Shown here one piece after another: positions 1 through 64,000 of a stretch of DNA of 64,000 nucleotides. The notes beneath the pieces are model-generated. The model was not told the origin of the DNA, searched no databases, and saw nothing but the letters and a program-made list of their open reading frames with translations. Numbering within the stretch: the stretch's first letter is position 1; each line of letters starts with the position of its first letter. The stretch covers positions 864,001 to 928,000 of the forward strand of contig CBDCVR010000015.1 of assembly GCA_965223155.1 (NCBI GenBank). The letters run 5' to 3'. Origin of the DNA: Candidatus Multivoradales bacterium (GTDB lineage Bacteria > Acidobacteriota > Thermoanaerobaculia > Multivoradales > JAHEKO01). Made by a program: the position numbers and the translations under genes.

Positions 1-543
1 TTGAATCCGGGCGCTCTCGATGGCGCTCGCAAGTTGGTCCGCCAGAAGCTCGAGAAGCTCAAGCGTGTCTCCAGCAAACGCACCCGCCTCTTGGGAGCCG
101 ACGTCCAGGACTCCGATGACACGATCCTCCACGAACAGCGGGATCGCGACTTCGGAACGGACGTCCGCCGAGGCCGCGATGTATCGGGGCTCGGAGAGGA
201 CATCGTCCACGACCAGGGTCCCCTTGCGCTCCGCCGCGCTGCCCACGATTCCCTGGCCTATGCCAAAGCGCCAGTGTTCGACGACTTCGCGCGAAAAGCC
301 CTCGGCGAAGGCGAAGCGCAGCTCGCCGCCGAAATCGTCGAGGAGGAGCACCGCCAGGCTGGCGAAATCCACGATCCCGCGCAGCTGCTCGGCGACTCGA
401 CCTAAGCCCTCGGCCAGGTCCGAACCGGCATTCAGGCTCTGAACCGAGCGCAAGAGACCGCGCAGAGCACGGTCGTGCGCCAGCCGGCTCTGGGCCGGCC
501 GGATCCCGGAAGCTCCGGGCTTGGGTTGGGAAGTCTGGCTCAC
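1..543 (-). CDS. GAF-domain signalling protein, N-terminal part (runs off the window edge)
   Basis: Not in the ORF track. Manual translation from GTG at 543 (GGAGG just upstream) gives ...GIGQGIVGSAAERKGPLVVDDVLSEPRYI...SEVAIPLFVEDRVIGVLDV...LADQLASAIESAR, a typical GAF domain, open to position 1. Confidence 0.85.
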   Translation of the reverse strand, partial: MSQTSQPKPGASGIRPAQSRLAHDRALRGLLRSVQSLNAGSDLAEGLGRVAEQLRGIVDFASLAVLLLDDFGGELRFAFAEGFSREVVEHWRFGIGQGIVGSAAERKGTLVVDDVLSEPRYIAASADVRSEVAIPLFVEDRVIGVLDVGSQEAGAFAGDTLELLELLADQLASAIESARIQ

Positions 544-629
544 GGAACCTCCTAGGCCTCCAACAGGGAATCTATCGACTTTCTTCCCAGGCTCCCAGGG
601 GGATTTGACAGAATCATGCCTCTTCCGAG

Positions 630-2150
630 ATGGCCGTAGATTCGCAAAGCGCGCTCTTCGTTCTTGCCTGCCTCTTGTTCGAGCTGGGCATTGTCGCGAT
701 CCCCATCTTCTACCTCTTTCGGATTCGGCGGCGGGTCGGCATCGGTCCGCTCCTGGTCCTGCTGGGCTCGAACCAGGTCCTGGCGGTCGTCCTGGCCTCG
801 ACCGTCTACTTCGAGATCCAGCCAGGCCTCCTGGTCTCACCGGGCTCGGCGGTGCTCTTTACCGGTCTGATCGCCGCCGCCCTGCTGGTGTATCTGCGCG
901 AAGACATTCCCAAGACGCGCAGCCTTCTCTTCGCTTTCGTGCTGGTCAACGCCTCGATCTTCGTTCTGCTCTGGTTGACCGGGTACCAAATGGTTGCCCT
1001 GCCGAGCCAGAACCTGCTCGAGGTTCCGATTGAACTCTTTGAGCTCAATCCCAGGGTGATGGCAGCCGGCACCTTGGCGCTGACTCTCGACGTGTTCCTG
1101 CTCGCGATCTTCTGGGAGGCGTTGCGCCGGTCGCTTCCCAACCTGCCGCGAGCTCTCCGGGTGCTCCTCGTCATTGTTGCCGTGCTTTGTGTCGATGCAG
1201 CCGTCTTCACCACGGTGGCGTTCTGGGGCAGCCCCAATCTCGACGCGCTTCTGGAGGGCCAGCTCGTCACCAAGGTCTTCTTTGGCGTCATCTGGGGCGG
1301 CCTTCTTTCAGCCTACCTCCGCTGGGTGGAGCCGATTGCGGTGCGTTCCATGCAGGAAACCGGCGAGCTCGCGGTCTTTTCGATCCTGACCTACAGGGAG
1401 CGCATCGAGCAGGTCCGGATGGAGCTCGAGGCCGAGCGCTCAGCCAATATCGCAAAGACTCGCTTCCTGGCCCATATGAGCCACGAGTTGCGCACGCCTC
1501 TCAATGCCATCTTAGGATTTACCAAGCTCCTTCAGTCGCCCTCGGCACCGGCCGCCGAGGACCAGAGGCGCCTTTACCTCGAACGGGTCTTCGACAACGG
1601 CCGCCACCTTCTCCATCTGATCAACGGCATCCTGGATCTGTCCAAGATCGAAGCCGGCAAGATCGATATCCATATCGAGCCGGTCGAGGTGGGCTCGCTG
1701 GTCGAGCGCACCATCGAAGAGCTGCGCAGCCAGGCCGCCGCCAAGGAACTCGCTCTCGAAACCCACATCCCGGCCGGAGCGGTCACGCTGGTCACCGACC
1801 CGGTGCGGCTCAAGCAGATCGTCATCAACCTGGTCGGCAACGCGATCAAGTTCACCCACACCGGAGGCGTTCGAATCCAGCTCGGCGAAAGCGCGCACCG
1901 CTGGCACCTCGAAGTCACCGATACCGGCATCGGCATTCCGGCCGACCAGATCGACCGGGTCTTCGAACCGTTCACTCAGGTCGAGGGAGGCCTCTCCCGC
2001 CGCCATCCCGGCACCGGCCTCGGACTGGCCATCACCAGAGCCTTGTGCGAGCAACTTGGGTTTGCCATCTCGATCGACAGCCGGGAAGGTAACGGTACGA
2101 GCATCCGCGTCGAGCTTCAGGATTTCCACGAAGGGCAGGTCGTCGCATGA
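630..2150 (+). CDS. Membrane sensor histidine kinase with multi-TM N-terminal (VUT/YhhQ-like) domain
   Basis: H-box FLAHMSHELRTPLNAI, N-box NLVGNAIKFT, G-boxes DTGIGI and GTGLGL; about 7 hydrophobic helices at the N-terminus. Confidence 0.92.
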   Translation: MAVDSQSALFVLACLLFELGIVAIPIFYLFRIRRRVGIGPLLVLLGSNQVLAVVLASTVYFEIQPGLLVSPGSAVLFTGLIAAALLVYLREDIPKTRSLLFAFVLVNASIFVLLWLTGYQMVALPSQNLLEVPIELFELNPRVMAAGTLALTLDVFLLAIFWEALRRSLPNLPRALRVLLVIVAVLCVDAAVFTTVAFWGSPNLDALLEGQLVTKVFFGVIWGGLLSAYLRWVEPIAVRSMQETGELAVFSILTYRERIEQVRMELEAERSANIAKTRFLAHMSHELRTPLNAILGFTKLLQSPSAPAAEDQRRLYLERVFDNGRHLLHLINGILDLSKIEAGKIDIHIEPVEVGSLVERTIEELRSQAAAKELALETHIPAGAVTLVTDPVRLKQIVINLVGNAIKFTHTGGVRIQLGESAHRWHLEVTDTGIGIPADQIDRVFEPFTQVEGGLSRRHPGTGLGLAITRALCEQLGFAISIDSREGNGTSIRVELQDFHEGQVVA

Positions 2151-4111
2151 GCCAAGAACGAGCATCTGAGCTCCCATCCGAGATGGCGCCGTCGCGCTAC
2201 ATCGAGAAGGTCCGTCTCGCGACCGGAGAGATCCTGGAGGACGCGATCGAACCGCGGCGGCTCTTGGTGCACACCCACCGGGACTACCACGTCGTCGATA
2301 TCCACGCTCGCTACATGATGAGCCGGGTGGTCAAGGCCACCGGCGACGAGAGCGCGGCCCGGCGCAAGATGAAGGAGATGCGCGCCCTCGGCCAGCGCAC
2401 CTCGCGGATGCTGGCCAAGATGATCGGCGAAGAGAATCCAGAACGCATCTCCAAGGCTCTTTTCGGCCTCAAGGATCGCGACTATTACTTCCGCTACCGC
2501 CGTCACCCTCTAACCGGCGACGAGATCGCGGCCAGGATTGGCGAGTTGCGCAGGCGGGCCGCCGGCCAGCTGGAACGGAACCGCGAGGACGGCCGTCTGG
2601 CGTTACGCGTGCTTCTCACTGGGGGCACCGGCTTCGTCGGTAAAGAAACTCTCTGGCAGGCGGCTTCCGACCCCGAGATCGCCGAGGTCGTGGTGGTCAT
2701 TCGTCCCAAGACCATCCGCGACCGCAAGACCGGCGAGGTACTCGACGTGCTCGATCCCGCCGACCGCGGCAGGCTGCTTCTCGAGGAGCTCTGGCTCGCC
2801 GACCATCCCGACCGCTCGAAGTTTCGCTTCATCGGCGGCGACGTCGAGGAGCCCAACCTGGGGATTGCCGAGGACGTGCTCGCGACGCTTCGAGCCACCC
2901 TGACCCACGTCATTCACTGCGCCGCTAGCGTCGCCTTCGACGACCCCTATGAGGCGTCCTTTCGCGCCAACGTCAACGGCACGGTCAACGCGCTCGAGTT
3001 CTCACTCGGGCTCCAGGAGGCCCCGGGCAGTCCCTTCGTCTCGCACCTGTCGGTCGAGACTTCGTACATCCACGGACGTCAGACCAAGGAGGTGGCGCGC
3101 GAGGACGAGGTCGTCTTCCCACGTAACTTCTACAACAACTACTACGAGCTCACCAAGGCGATGGCGTCGATCGAGACCGAGCGCTTCATGCTCGAACGCG
3201 GTCTGCGGGTAGCACAGGTCTGCCCGGCGATCGTCATCGGTGAGTCCCGAGCCGGCAACAATCGCGGTGACACCAAGGTCGTCAACGCCCCGGTCAACGT
3301 CTTCGGTCGAGCCCAGCAGGCGATTACAGGACGGTTCGGCGAAGGCAAAGCCGAGCCCCGATCCGATCGATCCGGCCGGCCCGGCCGATCCGGCGGCCGC
3401 GTGCGCTGGCGGGATCGCTCGAAGGCGGCGGCAATCGCTCGCCTGGCGTGCATCTTTCCCGGCGATCCTTCCGCCCAGATCAACTTGATCCCGGTCGACC
3501 GGGTCGCCGCGGGCATGCTGGCCGCGCTCAAACGCGCCGAAGCAGTTGGCGAGCGCGTACACCTCGCCAGCGACACCCGGATCACCTCCAAGCAGATTCA
3601 GACCATCGTCAAGGAAGAACTTGGCGTCGACGTGCGCTTGACCGAGCCGACGCTCCACCGCACCGTCACCCTGCCGCTCCTGACCAAGGTCCTGACCCGC
3701 CTAGGCCAAGGACGGACCGCCAACGCTCTCGAGAAGCTGGGCGGCATCTTTGGCGGCTACAGTGAGTGGGGGCAGCCCGTGCACCAGGTAGGAAAGGACG
3801 TCGAGGTCCTGGGCCTGCCGGCCGAGCGGCCCCAGGCAGAGCACGCTTTTCGCATGCTCTGTCGCCACAACAAGTGGGTCCAGAACTTCGGTCAGATCCG
3901 GGACCCCTTGGAGATCTCGCGCCGGGAGCGCATCTGGTGGAGCTTCATCCAGGATCTGGAGCAGCGCCATGGCAAGCCCGCGGGCGCCATCCCGAGCGAC
4001 GAGTTTCTGACTGAGCTCGAGAAGGCTCTAGACACGGAGGCCTTCGAGGCGCGCCCGCCGGGCTCCCGGGTACCCTCAAGTCCGGCTCACGAGGGTTCGG
4101 AGACGGCCTGA
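2147..4111 (+). CDS. Extended SDR / NAD_binding_4 (fatty acyl-CoA reductase/thioester reductase-like) protein
   Basis: TGGTGFVG nucleotide-binding motif, HCAASV, catalytic YELTK (YxxxK); ATGA overlap with the kinase gene. Confidence 0.85.
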   Translation: MSQERASELPSEMAPSRYIEKVRLATGEILEDAIEPRRLLVHTHRDYHVVDIHARYMMSRVVKATGDESAARRKMKEMRALGQRTSRMLAKMIGEENPERISKALFGLKDRDYYFRYRRHPLTGDEIAARIGELRRRAAGQLERNREDGRLALRVLLTGGTGFVGKETLWQAASDPEIAEVVVVIRPKTIRDRKTGEVLDVLDPADRGRLLLEELWLADHPDRSKFRFIGGDVEEPNLGIAEDVLATLRATLTHVIHCAASVAFDDPYEASFRANVNGTVNALEFSLGLQEAPGSPFVSHLSVETSYIHGRQTKEVAREDEVVFPRNFYNNYYELTKAMASIETERFMLERGLRVAQVCPAIVIGESRAGNNRGDTKVVNAPVNVFGRAQQAITGRFGEGKAEPRSDRSGRPGRSGGRVRWRDRSKAAAIARLACIFPGDPSAQINLIPVDRVAAGMLAALKRAEAVGERVHLASDTRITSKQIQTIVKEELGVDVRLTEPTLHRTVTLPLLTKVLTRLGQGRTANALEKLGGIFGGYSEWGQPVHQVGKDVEVLGLPAERPQAEHAFRMLCRHNKWVQNFGQIRDPLEISRRERIWWSFIQDLEQRHGKPAGAIPSDEFLTELEKALDTEAFEARPPGSRVPSSPAHEGSETA

Positions 4112-5007
4112 GAAGGCCTCTTTGCAATCGCCTTGGTCATGACGATCGCACGGCCAGAGTCCTCGTGCCGAACGGTGTCCATGAACGCCGCGATTAGGTA
4201 AAGGCCGCGGCCGCTGGTCTTCAGCAGATTCTCCGGATCGGTCGGGTTGGGTATCGCGCTCGGGTCAAAGCCGCGGCCTTCGTCCCGGACCACGCATCGG
4301 AACTGGCCGGGGGTGAGCTCGATCTCCACGGTCACCCGCCGCCGGGCGAAGCCGGGCTGGCCCAGCCGTTTCTCCACCTGAGCCGAATACACCAGGGAGG
4401 ACTCCTCGCGAAGCTCCGAGCTGACTTCCAGATTGCCGTGGTGCATGGCGTTGCGAACCGCTTCCTGCACCGCGACGCCAACCTGCATGGCCGAGACTTC
4501 ATCCTCCGACAGCCGGCGCTCGACCAGAAGGCTCTGGACAAAGTGGACCAGCGGCGGAATCAAGATCTCTTCATTCGCCAAGCGAAACTCGAATCGCGAG
4601 CTCATGAGGTGCGACAGAAGACGGGCCCGCTCGCGGTGCTGGTTGGCCACCGCCAAGACGCTCTCGACCGTCGGAACGAGATCGCCCATGATGCGCCGCT
4701 TGGGCACGTAGCTGACGGCACCTTTCTTCAAAGCTCTCTGCGCCACCTCACCACTACCGAAGGCGGTTACCAGAATCACCGGCAGGTTCGGATGCTTCTC
4801 GCGGACCTTCTCGACCAGGACCATGCCGTTCATGCCGGGCATCACGAGGTCCGTGACGACCGCGTCTGGGCGCTTCGTATCGAGGAGCTCGAGAGCACTC
4901 TCGACACTGTCGGCAGCGCGGGTCTCCAGACCGGCCTTCTCCAGGAGCGCTCGGATGAGGAGCACCTGGTCGCCGCTGTCGTCAACAACCAGAACTTCGT
5001 TCGCCAT
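4087..5007 (-). CDS. Response regulator receiver fused to RsbW-like HATPase_c_2 (anti-sigma Ser kinase) domain
   Basis: True start is likely MANEVLVVDD; receiver motif TDLVMPGMNG; C-terminal EAVRNAMHHGN, DEGRGFD, SGRGLYLI. Confidence 0.88.
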   Translation of the reverse strand: MANEVLVVDDSGDQVLLIRALLEKAGLETRAADSVESALELLDTKRPDAVVTDLVMPGMNGMVLVEKVREKHPNLPVILVTAFGSGEVAQRALKKGAVSYVPKRRIMGDLVPTVESVLAVANQHRERARLLSHLMSSRFEFRLANEEILIPPLVHFVQSLLVERRLSEDEVSAMQVGVAVQEAVRNAMHHGNLEVSSELREESSLVYSAQVEKRLGQPGFARRRVTVEIELTPGQFRCVVRDEGRGFDPSAIPNPTDPENLLKTSGRGLYLIAAFMDTVRHEDSGRAIVMTKAIAKRPSQAVSEPS

Positions 5008-6652
5008 GCAATCGCTTTCTTGGGCCGGCAGTCTATACTTTTCGGGTTTGGGAGCCTTTCGCCGCCGCGCCGATTCGAACCCGCCAAGCTCCGCGTCGAT
5101 CCGCAGTCCGGAACCGGTCGTGGAAACCGCCCACGGCAGGCTCCGGGGCGTGGCGCTCGAGACCGGAGTGTTCCGCTTCTCCGGCATTCCTTTCGCGGCG
5201 CCGCCTGTCGGGGCCCTGCGCTTCGCCGACCCCCAGCCACCCGAGCCGTGGCCCGGCATCCGCCCCGCCGGTGAGGTCGGCCCGGCGGCGCCCCAGCTCG
5301 CGGTCGGCGCCATGGGGCCCATCGGACGCTTGTCACGCCTGGTTCGCGGCCCCATGGCCGAGGACTGCCTGACCCTCAATGTCTGGACGCCGGGCCTCGG
5401 CGGCGCTTCGCGGCCGGTCCTGGTCTGGTTCCATGGTGGCGCGTTTGTCTTGGGCGCGGGCTCGACGTTTCTCTACGATGCCGCCCATCTGGCGGCAAGC
5501 GGAGACGTCGTGGTGGTCTCGGTCAACTACCGTCTGGGGGCCCTCGGCTTCCTGGACCTCACGCGCCTCACCCGCAGGCGAGACGCACCCTCCAATCTGG
5601 GGCTGAAGGATCAGATCGCCGCTTTGCATTGGGTGCGGGACACGATCGCCGCCTTCGGAGGCGCCGCCGACCAGGTCACGGTCTTCGGAGAATCGGCCGG
5701 AGCGATGAGCGTGGGCACCCTGCTGGCGGCCGCACCCCATCTGTTTCGCCGCGCGATCCTCCAGAGCGGAGCCGCCGCCAACGTTTCGTCTCCCGCCGAG
5801 GCGGCCTACGTCGCGGCCCAGTTCCTGGACGCTCTGGAGGTCGATCCGGATCGGTTCGAAAGGCTGCGCGAGATCGACATCGAGACGATCTTGAAGGCTC
5901 AAAGATCGGTCTTGTTCGGAGAATGGCGCCGCATGGGCCGGCTGCCATGGCAGCCGAGCGTCGACGGCACGACGGTGCCGAACGCGCCGGTCGCAGACAT
6001 CGCCCGCGGGCGCGCCGGCAACATCGACATCCTCCTCGGCACCAACCTGGACGAGTGGAAGCTCTTTACCGCCGGCGCGGTCATGCTGCGGGGCATGAGC
6101 CATCGGGATCTGGAGACAAGGATCGCCTGGAGCCTCCGGCTCTGGGGCATCCGACACGCGCAGGCGGCCGAGGTTCGGAACTACTACCTAGACCTTGTCG
6201 CCCGGCGCAAGCGCCGGCCGACGCCCTACGAGGCCTGGGTGGCGTTTCGAAGCGACCAGTTCTTTCGGATGCCGGCCCGCGATCTCGCCAATCGCCAGAG
6301 CCGGCACACCGGCGCCGTGTTTCTGTACCGCTTCGATCAGCCGATACCCGCGTTTCGCCACTCACTGGGCGCTTGCCACGCAGCCGAGGTTCCCTTGGTC
6401 TTCGGCACCCATCGCACCGCCCTGCTCCGGCCGCTCTATCTCGGCAGCCGCCGCATCGACAGCCTCTCCCGGCTGATGCAATCCGCCTGGCTCTCCTTCG
6501 CCCGTACCGGGCGGCCCGAAGACGACGAGATCGGTCCTTGGCCCGAATTCGAGCCGGAGGGCGACTCCACCCGGGCGCTGGGCTCTCCAGAAACCGTACT
6601 CCGGGAGGTCGACGAGACCAGCCTCGACCTCTGGCTGCGGCCGGCCGGGTAG
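5006..6652 (+). CDS. Carboxylesterase type B (para-nitrobenzyl esterase-like); start uncertain (ATG 5006 or TTG 5048)
   Basis: GIPFAAPPVGALRF, EDCLTLNVW, HGGAF, GESAG nucleophile motif, GACHAAEV. Confidence 0.9.
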   Translation: MQSLSWAGSLYFSGLGAFRRRADSNPPSSASIRSPEPVVETAHGRLRGVALETGVFRFSGIPFAAPPVGALRFADPQPPEPWPGIRPAGEVGPAAPQLAVGAMGPIGRLSRLVRGPMAEDCLTLNVWTPGLGGASRPVLVWFHGGAFVLGAGSTFLYDAAHLAASGDVVVVSVNYRLGALGFLDLTRLTRRRDAPSNLGLKDQIAALHWVRDTIAAFGGAADQVTVFGESAGAMSVGTLLAAAPHLFRRAILQSGAAANVSSPAEAAYVAAQFLDALEVDPDRFERLREIDIETILKAQRSVLFGEWRRMGRLPWQPSVDGTTVPNAPVADIARGRAGNIDILLGTNLDEWKLFTAGAVMLRGMSHRDLETRIAWSLRLWGIRHAQAAEVRNYYLDLVARRKRRPTPYEAWVAFRSDQFFRMPARDLANRQSRHTGAVFLYRFDQPIPAFRHSLGACHAAEVPLVFGTHRTALLRPLYLGSRRIDSLSRLMQSAWLSFARTGRPEDDEIGPWPEFEPEGDSTRALGSPETVLREVDETSLDLWLRPAG

Positions 6653-6726
6653 GGCGGTGGGCCCGGTCCGAGCCGGCCGGAGCCGGTCGAAAGCAGGCCC
6701 GACCAAGTTTGATCAGGACCGAGGCC

Positions 6727-6771
6727 TTGACAGAGGAGCCCTTCCAGAGTACTCTTTTTGAGTACTCAAAA
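6727..6771 (+). promoter_or_regulatory. Sigma70 promoter with overlapping palindromic operator candidates
   Basis: TTGACA (6727-6732), 17-nt spacer, TACTCT (6750-6755); palindromes AGAGTACTCT (6746-6755) and TTTTGAGTACTCAAAA (6756-6771). Confidence 0.8.
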
Positions 6772-6803
6772 TTCCTTGCGCCGCTTACTCCGGTTAGACC
6801 ACC

Positions 6804-8699
6804 ATGCCAAATTCAACCTCGAACCGATTTCTTCTCGCTAGCGTTTTTCTGCTTGGGCTCGCAACCGCGCCGGCACCCGCGCACATCGTGCCCCCGGAGG
6901 CGCTTCATCCGGTTGCCGAGAGCTACCGCCGTCTCGAGTTCTTTCTGAATCTGAATCCAGTGCCCTGGGACCAGGTCGCGGCCGATTCGCGGCGGATCGC
7001 CGGCGAGCTCGATCGGCTCGGCACCGAGGATCCGTTTGCCGAGGCCCTCGAGGACCGGCTCCGCGCTCTCGAGTCCGAGCGCGGATCCGGGGCCTGGGAC
7101 GCCGGCGCCCGGCGCCAAGCCGGGGCCGCGATTCTGGAAGAAGCGACCCGAGCAGTCGCCCGCACGGTCGTGGCCGAGTTGGATGCCGCCCGAACGCATC
7201 TCGCCGAGTACTCCCGCGCGGCGCGCCATCTCGAAACCGCCCGACGACTCTGGCAGGCGTTCGAGCCCGCGGTGGCGGCGGCGCACCCGGACGAGTTCGT
7301 CCGCCTGGGCGAGTGCTGGCTCGAGCTGGCCTCGGCCCTGGGACATCCGGGACTCGGAGGAATCGGAGGGGTCGCCCCCGACGAGGCCACGTTCGCCTTG
7401 GAAACGGCCGAGGTCTCCGAGTACCTGGCCGCGCACTTCACCGACACGGTCCGTATCCCGCAAATGGGCCGCCTGGCGCCCCTGCCCGGTGTTGAGCTTG
7501 CCGCCTATTCCCCGGGCCGCATGCTGGCGCCCGGCTTCAATCTCAACAAACAGATTCCCCGGCCAAGGCAGATCCTGAACATGGCGACCCGCGGCGTTGA
7601 CGAGCGCGACACGCCGCTGGTGGCCTTGGGAGACATGGCTTTCGACAGCGCCTTGATCTTCGGCGAGCCGGCGCGTTCGCTGGCGATCACCTGCAACACC
7701 TGCCACAACAAGGGCGTAACCAATCCGCAGTTCTTTATCCCTGGTCTGTCCCGGCGCCCCGGCGGCATGGACGTCTCGAACGGTTTCTTCGCCGCTCACG
7801 CCAACAACGGACACTTCGATCCGCTCGACATCCCCGATTTGCGGGGCCTGCGTTTTACCGCGCCCTATGGCCGCAACGGCCGCTTCGACTCGTTGCGCGA
7901 GTTCACCCGCAATGTGATCGTCAACGAGTTCTCCGGCCCCGATCCCGATCCGCTGCTGCTCGACGGCTTGGTGGCGTACATGCTCGAGTTCGACTTCCTG
8001 CCGAACCCCTACCTGGAGGCCGACGGCTCGCTCACGGCTGAGGCCCCGGAGGCGGCGAAGCGCGGCGAGGTTCTCTTCTTGCGCGAGTACCCGGGCCTGG
8101 GCGGGCGTTCCTGCGCCTCGTGCCACGTCCCCTCCGACCACTTCCTGGATCGCAAGCGCCACGACCTCGGCTCGGTCGCGGGCGCCGAAAGCCATTCGAA
8201 GGACCGGGCTCTGGACACGCCGACGCTGCTGAGCAGCACGTATACGGCCCCGTATTTCCATGATGGACGCTTCGAGACCCTGGCCGAGGTCGTCGACTGG
8301 TTCGACGCCCGCTTCGAGCTCGGCTTGAGCGAGGAGCAAGCCTCCGATCTGACCGCCTATCTCGAAACCATCGGCGACGGCGTCGAGGCTTATGAAGACA
8401 CGATTCATACCCTTGAGTCCGAGCTCGAAGAGTTCGACTTCTTTCTTTCCACCTACGAGTTCCTGAAGACCCGCGGCAACGACGTCTTGATCGACGTCAC
8501 CTTCGGCACCATCGCGTTCGAGATCCGAGCCCACAAGTGGGACGTTCAGGATCCGGAGAACCTGCCGCTGCTGGATCGGCTGGCGGCGATGATGGACGAA
8601 GCCCGAACCGCCTTCGCCGCCGGCGACGTCGGGACCGCCGACACCGTGGTGACCGAGTACCGCCGACTCTACAGGAGCAACGCGGAGATCTTGCGATGA
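6804..8699 (+). CDS. Secreted di-heme cytochrome c peroxidase/MauG-superfamily protein with extra helical N- and C-terminal domains
   Basis: Signal peptide; two CxxCH motifs (CNTCH, CASCH); RGEVLF; TPTL...TAPYFHDGRFETLAEVV. Confidence 0.85.
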   Translation: MPNSTSNRFLLASVFLLGLATAPAPAHIVPPEALHPVAESYRRLEFFLNLNPVPWDQVAADSRRIAGELDRLGTEDPFAEALEDRLRALESERGSGAWDAGARRQAGAAILEEATRAVARTVVAELDAARTHLAEYSRAARHLETARRLWQAFEPAVAAAHPDEFVRLGECWLELASALGHPGLGGIGGVAPDEATFALETAEVSEYLAAHFTDTVRIPQMGRLAPLPGVELAAYSPGRMLAPGFNLNKQIPRPRQILNMATRGVDERDTPLVALGDMAFDSALIFGEPARSLAITCNTCHNKGVTNPQFFIPGLSRRPGGMDVSNGFFAAHANNGHFDPLDIPDLRGLRFTAPYGRNGRFDSLREFTRNVIVNEFSGPDPDPLLLDGLVAYMLEFDFLPNPYLEADGSLTAEAPEAAKRGEVLFLREYPGLGGRSCASCHVPSDHFLDRKRHDLGSVAGAESHSKDRALDTPTLLSSTYTAPYFHDGRFETLAEVVDWFDARFELGLSEEQASDLTAYLETIGDGVEAYEDTIHTLESELEEFDFFLSTYEFLKTRGNDVLIDVTFGTIAFEIRAHKWDVQDPENLPLLDRLAAMMDEARTAFAAGDVGTADTVVTEYRRLYRSNAEILR

Positions 8700-9583
8700 C
8701 CCGACGCCTTCTTCTTGCCTTCCTTGCGGCGACCTTGGGTGCTTTGAGCGCCCCGAGCGCTCCCGCGGCCACCGCCGCCGCCGAAACTGCGCAGTCCCCA
8801 CTGCGTATCGCGTTCATCGCCTACCAGAATCCGGACCAGCTCCTCGAGAACGTCGCCCCGGTGGCCCGATATCTTGAGAGCGCGCTCGGCCGCCCGGTCG
8901 AGACCTTCGCCGCCACCGATTACGCCGGCGTGGTCGAAGCACTCAAGAACGAAACCGCCGACGCCGGCTTCATGGGTCCGCTCCAGTACATCATCGCCAA
9001 CCGCCAGGCCGGAGCGCGGCCGATCCTGGCCGAGCTCTACAACGGCTCCGCCACCTACGAGTCCCATGTTTTTGTCCGTAAGGACAGTGGCATCGACTCC
9101 TTGGCCGAGCTCGAGGGCAAGACCATCGCCTTCGTGGATCCCTTGTCCTCGTCCGGATATCTGTATCCGCTCCAGACCTTCGTTACCGCCGATCTCATCG
9201 ACTCGGCTGGCGCCGCCGACTCGTTCTTTCGCAAGGTCTACTTCGCCGGCGGCGACGAGCAGGCCGTCCGCGCGGTGCTCAACCGCTTCGTGGACGCCGC
9301 CGGCGTGGGCCAGTACTCGGTGGGTCTGCTCCGTCCCGAGGAGCGCGAAGCCATGCGAATCCTGGGCCGGTCGCGGCCGATCCCGTCCCATTGCGTGGTC
9401 GTTCGCGAAGGGCTCGACGAGGGATCGGCGCAAGCCCTCCAAGAGGCGCTTCTGGCTCTCAACGAAGGACCCGACCGGCCGCTCCTACGGCATCTCTACT
9501 CGGTGGACGGCTACGCCGAAGCAACCCACAAAACCTACTCCGACGTCGAGGCCCTGGCGCGTGAGCTGGGCTTCATCGACTAG
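8696..9583 (+). CDS. phnD: Phosphate/phosphite/phosphonate ABC transporter substrate-binding protein (PhnD-like)
   Basis: Signal peptide; DYAGVVEAL, LEGKTIAFVDPLSSSGYLYP, SRPIP; ATGA overlap with the di-heme gene. Confidence 0.85.
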   Translation: MTRRLLLAFLAATLGALSAPSAPAATAAAETAQSPLRIAFIAYQNPDQLLENVAPVARYLESALGRPVETFAATDYAGVVEALKNETADAGFMGPLQYIIANRQAGARPILAELYNGSATYESHVFVRKDSGIDSLAELEGKTIAFVDPLSSSGYLYPLQTFVTADLIDSAGAADSFFRKVYFAGGDEQAVRAVLNRFVDAAGVGQYSVGLLRPEEREAMRILGRSRPIPSHCVVVREGLDEGSAQALQEALLALNEGPDRPLLRHLYSVDGYAEATHKTYSDVEALARELGFID

Positions 9584-9599
9584 CCGGAGGCGGCGGCCC

Positions 9600-10481
9600 A
9601 TGGCCAACTCTGAGGTGCGTACCGGCACGGGTCCCGAGGGCCAGGCGATCATTCAGCTCGACTCGGTCCACGTCCTCTACGGCACCACCCTGGCGCTCGA
9701 CGTCGAGAGCCTCGAGATCCGATCCGGCGAGCGCGTCTTCGCCCTCGGCCACAGTGGCTCGGGCAAGACGACGCTTGCCCGCCTCATCAAAGGCCGCCAG
9801 CGGCCGTCGACTGGCAGCGTGCGCGTCTTCGGTCGCGATCCGGCCACCGCCAGGGATCGCCGGCGCCGCCAGCGCCGCGTGGCCATGATCGACCAGGAGT
9901 ACTTCCTGGTACCGCGCCTGAGCGTCGTCGAGAACGTTCTGCACGGCGCTCTCGGCCGGGTCTCGCCCGGCCGTAGCCTGCTCGGCCTCTACCCAAGTGA
10001 CGAGTGGTCCAAGGCCGAAGCCATTCTCGCTGAAGTCGAGCTCGACGGTCTTGGCTACCGGCGAGTCGAGACCCTGTCCGGCGGTCAGAAGCAGCGCGCC
10101 GCGATCGCCCGGGCGCTCATGCAAGAAGCCGACGTCATTCTTGCCGACGAGCCGGTCTCGGCCCTCGATCCAGAGCTCGCCGAGGATGCTCTCGAGCTCC
10201 TGGTCGAGTGCGTGGCGCGGCGCGACGTGACGTTGCTTGTCAACCTCCACCAGCCCGAGCTGGCGCGTCGTTACGCTGACCGCTTTCTGGGCTTGGCCCA
10301 CGGGCGGCTGGTGTACGACGGCGACCCTGAGAACTTTACCGACGACGTAGCCGAGCTCGTCTACCGTGGCCGGCAGGCCGAGCCTGAACTCCCCAACCAT
10401 CCGGAGACCCCTGATGTCGATGCTGCAGAAGGTACGCAGAAGGAAGCTCTTTCTTCAGACCTCCGTCTGGTTGGCGATTAG
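9600..10481 (+). CDS. phnC: Phosphonate-type ABC transporter ATP-binding protein
   Basis: Walker A GHSGSGKT, LSGGQKQR, ILADEPVSALDP, VNLHQ; GGAGG at 9586-9590. Confidence 0.88.
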   Translation: MANSEVRTGTGPEGQAIIQLDSVHVLYGTTLALDVESLEIRSGERVFALGHSGSGKTTLARLIKGRQRPSTGSVRVFGRDPATARDRRRRQRRVAMIDQEYFLVPRLSVVENVLHGALGRVSPGRSLLGLYPSDEWSKAEAILAEVELDGLGYRRVETLSGGQKQRAAIARALMQEADVILADEPVSALDPELAEDALELLVECVARRDVTLLVNLHQPELARRYADRFLGLAHGRLVYDGDPENFTDDVAELVYRGRQAEPELPNHPETPDVDAAEGTQKEALSSDLRLVGD

Positions 10482-11193
10482 CGCTCTCGTTCTATGGGCG
10501 ATGCGCTGGTCGGAGTTCGACTCCGGCGCGCTCTTCTCGTCCGGGGAGCGGTTCGCGGAGTTCTTCTCCAGGCTGGTGCCTCCGGATTGGTCGGTCGCGC
10601 AGCTGGTGTTTCGCTCGACGATCGAGACTCTGATGATCGCCCTCGCCGGCACCACGCTGGCCGTGGTGGTGGCCCTGCCGCTGGGTTTTCTGGCTGCCGC
10701 CAACGTCTCGCCCGCCTGGGTCAGCCAGCCCATCAAGTGGCTTCTGGGCCTGATCCGCTCGATCCCGCTGATCGTCGTGGCGATGCTCTTCGTCGCGGCC
10801 GTCGGTCTCGGTCCCTTCCCCGGCATGCTCGCCATCGCGTTTCACTCGATCGGCATGCTCGGCAAGTTCTACGCCGAAGAATTCGAGACCGCCGAGCGCG
10901 GCATTCTCCAAGCGGTGTCCGGAACCGGCGCCACCTGGACGCAAACGGTGCGCTACGGGCTCTGGCCGCAGTCGATTCCCCAGGTCGTGGCCTTCACCGT
11001 CTACCGCCTGGAGATGAATTTTCGGGACGCTGCCGTCCTGGGCCTGGTCGGCGCTGGCGGCGTCGGCTACTACATCCTTCTGTACGTGCGCGGATTCCAG
11101 TACGAGAAAGTCGCCGTGTTGCTCCTGGTGATCATTCTCGTCGTCCTGGCTCTCGACACACTGACCTTTTGGATACGACGATGGATTCAATGA
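10414..11193 (+). CDS. phnE: Phosphonate-type ABC transporter permease
   Basis: PPDWS, ETLMIALAGT, GMLGKFYAE, YRLEMNFRDAAVLGLVGAGGVG. Confidence 0.9.
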   Translation: MSMLQKVRRRKLFLQTSVWLAISALVLWAMRWSEFDSGALFSSGERFAEFFSRLVPPDWSVAQLVFRSTIETLMIALAGTTLAVVVALPLGFLAAANVSPAWVSQPIKWLLGLIRSIPLIVVAMLFVAAVGLGPFPGMLAIAFHSIGMLGKFYAEEFETAERGILQAVSGTGATWTQTVRYGLWPQSIPQVVAFTVYRLEMNFRDAAVLGLVGAGGVGYYILLYVRGFQYEKVAVLLLVIILVVLALDTLTFWIRRWIQ

Positions 11194-11960
11194 AACCCGC
11201 AGTCCTGGCGCCGGCCCTCGCCTTGGCTCTGGTCCTAGGCCTCCTTCTCGGCGGCGCTCCCGGCGCCGCCCAAGAGCCGGAGCTCATAACCGATCGCCCT
11301 GACCAGACCGAGTCTGCGGTCACCGTCCCTGCCGGGAGGGTTCAGGTCGAAACCGGCGCTCTCTGGACCCACGACGACGGAGGCCGAACTTCTCGGGAAG
11401 CCCTGGAGCTAGCCTCGACTCTCGTCCGGATCGGCTGGACCGAGCGTTTCGAGCTCCGCATCGGCGTCGATGGCTGGGTTTCCGAGCGCCTCGAGACAGG
11501 AGCTGGGCGGCCTACGACGCTCGAGGGCCTTGGGGATGCCTCGCTTGGAGGCAAGTTCGTGCTTCAAGAGGGCTCGGGCTCGCGGGCCCAGATCGCCCTT
11601 CTGGCCGAAACCACCGTACCGGCCGGCGACTCCGAGATCACGAGCGACCGCTGGGACCCCTCCGTGCGGCTCGCCATGGCCCGAGACTTCGCGCGGTTCT
11701 CCCTGGGCTGGAACCTCGGCGTCGAGTTCCCCGACGGCGACGAGGTCGCGTTCTACACGCTAGCCGCCAGCTTTCCGCTCGGGAAACGGCGCGGTGCCTT
11801 CCTCGAGATCTTCGGCGACTCGGAGTCCAGCCACTCTCTGGACGGCGGCCTGACGTTCCTGTCCGGCCCCAACTTTCAATTCGACGTCGCCGCGGGGATT
11901 GGCCTGACCGACGAGGCGCCGGACTGGTTCGCCGGGCTGGGCTTTTCGGTACGCCGCTAG
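11190..11960 (+). CDS. Outer-membrane beta-barrel 'transporter' (MetA-pathway/phenol degradation-like family)
   Basis: Signal peptide followed by LITDRPDQTESAVTVPAGRVQVETG; alternating beta-strands; ATGA overlap with phnE. Confidence 0.8.
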   Translation: MKPAVLAPALALALVLGLLLGGAPGAAQEPELITDRPDQTESAVTVPAGRVQVETGALWTHDDGGRTSREALELASTLVRIGWTERFELRIGVDGWVSERLETGAGRPTTLEGLGDASLGGKFVLQEGSGSRAQIALLAETTVPAGDSEITSDRWDPSVRLAMARDFARFSLGWNLGVEFPDGDEVAFYTLAASFPLGKRRGAFLEIFGDSESSHSLDGGLTFLSGPNFQFDVAAGIGLTDEAPDWFAGLGFSVRR

Positions 11961-12401
11961 TCAGCAGCGAAACCGATCGGGCCGCCAGGTCTGGACCGCC
12001 TTCTTGATCGATTCGCGTCCGCTCAGCTCGCCGTCCAGCACCCGCCGGACCAGACCCGCCACTTCGTCGTCGGAAGCGAAGCGGAGGCCGATGAGCTGGT
12101 CTTCGGAAAGCTCGCCGATCCGCCCTCGGAGCTCGTCGGGCAAGATCTCGGCAAGACGCAGGCGCTCCTCCAAGCGAATCAACCGGTCCTGAACCTGAAG
12201 CGGAAAGAGACGCGCGTAGAGCCAGAGGCCGATGAGAGCCAGCGCCACCGCGAGTGCCAGAGCCGTCGCGAAGGACGGGTGCCGGAAGAGCTGCCAGGCG
12301 GCAAAGAGCGTGTTGACGAGCAGGATCAAGGCCAGCACGAAGTGGTACATCGGCACGAAGCGCCGGTGATTGGCATAGTTCTGGGAACCGGTCTCGGTCA
12401 T
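11961..12401 (-). CDS. DUF6526-like membrane protein
   Basis: QNYANHRRFVPMYHF...QDRLIRLEERLR...LRFASDDE...IKKAVQTWRPD; GGAG upstream of ATG 12401. Confidence 0.78.
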   Translation of the reverse strand: MTETGSQNYANHRRFVPMYHFVLALILLVNTLFAAWQLFRHPSFATALALAVALALIGLWLYARLFPLQVQDRLIRLEERLRLAEILPDELRGRIGELSEDQLIGLRFASDDEVAGLVRRVLDGELSGRESIKKAVQTWRPDRFRC

Positions 12402-12486
12402 CGTGTCTCCTTGTCGGAATTTCCCTTTCCGGCGATGGTACCAATCGCGTTTCCAGGAAAGCCACTCCGGGTAGGTTTCTGCCCGC

Positions 12487-12554
12487 TTCCGCCTTCCGCC
12501 TTCCGCCTTCCGCCTTCCGCCTCCCGCCTCCGCAACCCGCCTTCCACCTCCCGC
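12487..12554. repeat. Intergenic heptamer tandem repeat (TTCCGCC)n
   Basis: Five perfect copies at 12487-12521, followed by degenerate copies. Confidence 0.9.
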
Positions 12555-12579
12555 TCTTGATATTGCTAGGCTCCGCCGA

Positions 12580-13806
12580 ATGCCGAACCAGGGCCGCAAT
12601 CTCGCCGTCCTGGTCGCCTCGCAGGCCATTTTCACCACCGGCTCGAGCCTCGTCGTGGCCACTGCGGCGCTCGTCGGTCACAGGCTAGCCGCCGATCCCC
12701 GACTTGCGACCTTGCCCACCGGGCTGGGGTTCTTGGCGGCGATGCTAATTACCTATCCGGCCTCTCTCGTGATGCAGACCCGTGGCCGGCGCTTCGGATT
12801 TCAGGCCGGCTTTCTGAGTGGCGCGGTGGGGGCGATCTTGGCGACCATCAGCATCCTGCGGCCCAACTTTCCGCTGTTCTGCGTCGCCCTGCTCCTGGTC
12901 GGCGTCAACCGTGGCATCGCCCCGTACTACCGATTTGCCGCGGTCGAAGCGGTGAGCGAAGGCCGCCGCGCGAGGGCCATCGCCTGCGTCCTGGTCGGGG
13001 GCCTCGTCGCTGCTTTTCTGGGTCCGGGCCTTGCCCGGTGGACGGAGACGTTGATCGCACAGCCGTTCGCCGGCTCGTTTTCGGCCCTGATCGGTGTTCA
13101 ACTCCTCGGCCTCATCACGCTCGCCGGCCTCGACCTGCCGCGGGTCGAGGCGGTCGAAGCCGCGAGCTCGGGCCGCCCGCTCGCGCGGGTCGCAGCCCAG
13201 CCCCGGTACCTGGTCGCCGCCTTCGGGGCCGTCGTTTCCTACGCCACGATGAACGCGCTAATGACGGCAACACCGCTGGCGATGGCCGAGCGCGGCTTCG
13301 CCTTTGGTCCCACGGCGTCGGTCATCCAGTGGCATCTGGCCGGGATGTTCGCTCCCGCGCTCGTCTCCGGACGCCTCGTCGAGCGCTTCGGCCCCCGGCG
13401 CATGATGGTGCTGGGCGCGGCCGGCATCGGTGTCGCCGCCGCCGGCAACCTGGCCGGCACGACCTTCCTCCACTTCGCCCTGTCTCTCGGTGCCCTGGGC
13501 GTGGGCTGGAACTTCCTCTTCGTCGCCGCCACCGCCTTGATTACGGAGACCTATGAGCCGGCGGAGCAGGCACGAGCCCAGGGATTCAACGACCTCCTGG
13601 TCCTGGGTGCCATGACCGTCTCGGCAACGACCGCCGGCTGGCTCTACGAGTCGGCGGGCTGGTGGCGGATGAACGCCGCCGTGTTGCCCCTGGTCGGGCT
13701 CGTTATTCTGGCGGTGGCGCTTCTGGGTTCCGGCGGGGAAGACCTCGCGCCCGCAAAGCCTACGGGCGGACGCGAGGCCCTGCGCCGTGGCTCTACGCCT
13801 TCTTGA
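12580..13806 (+). CDS. MFS transporter
   Basis: About 12 TM helices; YRFAAVE, MTATPLAM, IQWHLAGMFAP, GVGWNF. Confidence 0.88.
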   Translation: MPNQGRNLAVLVASQAIFTTGSSLVVATAALVGHRLAADPRLATLPTGLGFLAAMLITYPASLVMQTRGRRFGFQAGFLSGAVGAILATISILRPNFPLFCVALLLVGVNRGIAPYYRFAAVEAVSEGRRARAIACVLVGGLVAAFLGPGLARWTETLIAQPFAGSFSALIGVQLLGLITLAGLDLPRVEAVEAASSGRPLARVAAQPRYLVAAFGAVVSYATMNALMTATPLAMAERGFAFGPTASVIQWHLAGMFAPALVSGRLVERFGPRRMMVLGAAGIGVAAAGNLAGTTFLHFALSLGALGVGWNFLFVAATALITETYEPAEQARAQGFNDLLVLGAMTVSATTAGWLYESAGWWRMNAAVLPLVGLVILAVALLGSGGEDLAPAKPTGGREALRRGSTPS

Positions 13807-14038
13807 TCAGGCCGACGATAAAGAGCAGGACGACTGCGCCGACGACGGCGGTAACCAGCGAACCGGCAAGGCCGCCACCCGCGGAGATCCCCAGAAGTCC
13901 GAAGAGATACCCGCCGAGAACGGCACCGATGATGCCGACGATGATGTTGCCGACGAGCCCGAACCCGCCGCCCTTCATCAGCTGCCCGGCGAGCCAACCC
14001 GCGACCGCTCCGATGATCAAGAACCAAATGATTGCCAT
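13793..14038 (-). CDS. GlsB/YeaQ/YmgE transglycosylase-associated membrane protein
   Basis: IGAVAGWLAG...GLVGNIIVGIIGAVLGG; strong AGGAGG RBS. Confidence 0.92.
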   Translation of the reverse strand: MAIIWFLIIGAVAGWLAGQLMKGGGFGLVGNIIVGIIGAVLGGYLFGLLGISAGGGLAGSLVTAVVGAVVLLFIVGLIKKA

Positions 14039-14143
14039 CGCTTCCCTCCTTGCCCCTCAGGGCTGTGACTAGGTGCACGCCGCAATGCGGCGTGCCAGAC
14101 GGGTTTGAACGCCCGCCGAGTCTATCACCCGATTTGTAAGCGT

Positions 14144-15025
14144 TTAGGCAGCGGAGGCGTGCCGGGCCGAGCGTCTGGCGGTGAACCTGGCGCTCCAGAT
14201 CCGTCCCTCGAGCCTGCGGGCCACGGCGCCGACCAGCCAGGCCAAACCCAGGCGACGGATCCATGCTTTCCACCATGCCGGTATCTCGGACAGGATCAAG
14301 TCGGCCATCTGAGCTCCCCCATAGACGAACCGATCCAGGACCTCGACCTCCTCGAGACCGGCGGCTTCAAGGCCCCGGCGATAGTCGTCCTCCCCAATCG
14401 CGCCGCCGACACAGGAGTTGTAGACCGCCGGGATGGCCCGCAGCCAGCCCGGCAGGTCCTCGACCACGATATCCGAGACCGACATGCGGCCACCCGGCCG
14501 CAGTACTCGGGCGATCTCGGAAAAGACGCGCGGTTTGTCGGGCGAGAGATTGATCACACAATTCGAGATCACCAGATCCACGGACGCATCCTCGACCGGC
14601 AGCTCTTCGATCAGCCCTTTGCGCACTTCCACGTTGCCGACCCCGGCCGAAGCAATGGCGCCTCGCGCGCGCTCGATCATGGCGTCGGTCATATCGACGC
14701 CAATGACCCGACCTTCCGGCCCCACCTTGCCCGCCGCCAGCAAGAGATCGATTCCCGCGCCCGAGCCGAGATCCAGCACCACCTCGCCTGGCCCGACGCC
14801 GGCAAGGGCGGTCGGGTTGCCGCAACCGAACGAGTTGATTCGCGCCTCCTCGGGCAATGACGCCAACTCTTCTTCAGTGTAGCCCGCCGTCCGGGCCGCG
14901 ACCCCTTTCGTTCGTGCGGGGCCACCGCCGCAGTCGCCGCCACCACCACAACAGCCGCTACCAGTGGTCACCGCCTCGGCGTAGGCCTTAGAGACGTTGT
15001 CGCGAATCTTGTCTTGATCGTTCAT
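14144..15025 (-). CDS. arsM: Arsenite S-adenosylmethionine methyltransferase
   Basis: CC near the N-terminus, SFGCGNP, LDLGSGAG, VISNCVINLSPDK, SCVGGA; coupled to arsR. Confidence 0.88.
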   Translation of the reverse strand: MNDQDKIRDNVSKAYAEAVTTGSGCCGGGGDCGGGPARTKGVAARTAGYTEEELASLPEEARINSFGCGNPTALAGVGPGEVVLDLGSGAGIDLLLAAGKVGPEGRVIGVDMTDAMIERARGAIASAGVGNVEVRKGLIEELPVEDASVDLVISNCVINLSPDKPRVFSEIARVLRPGGRMSVSDIVVEDLPGWLRAIPAVYNSCVGGAIGEDDYRRGLEAAGLEEVEVLDRFVYGGAQMADLILSEIPAWWKAWIRRLGLAWLVGAVARRLEGRIWSARFTARRSARHASAA

Positions 15026-15420
15026 TGCGGTTCTCCTTGGATGGTTTCGGTGGCCGGGGCGGCGTCTTCGAGCCGCTTCCATTCACCGGCACCGGCGCAG
15101 CATTCCTCGATCGCCCCGGCCATGTCGCGGAGCGCTTTCGCGACCTCGTCGTAGCGCAACCGGTAGTAGACCTCGCGGCCGCGCTTTTCCGATTCCACGA
15201 TGCCGGCGTCCCGCAAGGTCGCTAGGTGCCGGGACACGACCGAGAGGTCGGTCGGGCAGCACTCCGAGAGCGACGAGACGGTCTGGGCGTCGCAGCAGGT
15301 AGCGAGTTGGGCCACCAGAGCGATGCGATTGCGGTCGCCCAGGGCACGGAAGAAGCCCGGGGCGAAACGGCTTTCGATGTCGGAACAGCACGGGGCGGAA
15401 CTATTGCTTGTTTGCGTCAT
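15022..15420 (-). CDS. arsR: ArsR/SmtB-family metalloregulator
   Basis: FFRALGDRNR, SVVSRHLATLRDAGIV, KRGREVYY; four CC pairs. Confidence 0.9.
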   Translation of the reverse strand: MTQTSNSSAPCCSDIESRFAPGFFRALGDRNRIALVAQLATCCDAQTVSSLSECCPTDLSVVSRHLATLRDAGIVESEKRGREVYYRLRYDEVAKALRDMAGAIEECCAGAGEWKRLEDAAPATETIQGEPQ

Positions 15421-15455
15421 TGTGCAAGCATAAACGGTGCCCGACCTCGTGTCAA
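15405..15455 (-). promoter_or_regulatory. Sigma70 promoter of leaderless arsR-arsM with inverted-repeat operator
   Basis: Minus-strand TTGACA (15455-15450), 17 nt, TATGCT (15432-15427), then ATG at 15420; inverted repeat TGCTTG-N14-CAAGCA (15405-15430). Confidence 0.75.
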
Positions 15456-15525
15456 GAACTTCCTCCATCCGGCGATCGGACTCTCGACCCGGGCTGACCA
15501 GCGGATCCGAGCTCGCCGCCGCCCA

Positions 15526-16340
15526 GGGCCTGTTAACACTTAAGGGTTAGGATCGTATAAGCTCCGTGCATGGAAATCACGGAGAAACAGTACGAGCGCA
15601 TTGCAGATTGCTTTCCAGTGCAGCGAGGCAACGTCAGCGTGCCGAATGTTCAAGTGCTGAACGCAATTCTCTACGTTGCCGAACACGGCTGCAAGTGGCG
15701 CGGGCTCCCGAAACGATTCGGGAATTGGCACACGATCTACACTCGCATGAACCGTTGGTCCAAGAACGGCGTGTTGGATCGGGTGTTCGCGCGGCTCCAA
15801 GAGGAGCAGATCGTGCGAGTCAAGATCGAGGCCGTGTCACTTGACAGCACGATCGTGCGGGTTCACCCCGACGGTACGGGAGCATTAAAAAAAACGGCCC
15901 CCAGGCCATTGGAAAGTCCCGCGGTGGATGGACCACCAAGATTCATATGGTTGCCGCAGATGCTCGAACAGCCATCACCTTCTGCCTCTCGCCCGGCCAA
16001 GCGCACGATGCGCCCGTCGGCCGATGCTTGCTGAAAGACCTGGGCCGACCGAAGCAACCGATCGCGCTTGTCATGGACCGAGCCTACGAAGGCAACGAAA
16101 CCCGACAACTCGCTCTGAATCTCGGCTATACCCCTGTCGTGCCACCCTTGAGCACTCGCCTTCGGCCCTGGGCCTACGACCGGCTCCTCTACAAACGTCG
16201 CAACGAGATCGAACGGCTCTTTCGCCGGCTCAAAGGCTACCGGCGCATCTTTTCCAGATTCGAGAAGCTCGACGTCATGTACATCGCCTTCATCCATTTC
16301 GCCCTCATCGCTGATGCACTGCGACAATGTTAACACGCCC
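15526..16340 (+). mobile_element. IS5-family insertion sequence (IS427-like group), about 815 bp
   Basis: Terminal inverted repeats GGGCCTGTTAACA / TGTTAACACGCCC; two-ORF transposase inside; flanks CCAG and CTAG. Confidence 0.92.
15570..16333 (+). CDS. IS5-family transposase expressed by programmed -1 frameshift
   Basis: OrfA has GCKWRGLP..FGNWHTIYTR and DSTIVRVH; A8 run at 15887-15894; the -1 frame continues SRGGWTTKIH, DRAY, YKRRNEIERLFRRLK. Confidence 0.92.
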
Positions 16341-18115
16341 TAGTCCGCCAGCTCGGCTTCGATGTAGCGGTCGATCGCTTCTTCGAGCACGGGCAGCGGC
16401 ACCGAGCCGTTTCGGAGCACGGCGTCGTGGAACTCACGGACGTCGAAGTCGTCGCCGAGCTTGTTTTCGGCCCTCTTTCTCAACTCTTTGATCTTGAGCT
16501 CGCCCAGCTTGTAGGACAGGGCCTGCCCGGGCCAGGAGATGTAGCGGTCGGTCTCGGTCGTGACCTCGTGGAGGGGCAGGGCCGTGTTCGACCCCAAGAA
16601 CTCCATCACTTGCTCGCGCGTCCATCCCATCGCATGGACGCCGGTGTCCACGACCAGCCGGCAGGCCCGCCACATCTCGTAGGTCAGGCGCCCGAAGTTC
16701 GAGTAGGGATCCGTGTAGAAGCCGGCCTCGAGTCCCAGCCATTCGGAATAGAGGCCCCAGCCCTCTCCGAAGGCCGAGATGTAGGAAAACCGCCGGAAGT
16801 TGGGCAGGCCCTCGAGCTCGCGGTTGAGAGCGATCTGGAAGTGGTGCCCGGGCACGGCTTCGTGGAGGGATAAGGCTTCGAGGTTGTAGAGCGGTCGCGA
16901 CGGCAGGTTGTAGGTGTTGACCCAGTAGCGGCCGGGCTCGGTGCTGCCCAGCGGCGGTCCGACGTAGCGCCCGGCCGTGTACTTGGGAGCCAGATAGTCG
17001 GGCACGGGCTCGACCGTGTAGGACAGCCGCGGCAGGGTCTTGAAGAGCGACGGCAGCTTGCCGTCCATCCGCTTCGAGATCCAGGCAGCCTCCTTCAAGA
17101 GCGCCTCCGGACTGTCCACGTAGAACTGCGGATCGGTGCGCAGGAAGTCCAGGAACTCGGCGAAGGTGCCCGCAAAGCCCACCTCCTCGATGATGGTCTC
17201 CATCTCCGCCCGGATGCGCGCGACCTCGGACTTGCCGATCTCGTGGATCTCCTCGGGGGTGAGATCGAGGGTGGTGAAGTTCCGGATCGTGTGCTGGTAG
17301 TAGGCGCGCCCGTCGGGGAGCTCGACCGCGCCCAGGGTCTCGCGCGCGCCCGGGATGTACTCCTCGGTCATGAAGTCGTAGAACGCCTGGTAGGCCGGAA
17401 CGACGGCTTCGAGGATGGCTTGGCTACCCTCCGCGGCCAGGCGCGCACGCTCCTCGTCCGAAAAGCTCGGCGGAAACTTCGCAAACGGCTCCCACAGCAC
17501 GCTGTCTTCGGCCTCCTCCACCACGTGGGAAGAGATCGTGTCCTCAATGCCATCTAGCACCACCCGGGCCAGGGTCATGCCGCGGGCCAGCCCCGCTTTC
17601 ATGTTGGCGATGTGCTGCCGGGTGTACCCCGAAAAAGCGTTGAGGCGGGCGATCAGGTTGTCGTAGTCGTGGACGGTCGCCAGCGGTACGTTCTTGTGCA
17701 GGCGCGCAAAGCCGCTGTGAAACCCCGAGTCGGCGTTGATCGGGATCTCGTAGGTCTTGAAGCCGTGCGCCGCGACGCGCAGCTCAAGCTGCCGCCGGAA
17801 GATGTCGTAGTTGATCTGGGACATCCGGTCCAGGGCCTCGCGATCGATCGCCGCGAGCTCGGCTAGAAAGGCCTCGGTCTCGGCCGCGGCTTGCGCCCGA
17901 GCCTCGGGGCCCACGTCCGGCAGCTTGTCGTTCCACTCGTGCCGGCCTACCGACGTGGCCAGCAACGGATTGTTGGCCACGCGCCACTCCCACTCCCGCG
18001 CGAAGAGCTCTTCGAGCTCCGCTGCCCCAGCAGAATTATCCGATGCAGAGACCGTCGTCGTACGTGCCGCGACGACCGCGAGCATCATCAGCGCGAAACA
18101 AGTCAATCTACGCAT
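16340..18115 (-). CDS. DUF885-family secreted putative metallopeptidase
   Basis: HEAVPGHH, EGWGLYSE, RACRLVVDTGVH, PGQALSYKLGEL. Confidence 0.92.
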   Translation of the reverse strand: MRRLTCFALMMLAVVAARTTTVSASDNSAGAAELEELFAREWEWRVANNPLLATSVGRHEWNDKLPDVGPEARAQAAAETEAFLAELAAIDREALDRMSQINYDIFRRQLELRVAAHGFKTYEIPINADSGFHSGFARLHKNVPLATVHDYDNLIARLNAFSGYTRQHIANMKAGLARGMTLARVVLDGIEDTISSHVVEEAEDSVLWEPFAKFPPSFSDEERARLAAEGSQAILEAVVPAYQAFYDFMTEEYIPGARETLGAVELPDGRAYYQHTIRNFTTLDLTPEEIHEIGKSEVARIRAEMETIIEEVGFAGTFAEFLDFLRTDPQFYVDSPEALLKEAAWISKRMDGKLPSLFKTLPRLSYTVEPVPDYLAPKYTAGRYVGPPLGSTEPGRYWVNTYNLPSRPLYNLEALSLHEAVPGHHFQIALNRELEGLPNFRRFSYISAFGEGWGLYSEWLGLEAGFYTDPYSNFGRLTYEMWRACRLVVDTGVHAMGWTREQVMEFLGSNTALPLHEVTTETDRYISWPGQALSYKLGELKIKELRKRAENKLGDDFDVREFHDAVLRNGSVPLPVLEEAIDRYIEAELAD

Positions 18116-18177
18116 CCCTGACTCCTTCTTTGTTTGCGAACCCCTGAGAGGCGTGGTCCCGGCGGGGTTTCCGGATC

Positions 18178-18867
18178 TTACTCCTCGTCGTCATCGAGAC
18201 CGAGTTGGCGCCTCAGGTCCGAGACCGAACGGTCTAGTTCGTCCACTCGGCCCTCCAGAACCTCGAGCTTTTGAGCGAGCACCGCACGGGGTCGGGCCAT
18301 CGGCTCCTCTTGGGACTTGGGCAAAGGCGCCTGCGCGGGATCCGCAACGGCTCTGCTACGAGACTCGGCCGCCTCGCCGCCCAGAAGCTGCATCCACCGG
18401 CTTTCTTTCTGCCCCGGCCGCCGCGCCAGCTCGGTCACGAGATCCCGATCCTCGACGGCCATCCGCCGGAGCGCGCCGTTGACGTCCTCGAGCTCGGCGA
18501 ACTCATGGAGCCGGCGGGTCCGCGTTCGGAGCTCGCCCACGGTCTGCGGACCGCGCAGCATCAAGACCGTCAACACCGCCTTTTCCCCGGCATCGAGCTC
18601 CAGGCGCCTGCTGATCGACTGCTTCCACTTCTGAGCGCGGGCGCCCTCGGTCTTCCAGACCAGCGTGGTCTCAGCCAGGGAGTCCAGGGCCTCGTAGACC
18701 TCGCTCTCGGTGAGAGCCGTCACCGGATCGCGATTGCTCTTCTGGTTGCAGCCGGCGAGAAGGGCGTTGACGGTCATCGGGTAGTACTCGGGCGTCGCCT
18801 GCTCCTTTTCCAGCAGGGTGCCGAGAACCCGGACTTGGACCGGGTCGAGATCATCGATGATCCGCAT
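18178..18867 (-). CDS. YceH/DUF480-family protein
   Basis: RVLGTLLEK..TPEYYPMTVNAL..GCNQKSNRDPV, LMLRGPQTVGELR. Confidence 0.9.
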   Translation of the reverse strand: MRIIDDLDPVQVRVLGTLLEKEQATPEYYPMTVNALLAGCNQKSNRDPVTALTESEVYEALDSLAETTLVWKTEGARAQKWKQSISRRLELDAGEKAVLTVLMLRGPQTVGELRTRTRRLHEFAELEDVNGALRRMAVEDRDLVTELARRPGQKESRWMQLLGGEAAESRSRAVADPAQAPLPKSQEEPMARPRAVLAQKLEVLEGRVDELDRSVSDLRRQLGLDDDEE

Positions 18868-18891
18868 GCCTCCGGGCGCTCTCCGGACGCG

Positions 18892-21800
18892 CTACTCCGG
18901 CTGCCAGGCCGGTATCCGGCCCGGCGTCCAGGGTGCGCCCGCGGCTTCCATCTCGGCCTCGAGCTCGCCGAGATCCTCCTCGACCAATGCCCTGAGCGCG
19001 CCAAGAACCGGCTCGAACGCCTCGGCGGCGATGTCGTAGGCGCGCCGGTGGGTGGCGGTGGGCGCCGAGCTCGACGTCCAGCTGCCGCCCACGGCACGGC
19101 CGATCCGGGCCGAGATCGAAGGCGGCGTGGGCTCGAAGCGGCGGGAGACGGTCCGGTCTCCCTGAAGCGAGACCTTGAGGTCCTCGAGGCGGGTTTCGAG
19201 ATCTTCGAGCCGTGCCACCCAAGCCTCGCTTTCGGTCGGCGTGTCGAGAGCGGCGCGGCGCAGGTGCTGGATCCGGGTTTCGGTCTCTCCGACCACGCGG
19301 TTGGCGCCCTGGACCGCCCGCTGCAAGCGGGCGAGCTTCTTCTGGAAGGCGAGGAGAGCGGCCTTGTCGTCGGCCGGCAACGAGACCGTACCGGTCGGCA
19401 CCGTCTCGAACGTCTCCGGCCCGGCGAGCTCGGTCAGCTCGTTGTTCTCGAACTTGGCGAGACTCACCGAGTAGGTCCCGGGAACCACCATCGGTCCCAT
19501 GGGATCGCTCGAGAAGGCGTTCCGCGCTCGCGGTGTGAGGCGAGCGGGGTCGTGCGGCGGATACCGAAGATCCCAGCTCACCCGATGGAGGCCCTTCTCG
19601 GCCGGACCGGTCAGGCGGCGAACGACGTGTCCGTCGGAGTCCCGCACGGTCAGGACGATCGCTGGATCCTGGGCGCGATCTTCGGCCCGGAGCTCTTCCC
19701 AGCTCGGGTAGCCGACGTCCTCGCCGGCTTCCTTCTCGGCTTCCTCGGACTGGCGCTTCTTCTTCAGGCTCTGGAACCCGTCCTCGAGGTAGTAGGTGAA
19801 GACCGCTCCGTGCGGGGGATTTTCGGCCGTGTAGAACGAGTCCCCCTGGAAGGCGACGTTGTTGTAGCCGAGCTCGAAGCTCTTCATGTACATCCGGGTG
19901 CGCCGCGGAGCGAACAGGATCGCCTCGGCTTCGAGCGCTTCTTCGCTCATCCGCCGGAGCGGCGAGTAGTCGTCGAGGATGAAAAAGCCGCGCCCGAAGG
20001 TGCCGACGACCAAGTCGTTTTCGCGAGCCTGGATCTCGAGGTCGCGCACGTTGATGGTCGGCATGCCGGCGAGCTTCACCCAGCTCGTGCCGCCATTGAC
20101 CGAGACGTAGGCCGCCCACTCGGTGCCGGCAAACAGGAGATCGGCCGTCTCGTGATCCTGGGCGACAGTGTAGACCGTGCCCTTGTCGGGCAGATCGCCG
20201 GCGATCGACGTCCAACTGCGGCCGCGGTCGGTTGACTTCAGAAGGTACGGCTTGAAGTCACCCGACTTGTGGTTGTCGATCGCCGCGAAGACCGTGTCAG
20301 GGTCGTGCTTCGAAGCTTCGAGGTCGCTCACATACGCCATCGCCGGAACACCAGGAAACGAGTCCTCGCGTCTCCAGTTGGCGCCGCCATCTTCCGAGAT
20401 CTGAATCAAGCCGTCATCGGTGCCGACGTAAAGCAGCCCTTCGATCAGTGGTGATTCCGAGACCGACACGATCGTGCCGAAGAACGAGGTCGATCGGTTC
20501 TTCGACACGGTGTCCACACCCCAGACCTTCCCCATGACCTCGAGCCGGTTCCGGTCCAGGTTCCGGGTCAGATCGCCGGAGACCGGCCGCCAGGAGTCAC
20601 CCCGGTCGTCCGAGCGATACAGGCGCTGCGAGGCGAAGTAGAGGCGAGTCGAGGCGTGCGGACTGATCGCGAACGCCGAATCCCAATTCCAACGCGGCGG
20701 ATCCTCTCCGGGCTCGGTCTGGGGCTTGATGTCGGTTCGCTCCCAGCTCTTCTTGTCGAGCCGGACCAGGCCGCCGTACTGCCACTGGGAGTAGACGATG
20801 TCGGGGTTGTCGGGATCGACCCCCGGGTCGAAGCCGTCGCCGCCCACGGTCACGTACCAGTCCCGGTTGGTGATGCCGTGCTCGGAGGTGGTCCGGGAAG
20901 GACCGCCCAAGGTGGAATTGTCTTGGGTGCCGCCATAGACGTTGTAGAAGGGCAGCGCGTTATCGACCGCGATCTTGTAAAACTGCGTGATCGGCAAATT
21001 GGCCTTGAAATCCCAGGTCGCGCCCCGGTCCCAGGTCTCATAGACGCCGCCGTCGCAGCCCGAGATCATGTGCCGGGTGTCGTCCGGATCGATCCAGTGG
21101 GCGTGGCTGTCGACGTGCTTGGCAAACTCCGGGACCTTCTCGAAGCTCTTGCCGCCGTTCTCGGACACATGGAGCCAGGTGTCCATCGAGTAGATCCGGT
21201 CCGGGTTCGTCGGATCGACGAAGATCTCGTTGTAGTACTGGGGCGAGCCCGACACGTAGTCCGAGCGTCTCTCCCAGTTGAGCCCACCGTCGGTCGAGCG
21301 GAAGAAACCACTCTTCTTGCCCAGCGACTCGACGATGGCGTAGACGGTATCCGGTGCCGACGGCGCTACCGCCAGCCCGATCTTGCCCTTGTCCTCCTTC
21401 GGCAGACCGTTTTCGATCTTCGACCAATTGGCACCGCCGTCCGTCGTCTTGTAGACGGTCGATTCCGGACCGCCGTTGATGAGCGTCCAGGTCCGCCGGC
21501 GCCGCTGGTAGGAGGACGCGTACAAGACGTCCGGGGCGCGCGGGTCCATCCAGACTTCGTTGACCCCGGTGTGCTCGCCGATCTCGAGCACTCGCTGCCA
21601 GGTCTCGCCGCCGTCGGTCGTCTTGTAGACGCCGCGCTCACCGCCGGCCCGCCAGAGCGGGCCCTGAGCGGCGACGTAGACCGTCGCCGAATCGCGCGGA
21701 TCCACCACGATCCGCCCGATGTGTTCCGACTCGCCCAGGCCCACGTTCTTCCAGTTCTTGCCGGCGTCCTGGGACTTGTAGACCCCATCGCCGTAGGAGA

Positions 21801-22203
21801 CCGAGCGCTGCGAGTTGTTCTCGCCGGTACCGACCCAGATCACGTCCGGGTTGTTGGGGTCCAGGGTGATGCACCCGATCGAAAACGATCCCTCGCCGTC
21901 GAAGATAGGCGTCCAGGTGGTGCCCGCGTTGATCGTCTTCCACACCCCGCCGGAAGCCGCGGTCACGTACCAGATGCTCGAGTCGTCCGGATGCACGACG
22001 AGATCCGAGATCCGGCCCGAGGCGATCGCGGGACCGATCTCGCGCAGCGGCAACCCGGCCAGGAGCTCGGCCGAGACCCGAAGCTCGGAGCCATCCGGGC
22101 TCGCGGCCGAGGCCTTGGCTTTGCCCCGCTTGGCGGCGGCCGGTTCGGCAGCCCCGGCGAGAACGGTCCAGGTGACAAGAATTCCGACCAAAGTCCGCGT
22201 CAT
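18892..22203 (-). CDS. Large secreted VPS10/sortilin-like BNR-repeat beta-propeller protein ('glycosyl hydrolase')
   Basis: REIGPA..SGRI, many SxDGGxxW Asp-boxes, GGTQDN, GTDDG, TFGRGF. Confidence 0.9.
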
Positions 22204-22379
22204 CGCTTACCTCTTTCTCCTCAGGAACTTGAAGCCGGGGGACCGTCCGCCGTCGGGAAGACCGGAGCCCGCGCTCCGCTGGTCGAGGAAGGCCGCAAGG
22301 CTATCACCACGCGCTCCGCGCGCCGGCCGCGGATCCGTACCGCTCGCCCGAGGCTTCTTGCCCCTATACTTCGAGCATC

Positions 22380-22658
22380 TTGCGCCCGGCCCGCCCCAAC
22401 CCCGAAGTGCTCTTTCGACACGTGAACGACGAGACCATCCTCGTGCACCTCGACTCGGGAGCAATCTTCTCGCTCAACGAGACCGGATCGCGGTACTGGC
22501 AGCTCCTCGAGTCGGGACTGGCGCCCGAGGCGCTCCTGGACCGAATGGCCGAGGAGTTCGACGTGGCCCGCTCTCAGCTCGCCAGGGAGATCGCCGAGCT
22601 GCAGACAAGCCTCCTGGAGGCCGGGTTGGTCGAAGTCGGCGCTCCTGCGGTTGACTAG
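22380..22658 (+). CDS. Stand-alone RiPP recognition element (PqqD family; lasso B1-like)
   Basis: DETILVHLDSGAIFSLNETGSRYWQLL...EEFDV...LLEAGLV; TATACT at 22365-22370 upstream. Confidence 0.9.
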   Translation: MRPARPNPEVLFRHVNDETILVHLDSGAIFSLNETGSRYWQLLESGLAPEALLDRMAEEFDVARSQLAREIAELQTSLLEAGLVEVGAPAVD

Positions 22659-24555
22659 GCCGCCTGAGATCGACATGGCCGCCTGGGCTCTCAGCTGGCT
22701 ACCCGAGATCGAGGCCGAGCCCCGGCTCTACGGCGATCCTCCGGGACCGGACTCCTCCGTCAGCCTTTCTCGCTCGGACGCCGGCGACTTTTCGTTATTC
22801 GACGGCTACCTCCTCGACCCGGGCAAGCTTTCTGCCCGGTCCGACCCAACGGCTTCGAACGCCGAGATCCTCGCCCGCGCCGATGGCGACGGGACGCCCA
22901 GGATCCTCGACCGGCTGCGCGGGAGCTTCGTCTGGATCGTCTGGAACGCCCAGCGCCGTCGGCTGACGGTAGTCCGGGACCTGGCCGGGCTCACCCCCTG
23001 CTTCTTCACTTGGGATGGGAGCGCGCTTCTCGTCGCGCGCCGACCCGACGCGCTCCTGAGGCTCGGCCGTGACCTGGGGCGACTCGACTTTGCCGTCAAC
23101 CGGGAGGCCGTCGCCGAGTACCTGGCGTCGTCCTATTCGGAGGCGCTCGCCGACGAGACCTTCATCAGCAAGGTCAGGCGACTGCGGCCGGCGCACCTGC
23201 TGCGGCTCGACCGGACCGGCCTGGAGATCGATCGCTACTGGGCGCCGCTGCCGGGGGGATTCGCTTGGGCCACGGCGGACGAGGCCGCAACCTTCCCCCA
23301 GGTGCTCGAAGCCGCAGTGGCTCGCTGCCTCGACGCGGGGGCGGACTCGCTGGCCCTGAGCGGCGGCTTCGATTCGGTGAGCCTGGCGGTGCTGGCCGCC
23401 CGGTTGCGCGGTAGCCGGGCGCCACTCGACGCCGTCTCGCTTCACTTCGACGGCGGTGACTGCGACGAGAGCGCCACCCAGACGGCGGTCGCCCGCGCCC
23501 TCGGCATGCCCCAGACCATCCGATCGCTCGCCCAGAGTCTTGGAGACCGCAATCCGGTCGAGGCCGCCCTGGCTCTCTCCGGCGAGAGCCCGGTGCCGGT
23601 GCTGAGCGTATGGCAAGCGTTCTACACCGGTCTCATGGCGAGCATGCGCCCCAGGAAGAGCGGCCTGATGCTGGGAACCGGCGGCGACGAACTCATGGCC
23701 GTCGATGGAAAATATGGCGCGGACTGTGTGCTCGCGGCCTCGCCGCTCCGCCTCTGGCGGTTCTACGACTCCTGGCGGCGGGCTTCTTCGTTCGGACCGC
23801 TATTTGTTGCCCGCGAGATCTTCTGGCGCCACGGCCTGCGGGCAGCGGGACGCGAGATCCTGCTGCGGGCTCTTGACGCGGGGGTCCCGGAGCTCCAAGC
23901 GCGGATCCTCCGCCGGCGCTGGCGCCGGCGAATCGAGGCCAATACCTGGCTCACCCGCGACGCCGGGCTCCTGGACCGGCTCGAACGCCGACGCTCCGGT
24001 GGTACCGACCTCCGCCAAGTCCGGGAGCCAAGCCTGTACATTCGGTACCTGCGCGCCTTGTTTGACTCGCCGGCCCTGATGATGGAGCTCGATCAGGGAG
24101 CTGCCTGGGCCCAGGCCCAGGGTATTGCCACATTCCTGCCATTTTTCGATCGAGACGTCATCGAGCTGAGCCTCCGCCTGACTCCCGAGCAACTCCTGGC
24201 GGGCGGCGAATCCAAAGCACTCTTGCGGAATCTGGTTCGTGGAGGACTCCCCCAGGTCGAGCTCCCTGCCCGCAAAGTCGGCTTCGGTATGATGGTTCAT
24301 GACGTTCTCCGTAAGAGTGGCCGCGAAATCTGGCAGAATTGGCGTTCGACGCTTCGGCTCGGCGAGATTGGCCTGATCCAGCCGGATCGTGGACAGCGAG
24401 CCCTCGATGGCTATTTTGCTCATCGCAACAACGATTGGTTCTTGGCGTGGAAGATTCTGAGCGCGGAAGCCTGGCTGAGGCACCATCGGTCGCGGCCGAC
24501 GAGACCACCCCGGCCTCTCTCCGAAAACCCTGGCGAAAGTCCTGGAGGCCCATGA
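22651..24555 (+). CDS. Asparagine-synthetase-like lasso cyclase (macrolactam synthetase)
   Basis: Degenerate glutamine amidotransferase-like N-domain with no Cys1; PP-loop LSGGFDS; DES; GTGGDEL; PFFDRDV; C-terminal EAWLR. The start may be ATG 22675. Confidence 0.88.
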   Translation: MTRPPEIDMAAWALSWLPEIEAEPRLYGDPPGPDSSVSLSRSDAGDFSLFDGYLLDPGKLSARSDPTASNAEILARADGDGTPRILDRLRGSFVWIVWNAQRRRLTVVRDLAGLTPCFFTWDGSALLVARRPDALLRLGRDLGRLDFAVNREAVAEYLASSYSEALADETFISKVRRLRPAHLLRLDRTGLEIDRYWAPLPGGFAWATADEAATFPQVLEAAVARCLDAGADSLALSGGFDSVSLAVLAARLRGSRAPLDAVSLHFDGGDCDESATQTAVARALGMPQTIRSLAQSLGDRNPVEAALALSGESPVPVLSVWQAFYTGLMASMRPRKSGLMLGTGGDELMAVDGKYGADCVLAASPLRLWRFYDSWRRASSFGPLFVAREIFWRHGLRAAGREILLRALDAGVPELQARILRRRWRRRIEANTWLTRDAGLLDRLERRRSGGTDLRQVREPSLYIRYLRALFDSPALMMELDQGAAWAQAQGIATFLPFFDRDVIELSLRLTPEQLLAGGESKALLRNLVRGGLPQVELPARKVGFGMMVHDVLRKSGREIWQNWRSTLRLGEIGLIQPDRGQRALDGYFAHRNNDWFLAWKILSAEAWLRHHRSRPTRPPRPLSENPGESPGGP

Positions 24556-24662
24556 AGCTGAGCCACCTGGGCTCGATCGGCGATCTCGTTCAGGGAAGCG
24601 GCAAGACCGGCACGGTTCCCGACGGCGATCCCCAATCTGTTCGCAAGACCGGCGTCGGCTAG
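24552..24662 (+). CDS. Putative RiPP (lasso-like) precursor peptide MKLSHLGSIGDLVQGSGKTGTVPDGDPQSVRKTGVG; may start further upstream (GTG 24447)
   Basis: ATGA overlap with the cyclase stop; GGAGG at 24544-24548; in-frame WRPMKLSHLGSIGDLVQG resembles the lasso leader (Y/W)xxPxLxxxG motif; Gly-rich core containing Asp. Confidence 0.8.
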   Translation: MKLSHLGSIGDLVQGSGKTGTVPDGDPQSVRKTGVG

Positions 24663-25534
24663 GCCGTTCGGTCGTTCTCGAAAACCGCCCGCAGCCGCCG
24701 CACGGTCCGCCGGAACCGCTCGGGCCCGGACGGATACGCAAGACGCGCGACCTCGACCGAGCCGACCAGGTGTAAGCAGGAGGCAGCCATTCGCCGGGTT
24801 GCCTCACCGTCGGCCGGGTCGAAGCGCCAGCAGTGCTTGAGAAGCTCCGGAAAAGCGATTGGCGCGGGAAGGGGTTCAAGGACGGAACCCTCCAGCTCGG
24901 CTGCGCCGTCTCGACGCTCGAGCAGGACGACGCGCCGGATCGGAAGGAATCGGGGCGGCCGCCGCGCATCCGCCAGCCATTCTGAGGGCGGCTCCGAAAA
25001 CCCCTCCGGATCGAAGCCCAGGAGCTCAAAGGCGTCGGGAAGCAGCCTGAGCCGGAACGGCACGAGCCAACCCCGGCAGGATTCACCGTCCGGCTCGAAG
25101 GGCACGAGGTCGTCCGCGGCCACCTGGGCTCCGGAGAGTCCCAGGGCCGCGGCCAGCGTCGACTTGCCGGTGCCCGAGTCTCCGCAAAGCACCGCTACGC
25201 CGCCGGCCGCGACCACGGCGCTGGCATGGAGCGAGGTCAGCCCGCGAGCCTCGAGGATCAGTGGCAGCACCTGGCGCCGGTACACCTCGGCGATCTCGTC
25301 GCCGGCCGCGTCGCCGGCCACCTCGGCAACCGCTGCGGCCGAGGTCTCGGTCCCGAATCGAAAGAGGCCCACGGCATCGAGGCGCAAGAATCGCTCGGCC
25401 CCCAGAGAGCCGGCGGTACCGATCTGGACGCCCCGCGGATCGCACCAGGGCCAGGAGCGACCCCCGCGCGACGTCCAGTCCGCCCCGGGATCGCCCACCG
25501 TCGCGACCCGCTCGATCTTCAACTCCGGTAGCAT
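24659..25534 (-). CDS. HPr-kinase-like P-loop kinase (lasso peptide kinase type)
   Basis: LHASAV, Walker A GDSGTGKST, ADDL; adjacent to the RRE, cyclase and precursor genes. Confidence 0.85.
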   Translation of the reverse strand: MLPELKIERVATVGDPGADWTSRGGRSWPWCDPRGVQIGTAGSLGAERFLRLDAVGLFRFGTETSAAAVAEVAGDAAGDEIAEVYRRQVLPLILEARGLTSLHASAVVAAGGVAVLCGDSGTGKSTLAAALGLSGAQVAADDLVPFEPDGESCRGWLVPFRLRLLPDAFELLGFDPEGFSEPPSEWLADARRPPRFLPIRRVVLLERRDGAAELEGSVLEPLPAPIAFPELLKHCWRFDPADGEATRRMAASCLHLVGSVEVARLAYPSGPERFRRTVRRLRAVFENDRTA

Positions 25535-25672
25535 GGCGCCTCGACCGAATCTTAGCGGCCGGCACCAAGGCCTGTCCCCGACGCCTCGAGCCGCCCCGGC
25601 GGGCTTGTCCAGCCCGATCGAGACGCCGGCCGGTACCGGAAAAAACTGCTGCCCTCGGAGGACCCTAGAACG

Positions 25673-28600
25673 ATGACCCGACCCCTCGGCACCGCCCGGA
25701 CCAATCGTTGCCCCGTCTTGTCCCGGATCGCTCTTGCCACCGTCGTCTTGACCCTCCTGTCCCTCGTTTTCTCGACACCCGCCGAAGCCCGTAAGGGCAA
25801 GAAGAAGGCGGCCGCCGAGTCCGCTGAGGCCCCCGAGTCCGATACCGCGCTATCGTCGGCGACCTTCTCCGGCCTCGAGTTTCGCTCGATCGGCCCGGCT
25901 CTCATGTCGGGCCGCATCGCCGACATTGCCGTTCATCCCGACGACCAGTCGGTCTGGTACGTGGCGGTGGGGAGCGGCAACTTGTGGAAGACTACGAACG
26001 CTGGCACTACCTGGACGCCCATCTTCGACGACCAGGGCTCGTACTCGATTGGTGACGTGACCCTGGATCCGTCCAACCCCGAGATCGTTTGGGTCGGCAC
26101 CGGCGAGAACGTCGGAGGGCGTCACGTGGGCTACGGTGACGGCGTGTACAAGAGCCTCGATGGGGGCGCAAGCTGGGAAAACGTCGGCCTCGAGAGCTCG
26201 GAACACATCGGCAACATCGTCGTCGATCCGAACGACGGCAATGTCGTCTACGTCGCATCTCAAGGCCCACTGTGGTCTGCCGGAGGCGACCGCGGTCTCT
26301 TCAAGACCACCGACGGCGGCGCGACCTGGGAGAAGATCCTCGGCGGCGGCGAGTACACGGGCGTCAACGAGGTGATGATGGACCCGCGGGACTCGATGGT
26401 TCTCTACGCCTCGACCCATCAGCGCTTTCGGAACGTCGCCGCCCTCCTCAACGGCGGCCCCGAATCGGGACTCCACAAGTCCACCGACGGCGGCACGACT
26501 TGGCGTGAGCTCTCGAACGGCATCCCCGAAGACGACAAAGGCAAGATCGGCATCGCGATCTCGCCCATCAACCCGGACGTTGTCTACGCGACGGTCGAGA
26601 CCCCACAGCGGGAGATCGCCGTCTACCGTTCCGCGAACGCCGGCGCGAGCTGGGAGAAGGGCGCCGATGTCGGCTACTCGGGCACCGGCCCGCACTACTA
26701 CCAGGAGATCTTCGCCAGTCCCCACAAGTTCGACCGCATCTACCACATGAACCCGCGTATCTCGGTCTCGGACGACGGCGGTACGAGCTGGCGGCCGCTG
26801 GGCGAGGAGTACAAGCACGGCGACAGCCATGCGATGGCCTTCGATCCGAACGACCCGGACTACCTTCTAGTCGGAAGCGACGGTGGGCTCTACGAGAGCT
26901 TCGACCAGGCCAAGAGCTGGAAGTTCCTCGCCAACCTGCCGGTGACCCAGTTCTACAAGGTGGCGGTGGACTACGACGAGCCCTTCTACCACGTGGTCGG
27001 CGGCACCCAGGACAACAACACGCAGTACGGGCCTTCGCGCACCGACAACGTGCACGGCATCCGCAACTCCGACTGGGAGATCACGCTTTTCGGCGACGGC
27101 CACCAGCCGGCGATCGACCCCACCGACCCGAACATCGTCTACTCCGAGTGGCAGGAAGGGAACCTGACCCGCTGGGACCGAGCCACCGGCGAGATGATCT
27201 ACATCCAGCCGCAACCCGAAGCCGACGAGGAATGGGACCGCTTCAACTGGGACTCGCCCATTCTGATCAGCGCCCACGACCCGGCCCGCCTCTACTTCGC
27301 GAGCCAGCGAGTCTGGCGCAGCGACAACCGCGGCGATTCTTGGCGGCCGGTTTCCGGAGACCTCTCGAAGGGCGTTGATCGGCTGACCCAGCCGATGATG
27401 GGCAGAGTGTGGCAGTGGGAGTCGAACTGGGACGTCTGGGCGATGTCGAAATACAGCACGATCACGTCTCTAGGGGAATCACCCAAGGACGAGAACATCC
27501 TCTACGCCGGCACCGATGACGGCCTCGTCCAGATCTCCGAGGACGGCGGCCAGACCTGGCGCAAGATCGACTCGCTGCCCGGCGTCCCCGATGGTTTCTT
27601 CGTCAACGACATCAAGGCCGACCTCCACGACGCGGACACCGCCTACGTCGTGGTTGACGACCACAAGTCAGGCGACTTCTCGCCCTACGTCCTGAAATCG
27701 ACCAATCGAGGCCGCTCCTGGACCTCGATCGCGAGCGATCTTCCCGAGCGCCACGTCGTGTGGCGTCTGGTGCAAGATCACGAGAACCCCAATCTCCTCT
27801 TCGTCGGCACCGAATTCGGGGTCTTCTTCACGGTCGACGGCGGCGGCAAGTGGGTCAAGCTTTCGGCCGGGATGCCCAACATCCCGGTGCGGGACCTGGC
27901 CATCCAGAAGCGGGAGAACGACTTGATCGCGGCGACCTTCGGCCGCGGCTTCTACGTCCTCGACGACTACAGCGCTCTGCGCTCGATCTCGGAGGAAATG
28001 CTCGAGTCGTCCGACGTCGAGCTCTTCGAGCCGCGTAAGGCCTGGTGGTACATGGAGCGCCGTGCCCTGGGCGGCTCCAAGAAGGCCAGCCAGGGCGAGG
28101 CCTTCTACGTCGCCGACAACCCGCCTTTCGGCGCCACCTTCACTTACTACCTGAAGGATTCCCTCGAGACCGCCAAGGAGGCGCGCAAGAAGCAAGAGGG
28201 CGAGGTCGCCAAGGAGGGCGGAGACACGCCCTACCCCGGATGGGACGCACTCCGCGAAGAGGATCTCGAGGAGGCTCCTGCGATTCTCCTAACGGTCACC
28301 AACGGAGCCGGCGAGGTGGTTCGCCGCCTGACCGGGCCGGCCAAGGCCGGCGTCCACCGCGTGACCTGGGACCTACGGTATCCGAGTTCGAGCGCCTGGA
28401 GCGAGGACTGGAACGACGAGAACGCAAGCGGTTTCCTGGCCGAGCCCGGAACCTACACAGTTTCGCTGGCCCAGCGCTCGGGGACCGTCGTGACCGATCT
28501 CGACCAGAGCCAGTCCTTCGAGGTCGTACCGCTTCGCGAGCGAGGCCTTCCGGGCGCGAGCCCGGCCGAGGCCGTGGCCTTCCTGCGCGAGCTCGACGCC

Positions 28601-29032
28601 TTCAACCTCCAGGCCGAGGCCGCGAACTCCGCGCTCGCGGAGGCCGAAACGAAGCTCGACGCCATCAGGCAGGCGCTCATGCGGTCGACTCTGGCGCACA
28701 GCCAGCTCGATGACAGCGCCCGCGGTCTGTGGCGGAAGGTCAAGGACCTCCAGCTCTGGCTCGAAGGCAGCGAACGCCGGGACAACATGGGTGATCCGGG
28801 ACCGGTCTCGATCGAGCGCCGGCTCGGCGTCGCCTTCATGGGCAACATGCTGTCGACCTACGGACCGACACCGACTCATACGCGCCAGTTCGAAATCGCC
28901 AAGGAGGAGTTCGCCCGACTCTCTTCGGAGCTCAACCAACTTCTCGAAACCGACCTACCCGCTCTCGAGACTCAGCTCGACGCGGCGGGCGTTCCGTGGA
29001 CTCCGGGCCGCGGCATTGGCGGAGGATCCTGA
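25673..29032 (+). CDS. Large secreted VPS10/sortilin-like BNR-repeat beta-propeller protein, paralog of 18892..22203
   Basis: RSIGPALMSGRIAD, Asp-boxes, GGTQDN, RFNWDSP, TFGRGF; same C-terminus PWTPGR. Confidence 0.9.
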   Translation: MTRPLGTARTNRCPVLSRIALATVVLTLLSLVFSTPAEARKGKKKAAAESAEAPESDTALSSATFSGLEFRSIGPALMSGRIADIAVHPDDQSVWYVAVGSGNLWKTTNAGTTWTPIFDDQGSYSIGDVTLDPSNPEIVWVGTGENVGGRHVGYGDGVYKSLDGGASWENVGLESSEHIGNIVVDPNDGNVVYVASQGPLWSAGGDRGLFKTTDGGATWEKILGGGEYTGVNEVMMDPRDSMVLYASTHQRFRNVAALLNGGPESGLHKSTDGGTTWRELSNGIPEDDKGKIGIAISPINPDVVYATVETPQREIAVYRSANAGASWEKGADVGYSGTGPHYYQEIFASPHKFDRIYHMNPRISVSDDGGTSWRPLGEEYKHGDSHAMAFDPNDPDYLLVGSDGGLYESFDQAKSWKFLANLPVTQFYKVAVDYDEPFYHVVGGTQDNNTQYGPSRTDNVHGIRNSDWEITLFGDGHQPAIDPTDPNIVYSEWQEGNLTRWDRATGEMIYIQPQPEADEEWDRFNWDSPILISAHDPARLYFASQRVWRSDNRGDSWRPVSGDLSKGVDRLTQPMMGRVWQWESNWDVWAMSKYSTITSLGESPKDENILYAGTDDGLVQISEDGGQTWRKIDSLPGVPDGFFVNDIKADLHDADTAYVVVDDHKSGDFSPYVLKSTNRGRSWTSIASDLPERHVVWRLVQDHENPNLLFVGTEFGVFFTVDGGGKWVKLSAGMPNIPVRDLAIQKRENDLIAATFGRGFYVLDDYSALRSISEEMLESSDVELFEPRKAWWYMERRALGGSKKASQGEAFYVADNPPFGATFTYYLKDSLETAKEARKKQEGEVAKEGGDTPYPGWDALREEDLEEAPAILLTVTNGAGEVVRRLTGPAKAGVHRVTWDLRYPSSSAWSEDWNDENASGFLAEPGTYTVSLAQRSGTVVTDLDQSQSFEVVPLRERGLPGASPAEAVAFLRELDAFNLQAEAANSALAEAETKLDAIRQALMRSTLAHSQLDDSARGLWRKVKDLQLWLEGSERRDNMGDPGPVSIERRLGVAFMGNMLSTYGPTPTHTRQFEIAKEEFARLSSELNQLLETDLPALETQLDAAGVPWTPGRGIGGGS

Positions 29033-29034
29033 AG

Positions 29035-31221
29035 ATGACTCCGAATACGACGTTTGCCACTCTCCGGCCCGCGGCCGTTCTGGCCGCCGCCTTCCTCATC
29101 GCGGCCTACCTCGGGGCCTCTCCCGGCCCGGAAGAGGCAAGCCGCCTCTTTGACGCGGCTCGCTCTGGAGATGCCGATGCCGCGACCGCCCTTCTCGACC
29201 AAGGCGTTCCGGTGGACGCCACCGACAAGTACGGCTCGACCGCGCTGGCCATGGCTTCGAGCTCCGGCCACGCCGACGTCGTCCGGCTCTTGCTGGCGCG
29301 CGGAGCCGACGTCAATCACGCCGACGCCTTCTACGGCGCGCGCCCGGTGGACATCGCGCTCTTCTGGAAAGGCCATCGCGACATCGCCAAGATCCTCCTC
29401 GAAGCTGGAGCCGAGGGCCGCGAGGACGCCCTCGGCCTTGCTCTGCGAGAAGGCGACGTGGATCTGGCGCGGGCCGCCGTGGCCAGTGGTCCGCTCTACC
29501 AGAGCGCTCTTCAGGCACTGCGCGACCGGCTGGGCAAGCTCGCCTCAGAGGAGGAGGCGCCGGCCCAGATCGCCGAGCTCCTGGCTGGTGCGTCAAGCCG
29601 CCCCGATCCGCCGACGCCCAGCTACGACTTGGAGCAGCTTCATACCTTTACCGGCAAGTTCGAGGGCTGGACTTCGGATGATGCCGTCGAGGTCACCTTG
29701 CGCGAAGGCGTCCTTCAGTGGCGCCTCAACGACGAGGCGCGCGGCGCTCTCCGCATCGTCGGTGAGCGCGCTTTCGCCGCGACCGACGGCAGCCCGGTCA
29801 ACTTCAACGGCCGCTCCGGGCGCATCGAAGGCGTCGTCGTTCGCGCTGGGGACCAGAGCGTGTTCATGCGCCGGAGCGTGGCCGAGCCCGATCCCGAGGC
29901 CGCCGCGCGCTTCGCCGCTCTCGAGGTGACTCCAGAAGACGCCGCCTCGAGTCCCAACTGGCCCGCCTTCCGGGGTGCCAACGCGGTCGGCGTCGCCGAC
30001 GGTCACGCCACCGCCGTGTCCTGGAACATCGGCTCGGGCGACGGCATCCTCTGGACCGGTTCTCTTCCCGGCCTCGGCAATTCGAGCCCGATTGTCTGGG
30101 GCGACCGGGTCTACGTCACGACCGCGGTCGCCGACGTCGAGCAGAGGCTCCGCACGGGTCTGACCGGGGCCACCGAGTACTTCGATGAGAACGTGGAGCA
30201 CTCCTGGCGGGTCCTGGCCTTCGACAAGCGCTCGGGCAAGCTCGTCTGGGACGTCGAGGTGGGCCGCGCCGTGCCTCTGACCAAGCGCCATTTCAAGGCC
30301 TCGCAGGCCAACTCGACCCCGGTCACCGACGGTGAGCGCATCGTCGTGGTCTTTCCAACTGCCGGGCTTGCTTGCCTGGACGCGGACGGTACCGTCCTCT
30401 GGAGGAAGGACCTGGGAGGCCTCAATGCCGGGGCCTTCAGCGACCCGACTATCGAGTGGGGTTTCGCCAGCTCACCGATTCTGTACGGCGATTCGGTCAT
30501 CCTCCAGGTCGACGTCCACGAGGGATCCCACCTCGTCTCCTGGGATCTCGAGACGGGGCGCGAGCTCTGGCGCACCGAGCGTGACGTCGCCCCGTCGTGG
30601 GCGACGCCGACGATTCTCCCGGGTCCGGAGGGCGACGAGCTCGTCACCAACGGCTCGACCATCCACGCCTACGATCCCAAGACCGGGCGCGAGCTCTGGA
30701 GCCTGGGGCCCAACTCGGAGTTGGTCGTCGCCACGCCCGTGGTCGATGGCGGGGTCGTCTACGTCTCGGCCGGGTACCCGCCGATCAAGCCGATCTATGC
30801 CGTGCGCGCGGGCACCCGCGGGGCGCTCGACACCCAACCGGGCAAAGCCCACGACGATCTTCTCTGGAGCCACGGGCGGGGCGGCGCCTACATGCCCAGT
30901 CCGCTTCTCTACCGGGGCCTCTACTACATCGTGCACCACAATGGCCGCCTGGTGGCTTACGACCCGGCCGACGGCACCGCCGTCTTCAAGAGCCGTTTTT
31001 CCAAGGGCGGCACCTTCACCGGCTCGCCGGTGGCCGCCGACGGCAAGCTCTACGTCCCCACCGAAGAGGGGCTTCTCTACGTTCTCGAGGCCGGCCCGGC
31101 CTATTCCGAGCTCGCCATCAACGACATGGGCGAGCCGCTCATGGCCACACCCGCGATCTCAGAGGGAATGCTCTTCTTGCGGACGCCTTCGAAGCTCGTG
31201 GCGGTTGCCGGCGCCGGCTGA
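29035..31221 (+). CDS. Ankyrin-repeat plus PQQ-like (BamB-like) beta-propeller secreted protein
   Basis: GSTALAMASSSGHADVVRLLLARGADVN; NWPAFRG, GNSSPIVWGDRVY, WGFASSP, SWATP. Confidence 0.87.
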   Translation: MTPNTTFATLRPAAVLAAAFLIAAYLGASPGPEEASRLFDAARSGDADAATALLDQGVPVDATDKYGSTALAMASSSGHADVVRLLLARGADVNHADAFYGARPVDIALFWKGHRDIAKILLEAGAEGREDALGLALREGDVDLARAAVASGPLYQSALQALRDRLGKLASEEEAPAQIAELLAGASSRPDPPTPSYDLEQLHTFTGKFEGWTSDDAVEVTLREGVLQWRLNDEARGALRIVGERAFAATDGSPVNFNGRSGRIEGVVVRAGDQSVFMRRSVAEPDPEAAARFAALEVTPEDAASSPNWPAFRGANAVGVADGHATAVSWNIGSGDGILWTGSLPGLGNSSPIVWGDRVYVTTAVADVEQRLRTGLTGATEYFDENVEHSWRVLAFDKRSGKLVWDVEVGRAVPLTKRHFKASQANSTPVTDGERIVVVFPTAGLACLDADGTVLWRKDLGGLNAGAFSDPTIEWGFASSPILYGDSVILQVDVHEGSHLVSWDLETGRELWRTERDVAPSWATPTILPGPEGDELVTNGSTIHAYDPKTGRELWSLGPNSELVVATPVVDGGVVYVSAGYPPIKPIYAVRAGTRGALDTQPGKAHDDLLWSHGRGGAYMPSPLLYRGLYYIVHHNGRLVAYDPADGTAVFKSRFSKGGTFTGSPVAADGKLYVPTEEGLLYVLEAGPAYSELAINDMGEPLMATPAISEGMLFLRTPSKLVAVAGAG

Positions 31222-31228
31222 TCCGCCC

Positions 31229-32547
31229 CTAGGCTGCCGCGTGCGCCCAGGCCGTGTAGGCGCGAAGATGCGAGACGGCGTCGTGGACGCGTAGGACCTC
31301 GACGCCCTTGGTGCACAGGGCGAGCGAGATGCCCAGGGTCTCGAGGTCGCGGCCGGCGGCATCGTCACCCCTCCCGGAATCGCGGGCCAACGATCCGAGA
31401 AACGACTTCCGCGAGTGCCCCACCAAGATCCGGAGCCCGTAGCGCTGGAACCTCTCTACCGCGCGCAGGAGCTCGAGCGAGTGGAGCGCGCTCTTGCCGA
31501 AGCCGATCCCCGGGTCGAAGAGAATCCGGTCGAGATCAAGGCCCGCGGCTTCCCAGGCGCGCAGCCGCTCGCCCAGCCAGGACTCGACTTCGGCAACCGG
31601 GTCGGCCGTGTCCGGAAACCGAACTTCCGGCTCGACCGGCACGGTCAGACTGTGCATCGCCACCCAGTCCGCTCCGCTCTGGCGGGCCAGGTCCAGCATT
31701 GCGGGATCGGCCAAGCCGGAAGTGTCGTTGATCCAGTCGGCACCTAGCTCGAGCGCCCATTCGGCGACCTCCGCATGACGGGTATCGACCGAGATCAGAG
31801 GACGAAGCAGCCGGCCCCGGCCGGCGGCGACGAGATCCGACAGAACCGGCTCGAGCCGCGCCCATTCGCTTTCGGGATCGACCGCCTCGGCTCCCGGCCG
31901 GGTTGACTCCGCTCCCAGGTCGAGGACGTGGACGCCGGCACTGTCCATCGCCTCGAGGTCCTCCTCGAGCACTCTCCGGTCCCGGTAGCGGCCACCGTCC
32001 GAGAAGGAATCGGGAGTCACGTTGACGATTGCCATCCACAGCGGGATGGGCGGCCGCGCGCGGCGAGCAAGCTCGAGAACCGTCGGTGCCGGACCGTCCT
32101 TGGCGGTCCCGAGGGGCGGCCGCAGGCCGGGAGCCAGATGAGCCAGCGGGGTCAGAACAAACGACCGGGAGGCGAGATCGGAATGGGGCACGGTGAGGCG
32201 CTCGGAGCGCGCGGCCCGATCGCCCCAGAGCAGGATGTCGACATCGAGCGCCCGTGGTGCCCAGCGCTCCGGACCGCGCTCGCCGGCCTCGGCCTCCACG
32301 CTCTTGGCGACGTCCAGCCAGTGCTCGGGCGTGCCGTCGACCTCGCCCTCGACCACCAGATTGCGGTAGGGCCGGTTCCAGGACGAGGGCGAGCCCGCCG
32401 GCAAGAGCGCGGGGGACTCGACAACCGGCGAGACACGGCAGCGCCGCAGTCCCGCCGCAATCAAGCGTTCGACGCCCAGGGCCAGGTGGCGGCGCCGGCC
32501 GCCAAGATTCGAACCGAGACCGAGATACACCTTCACGCCGGCCGCGC

Positions 32548-32551
<4 letters not shown>
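31229..32551 (-). CDS. folKP: Bifunctional HPPK-dihydropteroate synthase (FolK-FolP fusion)
   Basis: VYLGLGSNLG, RWAPRALDVDIL, PH (HPPK); VNVTPDSFSDGG, GAESTRPG, DPGIGFGK, GHSRKSF, RVHD (DHPS). GTG start overlaps the NCS1 stop. Confidence 0.92.
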
Positions 32552-34002
<1,451 letters not shown>

Positions 34003-34030
34003 GGCCGGTCGAGGGAGGAGCGCCGCGACC

Positions 34031-35095
34031 CTATTCGGAGGGCCGCTCACCCACGACGGCCAGGTGTGTCCGCGCCTCCGACCGGGCAACAGACAGCCGG
34101 GAAATGCCGGCAATCCCGATCGAGGCCAGATCGACGACCTCCGTCCAGGCCTCTTCACCGCGAGCAGCGAGCAGCAGCTTCGAGCCCGAGCCCATCAGGA
34201 ATTGCCGGTCGCCCCACCAGGCGAAGTCCTCGACCTCGCCCGGGGTCCTTGTCAGAAGCTCGACTTCCCGGGACGCGAGATCGTAGGCGGCGATCGCCCA
34301 GGCGGCCGCATCGCGCTTGTCCACAAACGAGACCGCGCGCCGGCCCGGGACCCTGTGGAGCGCGCGCCCGATGTCGGTCGCCACGGTCTGACTCGTCCCC
34401 GAGCCGACCTCGGCCAGGACCAGCTCGTGCGGCGCCCCCAGAACGAAGAGAGCCAAGGTCTGCGGGTCGAGCCAGGCGTGATAGCCGACGGGCTGGATGG
34501 CCTCGAAGAGGAGCTCGGCTTCGCCGTCGCCCGGAAACCGCCACAGACGCTGGGTGCCATCCGCCTCGACGCGCACCGTCGAGAATCCGTCACCGTCTCC
34601 GGCGGGGGTCGGCGAGTACTCGCTCTCAGTGGTGTCGGTGACCCGGCTCACCTCGCCGTCCGCCAGCGAATACCTGAAAACGTCCGTCTGCTCGCCCTGC
34701 TGAGAAGTGAAGAGTAGGCTCGCGCCTCCGGGCTCGAAATAGGGCTGGTTGTCGTAGTGTGGCCGGTCGGTGATTCGTCGCGAATCGCGCACGCTCCAGG
34801 GCTGAGAGTTGGTATCGAGCTCGACCAGCCAGATGTCGGTCGTCGGAGGGGCGGGCGGTGCCTCCTCGGTTTCCTCCTGCGACCCGGCAGCCGAATCGGC
34901 AATGGACTCGGCAGCGGGCTCGGCCGTGGACTTTCCCTCTTCGGCCGGCTCGCTCGTAACCGCCGCTTGGTCCAGCACCGGGGTCGAAACCGCCGCGCCC
35001 TTCCCGGACGCCTCCGGAGAGTCCGAACCGGCACCGGCACACCCGGCAACGATCAGGGCCGCCAGAGCCAGTCTCCACGAGGTTCCGAGCTTCAT
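34031..35095 (-). CDS. TolB-like beta-propeller lipoprotein
   Basis: Lipobox IVAGC; low-complexity linker; YDNQPYF, ESEYSPT, PVGYHAW. Confidence 0.75.
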   Translation of the reverse strand: MKLGTSWRLALAALIVAGCAGAGSDSPEASGKGAAVSTPVLDQAAVTSEPAEEGKSTAEPAAESIADSAAGSQEETEEAPPAPPTTDIWLVELDTNSQPWSVRDSRRITDRPHYDNQPYFEPGGASLLFTSQQGEQTDVFRYSLADGEVSRVTDTTESEYSPTPAGDGDGFSTVRVEADGTQRLWRFPGDGEAELLFEAIQPVGYHAWLDPQTLALFVLGAPHELVLAEVGSGTSQTVATDIGRALHRVPGRRAVSFVDKRDAAAWAIAAYDLASREVELLTRTPGEVEDFAWWGDRQFLMGSGSKLLLAARGEEAWTEVVDLASIGIAGISRLSVARSEARTHLAVVGERPSE

Positions 35096-35478
35096 GGAGT
35101 GCCTACCGCCTCGTCGGTATCGGTGACCGGCAGAACCTCGGCTCGCGCGGCGAGCAGGTACCCTTGGGCACGGATCGAAACCTCGGCTCCTTCGGGAATC
35201 TGATACCCACCGAGCTTCTTCCAGCCCACTTCCAGGGTGTCACCGGCCGCCAACTGCGCCTCCCGATGGGTAATCTCGCCGTTGGCGGAGACGATCATGA
35301 TCTCGAGCTCCGCCAGCGGTTCGGTGCCGAGATTGTGAATTCGCAAGATGTGCCCGGCCCCGAGTAACGAGTCCCGAACCGTAATCTCGACCGGCGGCGA
35401 CTCGGCGGCGACGCCACAGGCGAGAACGGCTCCGGCCAGGACGGCAAGCGCCACCACAAGACAAGCTCTAGATTGCAT
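35092..35478 (-). CDS. Hypothetical lipoprotein
   Basis: Signal peptide with VLAC lipobox; 4-nt overlap with the next gene. Confidence 0.65.
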   Translation of the reverse strand: MQSRACLVVALAVLAGAVLACGVAAESPPVEITVRDSLLGAGHILRIHNLGTEPLAELEIMIVSANGEITHREAQLAAGDTLEVGWKKLGGYQIPEGAEVSIRAQGYLLAARAEVLPVTDTDEAVGTP

Positions 35479-35684
35479 CCTGGAATCGTAGCAAAGGGCT
35501 CGCGCCGCCGGGCTCGTGGCAGATTCTTGGAACCGTTTGGGTCAGATTGGCGTCCAAAGGACTAGAGGGACGTGCATGAACGGCACGATAGAGCTGCTCG
35601 GGTGCCACTGGAAGGCGGCTTCGCCGGGCAACTGGCTTGCATAGAAATCCTCTTTGGACATCTGCCCTTGGCGAGTGAAGAGCG

Positions 35685-35885
35685 GTGCGCTACCCGGACA
35701 TCTCCGTGCAGACCGAAAGCGAGAACCCGCTTGCCTTGGTCGCGGCGGTGCGCCACGAGCTGCGCCAAGCGGGAATCGATCGCGGAGAGATCGAGCGGTT
35801 TTCCGAAGAAGCCCTGAGTCAGCCGCGCGATCAAGAAATCCGCGACGTCTGCCAGGCCTGGGTCAACCTGAGCAAGTCAGCCTAG
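35685..35885 (+). CDS. Small hypothetical protein (66 aa)
   Basis: Protein-like composition (NPLALVAAVRHELRQAG...FSEEAL); host-like codon usage; fills an intergenic gap. Confidence 0.7.
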   Translation: MRYPDISVQTESENPLALVAAVRHELRQAGIDRGEIERFSEEALSQPRDQEIRDVCQAWVNLSKSA

Positions 35886-35900
35886 CCGGCCTCGCCCGGC

Positions 35901-36530
35901 TCAGTCCGACTGGAGGCCGTAGACGAAGGCCGCCAGCGCTCCGCCCAGGAGCGGCATGGCGATGTAGATCCAAAGATCGGCCAGGGAACCGCCCCCGAAC
36001 ATGGCCCGCACCAGGCTCGGCCCGACGCCAACCGCCGGGTTGAAGGCGGCGCCGGAGATGCCGCCGGCGGCGATCGCTCCCGCGGCCACGGTGAAGCCGA
36101 TCGCCAGGCCGTAGTACGAGTTGCCCTCGGTCCTCGGCGAGGTCGCGACCTGCAGGACCACCAGAGCCAAAGCGAAGGTAAAGAGGAGCTCGGCCAGCAA
36201 GACCGCCGAAGCGCCCGCTGCCGGGTTCGGAGCCGGCGCGAAGGTCGTGCCGGTCATTGCGTACACCGCCAGCGCGGCGGCTAGCGCTCCGACGATCTGG
36301 GCCACCACGTACTTGGCGAACTCGGCCCCCGAGAGCTTGCCCCGCATCATGACCGCCAGGCTCACCGCCGGGTTGTAGTGGGCTCCCGAGATGTGCCCGC
36401 CCATGTAGATCATCACCATCAGCGTCGCCCCGATGGCGATCGGCGCCAGCGAGGTCCCGCTCCAAGCGGTCAGCCCGATCGTCAAGACGAGAAAAAATGT
36501 CCCGATGGTCTCCGTCAGATAGCGCTGCAT
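35901..36530 (-). CDS. Aquaporin (MIP family)
   Basis: ISGAHYNPAV and SGAAFNPAV NPA boxes; AGGAGG RBS. Confidence 0.93.
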   Translation of the reverse strand: MQRYLTETIGTFFLVLTIGLTAWSGTSLAPIAIGATLMVMIYMGGHISGAHYNPAVSLAVMMRGKLSGAEFAKYVVAQIVGALAAALAVYAMTGTTFAPAPNPAAGASAVLLAELLFTFALALVVLQVATSPRTEGNSYYGLAIGFTVAAGAIAAGGISGAAFNPAVGVGPSLVRAMFGGGSLADLWIYIAMPLLGGALAAFVYGLQSD

Positions 36531-36747
36531 CGTCCCTCCTTGAGGCCTTCGGCCCCTGCGTTTGCTTGCGGCCATTGTCCCATGCTCACCGATGTAGCCT
36601 CAACCGACGAAACCGTTGAATCCAAGCAACTTAGCCGCCCACTGCCTGTGGTACGCTCCATAGCTCGCCCTCGTCGAGCCAGGGTACGCTTGTCTTTTCC
36701 GAGGCGAGGCGTGCCAGCTCCGCGACGGGCGTCCGCCCGAGGCCACG

Positions 36748-37914
36748 ATGACCCAAGCCCTGCCGAAGCAATATATCCAGGTGGGCGAGCACCAGGTTTC
36801 CTTGCCACCGGGCGTAACCGTAACGGACTGGGCGCTCGAGAAAGTCCGCATCCAGAACCCGCGGATTCGCGCCTATCTGGGCTCATTGCGACTCCTGGAG
36901 CAGACCAACGAGAGCAACTACGCCATCCTGCACTGTTCTCCGGGCCGCCTGCTCCAGATCTGGAGGCGAGTTCGCCGCGTCTGCAAGATGATGCAGACCC
37001 AGCTTGCGCCCACCCTCGGCGAAGCCTCATCGATCCCAGCGCTCGATACCGCCCGCCGCAACGCCGAGCTCTCGTACGTAGCTCTCAACAACACCGTCGT
37101 ACAGAAGCTCGAGCGCTACCCCTACAAGATCGAAGAAGACGATCTGCCGCAGGTGCGGCGGCTCTTATGCCGGTCGATCGGCAAGATCTACTCCTTCCTC
37201 CGGGATACCTTCGGAGAGATCGTCGCCGCGGACCCCCGCAGCCTGCACGACTCCGACTACTACCTTTCGAAACGGTTCCCCCAGGACATCGAGGAGGCCG
37301 AGTGGCTCTATGCCTCGGTCGACAAGCTCAACGACTACCTGCAAGAGGTCGGTCGTGTCCTGATGCGGGATCTCCAACGGATGGCCAAGCGCCTTCGCGA
37401 CGAGCCGCAGCTGCCCTCGCCCACGTCCTGGTACTACGTCGACCGTTTTCTGGTCGAGCTCATCGAGGGACTCTCTCCGATGCTCAAGGAGATGCTGGCG
37501 ATGACCGGCATCCGCTACGATGAGATGGAGCCACTCGACGACTACGCGTTCCGGATTCCGCACAACTGTCATCAGCTCAAGGACTCCTACCGCTTGGGCC
37601 GGCAGCTCATCGACGAGATCAAGCAGCGCGAGGTCAGCAGCTTTGCCGAGCGCGAGCGGCTGGTCGAGGACCTTCTCGCCTGCCATCGCGTCCTGAGCTC
37701 CCATCTTCTCGGCAGCATGCAGCGCGTCGAGCAAGCGGTCCAGGACCTTCTGGCCTACGTACCGATCTGGCTCGACGCCATCGAGAAACGCCGTGCCCTG
37801 ATGCTGACCAAGAGCCCGGAGGATCTTCCCCAGCGGGCGACCCGGCAGAGCCGCGCGGTGGCCGCCACCGAGCGGCCCAAACTCGTCGATCTGAATCAGC
37901 TCCAGAGCGCCTGA
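36748..37914 (+). CDS. Hypothetical cytoplasmic alpha-helical protein
   Basis: 388-aa ORF with natural composition and coding-like codon bias; no family recognised. Confidence 0.75.
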   Translation: MTQALPKQYIQVGEHQVSLPPGVTVTDWALEKVRIQNPRIRAYLGSLRLLEQTNESNYAILHCSPGRLLQIWRRVRRVCKMMQTQLAPTLGEASSIPALDTARRNAELSYVALNNTVVQKLERYPYKIEEDDLPQVRRLLCRSIGKIYSFLRDTFGEIVAADPRSLHDSDYYLSKRFPQDIEEAEWLYASVDKLNDYLQEVGRVLMRDLQRMAKRLRDEPQLPSPTSWYYVDRFLVELIEGLSPMLKEMLAMTGIRYDEMEPLDDYAFRIPHNCHQLKDSYRLGRQLIDEIKQREVSSFAERERLVEDLLACHRVLSSHLLGSMQRVEQAVQDLLAYVPIWLDAIEKRRALMLTKSPEDLPQRATRQSRAVAATERPKLVDLNQLQSA

Positions 37915-37923
37915 GAGCAACCC

Positions 37924-39057
37924 TCAGGCGGGCTCGACCGCGAGCCTCAGGATCCGCACGCGGCCCGAACCCTCGAAATACAGCCCGGCACGGCCGACGT
38001 CGCCGGTGGCTTCGTGGCCGTGCACAACGACCTCGTCGCCGACCAACCCCTTGAGATGCTTGCCGACCGACGAGACGGAAAGCTCGAGGCGGCCGTCGGG
38101 GGCCGCGATCCGGCCCGAAGCCAGGGTCGTCCGATCACCTCCGTCGCGGGCAACCAAGGCCACGCCGCCGTCCGGGCCGAGCGCGAACCAGTGACCCCGC
38201 GCCACGCCCTCGACGTGATGCGCGAGCCCGATTGCCCCCCGGAAGGTCTCGACCTCCAGGGTCGCCTCGACCCGAAGATCACCGAATCGCTGCGGAAAAA
38301 GCAGCATGGTGGCGCCGGCAAAATCGACCACCAGGCCGTCGCGGACCGACCCCTGCCCCCCCACTTCGGAACCCGGCATCTCGGGCACCGCCGCCAGGGT
38401 TCCGCCCTCGGCGGCCAGCACCATGACCGAATCCAGAGCAACGACGTCGTTCGCCCGTGGCGTCCAGACCCAGCCGTCGCCCAGAGGGCGTAATCGATCG
38501 GCCGGGGTCGCCTCGGCGTCAAGAGCAACCGTGCCCGGCATGACCTCTTCGGACGGGCCGCCCTCCGGCAGCGCGCCCTGGACGCCCAGACCGTGTCGGT
38601 AGACCAGGCGCCCCCCGTGCTCGGCAGTCTCGAGCAGAAAGAAGAGGCCGACGCCCGCCGCGAGCAGCAGCACCAGCCGCACCGGGCGTAACGTGACCCG
38701 CGGGCTGGTGCGATCTCTGAGCGTCACCGCCAACCGCAGGACGGCCAGGCCGGCGAATAGGTAGATCGCACGGTGCGCCCAGTCGCTGTGGCTGGTGACC
38801 TCGCGCTCGATCGCGAGCGGCAAGCTGCCGAAGTCCTCGGCGGCGTGCTCTCCCGTTTCCATCGCCCACCAGCCGATCGCGGTTCCCAAGACATAGAACG
38901 GCAGCGCGACCCGATCGAACCAGCGCCGGGCGAAGAGCACGGCACCGGCATCCAGGAGGGCTCCGAGCGGCAACAGCGCCAGGGGAAAGTGCACCAGCAC
39001 TGGATGGATGTTGGGCAGAGCACTCTCGGCCAGGAACCGCTCGATGAGCTCGGGCAT
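37924..39057 (-). CDS. DUF2231-like membrane domain plus C-terminal beta-sandwich domain
   Basis: NIHPVLVHFPLAL, TGEHAAE, AEHGGRLVYRHG. Confidence 0.75.
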   Translation of the reverse strand: MPELIERFLAESALPNIHPVLVHFPLALLPLGALLDAGAVLFARRWFDRVALPFYVLGTAIGWWAMETGEHAAEDFGSLPLAIEREVTSHSDWAHRAIYLFAGLAVLRLAVTLRDRTSPRVTLRPVRLVLLLAAGVGLFFLLETAEHGGRLVYRHGLGVQGALPEGGPSEEVMPGTVALDAEATPADRLRPLGDGWVWTPRANDVVALDSVMVLAAEGGTLAAVPEMPGSEVGGQGSVRDGLVVDFAGATMLLFPQRFGDLRVEATLEVETFRGAIGLAHHVEGVARGHWFALGPDGGVALVARDGGDRTTLASGRIAAPDGRLELSVSSVGKHLKGLVGDEVVVHGHEATGDVGRAGLYFEGSGRVRILRLAVEPA

Positions 39058-39125
39058 GCTCTCCGGATGCTACTACGCTGTCTGAATCCGAGTCCGAATC
39101 CGAGCCGGCGCAGCCGATCGGCCGG

Positions 39126-39581
39126 CTAGAGCACTTCGAAGTCTTCGGTCCGGACCAATCGATCGAGGGCTTGCGAGAGCTTCGGAGGCGGCGCCACCAG
39201 CTTCCTCGCGGCCAGGTCCATCCAACCGCCGTCGGTGTGAATCGTCGCCGCCAGCGCGCCGTCGCGCCGGAAGATTCGGTGCGCCAGCCGGAACCGGCTC
39301 TGGTCCGGCCGCGCCGCCGCCAGCCGGTAGTCGACGGTAACGGTGTCGTCGATCCCGACTTCCTTCAGATAGTGAATCTCCTCACGCAGGATCACCGGGC
39401 CGAGATTCGCCCGCGCGAACTCGGCGGGCGGGAAGCCGTGGTCGGCGAGGAAGCAAAATCGCACGTGGGTCGCGAAGTCCATGTAGGCCGTGTTGCACAC
39501 GTGCCGGTTGGCATCGAGGTGAGCCCATTGCACCTCGAAGGACTCGGCGTACGGTTCGGGCTCCGAGTCGCTACCAGGCAA
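39126..39581 (-). CDS. Acyl-CoA thioesterase (4HBT/hotdog fold); start approximate
   Basis: WAHLDANRHVCNTAY, GPVILREEIHYLKE, GGWMDL..RKL. Confidence 0.85.
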   Translation of the reverse strand: MPGSDSEPEPYAESFEVQWAHLDANRHVCNTAYMDFATHVRFCFLADHGFPPAEFARANLGPVILREEIHYLKEVGIDDTVTVDYRLAAARPDQSRFRLAHRIFRRDGALAATIHTDGGWMDLAARKLVAPPPKLSQALDRLVRTEDFEVL

Positions 39582-41451
39582 CGCCGTAGTCCTCGCCGAA
39601 GTCGCTGGCGGCGCCCCACAACGATCCGTGCTCGCGATCGAAGTAGATCGCCGTGATCGGTCCCGAGGTGCGTCGGCGGGTCTCGACCCGGTAGCCCCTG
39701 GCGGCCAGCCGTGCCCGCACCCAGGCGGGCACGTCGTCCCGCACCACCAGGCGGCCGGGCTCGGACTTGTGGGCACCGAACGACGACTGCATCTGATAGC
39801 TGGTGACGTTCGCGGCCTCGGCCGCCTGCTGCACGTTCATCCCGAACTCGACGACGTTCAAGAAGAACTGGAGCAGGTTCTGATCCTGGGTGTCGCCACC
39901 CTGGACGGCGAACGACAGGAAAGGCCGGCCGTCTTTGAGCGCCATGCCCGGCGTCAGCGTCGCCCGCGGCCGCTTGCCCGGAGCCACCAGGTTGTACGGG
40001 TTCATGCGCTCGTCCAAGACAAAGCTCTGCATGCGCTGGGACAGCCCGATGCCGGTCGAGCCCGCGATGAACGCCGGGATCCACGCCCCCGAAGGCGTGA
40101 TCGAGACCACCCAGCCCTCGGCATCGGCGGCCTGAATCGAAGTCGTTCCGGCCACGAAGGCCTCATCCGGCTCGAGTAGAAGCGACTGCTGGAATCCCTC
40201 CTCGCCCTCGGCCTCAGCCGACGGCGGGATCGGCGTCCAGCGCTCGAGAAGGGCGGGGAAGGGATGCTCGCCGGGCTGGAACTCGTAGGGGTTGCCCGGC
40301 TTCACGGTCTCGTCGTTTCTCTCCCAGTCGATCGTCTCGAAGCGGGCGCGCGCGTAAGCCTTCGAGAGCAGGCCTTGGATCGGCTCGTCAGGCGCAACGT
40401 AGGGATCGCCGTAGTAGAAGTCCCGATCGGCAAAGGCCAGGTTCATGGCCTGGTAAAGGGCGTGGATATAGGCCGCCGAGTTGTAGCCCAGGGCCGCCAG
40501 ATCCAGGTTCTCGAGGATATTGAGTGCTTGCAGCATCACCGGGCCTTGGACCCAATGCGTCAGCTTGTAGACGTCGACGTCCTTGTAACGGGTGTGGACC
40601 GGCTCTTCGACGTGAATGCGCCAGTTCGAAAGGTCGTCCTTGGTGATGAGGCCGCCGTGCTCCTGGGTCGCGCGCACAAGCTCTGCGGCGATGTCGCCGT
40701 GGTAGAAGCGGGCATAGGCCGCCTGAATCGCCTGCTTGCGGCTCTTGCCCGCGGCCAGAGCCTCGGATTCAGCTTCGACCAGCTTCTCCAGGGTGCGCTT
40801 GAGATCCGGCTGGCGAAAGATCTCCCCCGGCTTCGGCGCCGCCCGGCGCTCCGGATCTTCGTCGTCCCAGTGCGGCAGAAAGATCCGCTTCGAGTCGGGC
40901 CACTGCGCCAGGATCTCGCGCCGCCGCTCCATGTTGTCGGCCTGGGCCGCCTCGATCGGATATCCCTCGGCCATCTTGATCGCCGGTTCGAGCACCTCGG
41001 CCAGACTCAGGGTGCCGTACTCGGCCAGCATCAAGAGCAGACCGCCCGGGGTACCGGGCGTGACCGCGGCCAGCGGGCCGAACTCGGGAGGGTAGACCAT
41101 GCCGCGGTTCTTGAAGAACTCGACCGTCGCCCCGGTCGGCGCGACCCCGAGAGCGTTGATGCCGATGACCTTCTTCTCGCCGGGGTGGTAGATGAGTGCC
41201 TGGGTCTCGCCGCCCCATCCCAAGGTGTCCCACATCGTCGAAGTTGCCGCCAGCATGGCGCAGGCCGCGTCCACCGCGTTGCCACCCCGGGCAAACGTGG
41301 TCGCGCCGGCGGTCGCGGCCAGCGGCTTGCCGGTGATGGCCACCCAATGCTTGCCATGGAGTACCGGCTTGATCGTACGTTGCGCGAGGACGGGGGTCGC
41401 GGCAACGAACACCGCGGCCGCGATCCCAAAGATTTTCGTGGTTCGAGTCAT
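39571..41451 (-). CDS. ggt: Gamma-glutamyltransferase family protein
   Basis: GGNAVDAA, AFADRDFYYGDP, autoproteolytic Thr in GTTSI, PGKRPRATL, QGGD. Confidence 0.88.
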   Translation of the reverse strand: MTRTTKIFGIAAAVFVAATPVLAQRTIKPVLHGKHWVAITGKPLAATAGATTFARGGNAVDAACAMLAATSTMWDTLGWGGETQALIYHPGEKKVIGINALGVAPTGATVEFFKNRGMVYPPEFGPLAAVTPGTPGGLLLMLAEYGTLSLAEVLEPAIKMAEGYPIEAAQADNMERRREILAQWPDSKRIFLPHWDDEDPERRAAPKPGEIFRQPDLKRTLEKLVEAESEALAAGKSRKQAIQAAYARFYHGDIAAELVRATQEHGGLITKDDLSNWRIHVEEPVHTRYKDVDVYKLTHWVQGPVMLQALNILENLDLAALGYNSAAYIHALYQAMNLAFADRDFYYGDPYVAPDEPIQGLLSKAYARARFETIDWERNDETVKPGNPYEFQPGEHPFPALLERWTPIPPSAEAEGEEGFQQSLLLEPDEAFVAGTTSIQAADAEGWVVSITPSGAWIPAFIAGSTGIGLSQRMQSFVLDERMNPYNLVAPGKRPRATLTPGMALKDGRPFLSFAVQGGDTQDQNLLQFFLNVVEFGMNVQQAAEAANVTSYQMQSSFGAHKSEPGRLVVRDDVPAWVRARLAARGYRVETRRRTSGPITAIYFDREHGSLWGAASDFGEDYGVAW

Positions 41452-41632
41452 ACCAGGGATTCTATGTCTCGACCGCCCGGTGGTGGTGCCCGGGCGCCCG
41501 GGATGCCGCGTTGGCTCGAGACGTCGGGCGGGTTGGCGCGGCGTGGCACCGATGCCAGCGCTCGACAGTCTCGGGCTGGGGCCAGTGCGTTTGCAACCGT
41601 CCGGTATCCTTGCGCGCCAAAGGAGGCCCTAG

Positions 41633-42985
41633 ATGCACTCGAAACCGCGCCGCGCCGCAGCCCTCGCGCTGCTCTTTAGTCTGACTCTCGCGTCGTCGCC
41701 CGGCGCCGCTCAAGGTCTCAAGGCACTGGTGGGCGGCACCCTGATCGACGGCTTTGGCTCTCATCCCATCTTCAACAGCGTCATCGTCATCGACGGCGAG
41801 CGCATCGCTGCGGTCGGCACCATCGACACCCTGGACATCCCCGAAGGCGCCGAAGTGATCTCGACCGAAGGCATGACCGTCTTGCCCGGCCTCTGGGACA
41901 TGCACGTCCACTTGATGATCAACGGCCACGCCGACTACGACCACTGGGACCGGACGTATCCGGACCAATTCGCCAGCGTCATCATGCCGGCTTCGGCCCA
42001 TCAGCTCTTGCTCGCCGGCGTCACCAGCGCCCGTGACTTAGGCGCGGGCCTCGAAGATTCGATCTCGGTACGGGACCGCATCAACCGCGGTGAGATCCCG
42101 GGTCCGACGATGTACATGTCTGGACCCTTCATCCAACACGAGCCTTACCCCGGCACCGAGCTTTTTCGCTGGGGCGTGTCGGGAGCCGCGGACGCCCGCG
42201 CCAAGGTCAAGAAGTTGGCCGACGCCGGGGTCGACGTCATCAAATTGATCGACCAGGACCAGATGACCATGGAGGAAGTGCGGGCGGTGGTCGACGAGGC
42301 CCACAAGCACGGCCTGCCGATTGCCGCGCACTCGCATCGGCCGGAGGAGATTCGGCGGGGGCTCGCAGCCGGCGTCGACTGCTTCGAGCACACCGGGCTC
42401 TCGACCGCACCCGAGTATCCGGCCGACGTCATGGAGAAGATCAAGGAGCGAACCGCTCAGATGAACATCGGACCGCTCTACTGGACGCCCACGGTCGAAG
42501 GTCTTTTCAACTACGACTACACCCGCGACTACCCGGAAAAGCTCGACGGGACTTCCTGGCACCTGGGCCTGCCCGAGGCGATCATCCTGGACATCAAGAA
42601 CTCCTTCAAGCACCCGGACCGCCTGCCGTACTTCCAGATCACCTCGGACCGCAAGCCGACGTTGAAGCGCAAGATCTCCCAGCTTCGGAAGGCCGGGGTC
42701 AAGCTCTTGATCGGCACCGACAGCGGCATCCCGATGAAGTTTCATTCCCAGTCCACCTGGAACGAGCTCGACATCTGGGTCCGGGAGATGGGAATCCCGG
42801 TCATGGAGGCGATCCGCTCGGCTACCTACTGGCCGGCCAAGCACATGGGCGTCGAAGCCGACTACGGCACGGTCTCGGAAGGCAAGTACGCCGACATCAT
42901 CGCCGTCCGGGGCGACGTCCTGCGCTACGTCAACCTGCTCCAGCGGGTCGATCTCGTCATCAAGCACGGCAAGCGCTACAAGTAG
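41633..42985 (+). CDS. Secreted metal-dependent amidohydrolase
   Basis: PGLWDMHVH, AHSH, FEH, GTDSG, GKYADII. Confidence 0.9.
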   Translation: MHSKPRRAAALALLFSLTLASSPGAAQGLKALVGGTLIDGFGSHPIFNSVIVIDGERIAAVGTIDTLDIPEGAEVISTEGMTVLPGLWDMHVHLMINGHADYDHWDRTYPDQFASVIMPASAHQLLLAGVTSARDLGAGLEDSISVRDRINRGEIPGPTMYMSGPFIQHEPYPGTELFRWGVSGAADARAKVKKLADAGVDVIKLIDQDQMTMEEVRAVVDEAHKHGLPIAAHSHRPEEIRRGLAAGVDCFEHTGLSTAPEYPADVMEKIKERTAQMNIGPLYWTPTVEGLFNYDYTRDYPEKLDGTSWHLGLPEAIILDIKNSFKHPDRLPYFQITSDRKPTLKRKISQLRKAGVKLLIGTDSGIPMKFHSQSTWNELDIWVREMGIPVMEAIRSATYWPAKHMGVEADYGTVSEGKYADIIAVRGDVLRYVNLLQRVDLVIKHGKRYK

Positions 42986-43007
42986 CACCGGCAGCGAGCG
43001 GTGACTC

Positions 43008-43043
43008 AAAAATTGGCGCCGCCGGGAAGTTTCCGGCGGCGCC
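43008..43043 (-). terminator. Intrinsic terminator between convergent genes
   Basis: Stem GGCGCCGCCGG (43015-43025) / CCGGCGGCGCC (43033-43043), followed on the minus strand by AATTTTT. Confidence 0.75.
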
Positions 43044-43074
43044 CTGGTGAATCCACCTTGCTCGGGGGGGGTTG

Positions 43075-44031
43075 CTAGCGATTCGAAAAGCCCGGGATCG
43101 AGTCGCAGTCCCGGCTCTCGCCGTTGACCGTGCACGAGCAGTCATCTTCCGATTGGCATTCGACCTTGACTTCGCATCGCTCCTCGCCGCCACAGTCGAA
43201 GTCTTCGAGGCCGGCGATGTCGATGGCCGTGTCGCAGTTTGCGTCATCCTCGTCGCACTTGACGACGACCTTGCGGACGCGTCCTTCCGAGTCCCCATGG
43301 TCTCCCATGTGGTGGAGCATGAAGTGACCCGGGCCCATGCCGCCGCGCCTCATGCGCATCATGCGCTGCGGCCCAAAGCCCTTGGACTCGTCCAGGGTCG
43401 CGGTGGCCGAAGTCGTGGCACCATCCCGCCAGATCCCGAGTGCAACCTCATCACCCGCCTCGCGGTGGTGCATCTCGCGCACCAGATCGCGGGGGGATTC
43501 GATTTCCTCGTCTCCAACCGAGGTAATGACGTCGCCAACCCTGACCCCCGCCGCGGCCGCCGGGCTGTCCTCGACAACTTTGGACACCATGACGCCCGAG
43601 CCTTCGGGAATGCCGAAATGAGCGCGAAGCTCGTCGGTCAACTCGGTCATGCGCACGCCCAGAAAGCCGCCACCGCTGTGCGCCATCCAGCGATAGCCGC
43701 CGTCGCCGGACAGGACCTCGAAGTCGCCGTCACCCAAGAAGAGTGCACGGTGCTTGCCGTCGTGGCCGTGCTCGCATTCCTCCTTGTCGCAGTGCATACG
43801 GCGGATATGGACGCGCTTGCGCCCCTCGCCATCCACGATCACCTTGACGCCGGCCTCGCCCATCTCCTCGACGATCTCGTCACACTCTTCGCCCTCGCAC
43901 CGAATGATCTTCTTCACATGGACCTCGTCCGAGTCGCCTTCGTGGCCACCCCAGACCGCGGGCGGCACCAGAGCCGCGATGGCCAGAAGACCGGCAATGC
44001 CGGCCACCAATCCGTATCGTTTCTTAGTCAT
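43075..44031 (-). CDS. Secreted PDZ-domain protein with Cys-rich and His/Met-rich flanks
   Basis: GFLGV, DSPAAAAGVRVGDVITSV; 12 Cys outside the PDZ domain. Confidence 0.82.
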   Translation of the reverse strand: MTKKRYGLVAGIAGLLAIAALVPPAVWGGHEGDSDEVHVKKIIRCEGEECDEIVEEMGEAGVKVIVDGEGRKRVHIRRMHCDKEECEHGHDGKHRALFLGDGDFEVLSGDGGYRWMAHSGGGFLGVRMTELTDELRAHFGIPEGSGVMVSKVVEDSPAAAAGVRVGDVITSVGDEEIESPRDLVREMHHREAGDEVALGIWRDGATTSATATLDESKGFGPQRMMRMRRGGMGPGHFMLHHMGDHGDSEGRVRKVVVKCDEDDANCDTAIDIAGLEDFDCGGEERCEVKVECQSEDDCSCTVNGESRDCDSIPGFSNR

Positions 44032-44121
44032 TGGACGAAATCTCCCTTCAAAATTTGCGCTTCCCTTCCGCTCGTTCCCCTATAACGCCCGGCCCGGGAA
44101 AAGGTTCCCCCGCAGGCTACC

Positions 44122-44577
44122 CTAGGCGTTCTCGGGTGCGAGCTTGCCCGCCACCCAACCCAGAGCCGCTCCTCCCGGCAAGAGATAGAGGAACTGCTCG
44201 AGGCCCCACCAGGTCCAGACCTTGTCGGGAAGATTGAAGACACCCGACCAGCCGGCCATCATGCAGCAGCCCACGATCGACAGGAGCAGGCCGTACTTCA
44301 GCCCCTTCTGCCAGGGCGCGCCGGAGAGCCCGCCCCGGATCCAGCCGAAAAGCGCCGCCTGGACCAGAGTGGCAAGCAGCCCCACGCCGATCCAACGCGG
44401 CATCAACGCCGCCACGTTCGGCGGATCCTCGTTCAGCTCCGGCCGCCAGAAGCCCGAGTTGGCGCGGTACGGACCGTCCAGCACTCCTTCGTGAATGATC
44501 GGTCCCGTCGCCATCGAAATCAAGAACATGACCATGTACATCACGAGACCGCCGATGATGACCAGCTTCCACTGCAT
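44122..44577 (-). CDS. Hypothetical 4-TM membrane protein
   Basis: Hydrophobic helices; GAGG RBS before MQWKLV. Confidence 0.72.
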   Translation of the reverse strand: MQWKLVIIGGLVMYMVMFLISMATGPIIHEGVLDGPYRANSGFWRPELNEDPPNVAALMPRWIGVGLLATLVQAALFGWIRGGLSGAPWQKGLKYGLLLSIVGCCMMAGWSGVFNLPDKVWTWWGLEQFLYLLPGGAALGWVAGKLAPENA

Positions 44578-44614
44578 GGGAACCCCCTCGTTGTTGGTTG
44601 CGGAGGCCATTGTC

Positions 44615-45343
44615 TCACGGCTCCGGCGAGGCAAGATCCAGGACCCAGGCCTCGGGGACCCGGGTTTCCACGACATGACGTGCCAAGTTCACCCAGCGCG
44701 CGCAGCGATCCAGGATCGCGCTGTCGGCCGTCGCCACCACCGCCGCCGACTCCTTGAGCGCGCGGTCCGTCTGCCGGCAAAGCTCGACTCGCCAGGGCAC
44801 GGTTGCAGACGCGGTGAGGTCCTCGACCAAGGTCTTGAGCCGCCCGCTGTTCGAGACCGGGCTGTCGAAGAGACACCGGACGCCGGCACAGGAAGCGGCC
44901 TCGAGGGTCTCCATTAAGAGGCCCAGAGCGGGCCTCGTCACTTCGAGCTTGCGATAGTGGCCACTTAGCCCGGCCAGATCCCGCACGGCGCCGTCCCGGG
45001 CCAGGAGCACGACGCCTCCAGACAGAGCCGCCTCCAGGGTCAGAAGCACGTTGTAGCCATCGACCGCCACTTGCTCCCCGGCCAATCCCTCGATCGGCAC
45101 CCGGCGAGCGGCCCGGGACCGGCAGGCGGCCTCGCTCGCCGCGCACCGCTGCAAGGCCCGGCGCTGGCGGTCGCGGAGCTGATGGCGATCTCCAACCAGC
45201 TTGAGCGCGGCCCTTGCGGAGTAGCCGCGGCCCCGGAGCCAGGAGAGGTCCGCCGCCGCCTGCCGTAGCCGCGGCACGTGCTCGGCGGCGAAGCACCGGG
45301 CGTCGTCCGGATGGGGTCCGCGGCGGGTGCGTCGGTCGGGCAT
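44615..45343 (-). CDS. DUF434-domain protein (PIN-like C-terminal part)
   Basis: DLSWLRGRGY..ALKLVGDRHQL, VDGYNVL, DGAVRDLAG, PVSNSGRL, ATADSAILD. Confidence 0.85.
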   Translation of the reverse strand: MPDRRTRRGPHPDDARCFAAEHVPRLRQAAADLSWLRGRGYSARAALKLVGDRHQLRDRQRRALQRCAASEAACRSRAARRVPIEGLAGEQVAVDGYNVLLTLEAALSGGVVLLARDGAVRDLAGLSGHYRKLEVTRPALGLLMETLEAASCAGVRCLFDSPVSNSGRLKTLVEDLTASATVPWRVELCRQTDRALKESAAVVATADSAILDRCARWVNLARHVVETRVPEAWVLDLASPEP

Positions 45344-45463
45344 CGGAGGGCCGTCGGGGCTCGGCAAGCCCGATCGTACCCAACCGCGAACCGAATCCCC
45401 GAGATCCGAGCCTGTAGAATCCCGGCGCCGGCTGCCAGCGGAATCCGGCCCGAGATCCACCCC

Positions 45464-46711
45464 ATGCGCCGACCGACCGATTTCTCGAACCTGCCCGCCG
45501 CGGCCGCCATTCTCGGAACGGTTCTGGCCGGCACGGTTCTGACGAGCACGGCGCTCGCCGATCCCGCCGCCGACTCGAGCGAATCCGGTCCTCCGGAGTG
45601 GCCGCTCTTCTACGAATACGATCCGCCATCGACCCTGGTGGTTCCGGAAACCCCGGTCACTCGCGCCCGCTATCCCTTCGTGGACGTTCACGCTCATTTC
45701 TTCCAGATGGCCGAGCAGGATCTGGACGCGGTGGTCGAGCAGATGGACGCCATGAACATGGCGGTGGCGGTCAACTTGTCGGGCCGGAGCTTCCGCATCC
45801 TGGAGAACCCGGACGGCTCGCGGCGTTTCGTCCTGGGCGAGCCCGAGAACCTGACCCGAGCCCTCGCCAACGTGCGTGAAACCGCACCCGAGCGCTTCTT
45901 GGTCTTTACCAACGTCGATCTCGACAACCTGGGAGAGCGCGGCTGGATCGAGCGCACCCTGGCACAGCTCGAGGCCGACGTCGCGGCCGGCGCCATGGGA
46001 CTCAAGATCTACAAGAGCCTGGGCCTCGACGCCAAGGACTTCGAAGGCAAGCGCATCGCGGTCAACGATCCGCGCCTGGATCCGGTCTGGGCCAAGTGCG
46101 GCGAGCTGGGGATCCCGGTGCTCATCCACTCGGGCGAGCCGGCGCCTTTCTGGCTGCCCAAGGACGGTTCGAACGAGCGGCTGTTCGAGCTCATCGAGCG
46201 TCCCGAGCGCTACCGCCCGCCAGGAGCATTCGCCACCTGGGAAGAGATCCTGGCGGAGCAGGAGGCGGTCTTCGCGAACCATCGCGACACCACCTTCATC
46301 AACGCGCACCTGGGCTGGATGGGCAACGACTTGGCGAGGCTGGGAGAGCATCTGGACCGGAACCCGAACGTCTATACCGAGATCGGCGCGGTCCTGGCCG
46401 AGCTCGGGCGCCAGCCGCGCACCGCCCGGCGCTGGTTCCTCCGCTACCAGGACCGCGTTCTCTTCGGCAAGGACTCGTGGGCCCCCGAGGAGTATCACGT
46501 CTACTTCCGGGCCCTCGAGACCGACGACGAGTACTTCGACTATTACCGCCGCCGCCACGCCTTCTGGAAGATCTACGGCCTGGACCTCCCGGATGAGGTC
46601 CTGCGCAAGCTCTACTACGGGAACGCCCTCGAGATCCTTCCCGGCCTGGATCGGAACCTCTTCCCGGACGAGCCGGCCGGCGGGCCGGCGGACGATTCCC
46701 GGGACCCGTAG
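45464..46711 (+). CDS. Amidohydrolase_2 family protein
   Basis: VDVHAH, GLKIYKSLGL, PVLIH, NAH, QDRVLFGKD, KLYYGNA. Confidence 0.88.
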   Translation: MRRPTDFSNLPAAAAILGTVLAGTVLTSTALADPAADSSESGPPEWPLFYEYDPPSTLVVPETPVTRARYPFVDVHAHFFQMAEQDLDAVVEQMDAMNMAVAVNLSGRSFRILENPDGSRRFVLGEPENLTRALANVRETAPERFLVFTNVDLDNLGERGWIERTLAQLEADVAAGAMGLKIYKSLGLDAKDFEGKRIAVNDPRLDPVWAKCGELGIPVLIHSGEPAPFWLPKDGSNERLFELIERPERYRPPGAFATWEEILAEQEAVFANHRDTTFINAHLGWMGNDLARLGEHLDRNPNVYTEIGAVLAELGRQPRTARRWFLRYQDRVLFGKDSWAPEEYHVYFRALETDDEYFDYYRRRHAFWKIYGLDLPDEVLRKLYYGNALEILPGLDRNLFPDEPAGGPADDSRDP

Positions 46712-46844
46712 CGCTCTCGGGCCAGCGACCGGCAGGCTCGATCGACCTCGCCGGTGCTCGTCTTCAGCGATCGGCGCGAAATCTCCCGCTAGCCGCTCGA
46801 CCCGTCCCCTCCCTGAGCCCGGCGGCTGTTAGACTGCGGCCCCG

Positions 46845-47366
46845 ATGGCCGCGGTCGACATCGAGGACAATCTTCAACACCACGACACGCAGGAGCTGGA
46901 CATGCGTCCAGCCCTCGAGCGGGGACTCGACCTGTGCCGGCGCGGGGAATGGAAGCCAGGCCTCGACCTCCTGTGGAAGCTCTCGCGCAAGGAGCATCCG
47001 GAGCTCAAGCTCCCGGCCACCTTCTTCGCCTACACCGGCTACGGCACGGCCCGCTACCATGGCAATCGCCAAGAGGGTCTGAGGCTCTGCCGGCACGCGG
47101 TCAAGCTCGACCCCACCGACCCGGAGACCCATCTTTGCCTGGCGCGGGTGTATCTCTCGATGCGCAACCGGAAGCGGGCCGTCAAGGCGCTCGAGCGCGG
47201 CCTCAAGATCCGTCCCGGGAGCAAGCTCCTTCGCGCTTTCCAGAAAGAGATCGGCTACCGACGACCGCCCGTCTTGCCGTTCTTGCCCCGCTCGAACGGG
47301 CTCAACAAGTGGCTCGGCATGCGACGCCACCTGCGCGAACTCGAGCGGGAATCGGCCGAAGACTAG
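46845..47366 (+). CDS. Small TPR protein
   Basis: CRHAVKLDP..PETHLCLARVY...ALERGLKIRP; RRPPVLPFLPRSNGLN tail. Confidence 0.78.
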   Translation: MAAVDIEDNLQHHDTQELDMRPALERGLDLCRRGEWKPGLDLLWKLSRKEHPELKLPATFFAYTGYGTARYHGNRQEGLRLCRHAVKLDPTDPETHLCLARVYLSMRNRKRAVKALERGLKIRPGSKLLRAFQKEIGYRRPPVLPFLPRSNGLNKWLGMRRHLRELERESAED

Positions 47367-47392
47367 CCTGCTTGTCTCGCTGGCGTTCGCGG

Positions 47393-49834
47393 CTAGGGGC
47401 CGCCGCCACCGGGCACGAGCTCGAGAGTGTGCGCCGGCTCTTGGGGCAGAAACGGCGTCGGCTCGCCGCGGACCCAGGCTTCGTGGCCGGCCCGGTAGAA
47501 GGGCGAGAGCGGGTGGCCGCTCTGGCCGGTGGGCATGTGGAAGATGCCTTCCTCCTCGCGGCCGGGTGACACCACGAAGCGCTCGGACGCCCCTTCGCTC
47601 GGCCCCTGGAAACGAGGCATGTTCTCATCCCCCGGCAGCTCGTCGGCGGGCATGTCCAGCCAGCGGCCCACGAAGCTGGGCAGGAACCGGCTCATGGGAT
47701 GCCGGATCGTCGCCGCGTTGCGCCGGCCCCAGGTCTGCTCGGCCAGCGGGCCGAGCTCGCTGAAGTAGGCGACGGTTCGCCCGACGGCAGCATCGATCAC
47801 GGACTCCCAGGAGGCGTGATCCGGATGCAGGAAATGCTCCGGCCGCTCGGTCACGAGCCGCCAGAGCGCTCCTTCCTGCTGAATCAAGTAGGTCGGTTCG
47901 AGCCGCGGATCGGCTCGCTTCGCCTCGGCCACGACGGCGCCCAAGACCTCTTCGGCAAAGTAGATCCGGAAGGCTCGCACCAGCCGGTACGCGGCCGAGG
48001 CGGTCGAGGCGCGGCCGTCCCAGTCTTCGAGCGCGGCGCGGAGTGCCGCCTTCCCGGTACGCTCATCGGCGGCACCCTCATCGGCGGCACCCCGGTCGGA
48101 GTCCGTCAGATGGGCCGCCAGCAACCGGCGCCAGGGCTCGAGAAAGAGCGCCCGGTCGTCGAGCTGAACCGACAGCAGCGAGCGCTCGTCGTAGCGTTCG
48201 AGCGCGCGCAGGGCGTCCCGGATCTGCTGCTGGCGGGCGCCCAGACGAAAGGTCCCGACGCCAATCCGCCGCATCATCTCGCCATCCACGAGGCGGGCAT
48301 TGGCGCTCCACAACATCCCCTCTTCGGGATCCAGGACCCGAGGGTACTCTTCGGGCGGGTAGTACCCATCCCACCCGGCGCCGCCATCCGCCCAGCTTGT
48401 CGGCGTCCTGCCGTCGTGGCCGTGGCGGCGAGGAATCGCGCCCATCACCGTCCAGCCGATGCGGCCCGAGGCATCCACGACGACGAAGTTCTGGGGCGGG
48501 GCGCCGATTCGATTGGCGATCACGATCGCTTCGTCGACGCTCGAAGCGCGCTCGAGCTCGAGGGCTCCGAGGTTCATCCCCTCCGGATCGTGCGCGATCC
48601 ACCGGTAGGCGCGCTCCCGGCCCTGGTGATCGACGTCCAGGACCGGGCCCCAGAGGGTCTCGCGCACCACCATCCGCTCGGGTTCGGCATCCCGCACGCG
48701 GATCTCTTCTTCGTGGAGCTCGAACTCGCGCAACCCCTCGGGGGTCCGGTAGCGATGCTCCGGCGCGTCCGGGTCGGGCTCGATCTCGACCAAGTCCTCC
48801 CAGTCGCCCCAGGTGTTGGTAAAGCCCCAAGCCACCTCGCCGTTCGAACCGGCGATGACGAAGGGCGTGCCCGGCAAGGTGACGCCGGCAATCCGCCGAA
48901 GGCCGCCGGGCGCGCCGCGGTCCGGAAACTCGAGAACCGCCCGGTACCAGATGTTCGGCACCTGGTGGCCCAGGTGCATGTCGTTGGCAAGTAGCGCCCG
49001 GCCGTCCCGGGTCAGGCCGCCGGCGACCGCCCAATTGTTGGAGCCACGAACGAGGGTCGTCGGTTCCGGATCCACCGCCTCCGTTCCTCCGTCTCGGGAC
49101 TCGACGTTGCGAAGGTCCAGGACCTCCGGGCCCGGCGTTGGCGGAACCGGAAGCGCCTCACCCAAGATGGGTGCATCCCAGGGCGTGCCCAGCGGGTCCA
49201 GGAAGGCCAGCATCTCGGCGCCCAGCACGTCCTCGACCACGCCTCGCGTCGACTCGCGCTCGCCGAAGCCGTCGTTGAGATCCAAGTACATGCTGAAGAT
49301 GACGAGCGCCAGGTCTTCGGCGGCCCAGGGTCTGGGCGGACTGCCCAAGAGCAGGTACTCAAAGGACGGCCCGGCCAAGGCATCCAGGCCGGCGTTGACC
49401 CCGGCGGTATAGGCCTCGATCAGGGCGCGCTCGGACGAGGTCAGCGCTGCGAGTGAGCGCGCGGCGCGGGCGCGGAATCGATGGAGCCGGAGCTTCTTGT
49501 CCAGGTCGACCGGGCCCGGGCCCAGAAGCTCGGCCAGTTCGCCGGCGGCGAAGCGCCGCGCCAGATCCATCTGGAAGAACCGATCCTGACCGTGCACGAA
49601 GCCCAAGCCGCGGGCGGCGTCGACGCGGCTGTCAGCCCGGATGGTGACCACCCCGGCGCCGTCTCGGGTTACCGTCACCGGCCGCTCCAAGCCGGCGATC
49701 GCGATCTTGCCATCAAGAACGGGCAGGCTGGCGCGGAGCTTGCCGCGGGCCCAAAGAAAGCCGGCCGCCGTCACCAGGATGAGAGCGAGGAGCGCGAAGG
49801 TCGCCACGCGCCGAAGTCGCCTGCCTGAGCTCAT
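47393..49834 (-). CDS. Penicillin acylase family Ntn hydrolase
   Basis: GFVHGQDRFFQMDLARR, GSNNWAV, LANDMHL, GQSGHPLSPFY. Confidence 0.93.
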   Translation of the reverse strand: MSSGRRLRRVATFALLALILVTAAGFLWARGKLRASLPVLDGKIAIAGLERPVTVTRDGAGVVTIRADSRVDAARGLGFVHGQDRFFQMDLARRFAAGELAELLGPGPVDLDKKLRLHRFRARAARSLAALTSSERALIEAYTAGVNAGLDALAGPSFEYLLLGSPPRPWAAEDLALVIFSMYLDLNDGFGERESTRGVVEDVLGAEMLAFLDPLGTPWDAPILGEALPVPPTPGPEVLDLRNVESRDGGTEAVDPEPTTLVRGSNNWAVAGGLTRDGRALLANDMHLGHQVPNIWYRAVLEFPDRGAPGGLRRIAGVTLPGTPFVIAGSNGEVAWGFTNTWGDWEDLVEIEPDPDAPEHRYRTPEGLREFELHEEEIRVRDAEPERMVVRETLWGPVLDVDHQGRERAYRWIAHDPEGMNLGALELERASSVDEAIVIANRIGAPPQNFVVVDASGRIGWTVMGAIPRRHGHDGRTPTSWADGGAGWDGYYPPEEYPRVLDPEEGMLWSANARLVDGEMMRRIGVGTFRLGARQQQIRDALRALERYDERSLLSVQLDDRALFLEPWRRLLAAHLTDSDRGAADEGAADERTGKAALRAALEDWDGRASTASAAYRLVRAFRIYFAEEVLGAVVAEAKRADPRLEPTYLIQQEGALWRLVTERPEHFLHPDHASWESVIDAAVGRTVAYFSELGPLAEQTWGRRNAATIRHPMSRFLPSFVGRWLDMPADELPGDENMPRFQGPSEGASERFVVSPGREEEGIFHMPTGQSGHPLSPFYRAGHEAWVRGEPTPFLPQEPAHTLELVPGGGGP

Positions 49835-49966
49835 CCGCCCCCCAGTCGTTCCGTCAAGAAGAAAAAGTGCCGGGACCCCCCCGCTCGGGAGCTGCCGTCT
49901 CGATCGGAGCTTGGTGCCGGCTCCGAAGGGCTCCTGGTAGGTCGCCGCAACATCGCGCTCGGTAGT

Positions 49967-51280
49967 CTACGCGCGCTCAGCACCGGCGTCCCAGGCTTCG
50001 GCGGCCGCCCGGCCGCGCCCCACGTCGATCGTGGCAAGCGCCACGAGACCGATCAGGAAGAAGGCGCCGTTTACCAGAATGCCGGTCCGCTGGGATCCGG
50101 TGGCCGAGGAGATCGCGCCAAAAACAAATGGGCCGACAACATAGGCGGCTCGCAGGGCCAGGCCCCAGAAGCCGAAGAACTCCCCGCTCTTCGACACCGG
50201 CGAGAACAGGCCGACCAGGGCTCGGGACGCCGATTGGAGTGAGCCGATACCGAGGCCAGCGGCGGTCGCCACCACCCAGAACTGAGGCTGGGTCTGGCTG
50301 GCGAACGCACCGCCCGAGACCAGCAGCCAGAGAATCAGTGTCAGTACCAGGGTCCGCTTCGGACCCAGGCGATCCTGGATCCAACCGAAGACGATCGCCC
50401 CCAGGGCCGAGGTCACCTGGATGACGATAAAGAGGACGATGACGTCGGCGGCGCCGAAACCGATGGTGCGCTCGGCGTAGATCGCGGCGAACGCGATCAC
50501 CGAGGTCAGTCCACAGGTGTAGACGAAGAAGACCGCGAGGAAGCGGGCGAGCTCCGAGAACTCGGACAGGGACCGCCAGGTCGCCGCCAGCCGCCGGAAG
50601 CCCTCCCGGGCATAGGCTCCGAACGACGCCTCCCGCCTTCGCGGCGCCCGTTCCCGCAACACGGCAAAGGTGGGCAACGCGCCCAGAAAGAAGAAGGCCG
50701 CGGTCACAAGCCAGGCCAGCCGCAGGTTGGGCAGATTGGCCTCGGTGAAGCCGCCGGTCAGAAGCGGTTTGACCAGCAGCAAGCTGCCCAGCCCGCCGAG
50801 ATAGCCAAGCCCCCAGCCGAAGCCCGAGATCCGGCCGATGTTGCCCGCATTCGAGATCTCGGGCAGGAACCCTCCCGCCAGGGTTTCGCCGAAGGCATAG
50901 GCGACGTTCGAGAGGATGAAGAGAGCGAGGCCCAGAACGAGCGCTCCCGGCAAGACAAAGTAGAGCGCCGCCGTTCCCAGAACGCACAGAATCCACATCC
51001 AGGCCATCAGGTACTTCTTGCGTCCCGAGCCGTCGGCCACGGCGCCCAGAACGGGCGCCACGCCCAGAACGATCAGGTTGCTGGCCAGAACCCCCGTTCC
51101 CCACCAGAAATCCGCGCTCTCACCCGGCGCCACCATCTTGGTGAAGTAGATCGAGTAGGCAACGGTGACGATCACCGTCGTATAGGCCGAGTTGGCGAAG
51201 TCGAACATCGCCCAGGAGACGATCTCCCGCTTCGCGACCGGTATCGAGGCCGCCGGCTCCGCCAGGGTTGTGCCCGACAT
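49967..51280 (-). CDS. MFS transporter (ATG22/UMF1-like)
   Basis: SWAMFDFANSAY, GRISGFGWGLGYLGG, SGEFFGFW. Confidence 0.9.
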   Translation of the reverse strand: MSGTTLAEPAASIPVAKREIVSWAMFDFANSAYTTVIVTVAYSIYFTKMVAPGESADFWWGTGVLASNLIVLGVAPVLGAVADGSGRKKYLMAWMWILCVLGTAALYFVLPGALVLGLALFILSNVAYAFGETLAGGFLPEISNAGNIGRISGFGWGLGYLGGLGSLLLVKPLLTGGFTEANLPNLRLAWLVTAAFFFLGALPTFAVLRERAPRRREASFGAYAREGFRRLAATWRSLSEFSELARFLAVFFVYTCGLTSVIAFAAIYAERTIGFGAADVIVLFIVIQVTSALGAIVFGWIQDRLGPKRTLVLTLILWLLVSGGAFASQTQPQFWVVATAAGLGIGSLQSASRALVGLFSPVSKSGEFFGFWGLALRAAYVVGPFVFGAISSATGSQRTGILVNGAFFLIGLVALATIDVGRGRAAAEAWDAGAERA

Positions 51281-51347
51281 CGGCCGAGTCTACCCGCGCC
51301 GTTCCGCTTTGAGGCTTTCCCGCCGGCAGTAGTACTCTCCCGGAGGC

Positions 51348-52271
51348 ATGAGCAAGACGCCCGCGTTCCATGTCGAGGTGTTGGACCTCGAGTTCCAGAG
51401 GACGCCGGGACTGATCGCCTCGTTTCTGATCTTCGCTCCCAACGGGCACTTCCTGATCGAGACCGGCCCTGACTCGTGCCGCGAGGCTCTTGTTGCCGGC
51501 CTCGAACGCCACGGCCTTACCCCCGAGGCCATCGACGCGGTCGTCCTGACCCACATTCACCTCGACCACGCCGGCGGCGCCGGCTGGTGGGCACGCCAAG
51601 GCACGACCGTCTACGTCCACGAGATCGGTGCCCGGCACCTGATCGATCCATCGAAGCTCCTCGCCAGCGCGACGCGCATCTACGGCGAGCGCATGAAGCC
51701 TCTCTGGGGCGAGATCCTGGCGGCTCCCGCGTCCCGGGTCGAAGCGCTCGAAGACGGCGACCGCTTCGAAGTCGGGGGGCTCCCGGTCGAAGCGCTCTAC
51801 ACTCCAGGCCACGCCCGCCACCATATAGCCTACCGGATCTGCGACGTCGCCTTCGTGGGTGACAGCCTGGGAATCCGGGGCGGCACGATTCCATGGCTCG
51901 ACCTGCCGGCACCGCCTCCCGAGTTCGATCGCGAGCTGTGGCAGACGAGCCTCGAGCGCCTGCGCTCGGAAGACCTGGCCTTGATCTACCGGACTCACTT
52001 CGGACCACGCTCGGACGTTGCCGAGGAGATCGATCGCATCGAGGGCTTGATCGAGCGATCGACCCGGACGATTCGCGAGCTGGTGGAAGCGGGCCGCGGC
52101 CGGGCAGCGATCATCGAGCATTTCGGCCGGTGGATGGTCGACGACATCGTCGCCCGTGGCCACGAGCGCGCCCTGGTCGAGCGCGAGGTCAAGCTCAATC
52201 CCCGCTACATGTCAGTGGACGGCATCCTGCGCTACTGGGCGAAGCGAGGCGTGGGGCCTCCGGGCGCCTAG
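51348..52271 (+). CDS. MBL-fold metallo-hydrolase
   Basis: THIHLDHAGG, TPGHARHH, GD, THFG. Confidence 0.92.
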   Translation: MSKTPAFHVEVLDLEFQRTPGLIASFLIFAPNGHFLIETGPDSCREALVAGLERHGLTPEAIDAVVLTHIHLDHAGGAGWWARQGTTVYVHEIGARHLIDPSKLLASATRIYGERMKPLWGEILAAPASRVEALEDGDRFEVGGLPVEALYTPGHARHHIAYRICDVAFVGDSLGIRGGTIPWLDLPAPPPEFDRELWQTSLERLRSEDLALIYRTHFGPRSDVAEEIDRIEGLIERSTRTIRELVEAGRGRAAIIEHFGRWMVDDIVARGHERALVEREVKLNPRYMSVDGILRYWAKRGVGPPGA

Positions 52272-52466
52272 CCGGGATCCCGGCAGGCCCTGCGGACGAG
52301 ACGGCAGGCCGGGAAACCCGGGGCAAGCCGGGAATTCTTGGCACGTCGCCCAGGCCCTGCCAGGCAACCTGGCCGCGCGGCTTGCGTACTAGAGGGGCAC
52401 TCACTCGTCTCGGAACCCCGGTGATCCGGGGAGCCGCCTCGCAATTTCTTAGCCTAGGAGAACTTC

Positions 52467-53615
52467 ATGAGAAAACCGTACCTCCTCGTAGCCCTGGCTC
52501 TTCTGGTCGCGGGCCCTCTGGCCTCGACCGCCGACGCTCAGCGACTGACCGTGCCGCCGCCCGGCGGCAACCAGCGATCGGTCGTCACCCAGTACATGGG
52601 CATGGTCTCGGTCACCGTCGACTACAACAGTCCGGACGTAACCAGCCCGGCCGGCGAGGACCGCACCGGCAAGATCTGGGGCCAGCTCGTGCCCTGGGGC
52701 ATCGCACCCAACCCGTTCTACCCCGGCTTCGGCAGCGCCGAGACCATGCCGTGGCGAGTGGGTGCCAACGAGAACACCACGATCGCCTTCTCTCACGACG
52801 TCGCGATCGAAGGCGAGCCCCTGGCCGCCGGCAAGTATGCGCTCTTCATGGCTCCGGGCGAGAACGAGTGGACGGTGATCTTCAATCGCAACACGTCGGC
52901 CTGGGGCAGCTTCTTCTACGACCCCGAGCTCGACGCCCTCCAGGTCTCGGTCAAGCCCGAGGCCACCGAGACTTTCAAAGAGTGGCTGACCTTCGAGTTT
53001 GAAGACCGTCAGCTCGATTCGGCCGTCGCGGTGATGCACTGGGAAAATCTCAGGGTTCCGTTTCAGATCTCGGTGCCCGGTTCCGCCGAGCTTTACCATC
53101 AGACGATCAGCGCCGAGCTGACCGGCGCCGTGGCGTTCACTTTCCAGAACCTCGTCGCCGCCTCGACTTGGGCCTCGCAGCAGGACGCCTATCATGAGGA
53201 TGCAATACGCTGGGCCGATGCCGCCATCGCCGCCAACACGGGCTGGCCGACGCTGTCCAACAAGGCTCAGGTCTTGAACCGCATCGGGCGCGCCGACGAA
53301 GCCATGGCGGCGCTCGAACAGGCGATGGACCATCCGACAGCCACACCGGTAGCCATTCACATGGCCGCCCGAGGCCTCCAGGCCCAGGGCCAGATGGAGG
53401 CCGCCAACGCCATCTTCCGCAAGAACTACGAGAAGCACTCCGGACAGTGGCCGGTCGACTTCGGGATGGCCCGTGTCTACTCGCAGGAGGGCGACTTCGA
53501 CAAGGCCCTCGAGCACGCCCGCATCGCCCTCGGCCGGGCGCCGGCGGGCCCTCAGATGCAGAACCTCGAGACCCAGATCGACCGCCTGGAAAAGGGCGAG
53601 AACATCAACCCCTAG
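52467..53615 (+). CDS. DUF2911-domain secreted protein with C-terminal TPR
   Basis: VDYNSP, IWGQLVPWG, WRVGANENT, AGKYAL; TPR-like helices. Confidence 0.87.
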   Translation: MRKPYLLVALALLVAGPLASTADAQRLTVPPPGGNQRSVVTQYMGMVSVTVDYNSPDVTSPAGEDRTGKIWGQLVPWGIAPNPFYPGFGSAETMPWRVGANENTTIAFSHDVAIEGEPLAAGKYALFMAPGENEWTVIFNRNTSAWGSFFYDPELDALQVSVKPEATETFKEWLTFEFEDRQLDSAVAVMHWENLRVPFQISVPGSAELYHQTISAELTGAVAFTFQNLVAASTWASQQDAYHEDAIRWADAAIAANTGWPTLSNKAQVLNRIGRADEAMAALEQAMDHPTATPVAIHMAARGLQAQGQMEAANAIFRKNYEKHSGQWPVDFGMARVYSQEGDFDKALEHARIALGRAPAGPQMQNLETQIDRLEKGENINP

Positions 53616-53752
53616 CGAGTCTTTGTTCCCGATCGACTGCGGTCCGAGCCGGAACCGGGCCCGAGACCGAAATCGAACGGCAACAACGTGCCTCCGGCCG
53701 CCGAGGGGCCGAGCCGCCGGTCCTGCTTCCACAGCCGGGCCGCGCTCCTGGT

Positions 53753-55624
53753 TCAGCCGTCCAAGTACCCGAGTGCTTCCAAGAGCTGCCGGTCGCGCCG
53801 GCTAGGAGTACCCGGCTGCCCGGCATCCTCAGCGGTCCCGTCGGCCTTGACCCGCCTTTCCGCGAGCCAAGCTTCCAGCAACCGGTCGAAGTCGGCCGCC
53901 AGATCCGGCCGGGTCTCCACCAGGTTGACCGTCTGTTCCGGATCGCGGGCGAGGTCGTGCAGGTGTCCGCCCGCTGCCTGACCGGCCGGTCCGTTCGACG
54001 CCACATAGAGGTACTTGCGGCTCCGAACCATCGTGCCCATTCCGTTCATGTGCTCGGCAAAGACGAGCCGGCGGCCCGATTGGGGTGCCGTGGTCCACGT
54101 GGCCAAATCCCTGCTGTCCGTCGGCGGCCCGTCTACCCCGGTCGCCGCCAGCACGGTTGCGAAGACGTCCAGCGTCTGCGCCAAGCCCTCGAGACGCCGG
54201 CCCGCCCGCACTCGGCCGGGCCAGCGAACCAGCAGCGGAACGTGGGTCGTCGTGTCCCAGAGCCCAGCGTGGTTGAACAGGAGCCCATGCTCGGTCAGGT
54301 TCTCGCCATGGTCGGACACCACGACGAGCAAGGTGTCCTGGAGCATTCGCCAGCTTCGGAGAAACCCGACGAGCCGGTCGATCTGCCGGTCGAGATAGGC
54401 GACCTCACCGGAATAGAGCGCCTCGTGGCCGCCTAGGCCCGGCAGCCGAAAAGACACCGGCCCGGGTTCCCGAAACGGCTTCCAGGGTGCCGCGGGCGAA
54501 AGACCCGAGGCGTGCTCGTGGGCAAACCCGAGGGCGTAGTTCTCGGGCGGCGTGTGGGGAACGTGTGGATCGTAGAGGTGAAGCCACAAGAACCAGGGCC
54601 TATCTTGCTCGGCCAGCCACTCCAGGGCCAGGTCGGTCGACAGCTCGGCGCTCCGCAGCCGCTCCGGAACCAGGTAGTCCCCAAACCCCTGGTCGAGACC
54701 CGAGAATCGCCCGGCCAGGTGGCGCGCCGAGACGATGGCGTGAGTTGCGTACCCGGCCCGGCCCAGAAGCTCGGCCAGGGTCTCGTGGCGTCCGGCGAGC
54801 GGCGTTTCCAGATCGTAGATGCCGTGGTTCTTGCCGTAGAAGCCGGTCAAGATCGAGGCAAAGCTCGGGTTGGTGCCATTGAAGGTTGAATAGGCCCGGA
54901 GCCAGACGTCGCTCTCGCGACCAAGCTCGTCCAGAGCCGGGGTGACGCTGGGCTCGGCTCCATAGGCGCCCAGGGCGTCCGCCCTCAAGGCGTCGAGGCT
55001 CACCAGCAGGACGTTCGGAGCCGTGCCTTTGCGGCCTCGTAAGGCGCGGCCGAGCGGCCCGGGCTTGCCGAGCGCGGACCGAAAGTAGACCCCGGGGCTC
55101 CCCCACAGCGATTGCACCCTCCGGACCGGGCAATCCGCCACCGGTCCTTTCTTGGGCACTGACAGCGCCAACTGCATCGCGCGATCGGAGTAGGCGCCGA
55201 GATCCACGATTCGGTCCGCGGACGCAAACCAGGAGCTCCAGGTCACGGTTTGCTCGAACAGGCTGGTCCACTCGCCGCCGGTCTCCCGCGCCTCGACCCG
55301 GTAGGACACCGGGCACGAGGCGGTCCCGGGTACCAGCGGCCGGAAGCTCAAGTAGGGCTCGGATCCCAGCTCGAGCTCGAATTCGAGACGCTTGCCTTCG
55401 GGGATCCGCAACACGCGCAGATCTCCGGATGGAGCCTTGGTTCGCCGGCGCGGCGAGCCGTCCAGCTTGGCGCCGACCAGAGGCGCCAGCGAGCGCGCCC
55501 GCGGCGCGGAGGTCTCGCGCCACAGATCGATGCGAACCCAGCCTCCGGGCCCGGCCTCCGGGGCGCACGAAAGAGCCGGCAGGGTCAGCAAAACGGCGGC
55601 GCCGGCGACGAGGCCTTGCCTCAT
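53753..55624 (-). CDS. Sulfatase-like (alkaline phosphatase superfamily) lipoprotein
   Basis: LDALRAD, TNPSFASILTG, HLYDPH, SDHGE, HVPL, LEALGY. Confidence 0.87.
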   Translation of the reverse strand: MRQGLVAGAAVLLTLPALSCAPEAGPGGWVRIDLWRETSAPRARSLAPLVGAKLDGSPRRRTKAPSGDLRVLRIPEGKRLEFELELGSEPYLSFRPLVPGTASCPVSYRVEARETGGEWTSLFEQTVTWSSWFASADRIVDLGAYSDRAMQLALSVPKKGPVADCPVRRVQSLWGSPGVYFRSALGKPGPLGRALRGRKGTAPNVLLVSLDALRADALGAYGAEPSVTPALDELGRESDVWLRAYSTFNGTNPSFASILTGFYGKNHGIYDLETPLAGRHETLAELLGRAGYATHAIVSARHLAGRFSGLDQGFGDYLVPERLRSAELSTDLALEWLAEQDRPWFLWLHLYDPHVPHTPPENYALGFAHEHASGLSPAAPWKPFREPGPVSFRLPGLGGHEALYSGEVAYLDRQIDRLVGFLRSWRMLQDTLLVVVSDHGENLTEHGLLFNHAGLWDTTTHVPLLVRWPGRVRAGRRLEGLAQTLDVFATVLAATGVDGPPTDSRDLATWTTAPQSGRRLVFAEHMNGMGTMVRSRKYLYVASNGPAGQAAGGHLHDLARDPEQTVNLVETRPDLAADFDRLLEAWLAERRVKADGTAEDAGQPGTPSRRDRQLLEALGYLDG

Positions 55625-57024
55625 TCCGGCGCCGCGGCCGGTACGAGCTCTGGCAAGCGTCGGGCGATGCGCTCGGCCACGTACTCAAAGCCCCGGCGGT
55701 TGAAGTGACAACAGAGGTCTACGTAGAGCGGCTCTCGCACCCCCGCAAAGGCATCGGTCAAGTCTTCGAAAGCGACACCCGCGGCCGCCAGCTCGCGACC
55801 GGCTTCACGCAAGAGCGGATAGCCGTGCTCGGCGGACGGGCGAAACCCCTTCCCGGGCCCGGCGATGGCTCGCCGCTGTTCGTCGCGCGACAGCGGTTTG
55901 CTGCCGGCGAGATACTGATTCGGCTGGAGAGCGTGCAGGTAGACGATGCCGTTGGCTTCGCAAAGCCGGCGCATTTGCAGCGAGCCTTGCTTCCAGACCT
56001 CCACGCTGTCCGCGAGAACGCGATCCATCGATTCCGCTACGTAGCCGGGTCCTGACGCCTGCGCCCCGGTGGCCTTGACCGGCTGGACCGGCGAGGCCTC
56101 TAGGAAGCGACGCTCCCAGGACACCTCACGCTGGCGCCGCCGGACCTCGCCCAGCTCCCAGAACAACAGAGCGAGAGCGCTCCTGCCTAGCGGACTCGAC
56201 GCCAGCCGGGAGTGCCGTCGAAGTGCCCGCTCGCGGCTCTCCAGGATCCGTCCCAGAAGCTGAGCCTGGGTACGGTCCACGGACTTGGCCGCATACCATT
56301 GCCACGCCCTCGGGTAGAACGGATAAACGCCCGCCGCCACGTTCTCGGTCCAGGGCAGGGCGATTTCGTTGAAGCCATCCAGGTTGATCAAGTAGTCGAT
56401 CCGGTGCCCCAAGACTAGAAAGTAGTTGAGCACCATGAGTTGCTGCGGCTGCTTCATTCCGTCGAGCGCCAGGGAGACGAACCGGATCCGCTTGCCCGCG
56501 AAGCTCGCGTGTGCTTCGAGCGCTCGCAGGAAGTCCGGGTGGCGCAAGACGTGAAACCCGAAGCCCATGGCCACGGAGCCGCCCGTCATGGCCACGATCA
56601 CCTCGTCCTCGTCCGCAGTCACCGGGGGCGGTGCTCCGAAGAACCCAAACTCGTTGAGCTGGCCCCAGCCGAAGCCGGCCCGGAAGTCGGGATTCCCGGC
56701 AAAACCGAAGAACGGATGAAGCACTTTGCTCTGAATCCAGATCCCTCCAGACTCCTTGACCTCGAGCCGCTCGCCGCCGAGCTCGTCTACGTCGAAAGCT
56801 TCGCTGACCGGCTCCTCGAGCTCGGCTCGGACCTCGGCGAGGGCTCTGTGGGTCACGGGCCGGAACAACGCTCGTGCCGCCAGCTCGAGGCTCACCACGG
56901 TGACGAGCGCCACCCCCAGAACGGTCAGGATACGGGATGTTCGGAAGCTCAAGGGAGGGTAGGCGGCCCGGTCAGCGTTTCTGATTTCGGTCGTGGAGCG
57001 ACAGGCAACGCCTGTCGAGGACAC
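55621..57024 (-). CDS. Membrane-anchored SGNH-hydrolase-like protein; start uncertain
   Basis: N-terminal TM helix; GGSVA, LDGFNE, LQPNQY, YVDLCCHFN. Confidence 0.65.
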   Translation of the reverse strand: MSSTGVACRSTTEIRNADRAAYPPLSFRTSRILTVLGVALVTVVSLELAARALFRPVTHRALAEVRAELEEPVSEAFDVDELGGERLEVKESGGIWIQSKVLHPFFGFAGNPDFRAGFGWGQLNEFGFFGAPPPVTADEDEVIVAMTGGSVAMGFGFHVLRHPDFLRALEAHASFAGKRIRFVSLALDGMKQPQQLMVLNYFLVLGHRIDYLINLDGFNEIALPWTENVAAGVYPFYPRAWQWYAAKSVDRTQAQLLGRILESRERALRRHSRLASSPLGRSALALLFWELGEVRRRQREVSWERRFLEASPVQPVKATGAQASGPGYVAESMDRVLADSVEVWKQGSLQMRRLCEANGIVYLHALQPNQYLAGSKPLSRDEQRRAIAGPGKGFRPSAEHGYPLLREAGRELAAAGVAFEDLTDAFAGVREPLYVDLCCHFNRRGFEYVAERIARRLPELVPAAAPE

Positions 57025-57036
57025 TATGATAGCGGC

Positions 57037-58433
57037 GTGAACGGCTCGCTTCGGTGGCTTCGATCGTTCTTCCCCTCGATCGGCCTCGGCCTCTGGATCT
57101 TGCTTGCTGGCTGCGGAGGGAAGACGCCGGTTGACCGGATCGTCCTAGTCACCATCGACACTCTCCGAGCCGACCATCTGGGTAGCTACGGCTATCCCGT
57201 GCAGGTTTCTCCCTTCCTGGACCGCTTGGCTCGGGAGGGCATCCTCTTTGAGAACGCGATCAGTTCATCCTCGCATACCTCGCCGAGCCACGCCTCGATC
57301 ATGACGGGTGTCTATCCGAAGCAACACGGTGTGCTTCAGAATCTGGGCCGGCTTCCCGAGGACAGCTTCACCGTGGCCCGATATCTCCAGGATGCAGGCT
57401 TCGAGACAGCCGGCTTCGCAGCAGCCCCCTTTCTGCTCGGTATGGAGGCCGGCTTCGAACACTTCGCCGCGGCGGAGCGGGCCCAAGGCTGGAGTGAGGC
57501 ATCGACGATCGTCGAGCGGGCAACGCACTGGCTCGAGCAACTGCCTCGCGACAGTCGCTATTTCCTCTGGATCCACCTGTGGGAGCCGCATGAATGGCCG
57601 CGAACCCCCGCCGGGGACCAGGATGGACTCGCCCGCCAAGCGGAGGGGCTTAGCGACGAGGCGTTCCTCGAGTTTCTGCGAACCCAGCACGGCACCGACC
57701 CGTCTTGGCAGACCGAGGTCCGAACCCTCGCAGCGATCGACCGCTACGATGCCTTGATCGCGGAAGCCGACCGCGCCTTGGAGAGTCTCTACTCCGAGCT
57801 AGAACGCAAAGGTCACCTCGATCGCTCGCTGTGGATCGTTACCGCCGATCACGGCGAGGGCCTGGGCAGCCACGGACATGGCGGGCACGGCGAGCATCTC
57901 TATCAGGAACAGATTCACGTTCCTCTGATCTTCCACTGGGGTGATCGGCGGCACTCGGGCCGGCGAATCGATACGCTCATACGACACATCGATCTTTTTC
58001 CTACCGTCGCTGCCCTCGCCGGCCTTCCGCTCGACGGTCAAGGCTTCAGAGGGAAGGCCGGTCTTTCGTGCCGCTTTTCGAGCGTCGCTTCCTGGCCGGA
58101 ACGACGGAGATGGACGAGCGATTCGCCGTCAGCCAACGCCGGCCCGCAGACGCCAAGAGAATTGCTAGGGGCTGGCATCCGGGGGACGTGCTGTCGATCC
58201 AGAATCATCGGGCCAAGCTGATTCTCCGAACCGAGGGTCCGGACGAGTTCTACCTGCTCGACACCGACCCTCTGGAAGGGGACGATCGGGCCGAGCAGCC
58301 CTCGCGAGAGTCCTTGCAGCTCCGGCGCAAGCTTCTGGCCTTGAATGCCCGCATGCTGAGCGAAGCTCCTGAGCCGGCCTATCTGGACGGTTCCTTCCGA
58401 CCGCTGCTCCGTTCGCTGGGCTACATCCAGTAG
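57037..58433 (+). pseudogene. Sulfatase-like lipoprotein interrupted by a frameshift near 58050 (real mutation or sequencing error)
   Basis: IDTLRADHL, TSPSHASIMTG, ADHGE in the first frame; EGRSFVPLF...LRSLGYIQ in the second frame. Confidence 0.78.
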
Positions 58434-59260
58434 CTTGATTGCCGCCGCCGGGCGGGTCTCCAACCCAGCCGGGCCGCGGCCGGACCGCAGATCTCGCCAA
58501 ACGCCTGCTTGTGCTCGATGCTCCACTCCCGGGCATGGCGGCCGATCGCGCTCGCAACCACCGGACCCAGACTCGAGAAGATCGGGCAGCGGGCGTAGTC
58601 GGGCCCCGACAGGACCTCGGCAAACGTCTCGTCTTCTCGGCTGTACGAGACGCCAAGGGACTCGAAGAGCTCACCCAAGGTGGTCTCGGTCTGAAGGCAC
58701 AGATCCTCGTAGGACAACTCGTAGTCGACCAGATTCCGGATCGGCGCGAATCGTTCGGCCAGGTCGCGCCAGACGCCGCACGCCTCGCGGTACCCGCCGC
58801 GAAACCATCCCCTCTTGGCGATGCTCAGGGTCGTATCGCGCGGGTCCCGGGTGATGTGTACGATTCGGCTCTCGGGGAAGTCGCGCTTGATCGCGTCGAG
58901 GTGGACGAGATGCCTCGGCGTCTTTTCGATCCAAGTCTTTCCGGGCGAATACTTGCGCACGGCTTCGAAGAAGCTGCCGACGAAGGCTCGACGGTCCGGG
59001 CACCGCTCGGCCAGCTCGCGCAGATAGGGCATCGAGTACTCCGGGCAGTCGGCGACGAGCTCGGTCGCGCCGCTCCGAGCGAGGTCGCCCAACATGTACT
59101 TCTCGATGGCTTCGAACCAGGCGGGCGTCCGATAGTCTTCGACGTAGAAGTTGGTCTCGTGCGCGCCGAAGAACTGCGGGTGACTCCACAGAATGTTGCG
59201 CAAGAGCGTCGTTCCGGTCGACGGGAAGCCGACGAGGAAGATGGGAGGACAGCAGGTCAC
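58421..59260 (-). CDS. PAPS-dependent sulfotransferase (Sulfotransfer_3-like)
   Basis: IFLVGFPSTGTTLL, WIEKTP, HITRDPRD, YEDL; GTG start inferred. Confidence 0.87.
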   Translation of the reverse strand: MTCCPPIFLVGFPSTGTTLLRNILWSHPQFFGAHETNFYVEDYRTPAWFEAIEKYMLGDLARSGATELVADCPEYSMPYLRELAERCPDRRAFVGSFFEAVRKYSPGKTWIEKTPRHLVHLDAIKRDFPESRIVHITRDPRDTTLSIAKRGWFRGGYREACGVWRDLAERFAPIRNLVDYELSYEDLCLQTETTLGELFESLGVSYSREDETFAEVLSGPDYARCPIFSSLGPVVASAIGRHAREWSIEHKQAFGEICGPAAARLGWRPARRRQSSYWM

Positions 59261-59352
59261 TTGCGGCAGATATCTCGACAGGTCGCGGCGGAGGGAATCC
59301 CGAGCATACCGGGAACCCGCTGGCCGGGCTTCGGACTTCGAACCGAGCCTTG

Positions 59353-60696
59353 ATGCCCATCGCCCGACTCGTCGTCTTCGTCTTGCTCGCGAGCCTCTTC
59401 GCCGCAGCCTGCTCACGCCCGCGGCCTCAGGCTCCGGTGCGGCATCCCAATCTCGTCGTCGTCCTGGTTGACACCCTACGGGCCGACCACCTGGGGCTTT
59501 ACGGCTACTCTCGCGACACCAGCCCCGAGCTCGACCGCTTCGCTCAGGACGCGTTTGTCTTCGAACAAGCGACCAGCCAAGCCTCGTGCACGTTTCCGTC
59601 GGCAAACTCGATCCTCACGTCTCGCTCCCCGAGGCACTTCGTTGGCCAGCCCGACGGCGCAATGGGAATCCCCGACACCATCCATTCACTGGCCGAGATC
59701 CTCGAGCGGCAGGGCTACGCCACCGCTGCCGTCTCCGCCAGCCCCATCGTCCGCGCGACTCCCAGCCGCCACAATCCGCAAGGTGGCTTCGGGCGCGGCT
59801 TTTCGGTCTTCTCCGAGACCTGCCTCTGGAATCACGCCGGCTGTGTTACCGGTACTGCTCGGCAGCAGCTGGACTCGCTCGCCGAGCCGTTCTTCCTCTA
59901 CCTCCACTACATGGACCCCCACGATCCCTACAACCCTCCCGAAGAGCACGTCCGGCGGTTTCCCCGACCGTACTCGGGACCGGAGTTTGTCGCCGCCGGA
60001 GATCCCAATCCGATCGCCGAGATGCTCTTCGGCGACGGGCCCAAGCTCGAGCTCGGGCCGGAAGATCGGCAGCATCTGATCGATCTCTATGATGAGTCCA
60101 TCCGCTACTTCGATGGCCAGTGGGCTCGGTTCCTGGGAGCTCTCGAGGAGCGCGATCTCGCTGGAAGAACCGTCATCGCCCTCGTCTCCGACCACGGCGA
60201 AGAGTTCCTGGAGCACGGCAGCATCAAGCACTGCCGCACGTTGTTCGAGACCGAGATCCGGACCCCGATGCTTCTCCGAGTCCCGTGGGTGAAGGACGGT
60301 CGGAGGATCGAGCATCTGGCAGCCAACTTGGACCTCGTCCCTACCGTGCTCGACTACCTTGCACTCGGCGACGCCGATCTCGGTCTCGAAGGCCTCTCGC
60401 TGCGGCCGGCGATCGAAAGAAATGAGGCCGTCCGCCGGCACGCGACAAGCTGGCAAGCCTCCCGGCGGAGTGTGCGAGACGAGCGCTACAAGCTCATCTA
60501 CGAGCTGGGCCGCAAGCGAGGGGCCGCCTACGATCTCGACACGGACCCGCTTGAGACCCATGCTCTCGAGGAGGCTCCTCCGGGCGTCCTGGATAGGCTC
60601 TTTGAAGAGCTGTGGCGGCAGGACGGCGGTGCCACCGAGCTCGACGCCGGACGGAGCGCGATGGACCGGCTCCGAGCCCTGGGCTATCTCGAATAG
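59353..60696 (+). CDS. Sulfatase-like lipoprotein
   Basis: Lipobox AAAC; VDTLRADHL, TFPSANSILTS, HYMDPHDPY, SDHGEEF, LRALGY. Confidence 0.9.
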   Translation: MPIARLVVFVLLASLFAAACSRPRPQAPVRHPNLVVVLVDTLRADHLGLYGYSRDTSPELDRFAQDAFVFEQATSQASCTFPSANSILTSRSPRHFVGQPDGAMGIPDTIHSLAEILERQGYATAAVSASPIVRATPSRHNPQGGFGRGFSVFSETCLWNHAGCVTGTARQQLDSLAEPFFLYLHYMDPHDPYNPPEEHVRRFPRPYSGPEFVAAGDPNPIAEMLFGDGPKLELGPEDRQHLIDLYDESIRYFDGQWARFLGALEERDLAGRTVIALVSDHGEEFLEHGSIKHCRTLFETEIRTPMLLRVPWVKDGRRIEHLAANLDLVPTVLDYLALGDADLGLEGLSLRPAIERNEAVRRHATSWQASRRSVRDERYKLIYELGRKRGAAYDLDTDPLETHALEEAPPGVLDRLFEELWRQDGGATELDAGRSAMDRLRALGYLE

Positions 60697-60703
60697 GGAC
60701 AGG

Positions 60704-61951
60704 CTAGAACAGCCGCCGTGGCTTGACCGTCAGGTTCGCGAGCAAGAGGCCGGTCACCAGCGACAGCGCGATCAAGAGCATCGTAAAGGCGGTCTCGACG
60801 CCCGAGACGACGTCCTTGGCGAGTAGGGCTGAAAGACTACGGAAGCCCAGGCTTCCAGGTACCAGGAGCAGCATCGCCGGCAGCACCGGTATCGCCGAGG
60901 GAACGTCCCGCCAGCGCGAAATCCACGCTCCCGAGGTCCCCAGCAGCCAGGCTCCCACGCAGGTACCCAACTCGAGCCCCAAATACTCGGTGCCGAGGCG
61001 AGTGCCGAAGAAGGCCACGGCGATCATCGCCAGAAGAACCGGCGCATCCTTGGGCCGAGCCCGGAAGAGGACGGTGAGCGCCAGGGCGGTGACCACGAGC
61101 GCTCCCAGCACCACGCCGAACGGCACCGGGTCGGGCGGGGTCACCGCGGCATCGCCCACGAAGCGGCTCGCCACCGCCTGACCCAGAGCCACGCCGAAGG
61201 CGATCTGAAGAAAGGTGGTGAGCGCTCCGATCAGCCGCGCCGAGCCGCTGACGATATGGCGGTGAGCGAGCTCGTTGACCGCGATCGTGAGCGTCAGCCC
61301 GGGCAGGAGAACGATCAGGCCGGCAAGCGTCGGAATGAACGGAAAGAGACGGCCAACCAACGGCTGCGCCAGCGACGCACCGGCCGCGCAAACAATCCCG
61401 GCGACCGCCGGAAAGATGAGAGCGAAGCGCTCCGAGCGGCCGGCGAACTGGACCAGAAGTCCGATGATCGTGCCCAGAACCGCCGCCACCGCGGCCTCGC
61501 GCCAGCTGCCGTCGAAAAAGAGCGCTACCGTGGTCGAAGCGGCGGCGAAGCTCGCCACGCTGGCTGCGGCGCCGTAGAGCGGCGGCCGCGAGGCCAGGGC
61601 CTCGAGCCGCAGCGAGGCATCCTCGAGCGCCAGCGTCCGGCTCAGGACGCCACGGACGACTTCGTGGACCTCGGCCAGCTTGGACAGGTCGGCCTCCTCC
61701 TGGTCGACCCGCAAGAGGGAAGTCTCGGCCCGCCCTTCCTCTCCGATCGAGGTAACGATCGAGGTCGGCGTCACCAGAAACTGCGCCGGCACATCCAACC
61801 GGGAGGCCACCTCGCCCAGAGCCCGCTCGATGCGATGCACCGGCGTGCCGTACCGGTGCAGGGCCCGAGCCAGACGCCGCAGGAAGCGGGCGGCAAGCTC
61901 CCGATCGGCGCCGTTCGAGCCTCCGGAACGGCCTGCCCCCGGCTGGATCAA
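60704..61951 (-). CDS. ThrE-family threonine/serine exporter
   Basis: LHRYGTPVHRIE, LLPGLTLTIAVNEL...SGSARL, LLVPGSLGF. Confidence 0.88.
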   Translation of the reverse strand: MIQPGAGRSGGSNGADRELAARFLRRLARALHRYGTPVHRIERALGEVASRLDVPAQFLVTPTSIVTSIGEEGRAETSLLRVDQEEADLSKLAEVHEVVRGVLSRTLALEDASLRLEALASRPPLYGAAASVASFAAASTTVALFFDGSWREAAVAAVLGTIIGLLVQFAGRSERFALIFPAVAGIVCAAGASLAQPLVGRLFPFIPTLAGLIVLLPGLTLTIAVNELAHRHIVSGSARLIGALTTFLQIAFGVALGQAVASRFVGDAAVTPPDPVPFGVVLGALVVTALALTVLFRARPKDAPVLLAMIAVAFFGTRLGTEYLGLELGTCVGAWLLGTSGAWISRWRDVPSAIPVLPAMLLLVPGSLGFRSLSALLAKDVVSGVETAFTMLLIALSLVTGLLLANLTVKPRRLF

Positions 61952-63162
61952 GGCAAGAAGGCTTTCGTGTTCGCCATCTTTTGCGGCAGGTACTCGTCGA
62001 GGACGTAGTTCAGTCCGTGCTTGGCGAGCGCCTGTTGCTCGACCCGGACGCCCATCTTGATCTGGCGCTCGAGGGCGTCCCGCCAGGGCTTGTGATGGCG
62101 GATGAAGGGATCGTTCTTGAGGGCGTCCTTGGCGCGCTTGACGTCGACGTCTTTGAGCGGATGAGTCGGCAGCTCGTAGTCGACGATGTCCTGCGGGGTC
62201 ACGCCCAGGAAGCGCGCCTGGGGCACGCAGAAGAACTCGTTCAAGTGCGCGGCGTTGCCCGATCCGACCTTGAGCGTCCGGTAGATGTTCGAGTAGCCGT
62301 AGGGATCACCATCCACGAAGACGTAGACCGGGAGCTTCTTCTCGTCCGCCAGCCGCCGGATGAACCGCCGGCAAGCCCGGGTCGGCACGCCGCCCAGGGA
62401 AATCAGGATGCAGTTGGCCTTGCGCCAGTACGCGTGCTTGACCAGGCGCTGGAACATGCCGGCGGTCTCGATCGCCAGCACGAACTCGGCGTCGGTCTCG
62501 AAGCCCAGCTCTTCGACCGAGATCGGAATCGAGTAGGCCCCGCTTCCGAACTTGGTGCAGTCGATCCGCAGGGTCTCGCCGGTCTCGCGGTCCCGGTCGA
62601 CGACCACCAGTTGACCGGCGACGGCGCCCCCTTTCTCCTCCGGGATGAAGCCGAGCTGTTCGCGGTTGACCTCGAACAGGGCCTCGACGTCTTCCATCAC
62701 CGCGTCCGACTCGGGCTGCTCGTTGAACCGGCACTCGTCCCAGTTCTTCGAAACGTAGTACGCCTCGCGCTTGGTGGCGATGTCGTCGGTCTCGACCAGC
62801 TCTTTCGAAAAGGCCATCATGCGCAGCGTCTGGGCGAAGGTCTTGACCGTGCCCACGGTGAGCGTTCTTTCCTTCTTCTTGCCCTTGATCCGGAAGTACC
62901 CTTCCTTGGGCCGGTAGATGACGTTCGAGAGGCTCCGGACCGGGAAGCGCAGGGACGGCGTTGCCTTCTTCAAGATCTTGGCGTGCACGGTCTTGGCCTG
63001 GCCGCGAATGCGCTCGACCACGCCCGCCGCCGAGACCGCCTCGGGCCGGGCTTTCCGAGCCTTCCGAGTCTTCCGGGCCTTTCCGGCCGCAGCCTTCTTG
63101 GTCTTCGTCCTGGAACCCGCTCCGGACCGGGCCTGGCCGCGGGTGGTTCGCTTCTTCGCCAT
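61948..63162 (-). CDS. top6A: DNA topoisomerase VI subunit A (Spo11/Top6A family)
   Basis: TKREAYY (catalytic Tyr), F..QPESD..MED, AIETAG, toprim DGDPYG, VEQQAL. Confidence 0.93.
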   Translation of the reverse strand: MAKKRTTRGQARSGAGSRTKTKKAAAGKARKTRKARKARPEAVSAAGVVERIRGQAKTVHAKILKKATPSLRFPVRSLSNVIYRPKEGYFRIKGKKKERTLTVGTVKTFAQTLRMMAFSKELVETDDIATKREAYYVSKNWDECRFNEQPESDAVMEDVEALFEVNREQLGFIPEEKGGAVAGQLVVVDRDRETGETLRIDCTKFGSGAYSIPISVEELGFETDAEFVLAIETAGMFQRLVKHAYWRKANCILISLGGVPTRACRRFIRRLADEKKLPVYVFVDGDPYGYSNIYRTLKVGSGNAAHLNEFFCVPQARFLGVTPQDIVDYELPTHPLKDVDVKRAKDALKNDPFIRHHKPWRDALERQIKMGVRVEQQALAKHGLNYVLDEYLPQKMANTKAFLP

Positions 63163-63396
63163 GGGCGGGATTCTAGCCTCGGCCGGCCCCTTCTCACCAA
63201 GGTTCGGCCGCTAGGCCCGCCCGAAACCCCTGCACACCGAAACCGTCTGAGCTTCCTTCATTCCACTCCGTCGGTCTCCTCGACGTCGCTACGGCTACGC
63301 CATTGTCATCCCCGGTCACAAGCCTCGAATCTCTCGCGAGTCGCGACCTCTGGACGCAAACCCCGGGGACGACGTGCGGGCTAGAATCAGGCCGCC

Positions 63397-64000
63397 ATGG
63401 ACTCCTCGGTCGAGCCTTCGGGACCGTCGGCGCGCCCCTCTCAGAGCACGGCGCGCAAGCTCGCGATCCTATGGGCGATGTATTTCGTCCAGGGACTGCC
63501 GTTCGGCTTCCAGGCGACGGCGCTGCCCGTCTACCTGCGCGAAGCGGGCATCTCGCTCACCGCCATCGGCTTTGCCACCGTGCTCTCGCTGCCCTGGATG
63601 CTCAAGGCCTTCTGGGCGCCGCTGGTTGACCGCTACGGTGGCGGCCGCCTGGGCCGGCGCCGTTCCTGGATCTTGCCGCTGGAGCTGGTCCTGGCCGGGC
63701 TCTGCGCCGCAGCCGCCTTTCTCGAACCGACCTCTGGGCTGGGCGCTCTCCTGACACTCGTCTTCCTGATGAACCTGGCGGCGGCGACCATGGACATTGC
63801 CGTCGATGGCCTGGCGGTCGATCTCCTCACCCTGCCCGAGCTGGGCAAGGGCAACATCGCCCAGGTGGTCGGCTACAAGATCGGCATGCTGACCGGCGGC
63901 GGCGTCCTGCTCTGGGCGAGCTCCCGCATCGGCTGGCAGGGCCTCTTCCTGACCATGGCGGTCCTCATCCTGCTCGCCACCGCCATCACCAGCACCTACC
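63397..64000 (+). CDS. AmpG/RhtX/FptX-like MFS transporter, partial (runs off the window edge)
   Basis: Manual translation: YFVQGLPFGF...LPWMLKAFWAPLVDRY...RRRSW...ATMDIAVDGLAV. Confidence 0.88.
   Translation, partial: MDSSVEPSGPSARPSQSTARKLAILWAMYFVQGLPFGFQATALPVYLREAGISLTAIGFATVLSLPWMLKAFWAPLVDRYGGGRLGRRRSWILPLELVLAGLCAAAAFLEPTSGLGALLTLVFLMNLAAATMDIAVDGLAVDLLTLPELGKGNIAQVVGYKIGMLTGGGVLLWASSRIGWQGLFLTMAVLILLATAITSTY

Follow-up and report, generated by a model that had tools for sequence, protein, structure and literature searches.

Does a compact locus that encodes an RRE, a lasso-cyclase-type enzyme, a small peptide and an HprK-like kinase, with no B2 leader peptidase beside them, represent a peptidase-less RiPP class, or is it a lasso-peptide locus that draws on a B2 encoded elsewhere? 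We addressed this question in the window, that is, the whole 64-kb stretch of DNA that was analysed. A sequence-only reading of this DNA had claimed four genes (an RRE, an AsnB-like enzyme, a small ORF and an HprK-like kinase), and all of them were found, at the positions given in Table 1. Our results tentatively favour, at somewhat less than an even chance, a trimmed member of a kinase-tailored lasso-peptide family (B1, C, A and K) that would need a B2 from elsewhere in its genome, while a new peptidase-less RiPP class was not supported.

Table 1. Features of the locus, in coordinates of the window
Feature	Position	Strand	Remarks
B1 / RRE, PqqD family	22380..22658	+	92 aa; PF05402 E 6e-15, above gathering score
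Lasso-cyclase-type asparagine-synthetase homologue	22651..24555	+	634 aa; PF00733 E 2.2e-28
PP-loop SGGFDS, ATP pyrophosphatase motif of cyclase	23359..23376	+	aligns with SGGxDS in 7 of 7 AsnBs
GTGGDE motif of cyclase	23674..23691	+	from sequence
Promoter-like site TGGACA-16-TATTTT	24390..24417	+	inside cyclase 3' end; in-frame TTG 24435 and GTG 24447 follow closely
Leader-coding stretch in the frame of the small ORF, upstream of its ATG	24477..24551	+	E-T-T-P and R-K-S-W-R-P (aromatic-x-Pro RRE anchor)
Precursor ORF callable from ATG, MKLSHLGSIGDLVQGSGKTGTVPDGDPQSVRKTGVG	24552..24662	+	36 aa, between cyclase and kinase
Predicted ring segment G20-D26, G-T-V-P-D-G-D	24609..24629	+	putative link of Gly20 amine to Asp26 side chain, predicted from sequences
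HprK-like peptide kinase	24659..25534	-	291 aa; convergent; stop overlaps the stop of the small ORF

The RRE, cyclase and kinase genes

We recovered at least two close relatives of the locus, L008 (JBGPTW010000040.1) and L009 (CAVVIK010000006.1), whose MAGs belong to Methylomirabilia and Thermoleophilaceae. Comparison of the window with these loci showed the same core order of RRE, cyclase, small ORF and kinase, and the cyclase, the RRE and the kinase were each closest to their L008 and L009 counterparts among the matches listed. The neighbourhoods of the two relatives are those of polysaccharide synthesis. The first gene of the window locus encodes a discrete PqqD-type RRE like that of lasso clusters, as recognised by PF05402; the lasso-specific NCBIfam models stayed below their cut-offs (39.5 bits on the lasso PqqD chaperone model NF033530, cut-off 70). 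This RRE is 45% identical to that of L008 and 36% identical to that of L009.

The second enzyme had been described as asparagine-synthetase-like, with SGGFDS and GTGGDE motifs and without Cys1, and this was borne out, since its first Cys is residue 117 and it consequently has no N-terminal nucleophile. An alignment with glutamine-dependent AsnBs, with which the cyclase has its fold family in common, showed that it keeps the SGGxDS PP-loop, the PF-x-D motif and the conserved Lys of the K-x-x-L-R motif. AsnBs, however, have the Cys nucleophile and pass the cut-off of the asparagine synthase model TIGR01536 (267.1 bits), on which six true AsnBs, all scanned plasmid matches of the cyclase, reached 366-557 bits, whereas the window cyclase scored 93.4 bits. 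In the tree, the cyclases of the window, L008 and L009 formed one clade (support 100/100) apart from seven true AsnBs, and the identity of the window cyclase was 39.5% over 600 aa to that of L008 and 31% over 551 aa to that of L009. Motifs and clade thus identify a Cys-less AsnB-like macrolactam synthetase with an intact PP-loop, although its score on the lasso cyclase model NF033535 (93 bits) is far below the cut-off of 525. For this cyclase subfamily the Atlas points to a cluster with 95 members (639 aa), which is most frequent in Acidobacteriota. The gene is translationally coupled both to the RRE gene and to the conserved small ORF. A tblastn search of 72,556 plasmids with the cyclase gave 42 records, which we rejected as lasso comparators after finding an AsnB-type, Cys-bearing N-terminus in seven of the seven inspected, and of 21 stretches picked up in a first scan of genome contigs with the complete cyclase sequence, none was confirmed.

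The convergent gene had been called HPr-kinase-like, and this description stood even though its family matches were weak (25.2 bits on TIGR04352, cut-off 200; 17.2 on PF07475, cut-off 33.3), as the AF2 model (pLDDT 79) found HprK/P (3tqf, 1kkl) and PEPCK first among PDB structures. The Atlas clusters nearest to the kinase are named 'putative HPr kinase' (0.98). Residues H103, K124, D141 and D142 are invariant across the window, L008 and L009, and the window protein thus carries the His-Lys-Asp-Asp motif of the HprK-like kinases of paeninodin-type clusters, which the review PMC9266682 reports for lasso kinases. Its identity was 31% to the L008 kinase and 33% to the L009 kinase, while these two are 43% identical to each other. 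The kinase gene is convergent in the window and co-directional in L008 and L009. No convincing repeats that could mark an inversion were found around it; the sole long inverted repeat is a pair of BNR paralogues. The window kinase gave no plasmid match in tblastn at E up to 1, and a literature search for HprK-related kinase families with ScmC-type names returned only unrelated uses of 'SCMC'.

The small ORF, its leader and its predicted core

The tight coupling described for the precursor was confirmed, the ATG of the small ORF overlapping the cyclase stop (ATGA) with a GGAGG 3 nt upstream. Pfam, searched at E up to 10, matched no family in the 36-aa ORF or in its 107-aa extension. Homologous small ORFs nevertheless lie between cyclase and kinase in both L008 and L009, the three peptides align, and the L009 peptide matched the window at 24522-24647 in tblastn (E 1.5e-6); because of this shared place and this match, the small ORF is more than a chance reading frame. 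The three peptides have in common [YW]-x-P, G-x-[VI]-x-D-[LV]-[LV]-x-G, D-x-D and a terminal G-x-G, which reads G-V-G in the window, G-I-G in L008 and G-Q-G in L009, and a C-terminal Ser, the phospho-acceptor of the paeninodin type, is absent from all three. Counted back from the C-terminus, residue 19 is a Lys in 3/3 peptides; two residues after it comes G, S or S, and an Asp then falls at core position 7, 7 or 9. A lasso precursor has a leader with a [Y/W]xxP-type RRE anchor and a core that starts with G, A, S or C and has Asp or Glu at positions 7-9. The window peptide contains a core that matches this rule (G20...D26), but its W-R-P anchor is encoded, in frame, upstream of ATG 24552.

We then considered the DNA upstream of this ATG. 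Leader homology to L009 reached 10 codons upstream of it in tblastn, and its fixed-register score of 22 was reached by 7 of 111,516 window 10-mers. The last 25 codons of the cyclase (24478-24552) overlie the leader-coding DNA, and GC3 over the 75 nt before the ATG was 0.76 in the leader frame versus 0.56 in the cyclase frame. No canonical start codon is present within 24477..24551 in the leader frame. The only in-frame starts farther upstream are GTG 24447, TTG 24435 and TTG 24339, none of them preceded by a Shine-Dalgarno sequence; translation from any of them would run through at least 109 nt of the cyclase gene, and GTG 24447 would give a 71-aa peptide that includes the anchor. In L008 and L009, unlike in the window, the anchor is preceded by a start codon and a Shine-Dalgarno sequence that belong to the leader itself. 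The leader of the window precursor appears, from these sequence features, to be 5'-truncated. PMC13381572 reports the YxxP/WxxP motif to be essential for RRE binding. A predicted complex of the RRE and the 36-aa peptide, run without controls, had a score of 0.16 (mark 0.34) and speaks neither for nor against binding. A scan of 21900-25900 gave one promoter-like site, where shuffled sequences led us to expect 0.1; as a match to a consensus it is a weak lead and no evidence of function.

Genes missing from the window and comparison with known clusters

The earlier claim that the 64 kb contain no B2, the transglutaminase-like Cys leader peptidase of lasso clusters, held by three methods. PF13471 matched none of the 52 likely genes and none of the 141 stop-to-stop segments spanning all unassigned DNA of the window, tblastn of the window with the B2 proteins of the two relatives gave best E values of 0.16 and 0.69, and a custom B2 HMM built from eight sequences, run on all six-frame segments of at least 40 aa, gave a best E of 0.4. 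The nucleotidyltransferase of the pseudomycoidin subtype, present in L008 and L009, was likewise not found in the window (NTP_transf_5, PF14907, 0/193 ORFs and segments; best tblastn E 0.07 with the relatives' proteins). The sole ABC system of the window, at about 8.5-11.2 kb, is an importer of the phosphonate type, and no lasso isopeptidase-like gene was seen in the 64 kb, in agreement with the claim that a dedicated exporter and an isopeptidase are lacking there. The Pfam matches of the 193 ORFs and segments included no signal-peptidase family, and no Rfam family was found in the window. The flanking DUF885 and BNR proteins were rejected as substitute leader peptidases because neither relative has them in its locus and the start of the DUF885 protein looks, by eye, like a signal peptide.

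The results for the relatives were different. Both L008 and L009 have a B2 (PF13471; 79.4 and 65 bits on NF033537, cut-off 33), located ahead of the RRE in L008 and behind the kinase in L009, and in both an NTP_transf_5 gene adjoins it. The proposal of a distinct RiPP class was not supported by this comparison: at least two nearest cyclase relatives (two of the two listed) adjoin a lasso B2, and B2 was near nine of the ten cyclase and kinase loci examined. A B2 in most such clusters is one half of what the sequence-only reading had itself named as speaking against a distinct class. As the nearest relatives, among the matches listed, keep B2 beside the same core, its absence from this window is no evidence for a new RiPP class, and the value of the result is mainly corrective. 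Judged by sequence, the window copy looks reduced, with B2 and the nucleotidyltransferase missing and the kinase inverted. The kinase inversion, the missing nucleotidyltransferase, the apparent 5' truncation of the leader and the lack of a C-terminal Ser had all been overlooked.

The exception among the ten loci was plasmid pTM1 of Tistrella mobilis KA081020-065, which carries a cyclase, an HPr kinase, a PqqD gene and a 48-aa ORF with no B2 within 7 kb, while a stand-alone B2 gene is located on a second plasmid, pTM2. The pTM1 locus resembles that of the window in being a cassette of cyclase, kinase, RRE and peptide without a nearby B2, but its cyclase and kinase are only 26-32% identical to those of the window (40-58 bits), its RRE gave no match and its gene order is different. 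Its leader contains W-x-x-P-x-V.

Clusters of the paeninodin and pseudomycoidin type combine B1, B2, C and A with an HprK-like kinase (PadeK/PsmK) and a nucleotidyltransferase (PsmN). The window shares with them the discrete PqqD RRE, the Cys-less AsnB-like cyclase and the HprK-like kinase with His-Lys-Asp-Asp, whereas the other two enzymes are missing from its 64 kb. The C-terminal Ser acceptor of paeninodin-type precursors is called 'extremely conserved' in the review PMC9266682, whereas the window precursor ends in G-V-G. The window subfamily has [YW]-x-P as its anchor and, two residues ahead of its predicted core, Lys in place of the paeninodin-type Thr; L008 and L009 come from Methylomirabilia and Thermoleophilaceae rather than Bacillota or Pseudomonadota. 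On these sequence features the subfamily is distinct from the paeninodin type, its precursors ending in G-x-G without C-terminal Ser. The LPP clusters also pair an RRE with an HprK-like kinase; according to PMC13381572, they add an NTP transferase and an SpI-type leader peptidase, contain no macrolactam cyclase and use the kinase on a Ser inside the peptide (core S3) rather than at its C-terminus. The window, in contrast, has a cyclase and gave no signal-peptidase match.

Weighing the explanations

The locus might instead be a decaying remnant that has lost B2 and the nucleotidyltransferase, has had its kinase inverted and makes no product, its ORFs surviving intact simply because too little time has passed since the loss. 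We consider this quite possible, if less probable than the trimmed lasso locus. Two genes that are kept adjacent in both relatives are missing from the window, and the flipped kinase, whose stop overlaps that of the precursor, leaves no room for a terminator. The spacer between the E-A-W of the cyclase and the E-T-P of the leader measures 26 nt (L009, 43 nt; L008, 79 nt) and contains no cyclase stop, Shine-Dalgarno sequence or start codon; the GC3 contrast between the two frames before the ATG is what would be expected if the cyclase now reads through former leader DNA. The end branch of the window cyclase is also longer than that of L008 (0.96 versus 0.67). However, neither a frameshift nor a stop interrupts the ORFs (634, 291 and 92 codons), and all their catalytic motifs are preserved. 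None of the residues invariant in the family is missing from the core, which is also of equal length beyond the conserved Lys; the precursor is still joined to the cyclase by the ATGA overlap, and the relatives are too distant for any loss to be dated.

An improbable reading is that of a B2-independent RiPP, in which the cyclase would act on the uncut peptide, for example by a Lys18-Asp24/Asp26 link or by carboxylate amidation, followed by phosphorylation. The lack of B2 in the 64 kb and the second B2-less cassette in Tistrella are consistent with it, as are the conservation of Lys18 and the D-x-D pair in 3/3 peptides, the activity of the pseudomycoidin lasso cyclase without leader and peptidase, as reported in PMC6993621, and the action of HprK-like kinases in the cyclase-less LPP family as presented in PMC13381572. 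Yet the Lys and the D-x-D pair also occur in relatives that have B2 and so need not signal a new linkage, the window proteins fall within the B2-containing clade, and the tenth locus, the only one with no B2 nearby, has one in trans. Moreover, the pseudomycoidin core was made leaderless, whereas the window ORF encodes 19 residues ahead of the predicted core. A working cassette of this kind, with an anchorless peptide started at ATG 24552, never cut, bearing a Lys18-Asp24/Asp26 ring or a carboxylate change and a phosphate that is not C-terminal, is slightly less probable again; such a pathway would have arisen from lasso biosynthesis by giving up cleavage of the leader. Strongly disfavoured, and the least probable of all, is the reading that there is no RiPP locus but a divergent asparagine-synthetase-family amidotransferase that merely adjoins a PqqD-like gene and a P-loop kinase. 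The almost equal and uniformly low scores of the enzyme on the asparagine synthase and lasso cyclase models, the Cys-bearing plasmid matches (seven of 42 records inspected) and its best PDB match, a hydroxyamidotransferase, would fit such an enzyme, but it has no N-terminal Cys, its gene is coupled to those of an RRE and a conserved small ORF, and its homologues at 31-40% identity are found within clusters that have a lasso B2.

Returning to the trimmed lasso locus, the three enzyme ORFs of the window, intact with their catalytic motifs, support it, as do the joint clade of the cyclases, the B2 and PF14907 genes that accompany this core in both relatives, and the alignment of the three small ORFs. 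Counting against it are the anchor upstream of ATG 24552 with no well-placed start before it, and the kinase, which is inverted and more diverged (31-33% identity versus 43% between the relatives). In such a pathway the RRE would bind the leader, as expected from its family, a B2 peptidase from another part of the genome would cut after Lys18-Thr19, and the cyclase would adenylate the side chain of Asp26 and join it to the freed amine of Gly20. The predicted product would be a 17-residue core made up of a ring of 7 residues and a tail of 10, on which the kinase would phosphorylate a Ser or Thr other than a C-terminal Ser. The trans B2 partner of the window locus is hypothetical; by analogy, it would have a precedent in the pTM1 cassette and the orphan B2 of pTM2. 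This part of the earlier alternative, a B2 acting in trans, gained a precedent, whereas its other part, a distinct class without leader removal, was not supported.

The subfamily, represented by the high-GC bacterium of the window, the Methylomirabilia MAG and the Thermoleophilaceae MAG, associates an HprK-like kinase and a nucleotidyltransferase with precursors that end in G-x-G and have no C-terminal Ser, which serves as acceptor in the characterised examples. In both the window and Tistrella mobilis, nature has separated a lasso core cassette from its leader peptidase, and the two could be used to test whether B2 can act in trans.

Relatives of the cassette

The four features of the sequence-only reading, an RRE, an AsnB-like cyclase, a short precursor and an HprK-like kinase, were all recovered where it had placed them.

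Features of the cassette and of its surroundings in the window
Feature	Position	Strand	Remarks
IS4/IS5-type transposase	15561-16333	+	two overlapping frames (DUF4096, then DDE_Tnp_1)
BNR/sortilin-VPS10-type paralogue, 1,100 aa	18892-22203	-	flanks cassette
RRE, 92 aa	22380-22658	+	PF05402, E 6e-15
AsnB-like enzyme (cyclase), 634 aa	22651-24555	+	Asn_synthase, E 2.2e-28; GATase match partial
SGGFDS of cyclase	23359-23376	+	motif
GTGGDE of cyclase	23674-23691	+	motif
Small ORF, 36 codons	24552-24662	+	ATG overlaps TGA of cyclase; GGAGG 3 nt 5'
HprK-like kinase ORF, 291 aa	24659-25534	-	3' end reaches 4 nt into end of small ORF
BNR/sortilin-VPS10-type paralogue, 1,100 aa	25673-29032	+	flanks cassette
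467-aa ORF	55621-57024	-	no family match
Sulfotransferase	58421-59605	-
Topoisomerase VI subunit A/Spo11-type gene	61948-63162	-	PF21180 2e-59; also PF04406, PF20768

A search of genome contigs with the whole cyclase found nothing. A second scan, with a 48-residue stretch of the cyclase from its PP-loop, gave at least 586 matching stretches, and two loci were confirmed among the matches listed: L008 (Methylomirabilia MAG, JBGPTW010000040.1) and L009 (Thermoleophilaceae MAG, CAVVIK010000006.1). Local tblastn showed that their cyclases are 39.5% (over 600 aa) and 31% (over 551 aa) identical to that of the window, their RREs 45% and 36%, and their kinases 31% and 33%, respectively. When seven true AsnBs were included in a tree, the three cyclases grouped as one clade (support 100/100). 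In both relatives the RRE is followed by cyclase, small ORF and kinase on one strand throughout, and each also has an NTP_transf_5 nucleotidyltransferase (PF14907, 3e-52 in L008 and 2.8e-25 in L009) and the leader peptidase B2 (PF13471, 2.5e-19 and 1.4e-19; NF033537, 79.4 and 65 bits for a cut-off of 33), which lies directly 5' of the RRE in L008 and directly 3' of the kinase in L009. B2 was thus present in both relatives (2/2) among the matches listed; a B2 in most orthologous clusters, together with a canonical N-terminal macrolactam product, is what the sequence-only reading had named as counting against a peptidase-less class.

The locus is a member of a B2-containing lasso subfamily tailored by a kinase and a nucleotidyltransferase, of which a non-exhaustive literature search found no published description (the supplementary data of PMC13381572 may be relevant here). 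The window copy no longer has B2 or the nucleotidyltransferase at the locus, its kinase is inverted and the 5' end of its precursor is compromised.

Each relative has an apparent frameshift, real or due to assembly error: in L008 (8339-9312) the typical B2 N-terminus is out of frame with the PF13471 domain, and in L009 (10845-11152) the conserved cyclase C-terminus, which ends after E-A-W, is off the frame of the listed ORF. Polysaccharide-synthesis genes surround both cassettes (L008, 4102-8388 and 16907-19302; L009, 3630-8970 and 14382-19973), including Wzm/Wzt-type ABC-2 transporters, GT2 glycosyltransferases, Wzy_C, Polysacc_synt and UDP-GlcNAc 2-epimerase. The setting is reminiscent of the capsule loci in which paeninodin-like and LPP clusters of Bacilli are reported to lie (PMC13381572).

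Leader peptidase in the window and in plasmid loci

B2 is absent within the 64 kb, as had been claimed. PF13471 matched none of the 52 likely genes of the window, nor any of the 141 stop-to-stop segments that together span all its DNA without an assigned gene; tblastn of the L008 and L009 B2 proteins against the window gave best E values of 0.16 and 0.69. A custom HMM trained on eight B2 proteins from the fetched loci recovered a ninth outside the training set at 7e-17, and its best E on six-frame window segments was 0.4. The sole ABC system of the window is a phosphonate-type importer.

A neighbourhood survey of the kind that had been called for turned out against conserved B2 absence. All nine plasmid records matching the L009 kinase were inspected, and a cyclase was present in eight (in L016 by tblastn) and absent from L019. 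B2 was found within the 7-kb flanks of seven of the eight plasmid cyclase and kinase loci, by the custom HMM for L016 and by RefSeq annotation only for L018, where the gene is cut at the locus end; with L008 and L009, B2 is nearby in 9/10. The exception is plasmid pTM1 of Tistrella mobilis, where a 48-aa ORF accompanies cyclase, HPr kinase and PqqD and the 7-kb flanks have neither room nor signal for B2; on pTM2 of the same strain a 'lasso peptide biosynthesis B2 protein' stands alone amid unrelated genes. The window proteins match those of L008 and L009 much better (375 and 198 bits for the cyclase) than those of any plasmid locus surveyed (40-78 bits).

In the pTM1 locus (L010, 8461-12674), the cassette runs straight on into genes for an ECF sigma factor, a FecR-type anti-sigma protein and a TonB-dependent receptor, which hint at an uptake or signalling role of the Tistrella peptide. 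In L019 (Methylobacterium tardum pMt-1), a cyclase-less type also without B2, a 383-aa 'PqqD chaperone' (6413-7564) bears an HprK-like match, may be an RRE-kinase fusion and adjoins an NTP-transferase. The archaeal plasmid pHALXA01 of Halopiger xanaduensis has a full kinase-type set (PqqD, B2, asnB-like gene, HprK-like ORF and nucleotidyltransferase).

Precursor, cyclase and kinase

The small ORF of the window can be aligned with its positional counterparts in L008 (from ATG 11169) and L009 (11149-11316), and the L009 peptide matches window 24522-24647 (tblastn, E 1.5e-6); judged from these alignments, the ORF is real. The three peptides share an aromatic-x-Pro motif (W-R-P in the window, W-E-P and Y-E-P in the others), G-x-[VI]-x-D-[LV]-[LV]-x-G, a Lys exactly 19 residues from the C-terminus, D-x-D and a terminal G-x-G. 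A core predicted to start two residues past the Lys would have G, S and S as first residues and Asp at 7, 7 and 9, and would fit lasso rules with Lys replacing the usual Thr at -2; cleavage directly after the Lys is an alternative.

The W-R-P anchor of the window copy is in frame with ATG 24552 but 5' of it, as is E-T-T-P still farther 5'. The match to L009 over 10 upstream codons scores 22, a value reached by only 7 of 111,516 six-frame window 10-mers. GC3 over the 75 nt 5' of this ATG comes to 0.76 for the peptide frame and 0.56 for that of the cyclase (whole cyclase gene, 0.79), so this DNA looks like leader, now read through by the cyclase. There is no ATG, GTG or TTG in 24448-24551, and the in-frame starts farther upstream (GTG 24447, TTG 24435, TTG 24339) are without a Shine-Dalgarno sequence, whereas in L008 and L009 a GGAGG-type site lies 7 nt and 11 nt (ATG 11161), respectively, 5' of the start that precedes the anchor. 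A promoter-like site at 24390-24417, just 5' of GTG 24447 (one found, 0.1 expected), is at most a lead.

Taken by itself, the AsnB-like protein is ambiguous in enzyme class. With NCBIfam it reaches 93.4 bits on the model of true asparagine synthase and 93 on that of a lasso cyclase, both far below cut-off, and its best PDB match is a hydroxyamidotransferase (1.9e-8). It retains the ATP-side residues without the glutamine-side motifs and, since its first Cys is residue 117, has no N-terminal nucleophile. Against 72,556 plasmids tblastn matched 42 records at about 25% identity; the N-terminal Cys of AsnB was present in 7/7 ORFs inspected from these, and TIGR01536 gave 366-557 bits for 6/6 matches scanned.

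Family matches of the kinase are weak (TIGR04352, 25.2 bits for a cut-off of 200; PF07475, 17.2 for 33.3). The top PDB matches of its AF2 model (three-sequence alignment, pLDDT 79) were HprK/P (3tqf, 1kkl) and PEPCK, and the nearest Atlas clusters are 'putative HPr kinase/phosphorylase' (0.98). His103, Lys124, Asp141 and Asp142 do not vary among the three kinases, and they match the His-Lys-Asp-Asp motif that the review PMC9266682 gives for lasso kinases. According to the same review, kinase-type precursors have an 'extremely conserved' C-terminal Ser; it is absent from all three peptides here. From the LPP family, PMC13381572 describes an HprK-like kinase that targets an internal Ser.

State of the window copy and its surroundings

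The pathway may still be running with B2 supplied from elsewhere in the genome, one of the two options raised earlier. The intact enzymes and core, the ATGA coupling and the Tistrella precedent argue for it, and we put it at slightly short of even. The two missing genes, the inverted kinase, the lost precursor start and the longer branches in the cyclase tree would instead suit a recent relic, which is possible but somewhat doubtful. Chemistry independent of B2, as a distinct RiPP class would use, is unlikely, and a non-RiPP enzyme is highly improbable.

The two BNR/sortilin-VPS10-type paralogues are 51% identical and both directed away from the cassette; an inverted repeat of 228 nt, 72% complementary (21817-22044/25883-26110), is made up by their 5' ends, and recombination between the two paralogues could flip the intervening segment. 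The transposase lies 6 kb 5' of the cassette. The topoisomerase VI subunit A/Spo11-type gene stands in a bacterial-looking window beside a ThrE exporter and an MFS gene, and no subunit B was recognised next to it. Three sulfatase-family genes are grouped with the sulfotransferase (53753-60696), near the 467-aa ORF. Sulfotransferases occur with some kinase-type lasso clusters (L011 and L018, plasmid loci of the survey); that of the window is 33 kb from the cassette.

Follow-up and report, generated by a model that had tools for sequence, protein, structure and literature searches.

The window, as we call the whole 64,000-nucleotide stretch of DNA analysed here, carries what its sequence identifies as a lasso-peptide cluster, with a PqqD-type B1 protein, an asparagine-synthase-type cyclase, a precursor and a convergent HprK-like kinase. 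All four ORFs (B1, C, A and K) are intact. The enzyme genes are as follows:

22380..22658, plus strand: B1 / RiPP recognition element (RRE), PqqD family, 92 aa (PF05402, E=6e-15)
22651..24555, plus strand: lasso cyclase C, asparagine-synthase-like, 634 aa from TTG 22651 (PF00733, E=2e-28, and GATase_7)
24659..25534, minus strand: HprK-like lasso precursor kinase K, 291 aa, convergent with A (weak HprK matches)

The 3' end of the B1 gene lies 8 nt inside the cyclase ORF. B1 matches PF05402 with 55.8 bits (cut-off 23.4) and can be aligned with 26 B1 proteins from related loci; its scores against the NCBIfam lasso PqqD models, 39.5 and 36 bits, are both under cut-off. The cyclase, present in the database in a 626-aa form, has 36 relatives at 39-48% identity. 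It retains the SGGxDS block and, out of 83 alignment columns with a family-wide conservation of 95% or more, all but three (80/83); family members miss between 0 and 6. The NCBIfam lasso cyclase model NF033535 gives 93 bits, far under its cut-off of 525, and the cyclase assignment therefore relies on Pfam and context. The final ~24 codons, beyond a conserved WLR, are not conserved and are overlapped by the upstream frame of the precursor. The kinase matches TIGR04352 (E=8e-6) and PF07475 (E=0.004), both under cut-off. Its translation contains H-x14-G-x2-G-x-G-K-S-x15-D-D, a spacing identical to that of the BsfK motif quoted in the bsf study (Duan et al., 2023; PMC10368454). Read from the translations, the catalytic motifs of C and K are both intact.

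The precursor ORF sits between the cyclase and kinase genes, with the following features in and around it:

24552..24662, plus strand: precursor ORF (A), 36 aa, MKLSHLGSIGDLVQGSGKTGTVPDGDPQSVRKTGVG, from ATG 24552 to TAG 24660-24662
24447..24551, plus strand: in-frame 5' extension of the precursor, VEDSERGSLAEAPSVAADETTPASLRKPWRKSWRP, in the -1 frame of the cyclase tail, with the invariant W at 24543-24545
24544..24548, plus strand: GGAGG Shine-Dalgarno core, 3 nt 5' of ATG 24552, made of the W and R codons
24522..24545, plus strand: two adjoining 12-nt units, CGAAAACCCTGG and CGAAAGTCCTGG, 10/12 identical, encoding RKPW-RKSW (direct reading)
24390..24417, plus strand: sigma-70-like promoter match TGGACA-16-TATTTT in the cyclase 3' end (consensus match only, not evidence of function)

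ATG 24552 is the sole ATG in any frame of 24440-24560. It overlaps the cyclase stop codon as ATGA (24552-24555), and the precursor TAG in turn overlaps the kinase stop (CTAG). Upstream of the ATG the frame stays open and reads LRKPWRKSWRP; the nearest in-frame ATG, GTG or TTG is GTG 24447, which would give 71 aa and an overlap of 109 nt with the cyclase ORF, and the next is TTG 24435. The sequence agrees with the first-pass annotation in the 36-aa reading, the upstream residues, GTG 24447 as the nearest start, the two occurrences of KTG and the Asp residues at positions 10 and 12 counted from G15. Pfam and NCBIfam contain no family for the ORF read as 36, 71 or 107 aa, nor NCBIfam for three full-length relatives, and a homologue search with the 71-aa translation returned no candidate. 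The RKPW-RKSW duplication is a 4-residue insertion relative to the family alignment; Tandem Repeats Finder reported nothing in 24300-24700, the duplication being too short for it. The predicted RNA fold of 24430-24600 is not more stable than shuffles (z = +1.5). A cyclase-precursor fusion through -1 frameshifting was considered and set aside, the overlap containing no X_XXY_YYZ slippery site by eye.

Database members of the precursor family were found by an alignment query, and related loci likewise by a cyclase alignment query of genome contigs; a single cyclase protein used as the query of genome contigs detected no related loci. Alignment of small ORFs after homologous cyclases, which the first-pass annotation had proposed, revealed a homologous ORF in 40/40 related loci with downstream sequence, yielding 43 peptides with 41 different sequences. 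In the database, at least 120 proteins (45-83 aa) also belong to the family, all called hypothetical where the source names them, and the family HMM matches the precursor frame of the window (E=2.4e-13). The family lies next to homologous cyclases in metagenome-assembled genomes of Acidobacteriota, Methylomirabilota/Rokubacteria, Chloroflexota, Myxococcota, Planctomycetota and Alphaproteobacteria. Spread over several phyla, with 40 loci and a minimum of 120 database proteins, this precursor family is large, widespread, unnamed and uncharacterised. Our literature search returned nothing on it, and the Acidobacteriaceae precursors in Figure 2/Figure S14 of PMC10368454 possibly belong to the same family.

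From the alignment, aromatic-x-x-P-x-L is the conserved leader motif of the family. Among the 43 loci peptides, W, G(-8) and K are invariant (43/43 each) and P at W+3 is present in 42; the database members have W in 120/120 and P in 119/120. W is itself part of the profiles used, which makes its conservation partly circular. The peptide of the window is the only one of the 43 that does not have the Pro, and the motif is complete in the other 42. Its W and L are in the family register, with W 5' of the ATG and the Pro position occupied by the Met. The first-pass annotation had placed the leader element before the ATG; in the family register it lies across and upstream of this codon, with W in the cyclase 3' tail, the Pro position at the ATG itself and L inside the ORF. 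The only good start codon of the precursor, as read from the sequence, thus falls inside the usual enzyme-recognition motif. Consequently, either the peptide has a shortened leader or it starts within the preceding gene.

We tentatively favor ATG 24552 as the start site. In other family loci, too, the precursor start and the cyclase stop overlap as ATGA (L013, L023, L033, L036, L037, L038, L063, and L016 by its ORF call). The 36-codon ORF has a codon-usage log-likelihood ratio (LLR) of +18.1 bits, typical of true frames in the window; with the family HMM match, this marks the ORF as more than a chance reading frame. A Shine-Dalgarno core lies 4-12 nt ahead of the start in 30/43 family peptides; the distance from a GGAGG core to the start is typically 6-10 nt in the family, versus 3 nt in the window. 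No other family member lacks W, and a start before W is found as a canonical codon in 41/43 loci peptides and in all 120 database proteins; this conservation suggests that W and P matter and argues against the ATG. The Ala replacements in BsfA were counted toward an ATG start with a shortened leader: exchanging Y(-17), P(-14) and L(-12) left phosphorylation in place and only partly reduced leader cleavage (PMC10368454). A predicted complex of B1 with the 36-aa peptide scored 0.12 and 0.11, where the mark is 0.32, and weighs neither way.

Translation from an upstream start, at GTG 24447, TTG 24435 or a near-cognate codon, is a less probable alternative. It would produce a 71-75 aa precursor whose W-bearing leader is read from the cyclase tail in the -1 frame, possibly on its own transcript from the promoter-like site at 24390-24417, and ATG 24552 would be an internal Met. 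The W of this frame aligns without gaps with the W universal in relatives, and RKPW is common to it and the G015 precursor. As in other leaders, its residues are acidic or polar, with a basic residue before W. The cyclase frame beyond WLR scores -18.1 bits over the 24 codons of 24480-24551, an off-frame-like value, which suggests for this stretch an evolutionary history other than that of cyclase-coding DNA; 24-codon windows have a mean of 16.7 (sd 7.8) in true frames and -17.9 (sd 8.6) off frame. The peptide frame, however, scores just -2.3 bits there, an intermediate value, and 2% of true windows are at or below zero. The third frame scores +6.2 bits and was dismissed as short-window noise, with neither a start codon nor homology found in it. 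The promoter-like match, 18 to 30 nt 5' of TTG 24435 and GTG 24447, is the only one in the 3.65 kb of 22100-25750 (shuffles contain a mean of 0.1), although the match is at the level of consensus only. Neither GTG 24447 nor TTG 24435 is preceded by a Shine-Dalgarno sequence. They lie 32 and 36 codons ahead of W, versus 6-26 codons for the canonical starts of 41/43 loci peptides and 2-19 codons in 118/120 database members (one each at 27 and 35; all 120 begin before W). The two exceptions among the loci peptides are that of the window and G015-1, and in G015-1, too, the stretch from the cyclase stop to W contains no canonical start. An upstream start would also leave the motif broken, with Met for Pro(-14). 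The observations on the side of ATG 24552 include the sole ATG, the recurrent ATGA, the GGAGG, the codon LLR of +18.1 versus -2.3 and the variant changes described below; those on the other side include the 3-nt Shine-Dalgarno spacing, the leader-like upstream frame with RKPW, the off-frame-like cyclase tail and the promoter-like match.

The sequence of the junction was compared with contigs from four public runs (X1-X4), which come from one study and possibly are the source of the assembly itself. Contigs of X1-X3 cover 24200-24800 in one piece each and are identical to the window; X4 covers it in several pieces. The contigs of the four runs contain no gap or indel in this region, including around position 24485, where the first-pass annotation had suspected one. 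Mismatches to the window are confined to a single short variant contig of X4, whose five changes in the ORF comprise three synonymous ones, S29T and T33S.

Starting from ATG 24552, the family alignment divides the peptide into two parts:

24552..24599, plus strand: retained leader part M1-S16, MKLSHLGSIGDLVQGS
24600..24659, plus strand: most likely core G17-G36, GKTGTVPDGDPQSVRKTGVG, with the boundary inferred from K-x5-[DE]-x-[DE] and the BsfA register

In the family register, M1-S16 retains L(-12), L(-9), G(-8), I(-6), D, L and V. The core contains the invariant K18, D26 as the second conserved Asp and a C-terminal K-x-G-x-G motif. A core start at G15 puts the acidic residues at positions 10 and 12, one at G17 gives D8, and one at K18 gives D7 or D9. 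The motif K-x5-[DE]-x-[DE] is found in 41/43 loci peptides and 118/120 database peptides. Three extra residues are inserted between V-x and G-K in 11/43 loci and 104/120 database peptides, so the V-to-K spacing is 5 or 8 residues while the K-to-[DE] spacing is fixed. Because the distance of the acidic pair is fixed to the invariant Lys and not to Val, G17 (GKTG...) is the most likely first residue of the core, which would give an 8-residue G1-D8 ring with D24 as the probable acceptor. Gly precedes Lys in 36/41 loci and 112/118 database peptides with the motif, and Ser or Thr directly follows it in 20 of those 41. After a 2-residue shift, GKTG...D-G aligns by eye with GTSG...D-G encoded by bsfA (PMC10368454), and by analogy T19 (core Thr3) is the probable kinase site. 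The family comparison therefore favors the first-pass alternative of a shifted cleavage site with the core at the second Gly, and the Val that had been assigned to -2 is probably not at -2. Val or Ile at that position is family-wide (42/43). No plausible core start has a Thr two residues ahead of it: a cut after V-Q leaves V(-2) and one before G17 leaves G(-2). A core at G17 would place W 19 residues from the cleavage site versus the canonical 17.

We regard it as very unlikely that B2 instead cuts after V-x throughout the family, 17 residues from W. If it did so at this canonical distance, which was validated for BsfA, the only conserved acceptors would be residues 10 and 12, or 13 and 15 for the majority subfamily. 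It is similarly doubtful, then, that the family cyclase skips the classical 7-9-residue ring in favor of an oversized one (10 residues here and 13 in the majority subfamily) or of a lactam between the side chain of the invariant Lys and the Asp six residues further on, with the leader in the window encoded partly inside the cyclase gene. The 15-residue spacing from W to V is consistent with such a cut, being equal to that from Y to Ile(-2) in BsfA (PMC10368454) and to that in the canonical T(-2) precursor of a second cluster in the same genome. The invariant Lys and its fixed distance to the acidic pair also point this way, as a lasso ring residue has no obvious need of them, although the Lys could act in kinase recognition instead. 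Rings of 13 residues in 104/120 members are implausible, and natural lasso rings are not known to exceed nine. The frequent Gly before Lys fits an N-terminal Gly, the G1...D8 register of BsfA is matched after the 2-residue shift, and B2 is kept in most clusters of the family. Our literature search found no paper on a Lys-Asp lactam formed by a lasso cyclase.

No match to the HMM of B2, the transglutaminase-like leader peptidase, was found within the window. The genome does encode a lasso B2 ~275 kb off (G000 C15:1163494-1163859; NF033537, 87.6 bits, cut-off 33), and it has a single match to PF13471. The first-pass annotation had explained the loss of Thr(-2) by the absence of B2. This link is not supported, given the unlinked gene and the family, in which the aliphatic residue is nearly universal and B2 is linked in 23 of the 28 related loci with at least 600 nt of upstream flank. 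B2 is also unlinked in the relative G015, and G001, G015 and G002 do not share the synteny around the unlinked B2 gene of the genome of the window. A second lasso cluster in the genome of the window (G000 C13, locus L003) is likewise without a linked B2. Genome mining usually demands B2 in the cluster, and a genome with an unlinked B2 and two B2-less lasso clusters matters for that practice.

The usual gene order in the family is N-B2-B1-C-A-K(-ABC). The cluster in the window has no linked B2, nucleotidyltransferase or ABC exporter and its kinase is inverted relative to relatives, which suggests that it may be remodelled or decaying. A decaying remnant, in which the linked genes, the original start and Pro(-14) were lost and the 36-aa ORF is poorly made or left unprocessed, yielding no lasso peptide, appears improbable to us. 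In line with decay, the peptide of the window and G015-1 are the two that lack a canonical start at the usual 6-26 codons from W, the Pro position is changed in the window peptide alone, and B2 is unlinked in the window and G015; the 12-nt duplication and the off-frame-like cyclase tail also point to recent turnover at the junction. Against it are the four intact ORFs, the well-conserved cyclase columns, the intact catalytic motif of the kinase, the strong coding statistics of the precursor ORF, the mostly synonymous X4 variant and the retention of a lasso B2 in the genome.

Our preferred interpretation, held with some reserve, is that this ORF encodes the precursor (gene A) in a kinase-associated lasso cluster and is translated from ATG 24552 with a truncated leader and a core at G17. 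Translation would be coupled to the cyclase stop by termination-reinitiation at the ATGA, with the GGAGG 3 nt upstream possibly helping. The resulting 36-aa precursor would have an N-terminally truncated leader without W and with Met for Pro(-14), keeping L..LG.I.DLV. B1 could then present it to the kinase for phosphorylation of Thr19 in K-T-G, the counterpart of BsfA Ser3. The unlinked B2 would remove the leader just ahead of G17, and the cyclase would close the ring between the amine of G17 and the side chain of Asp24, trapping the tail.

As a natural experiment, the locus could show how large a part of the YxxPxL leader is really required by the RRE, kinase and peptidase of a lasso system; alternatively, it would be an unusual example of a RiPP leader whose coding sequence overlaps the gene of its own cyclase. 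The invariant Lys, the fixed K-x5-D-x-D and the 2- or 5-residue spacer after L-V call into question a fixed distance between the RRE motif and the B2 cut. The family is therefore a good target for studying the cleavage and ring rules of phosphorylated lasso peptides.

The locus can be compared with several known systems. Translationally coupled overlapping genes share the arrangement of the C stop and A start as ATGA, seen in the window and in 7-8 other family loci; those junctions lie 6-17 codons upstream of W, whereas that of the window lies 3 codons downstream. The precursor of the second cluster (L003) follows the same leader ruler, with Y(-17), P(-14), L(-12) and G(-8), and its B1 gene adjoins the cyclase gene. 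In contrast to the window, its leader carries T(-2) and G1...D8 follows T-L immediately; its cyclase is only 30% identical to that of the window. The lasso clusters of paeninodin-type phosphorylated peptides (PadeK, ThcoK, SyanK and PsmK; cited in PMC10368454) are reported to encode an HPr-kinase-like enzyme, in many cases alongside a PF14907 nucleotidyltransferase, and to phosphorylate the precursor ahead of leader removal, as we propose for the window. Their kinases target a C-terminal Ser and Thr(-2) is present, whereas the window peptide ends in Gly.

The bsf cluster of Bradymonas sediminis (Duan et al., 2023; PMC10368454) is kinase-associated with split B1/B2, like that of the window. BsfK is less than 21% identical to PadeK, ThcoK, SyanK and PsmK and is HprK-like with the H/G/G/G-K-S/D-D spacing of the window kinase (H148/G163/G166/G168/K169/S170/D186/D187), and B1 stimulates it. 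Ile/Val(-2) in kinase-type lasso clusters was already published there. The BsfA leader resembles that of the family in its aromatic(-17), P(-14), L(-12) and an aliphatic residue 15 positions on replacing Thr; its aromatic residue is Y instead of W. Its cleavage site was validated by mass spectrometry, and the mature peptide is reported never to have been observed. BsfA is cut directly after I-R, whereas in the family a further 2 or 5 residues separate V-x from the G-K...D block. The window also differs from bsf in its unlinked B2, N and D, its inverted K and its start codon at -14, and BsfA has Thr2 where the family has the invariant Lys. The BsfA core reads G-x-[ST]-G-x3-D-G, with Ser3 phosphorylated and a G1-D8 ring proposed, and the window core would read the same if it starts at G17.

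The cluster comprises four genes, with a diverging pair of BNR/sortilin-type genes placed one on either side:

18892-22203, minus strand: BNR/Asp-box protein of the sortilin-Vps10 type, ~1100 aa, one of a paralogous pair
22380-22658: B1, a PqqD-family RRE (PF05402, E=6e-15)
22651-24555: C, an Asn-synthase-type cyclase of 634 aa, whose best NCBIfam partial matches are lasso/macrolactam cyclases, under the cut-offs
24552 (ATG) to 24660-24662 (TAG), plus strand: A, the precursor ORF of 36 codons, MKLSHLGSIGDLVQGSGKTGTVPDGDPQSVRKTGVG
24659-25534, minus strand: K, an HprK-like P-loop protein (kinase), from profile matches and motif
25673-29032, plus strand: the other BNR/Asp-box protein, ~1100 aa

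The lasso cluster is placed as if between the members of a duplicated gene pair. A 154-aa ORF at 15570-16034 (plus strand) may correspond to the N-terminal region of an IS5-type transposase. The precursor ATG shares an ATGA with the stop of the 634-aa ORF. At the other end, the stops of the precursor and the kinase overlap in a CTAG palindrome at 24659-24662, leaving no gap, and no terminator-like site, between these convergent genes. In related loci the kinase gene is co-directional with A and downstream of it. No B2 leader peptidase, PF14907 nucleotidyltransferase or ABC exporter was found within the window cluster.

The window cyclase has 36 database relatives with identities of 39-48%, and none closer. 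Thirty-two of them were aligned, and 30 metagenome loci (L011-L040) and 13 genome loci (L059-L071) were retrieved. The genome loci come from MAGs of Acidobacteria, Rokubacteria/Methylomirabilia, Dormiibacterota, Phototrophicaceae, Kofleriaceae/Polyangium, Planctomycetales and Alphaproteobacteria; one, from Candidatus Multivoradales (Acidobacteriota, Thermoanaerobaculia), is the same locus as in G015, a genome from the same family as that of the window. The usual order in 15 long loci is nucleotidyltransferase (PF14907), B2 (PF13471), B1, C, A and HprK-like kinase, sometimes with an ABC exporter, and these clusters are of the kinase-associated lasso type. Among the 28 loci whose upstream flank reaches 600 nt or more, a B2 HMM detected a linked B2 in 23; the other five are L039, L067, L068, L070 and L071/G015. 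In L066 and L068 (Kofleriaceae/Polyangium MAGs), B1 is fused onto the cyclase N-terminus in a single ORF of 704-713 aa. The G015 locus L010 (G015:C1:4446000-4464000, minus strand 6708-11956) holds a tandem pair of cyclases (42% and 38% identity to the window cyclase) together with a single kinase, a single B1 and two precursors; the second precursor has L-R-P-K instead of G-x-G-K.

A family HMM, built from 17 peptides found by regular expression, was run on all stop-to-stop frames of the loci. A small ORF directly follows the cyclase in 40/40 sources with downstream sequence, yielding 43 peptides (41 distinct); in the four loci without a hit (L025, L027, L039 and L067) the downstream flank does not exceed 32 nt. 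Numbered from the cut after V-Q proposed in the first-pass annotation, the conservation, which is partly circular because the search profiles include the counted residues, is 43/43 for W(-17), 42/43 for P(-14), 43/43 for L/V/I/M(-12), 43/43 for G(-8), 42/43 for V/I at W+15, 43/43 for an invariant Lys and 41/43 for K-x5-[DE]-x-[DE]. A profile search with the alignment of full-length precursors returned 122 database proteins. Those listed, 120 in number, range from 45 to 83 aa, lack a Pfam domain and are hypothetical wherever the source names them; with the same circularity, W and V are each retained in 120/120, the K motif in 118/120 and P in 119/120. The second KTG of the window peptide is part of a conserved C-terminal K-x-G-x-G motif. 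The first-pass annotation would have given up the precursor if homologous cyclases lacked a conserved small ORF downstream; such an ORF is clearly present, so the window ORF is a real precursor gene.

Re-reading the window DNA, its frames and its starts, confirmed all sequence statements of that annotation. Upstream of the Met, the peptide frame stays open, reading ...AADETTPASLRKPWRKSWRP. The first canonical start met in that frame is GTG 24447, which would give 71 aa with an overlap of 109 nt, and the next is TTG 24435. The leader element does lie ahead of the ATG, the sole such case among 43 loci. In 41/43 family peptides W is preceded by a canonical start at a distance of 6-26 codons; 30/43 have an SD core, GGAGG in most cases, 4-12 nt ahead of the start, and 7-8 share an ATGA with the cyclase stop. 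The exceptions to the first pattern are the window and the first L010 precursor. In the latter, the interval from the cyclase stop to W lacks ATG, GTG and TTG and offers only a GGAGG with CTG after it and a GGAGG with ATC 6 nt further on, so that its start may be a near-cognate codon.

For the window we tentatively favor initiation at ATG 24552, at slightly less than even confidence. This codon occupies the Pro(-14) position (W-R-P-M-K-L versus W-E-R-P-T-L), its GGAGG is built from the W and R codons with a spacer of just 3 nt, and a 12-nt duplication (RKPW/RKSW) lies immediately upstream. By codon usage, the ORF 24552-24659 scores +18.1 bits. The preceding ~24 codons (24480-24551) score -2.3 bits in the peptide frame, -18.1 in the cyclase frame and +6.2 in the third frame, where true 24-codon windows average 16.7 (sd 7.8) and off-frame windows -17.9 (sd 8.6). 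The upstream peptide frame is thus ambiguous, and the off-frame-like score of the cyclase frame implies that the cyclase tail is not evolved cyclase coding sequence. A start further upstream is the less probable alternative. The only sigma-70-like match within 22100-25750 (24390-24417; 0.1 expected) lies just upstream of TTG 24435 and GTG 24447; neither codon is preceded by an SD. In BsfA, the precursor of the Bradymonas sediminis bsf cluster, phosphorylation remained intact after triple Ala substitution at Y(-17), P(-14) and L(-12), with only a partial loss of cleavage (PMC10368454); by analogy, a leader without W could still work.

An indel near 24485, raised earlier, is not seen in contigs of four public sequencing runs (one study, possibly the source sample). 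One 104-nt contig (X4 record 9, depth 2.9, window 24600-24697) has nine differences, seven of them listed: P27, V30 and R31 are synonymous, S29T and T33S are conservative, and two lie past the precursor stop. A variant of the precursor from a strain in the same sample is suggested by these changes. The cyclase keeps 80/83 columns with at least 95% conservation (family range 0-6 misses) and the kinase catalytic motif is intact. Decay of the cluster is improbable; it looks functional but remodelled.

The absence of B2 noted earlier does not extend to the genome. The 98.7% complete assembly has one PF13471 match (C15:1163494-1163859), ~275 kb from the cluster. The ORF in question has 186 aa, scores 87.6 bits on the lasso B2 model NF033537 (cut-off 33) and shows 49% identity to a B2 protein of G001, another genome, and 40% to one of G015, whose best B2 match likewise lies ~560 kb from its cyclases. 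The genome of the window carries a second lasso-like cluster (L003, C13:850037-854542, minus strand), ordered, in L003 coordinates, B1 (3515-3844), precursor (about 3262-3477) and cyclase (1501-3252, 30% identical to the window cyclase). Its precursor is fully canonical, with Y(-17), P(-14), L(-12), G(-8), T(-2), G1 and D8, and no B2 is linked at this locus. With a single PF13471 match in the genome, one remote B2 may serve both clusters, which differ in the residues before the cut. The genome also has six PF14907 nucleotidyltransferase and six PqqD matches (C13:966900-969218; C14:350715-355676, 431207-436583 and 967602-971315; C15:767393-768109 and 349352-349960), four pairs being close together; beyond the window cluster there may thus be additional PqqD/nucleotidyltransferase cassettes.

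The nearest studied system is the bsf cluster. BsfA carries Y(-17)xxP(-14)xL(-12) plus Ile(-2) in its leader, the cut after I-R is validated by MS, and the core starts with G-T-S-G-N-E-V-D-G (PMC10368454). In the window peptide V follows W by 15 residues, the same spacing as from Y to Ile(-2) in BsfA; cutting after V-Q would accordingly make G15 residue 1 and place Asp at 10 and 12, as previously noted. The enlarged ring proposed on that basis is disfavored by the family. V-x and G-K are three residues further apart in 11 of the 43 loci peptides and in 104/120 listed database proteins, and the Lys-to-acid spacing stays constant in both sets, so a cut after V-x would need a 13-residue ring. Gly directly precedes Lys in 36/41 loci peptides and 112/118 listed database peptides; in the window, a core starting at that Lys (K18), with D7 or D9, is an alternative. 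Shifted by two residues and compared by eye, G-K-T-G-T-V-P-D-G in the window matches BsfA at G1, G4, D8 and G9, and position 3 is Ser or Thr in both. The majority subfamily has C-terminal C-x6-8-C tails of the kind typical for lasso peptides. Non-canonical chemistry is improbable. From the spacer, the Gly-Lys pair, the BsfA register and these tails, we infer a core from G17 onward, GKTGTVPDGDPQSVRKTGVG, with a G1-D8 ring and Thr3 as the likely phosphosite.

There are further parallels with the bsf system (PMC10368454). The window kinase reads H-x14-G-x2-G-x-G-K-S-x15-D-D, a spacing identical to that of the catalytic motif of BsfK, the lasso precursor kinase that phosphorylates Ser3 of BsfA and is stimulated by B1; the Bsf G1-D8 ring was proposed, not observed. 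Loss of Thr(-2) had been tied to the absence of B2. Ile/Val(-2) is published for kinase-type clusters of Acidobacteriaceae and Sphingomonadales, and 23 loci combine Val with a linked B2, so Val for Thr is neither new nor tied to B2 loss. The precursor family is uncharacterised and unnamed, and the window locus belongs to the kinase-associated lasso type, itself known.
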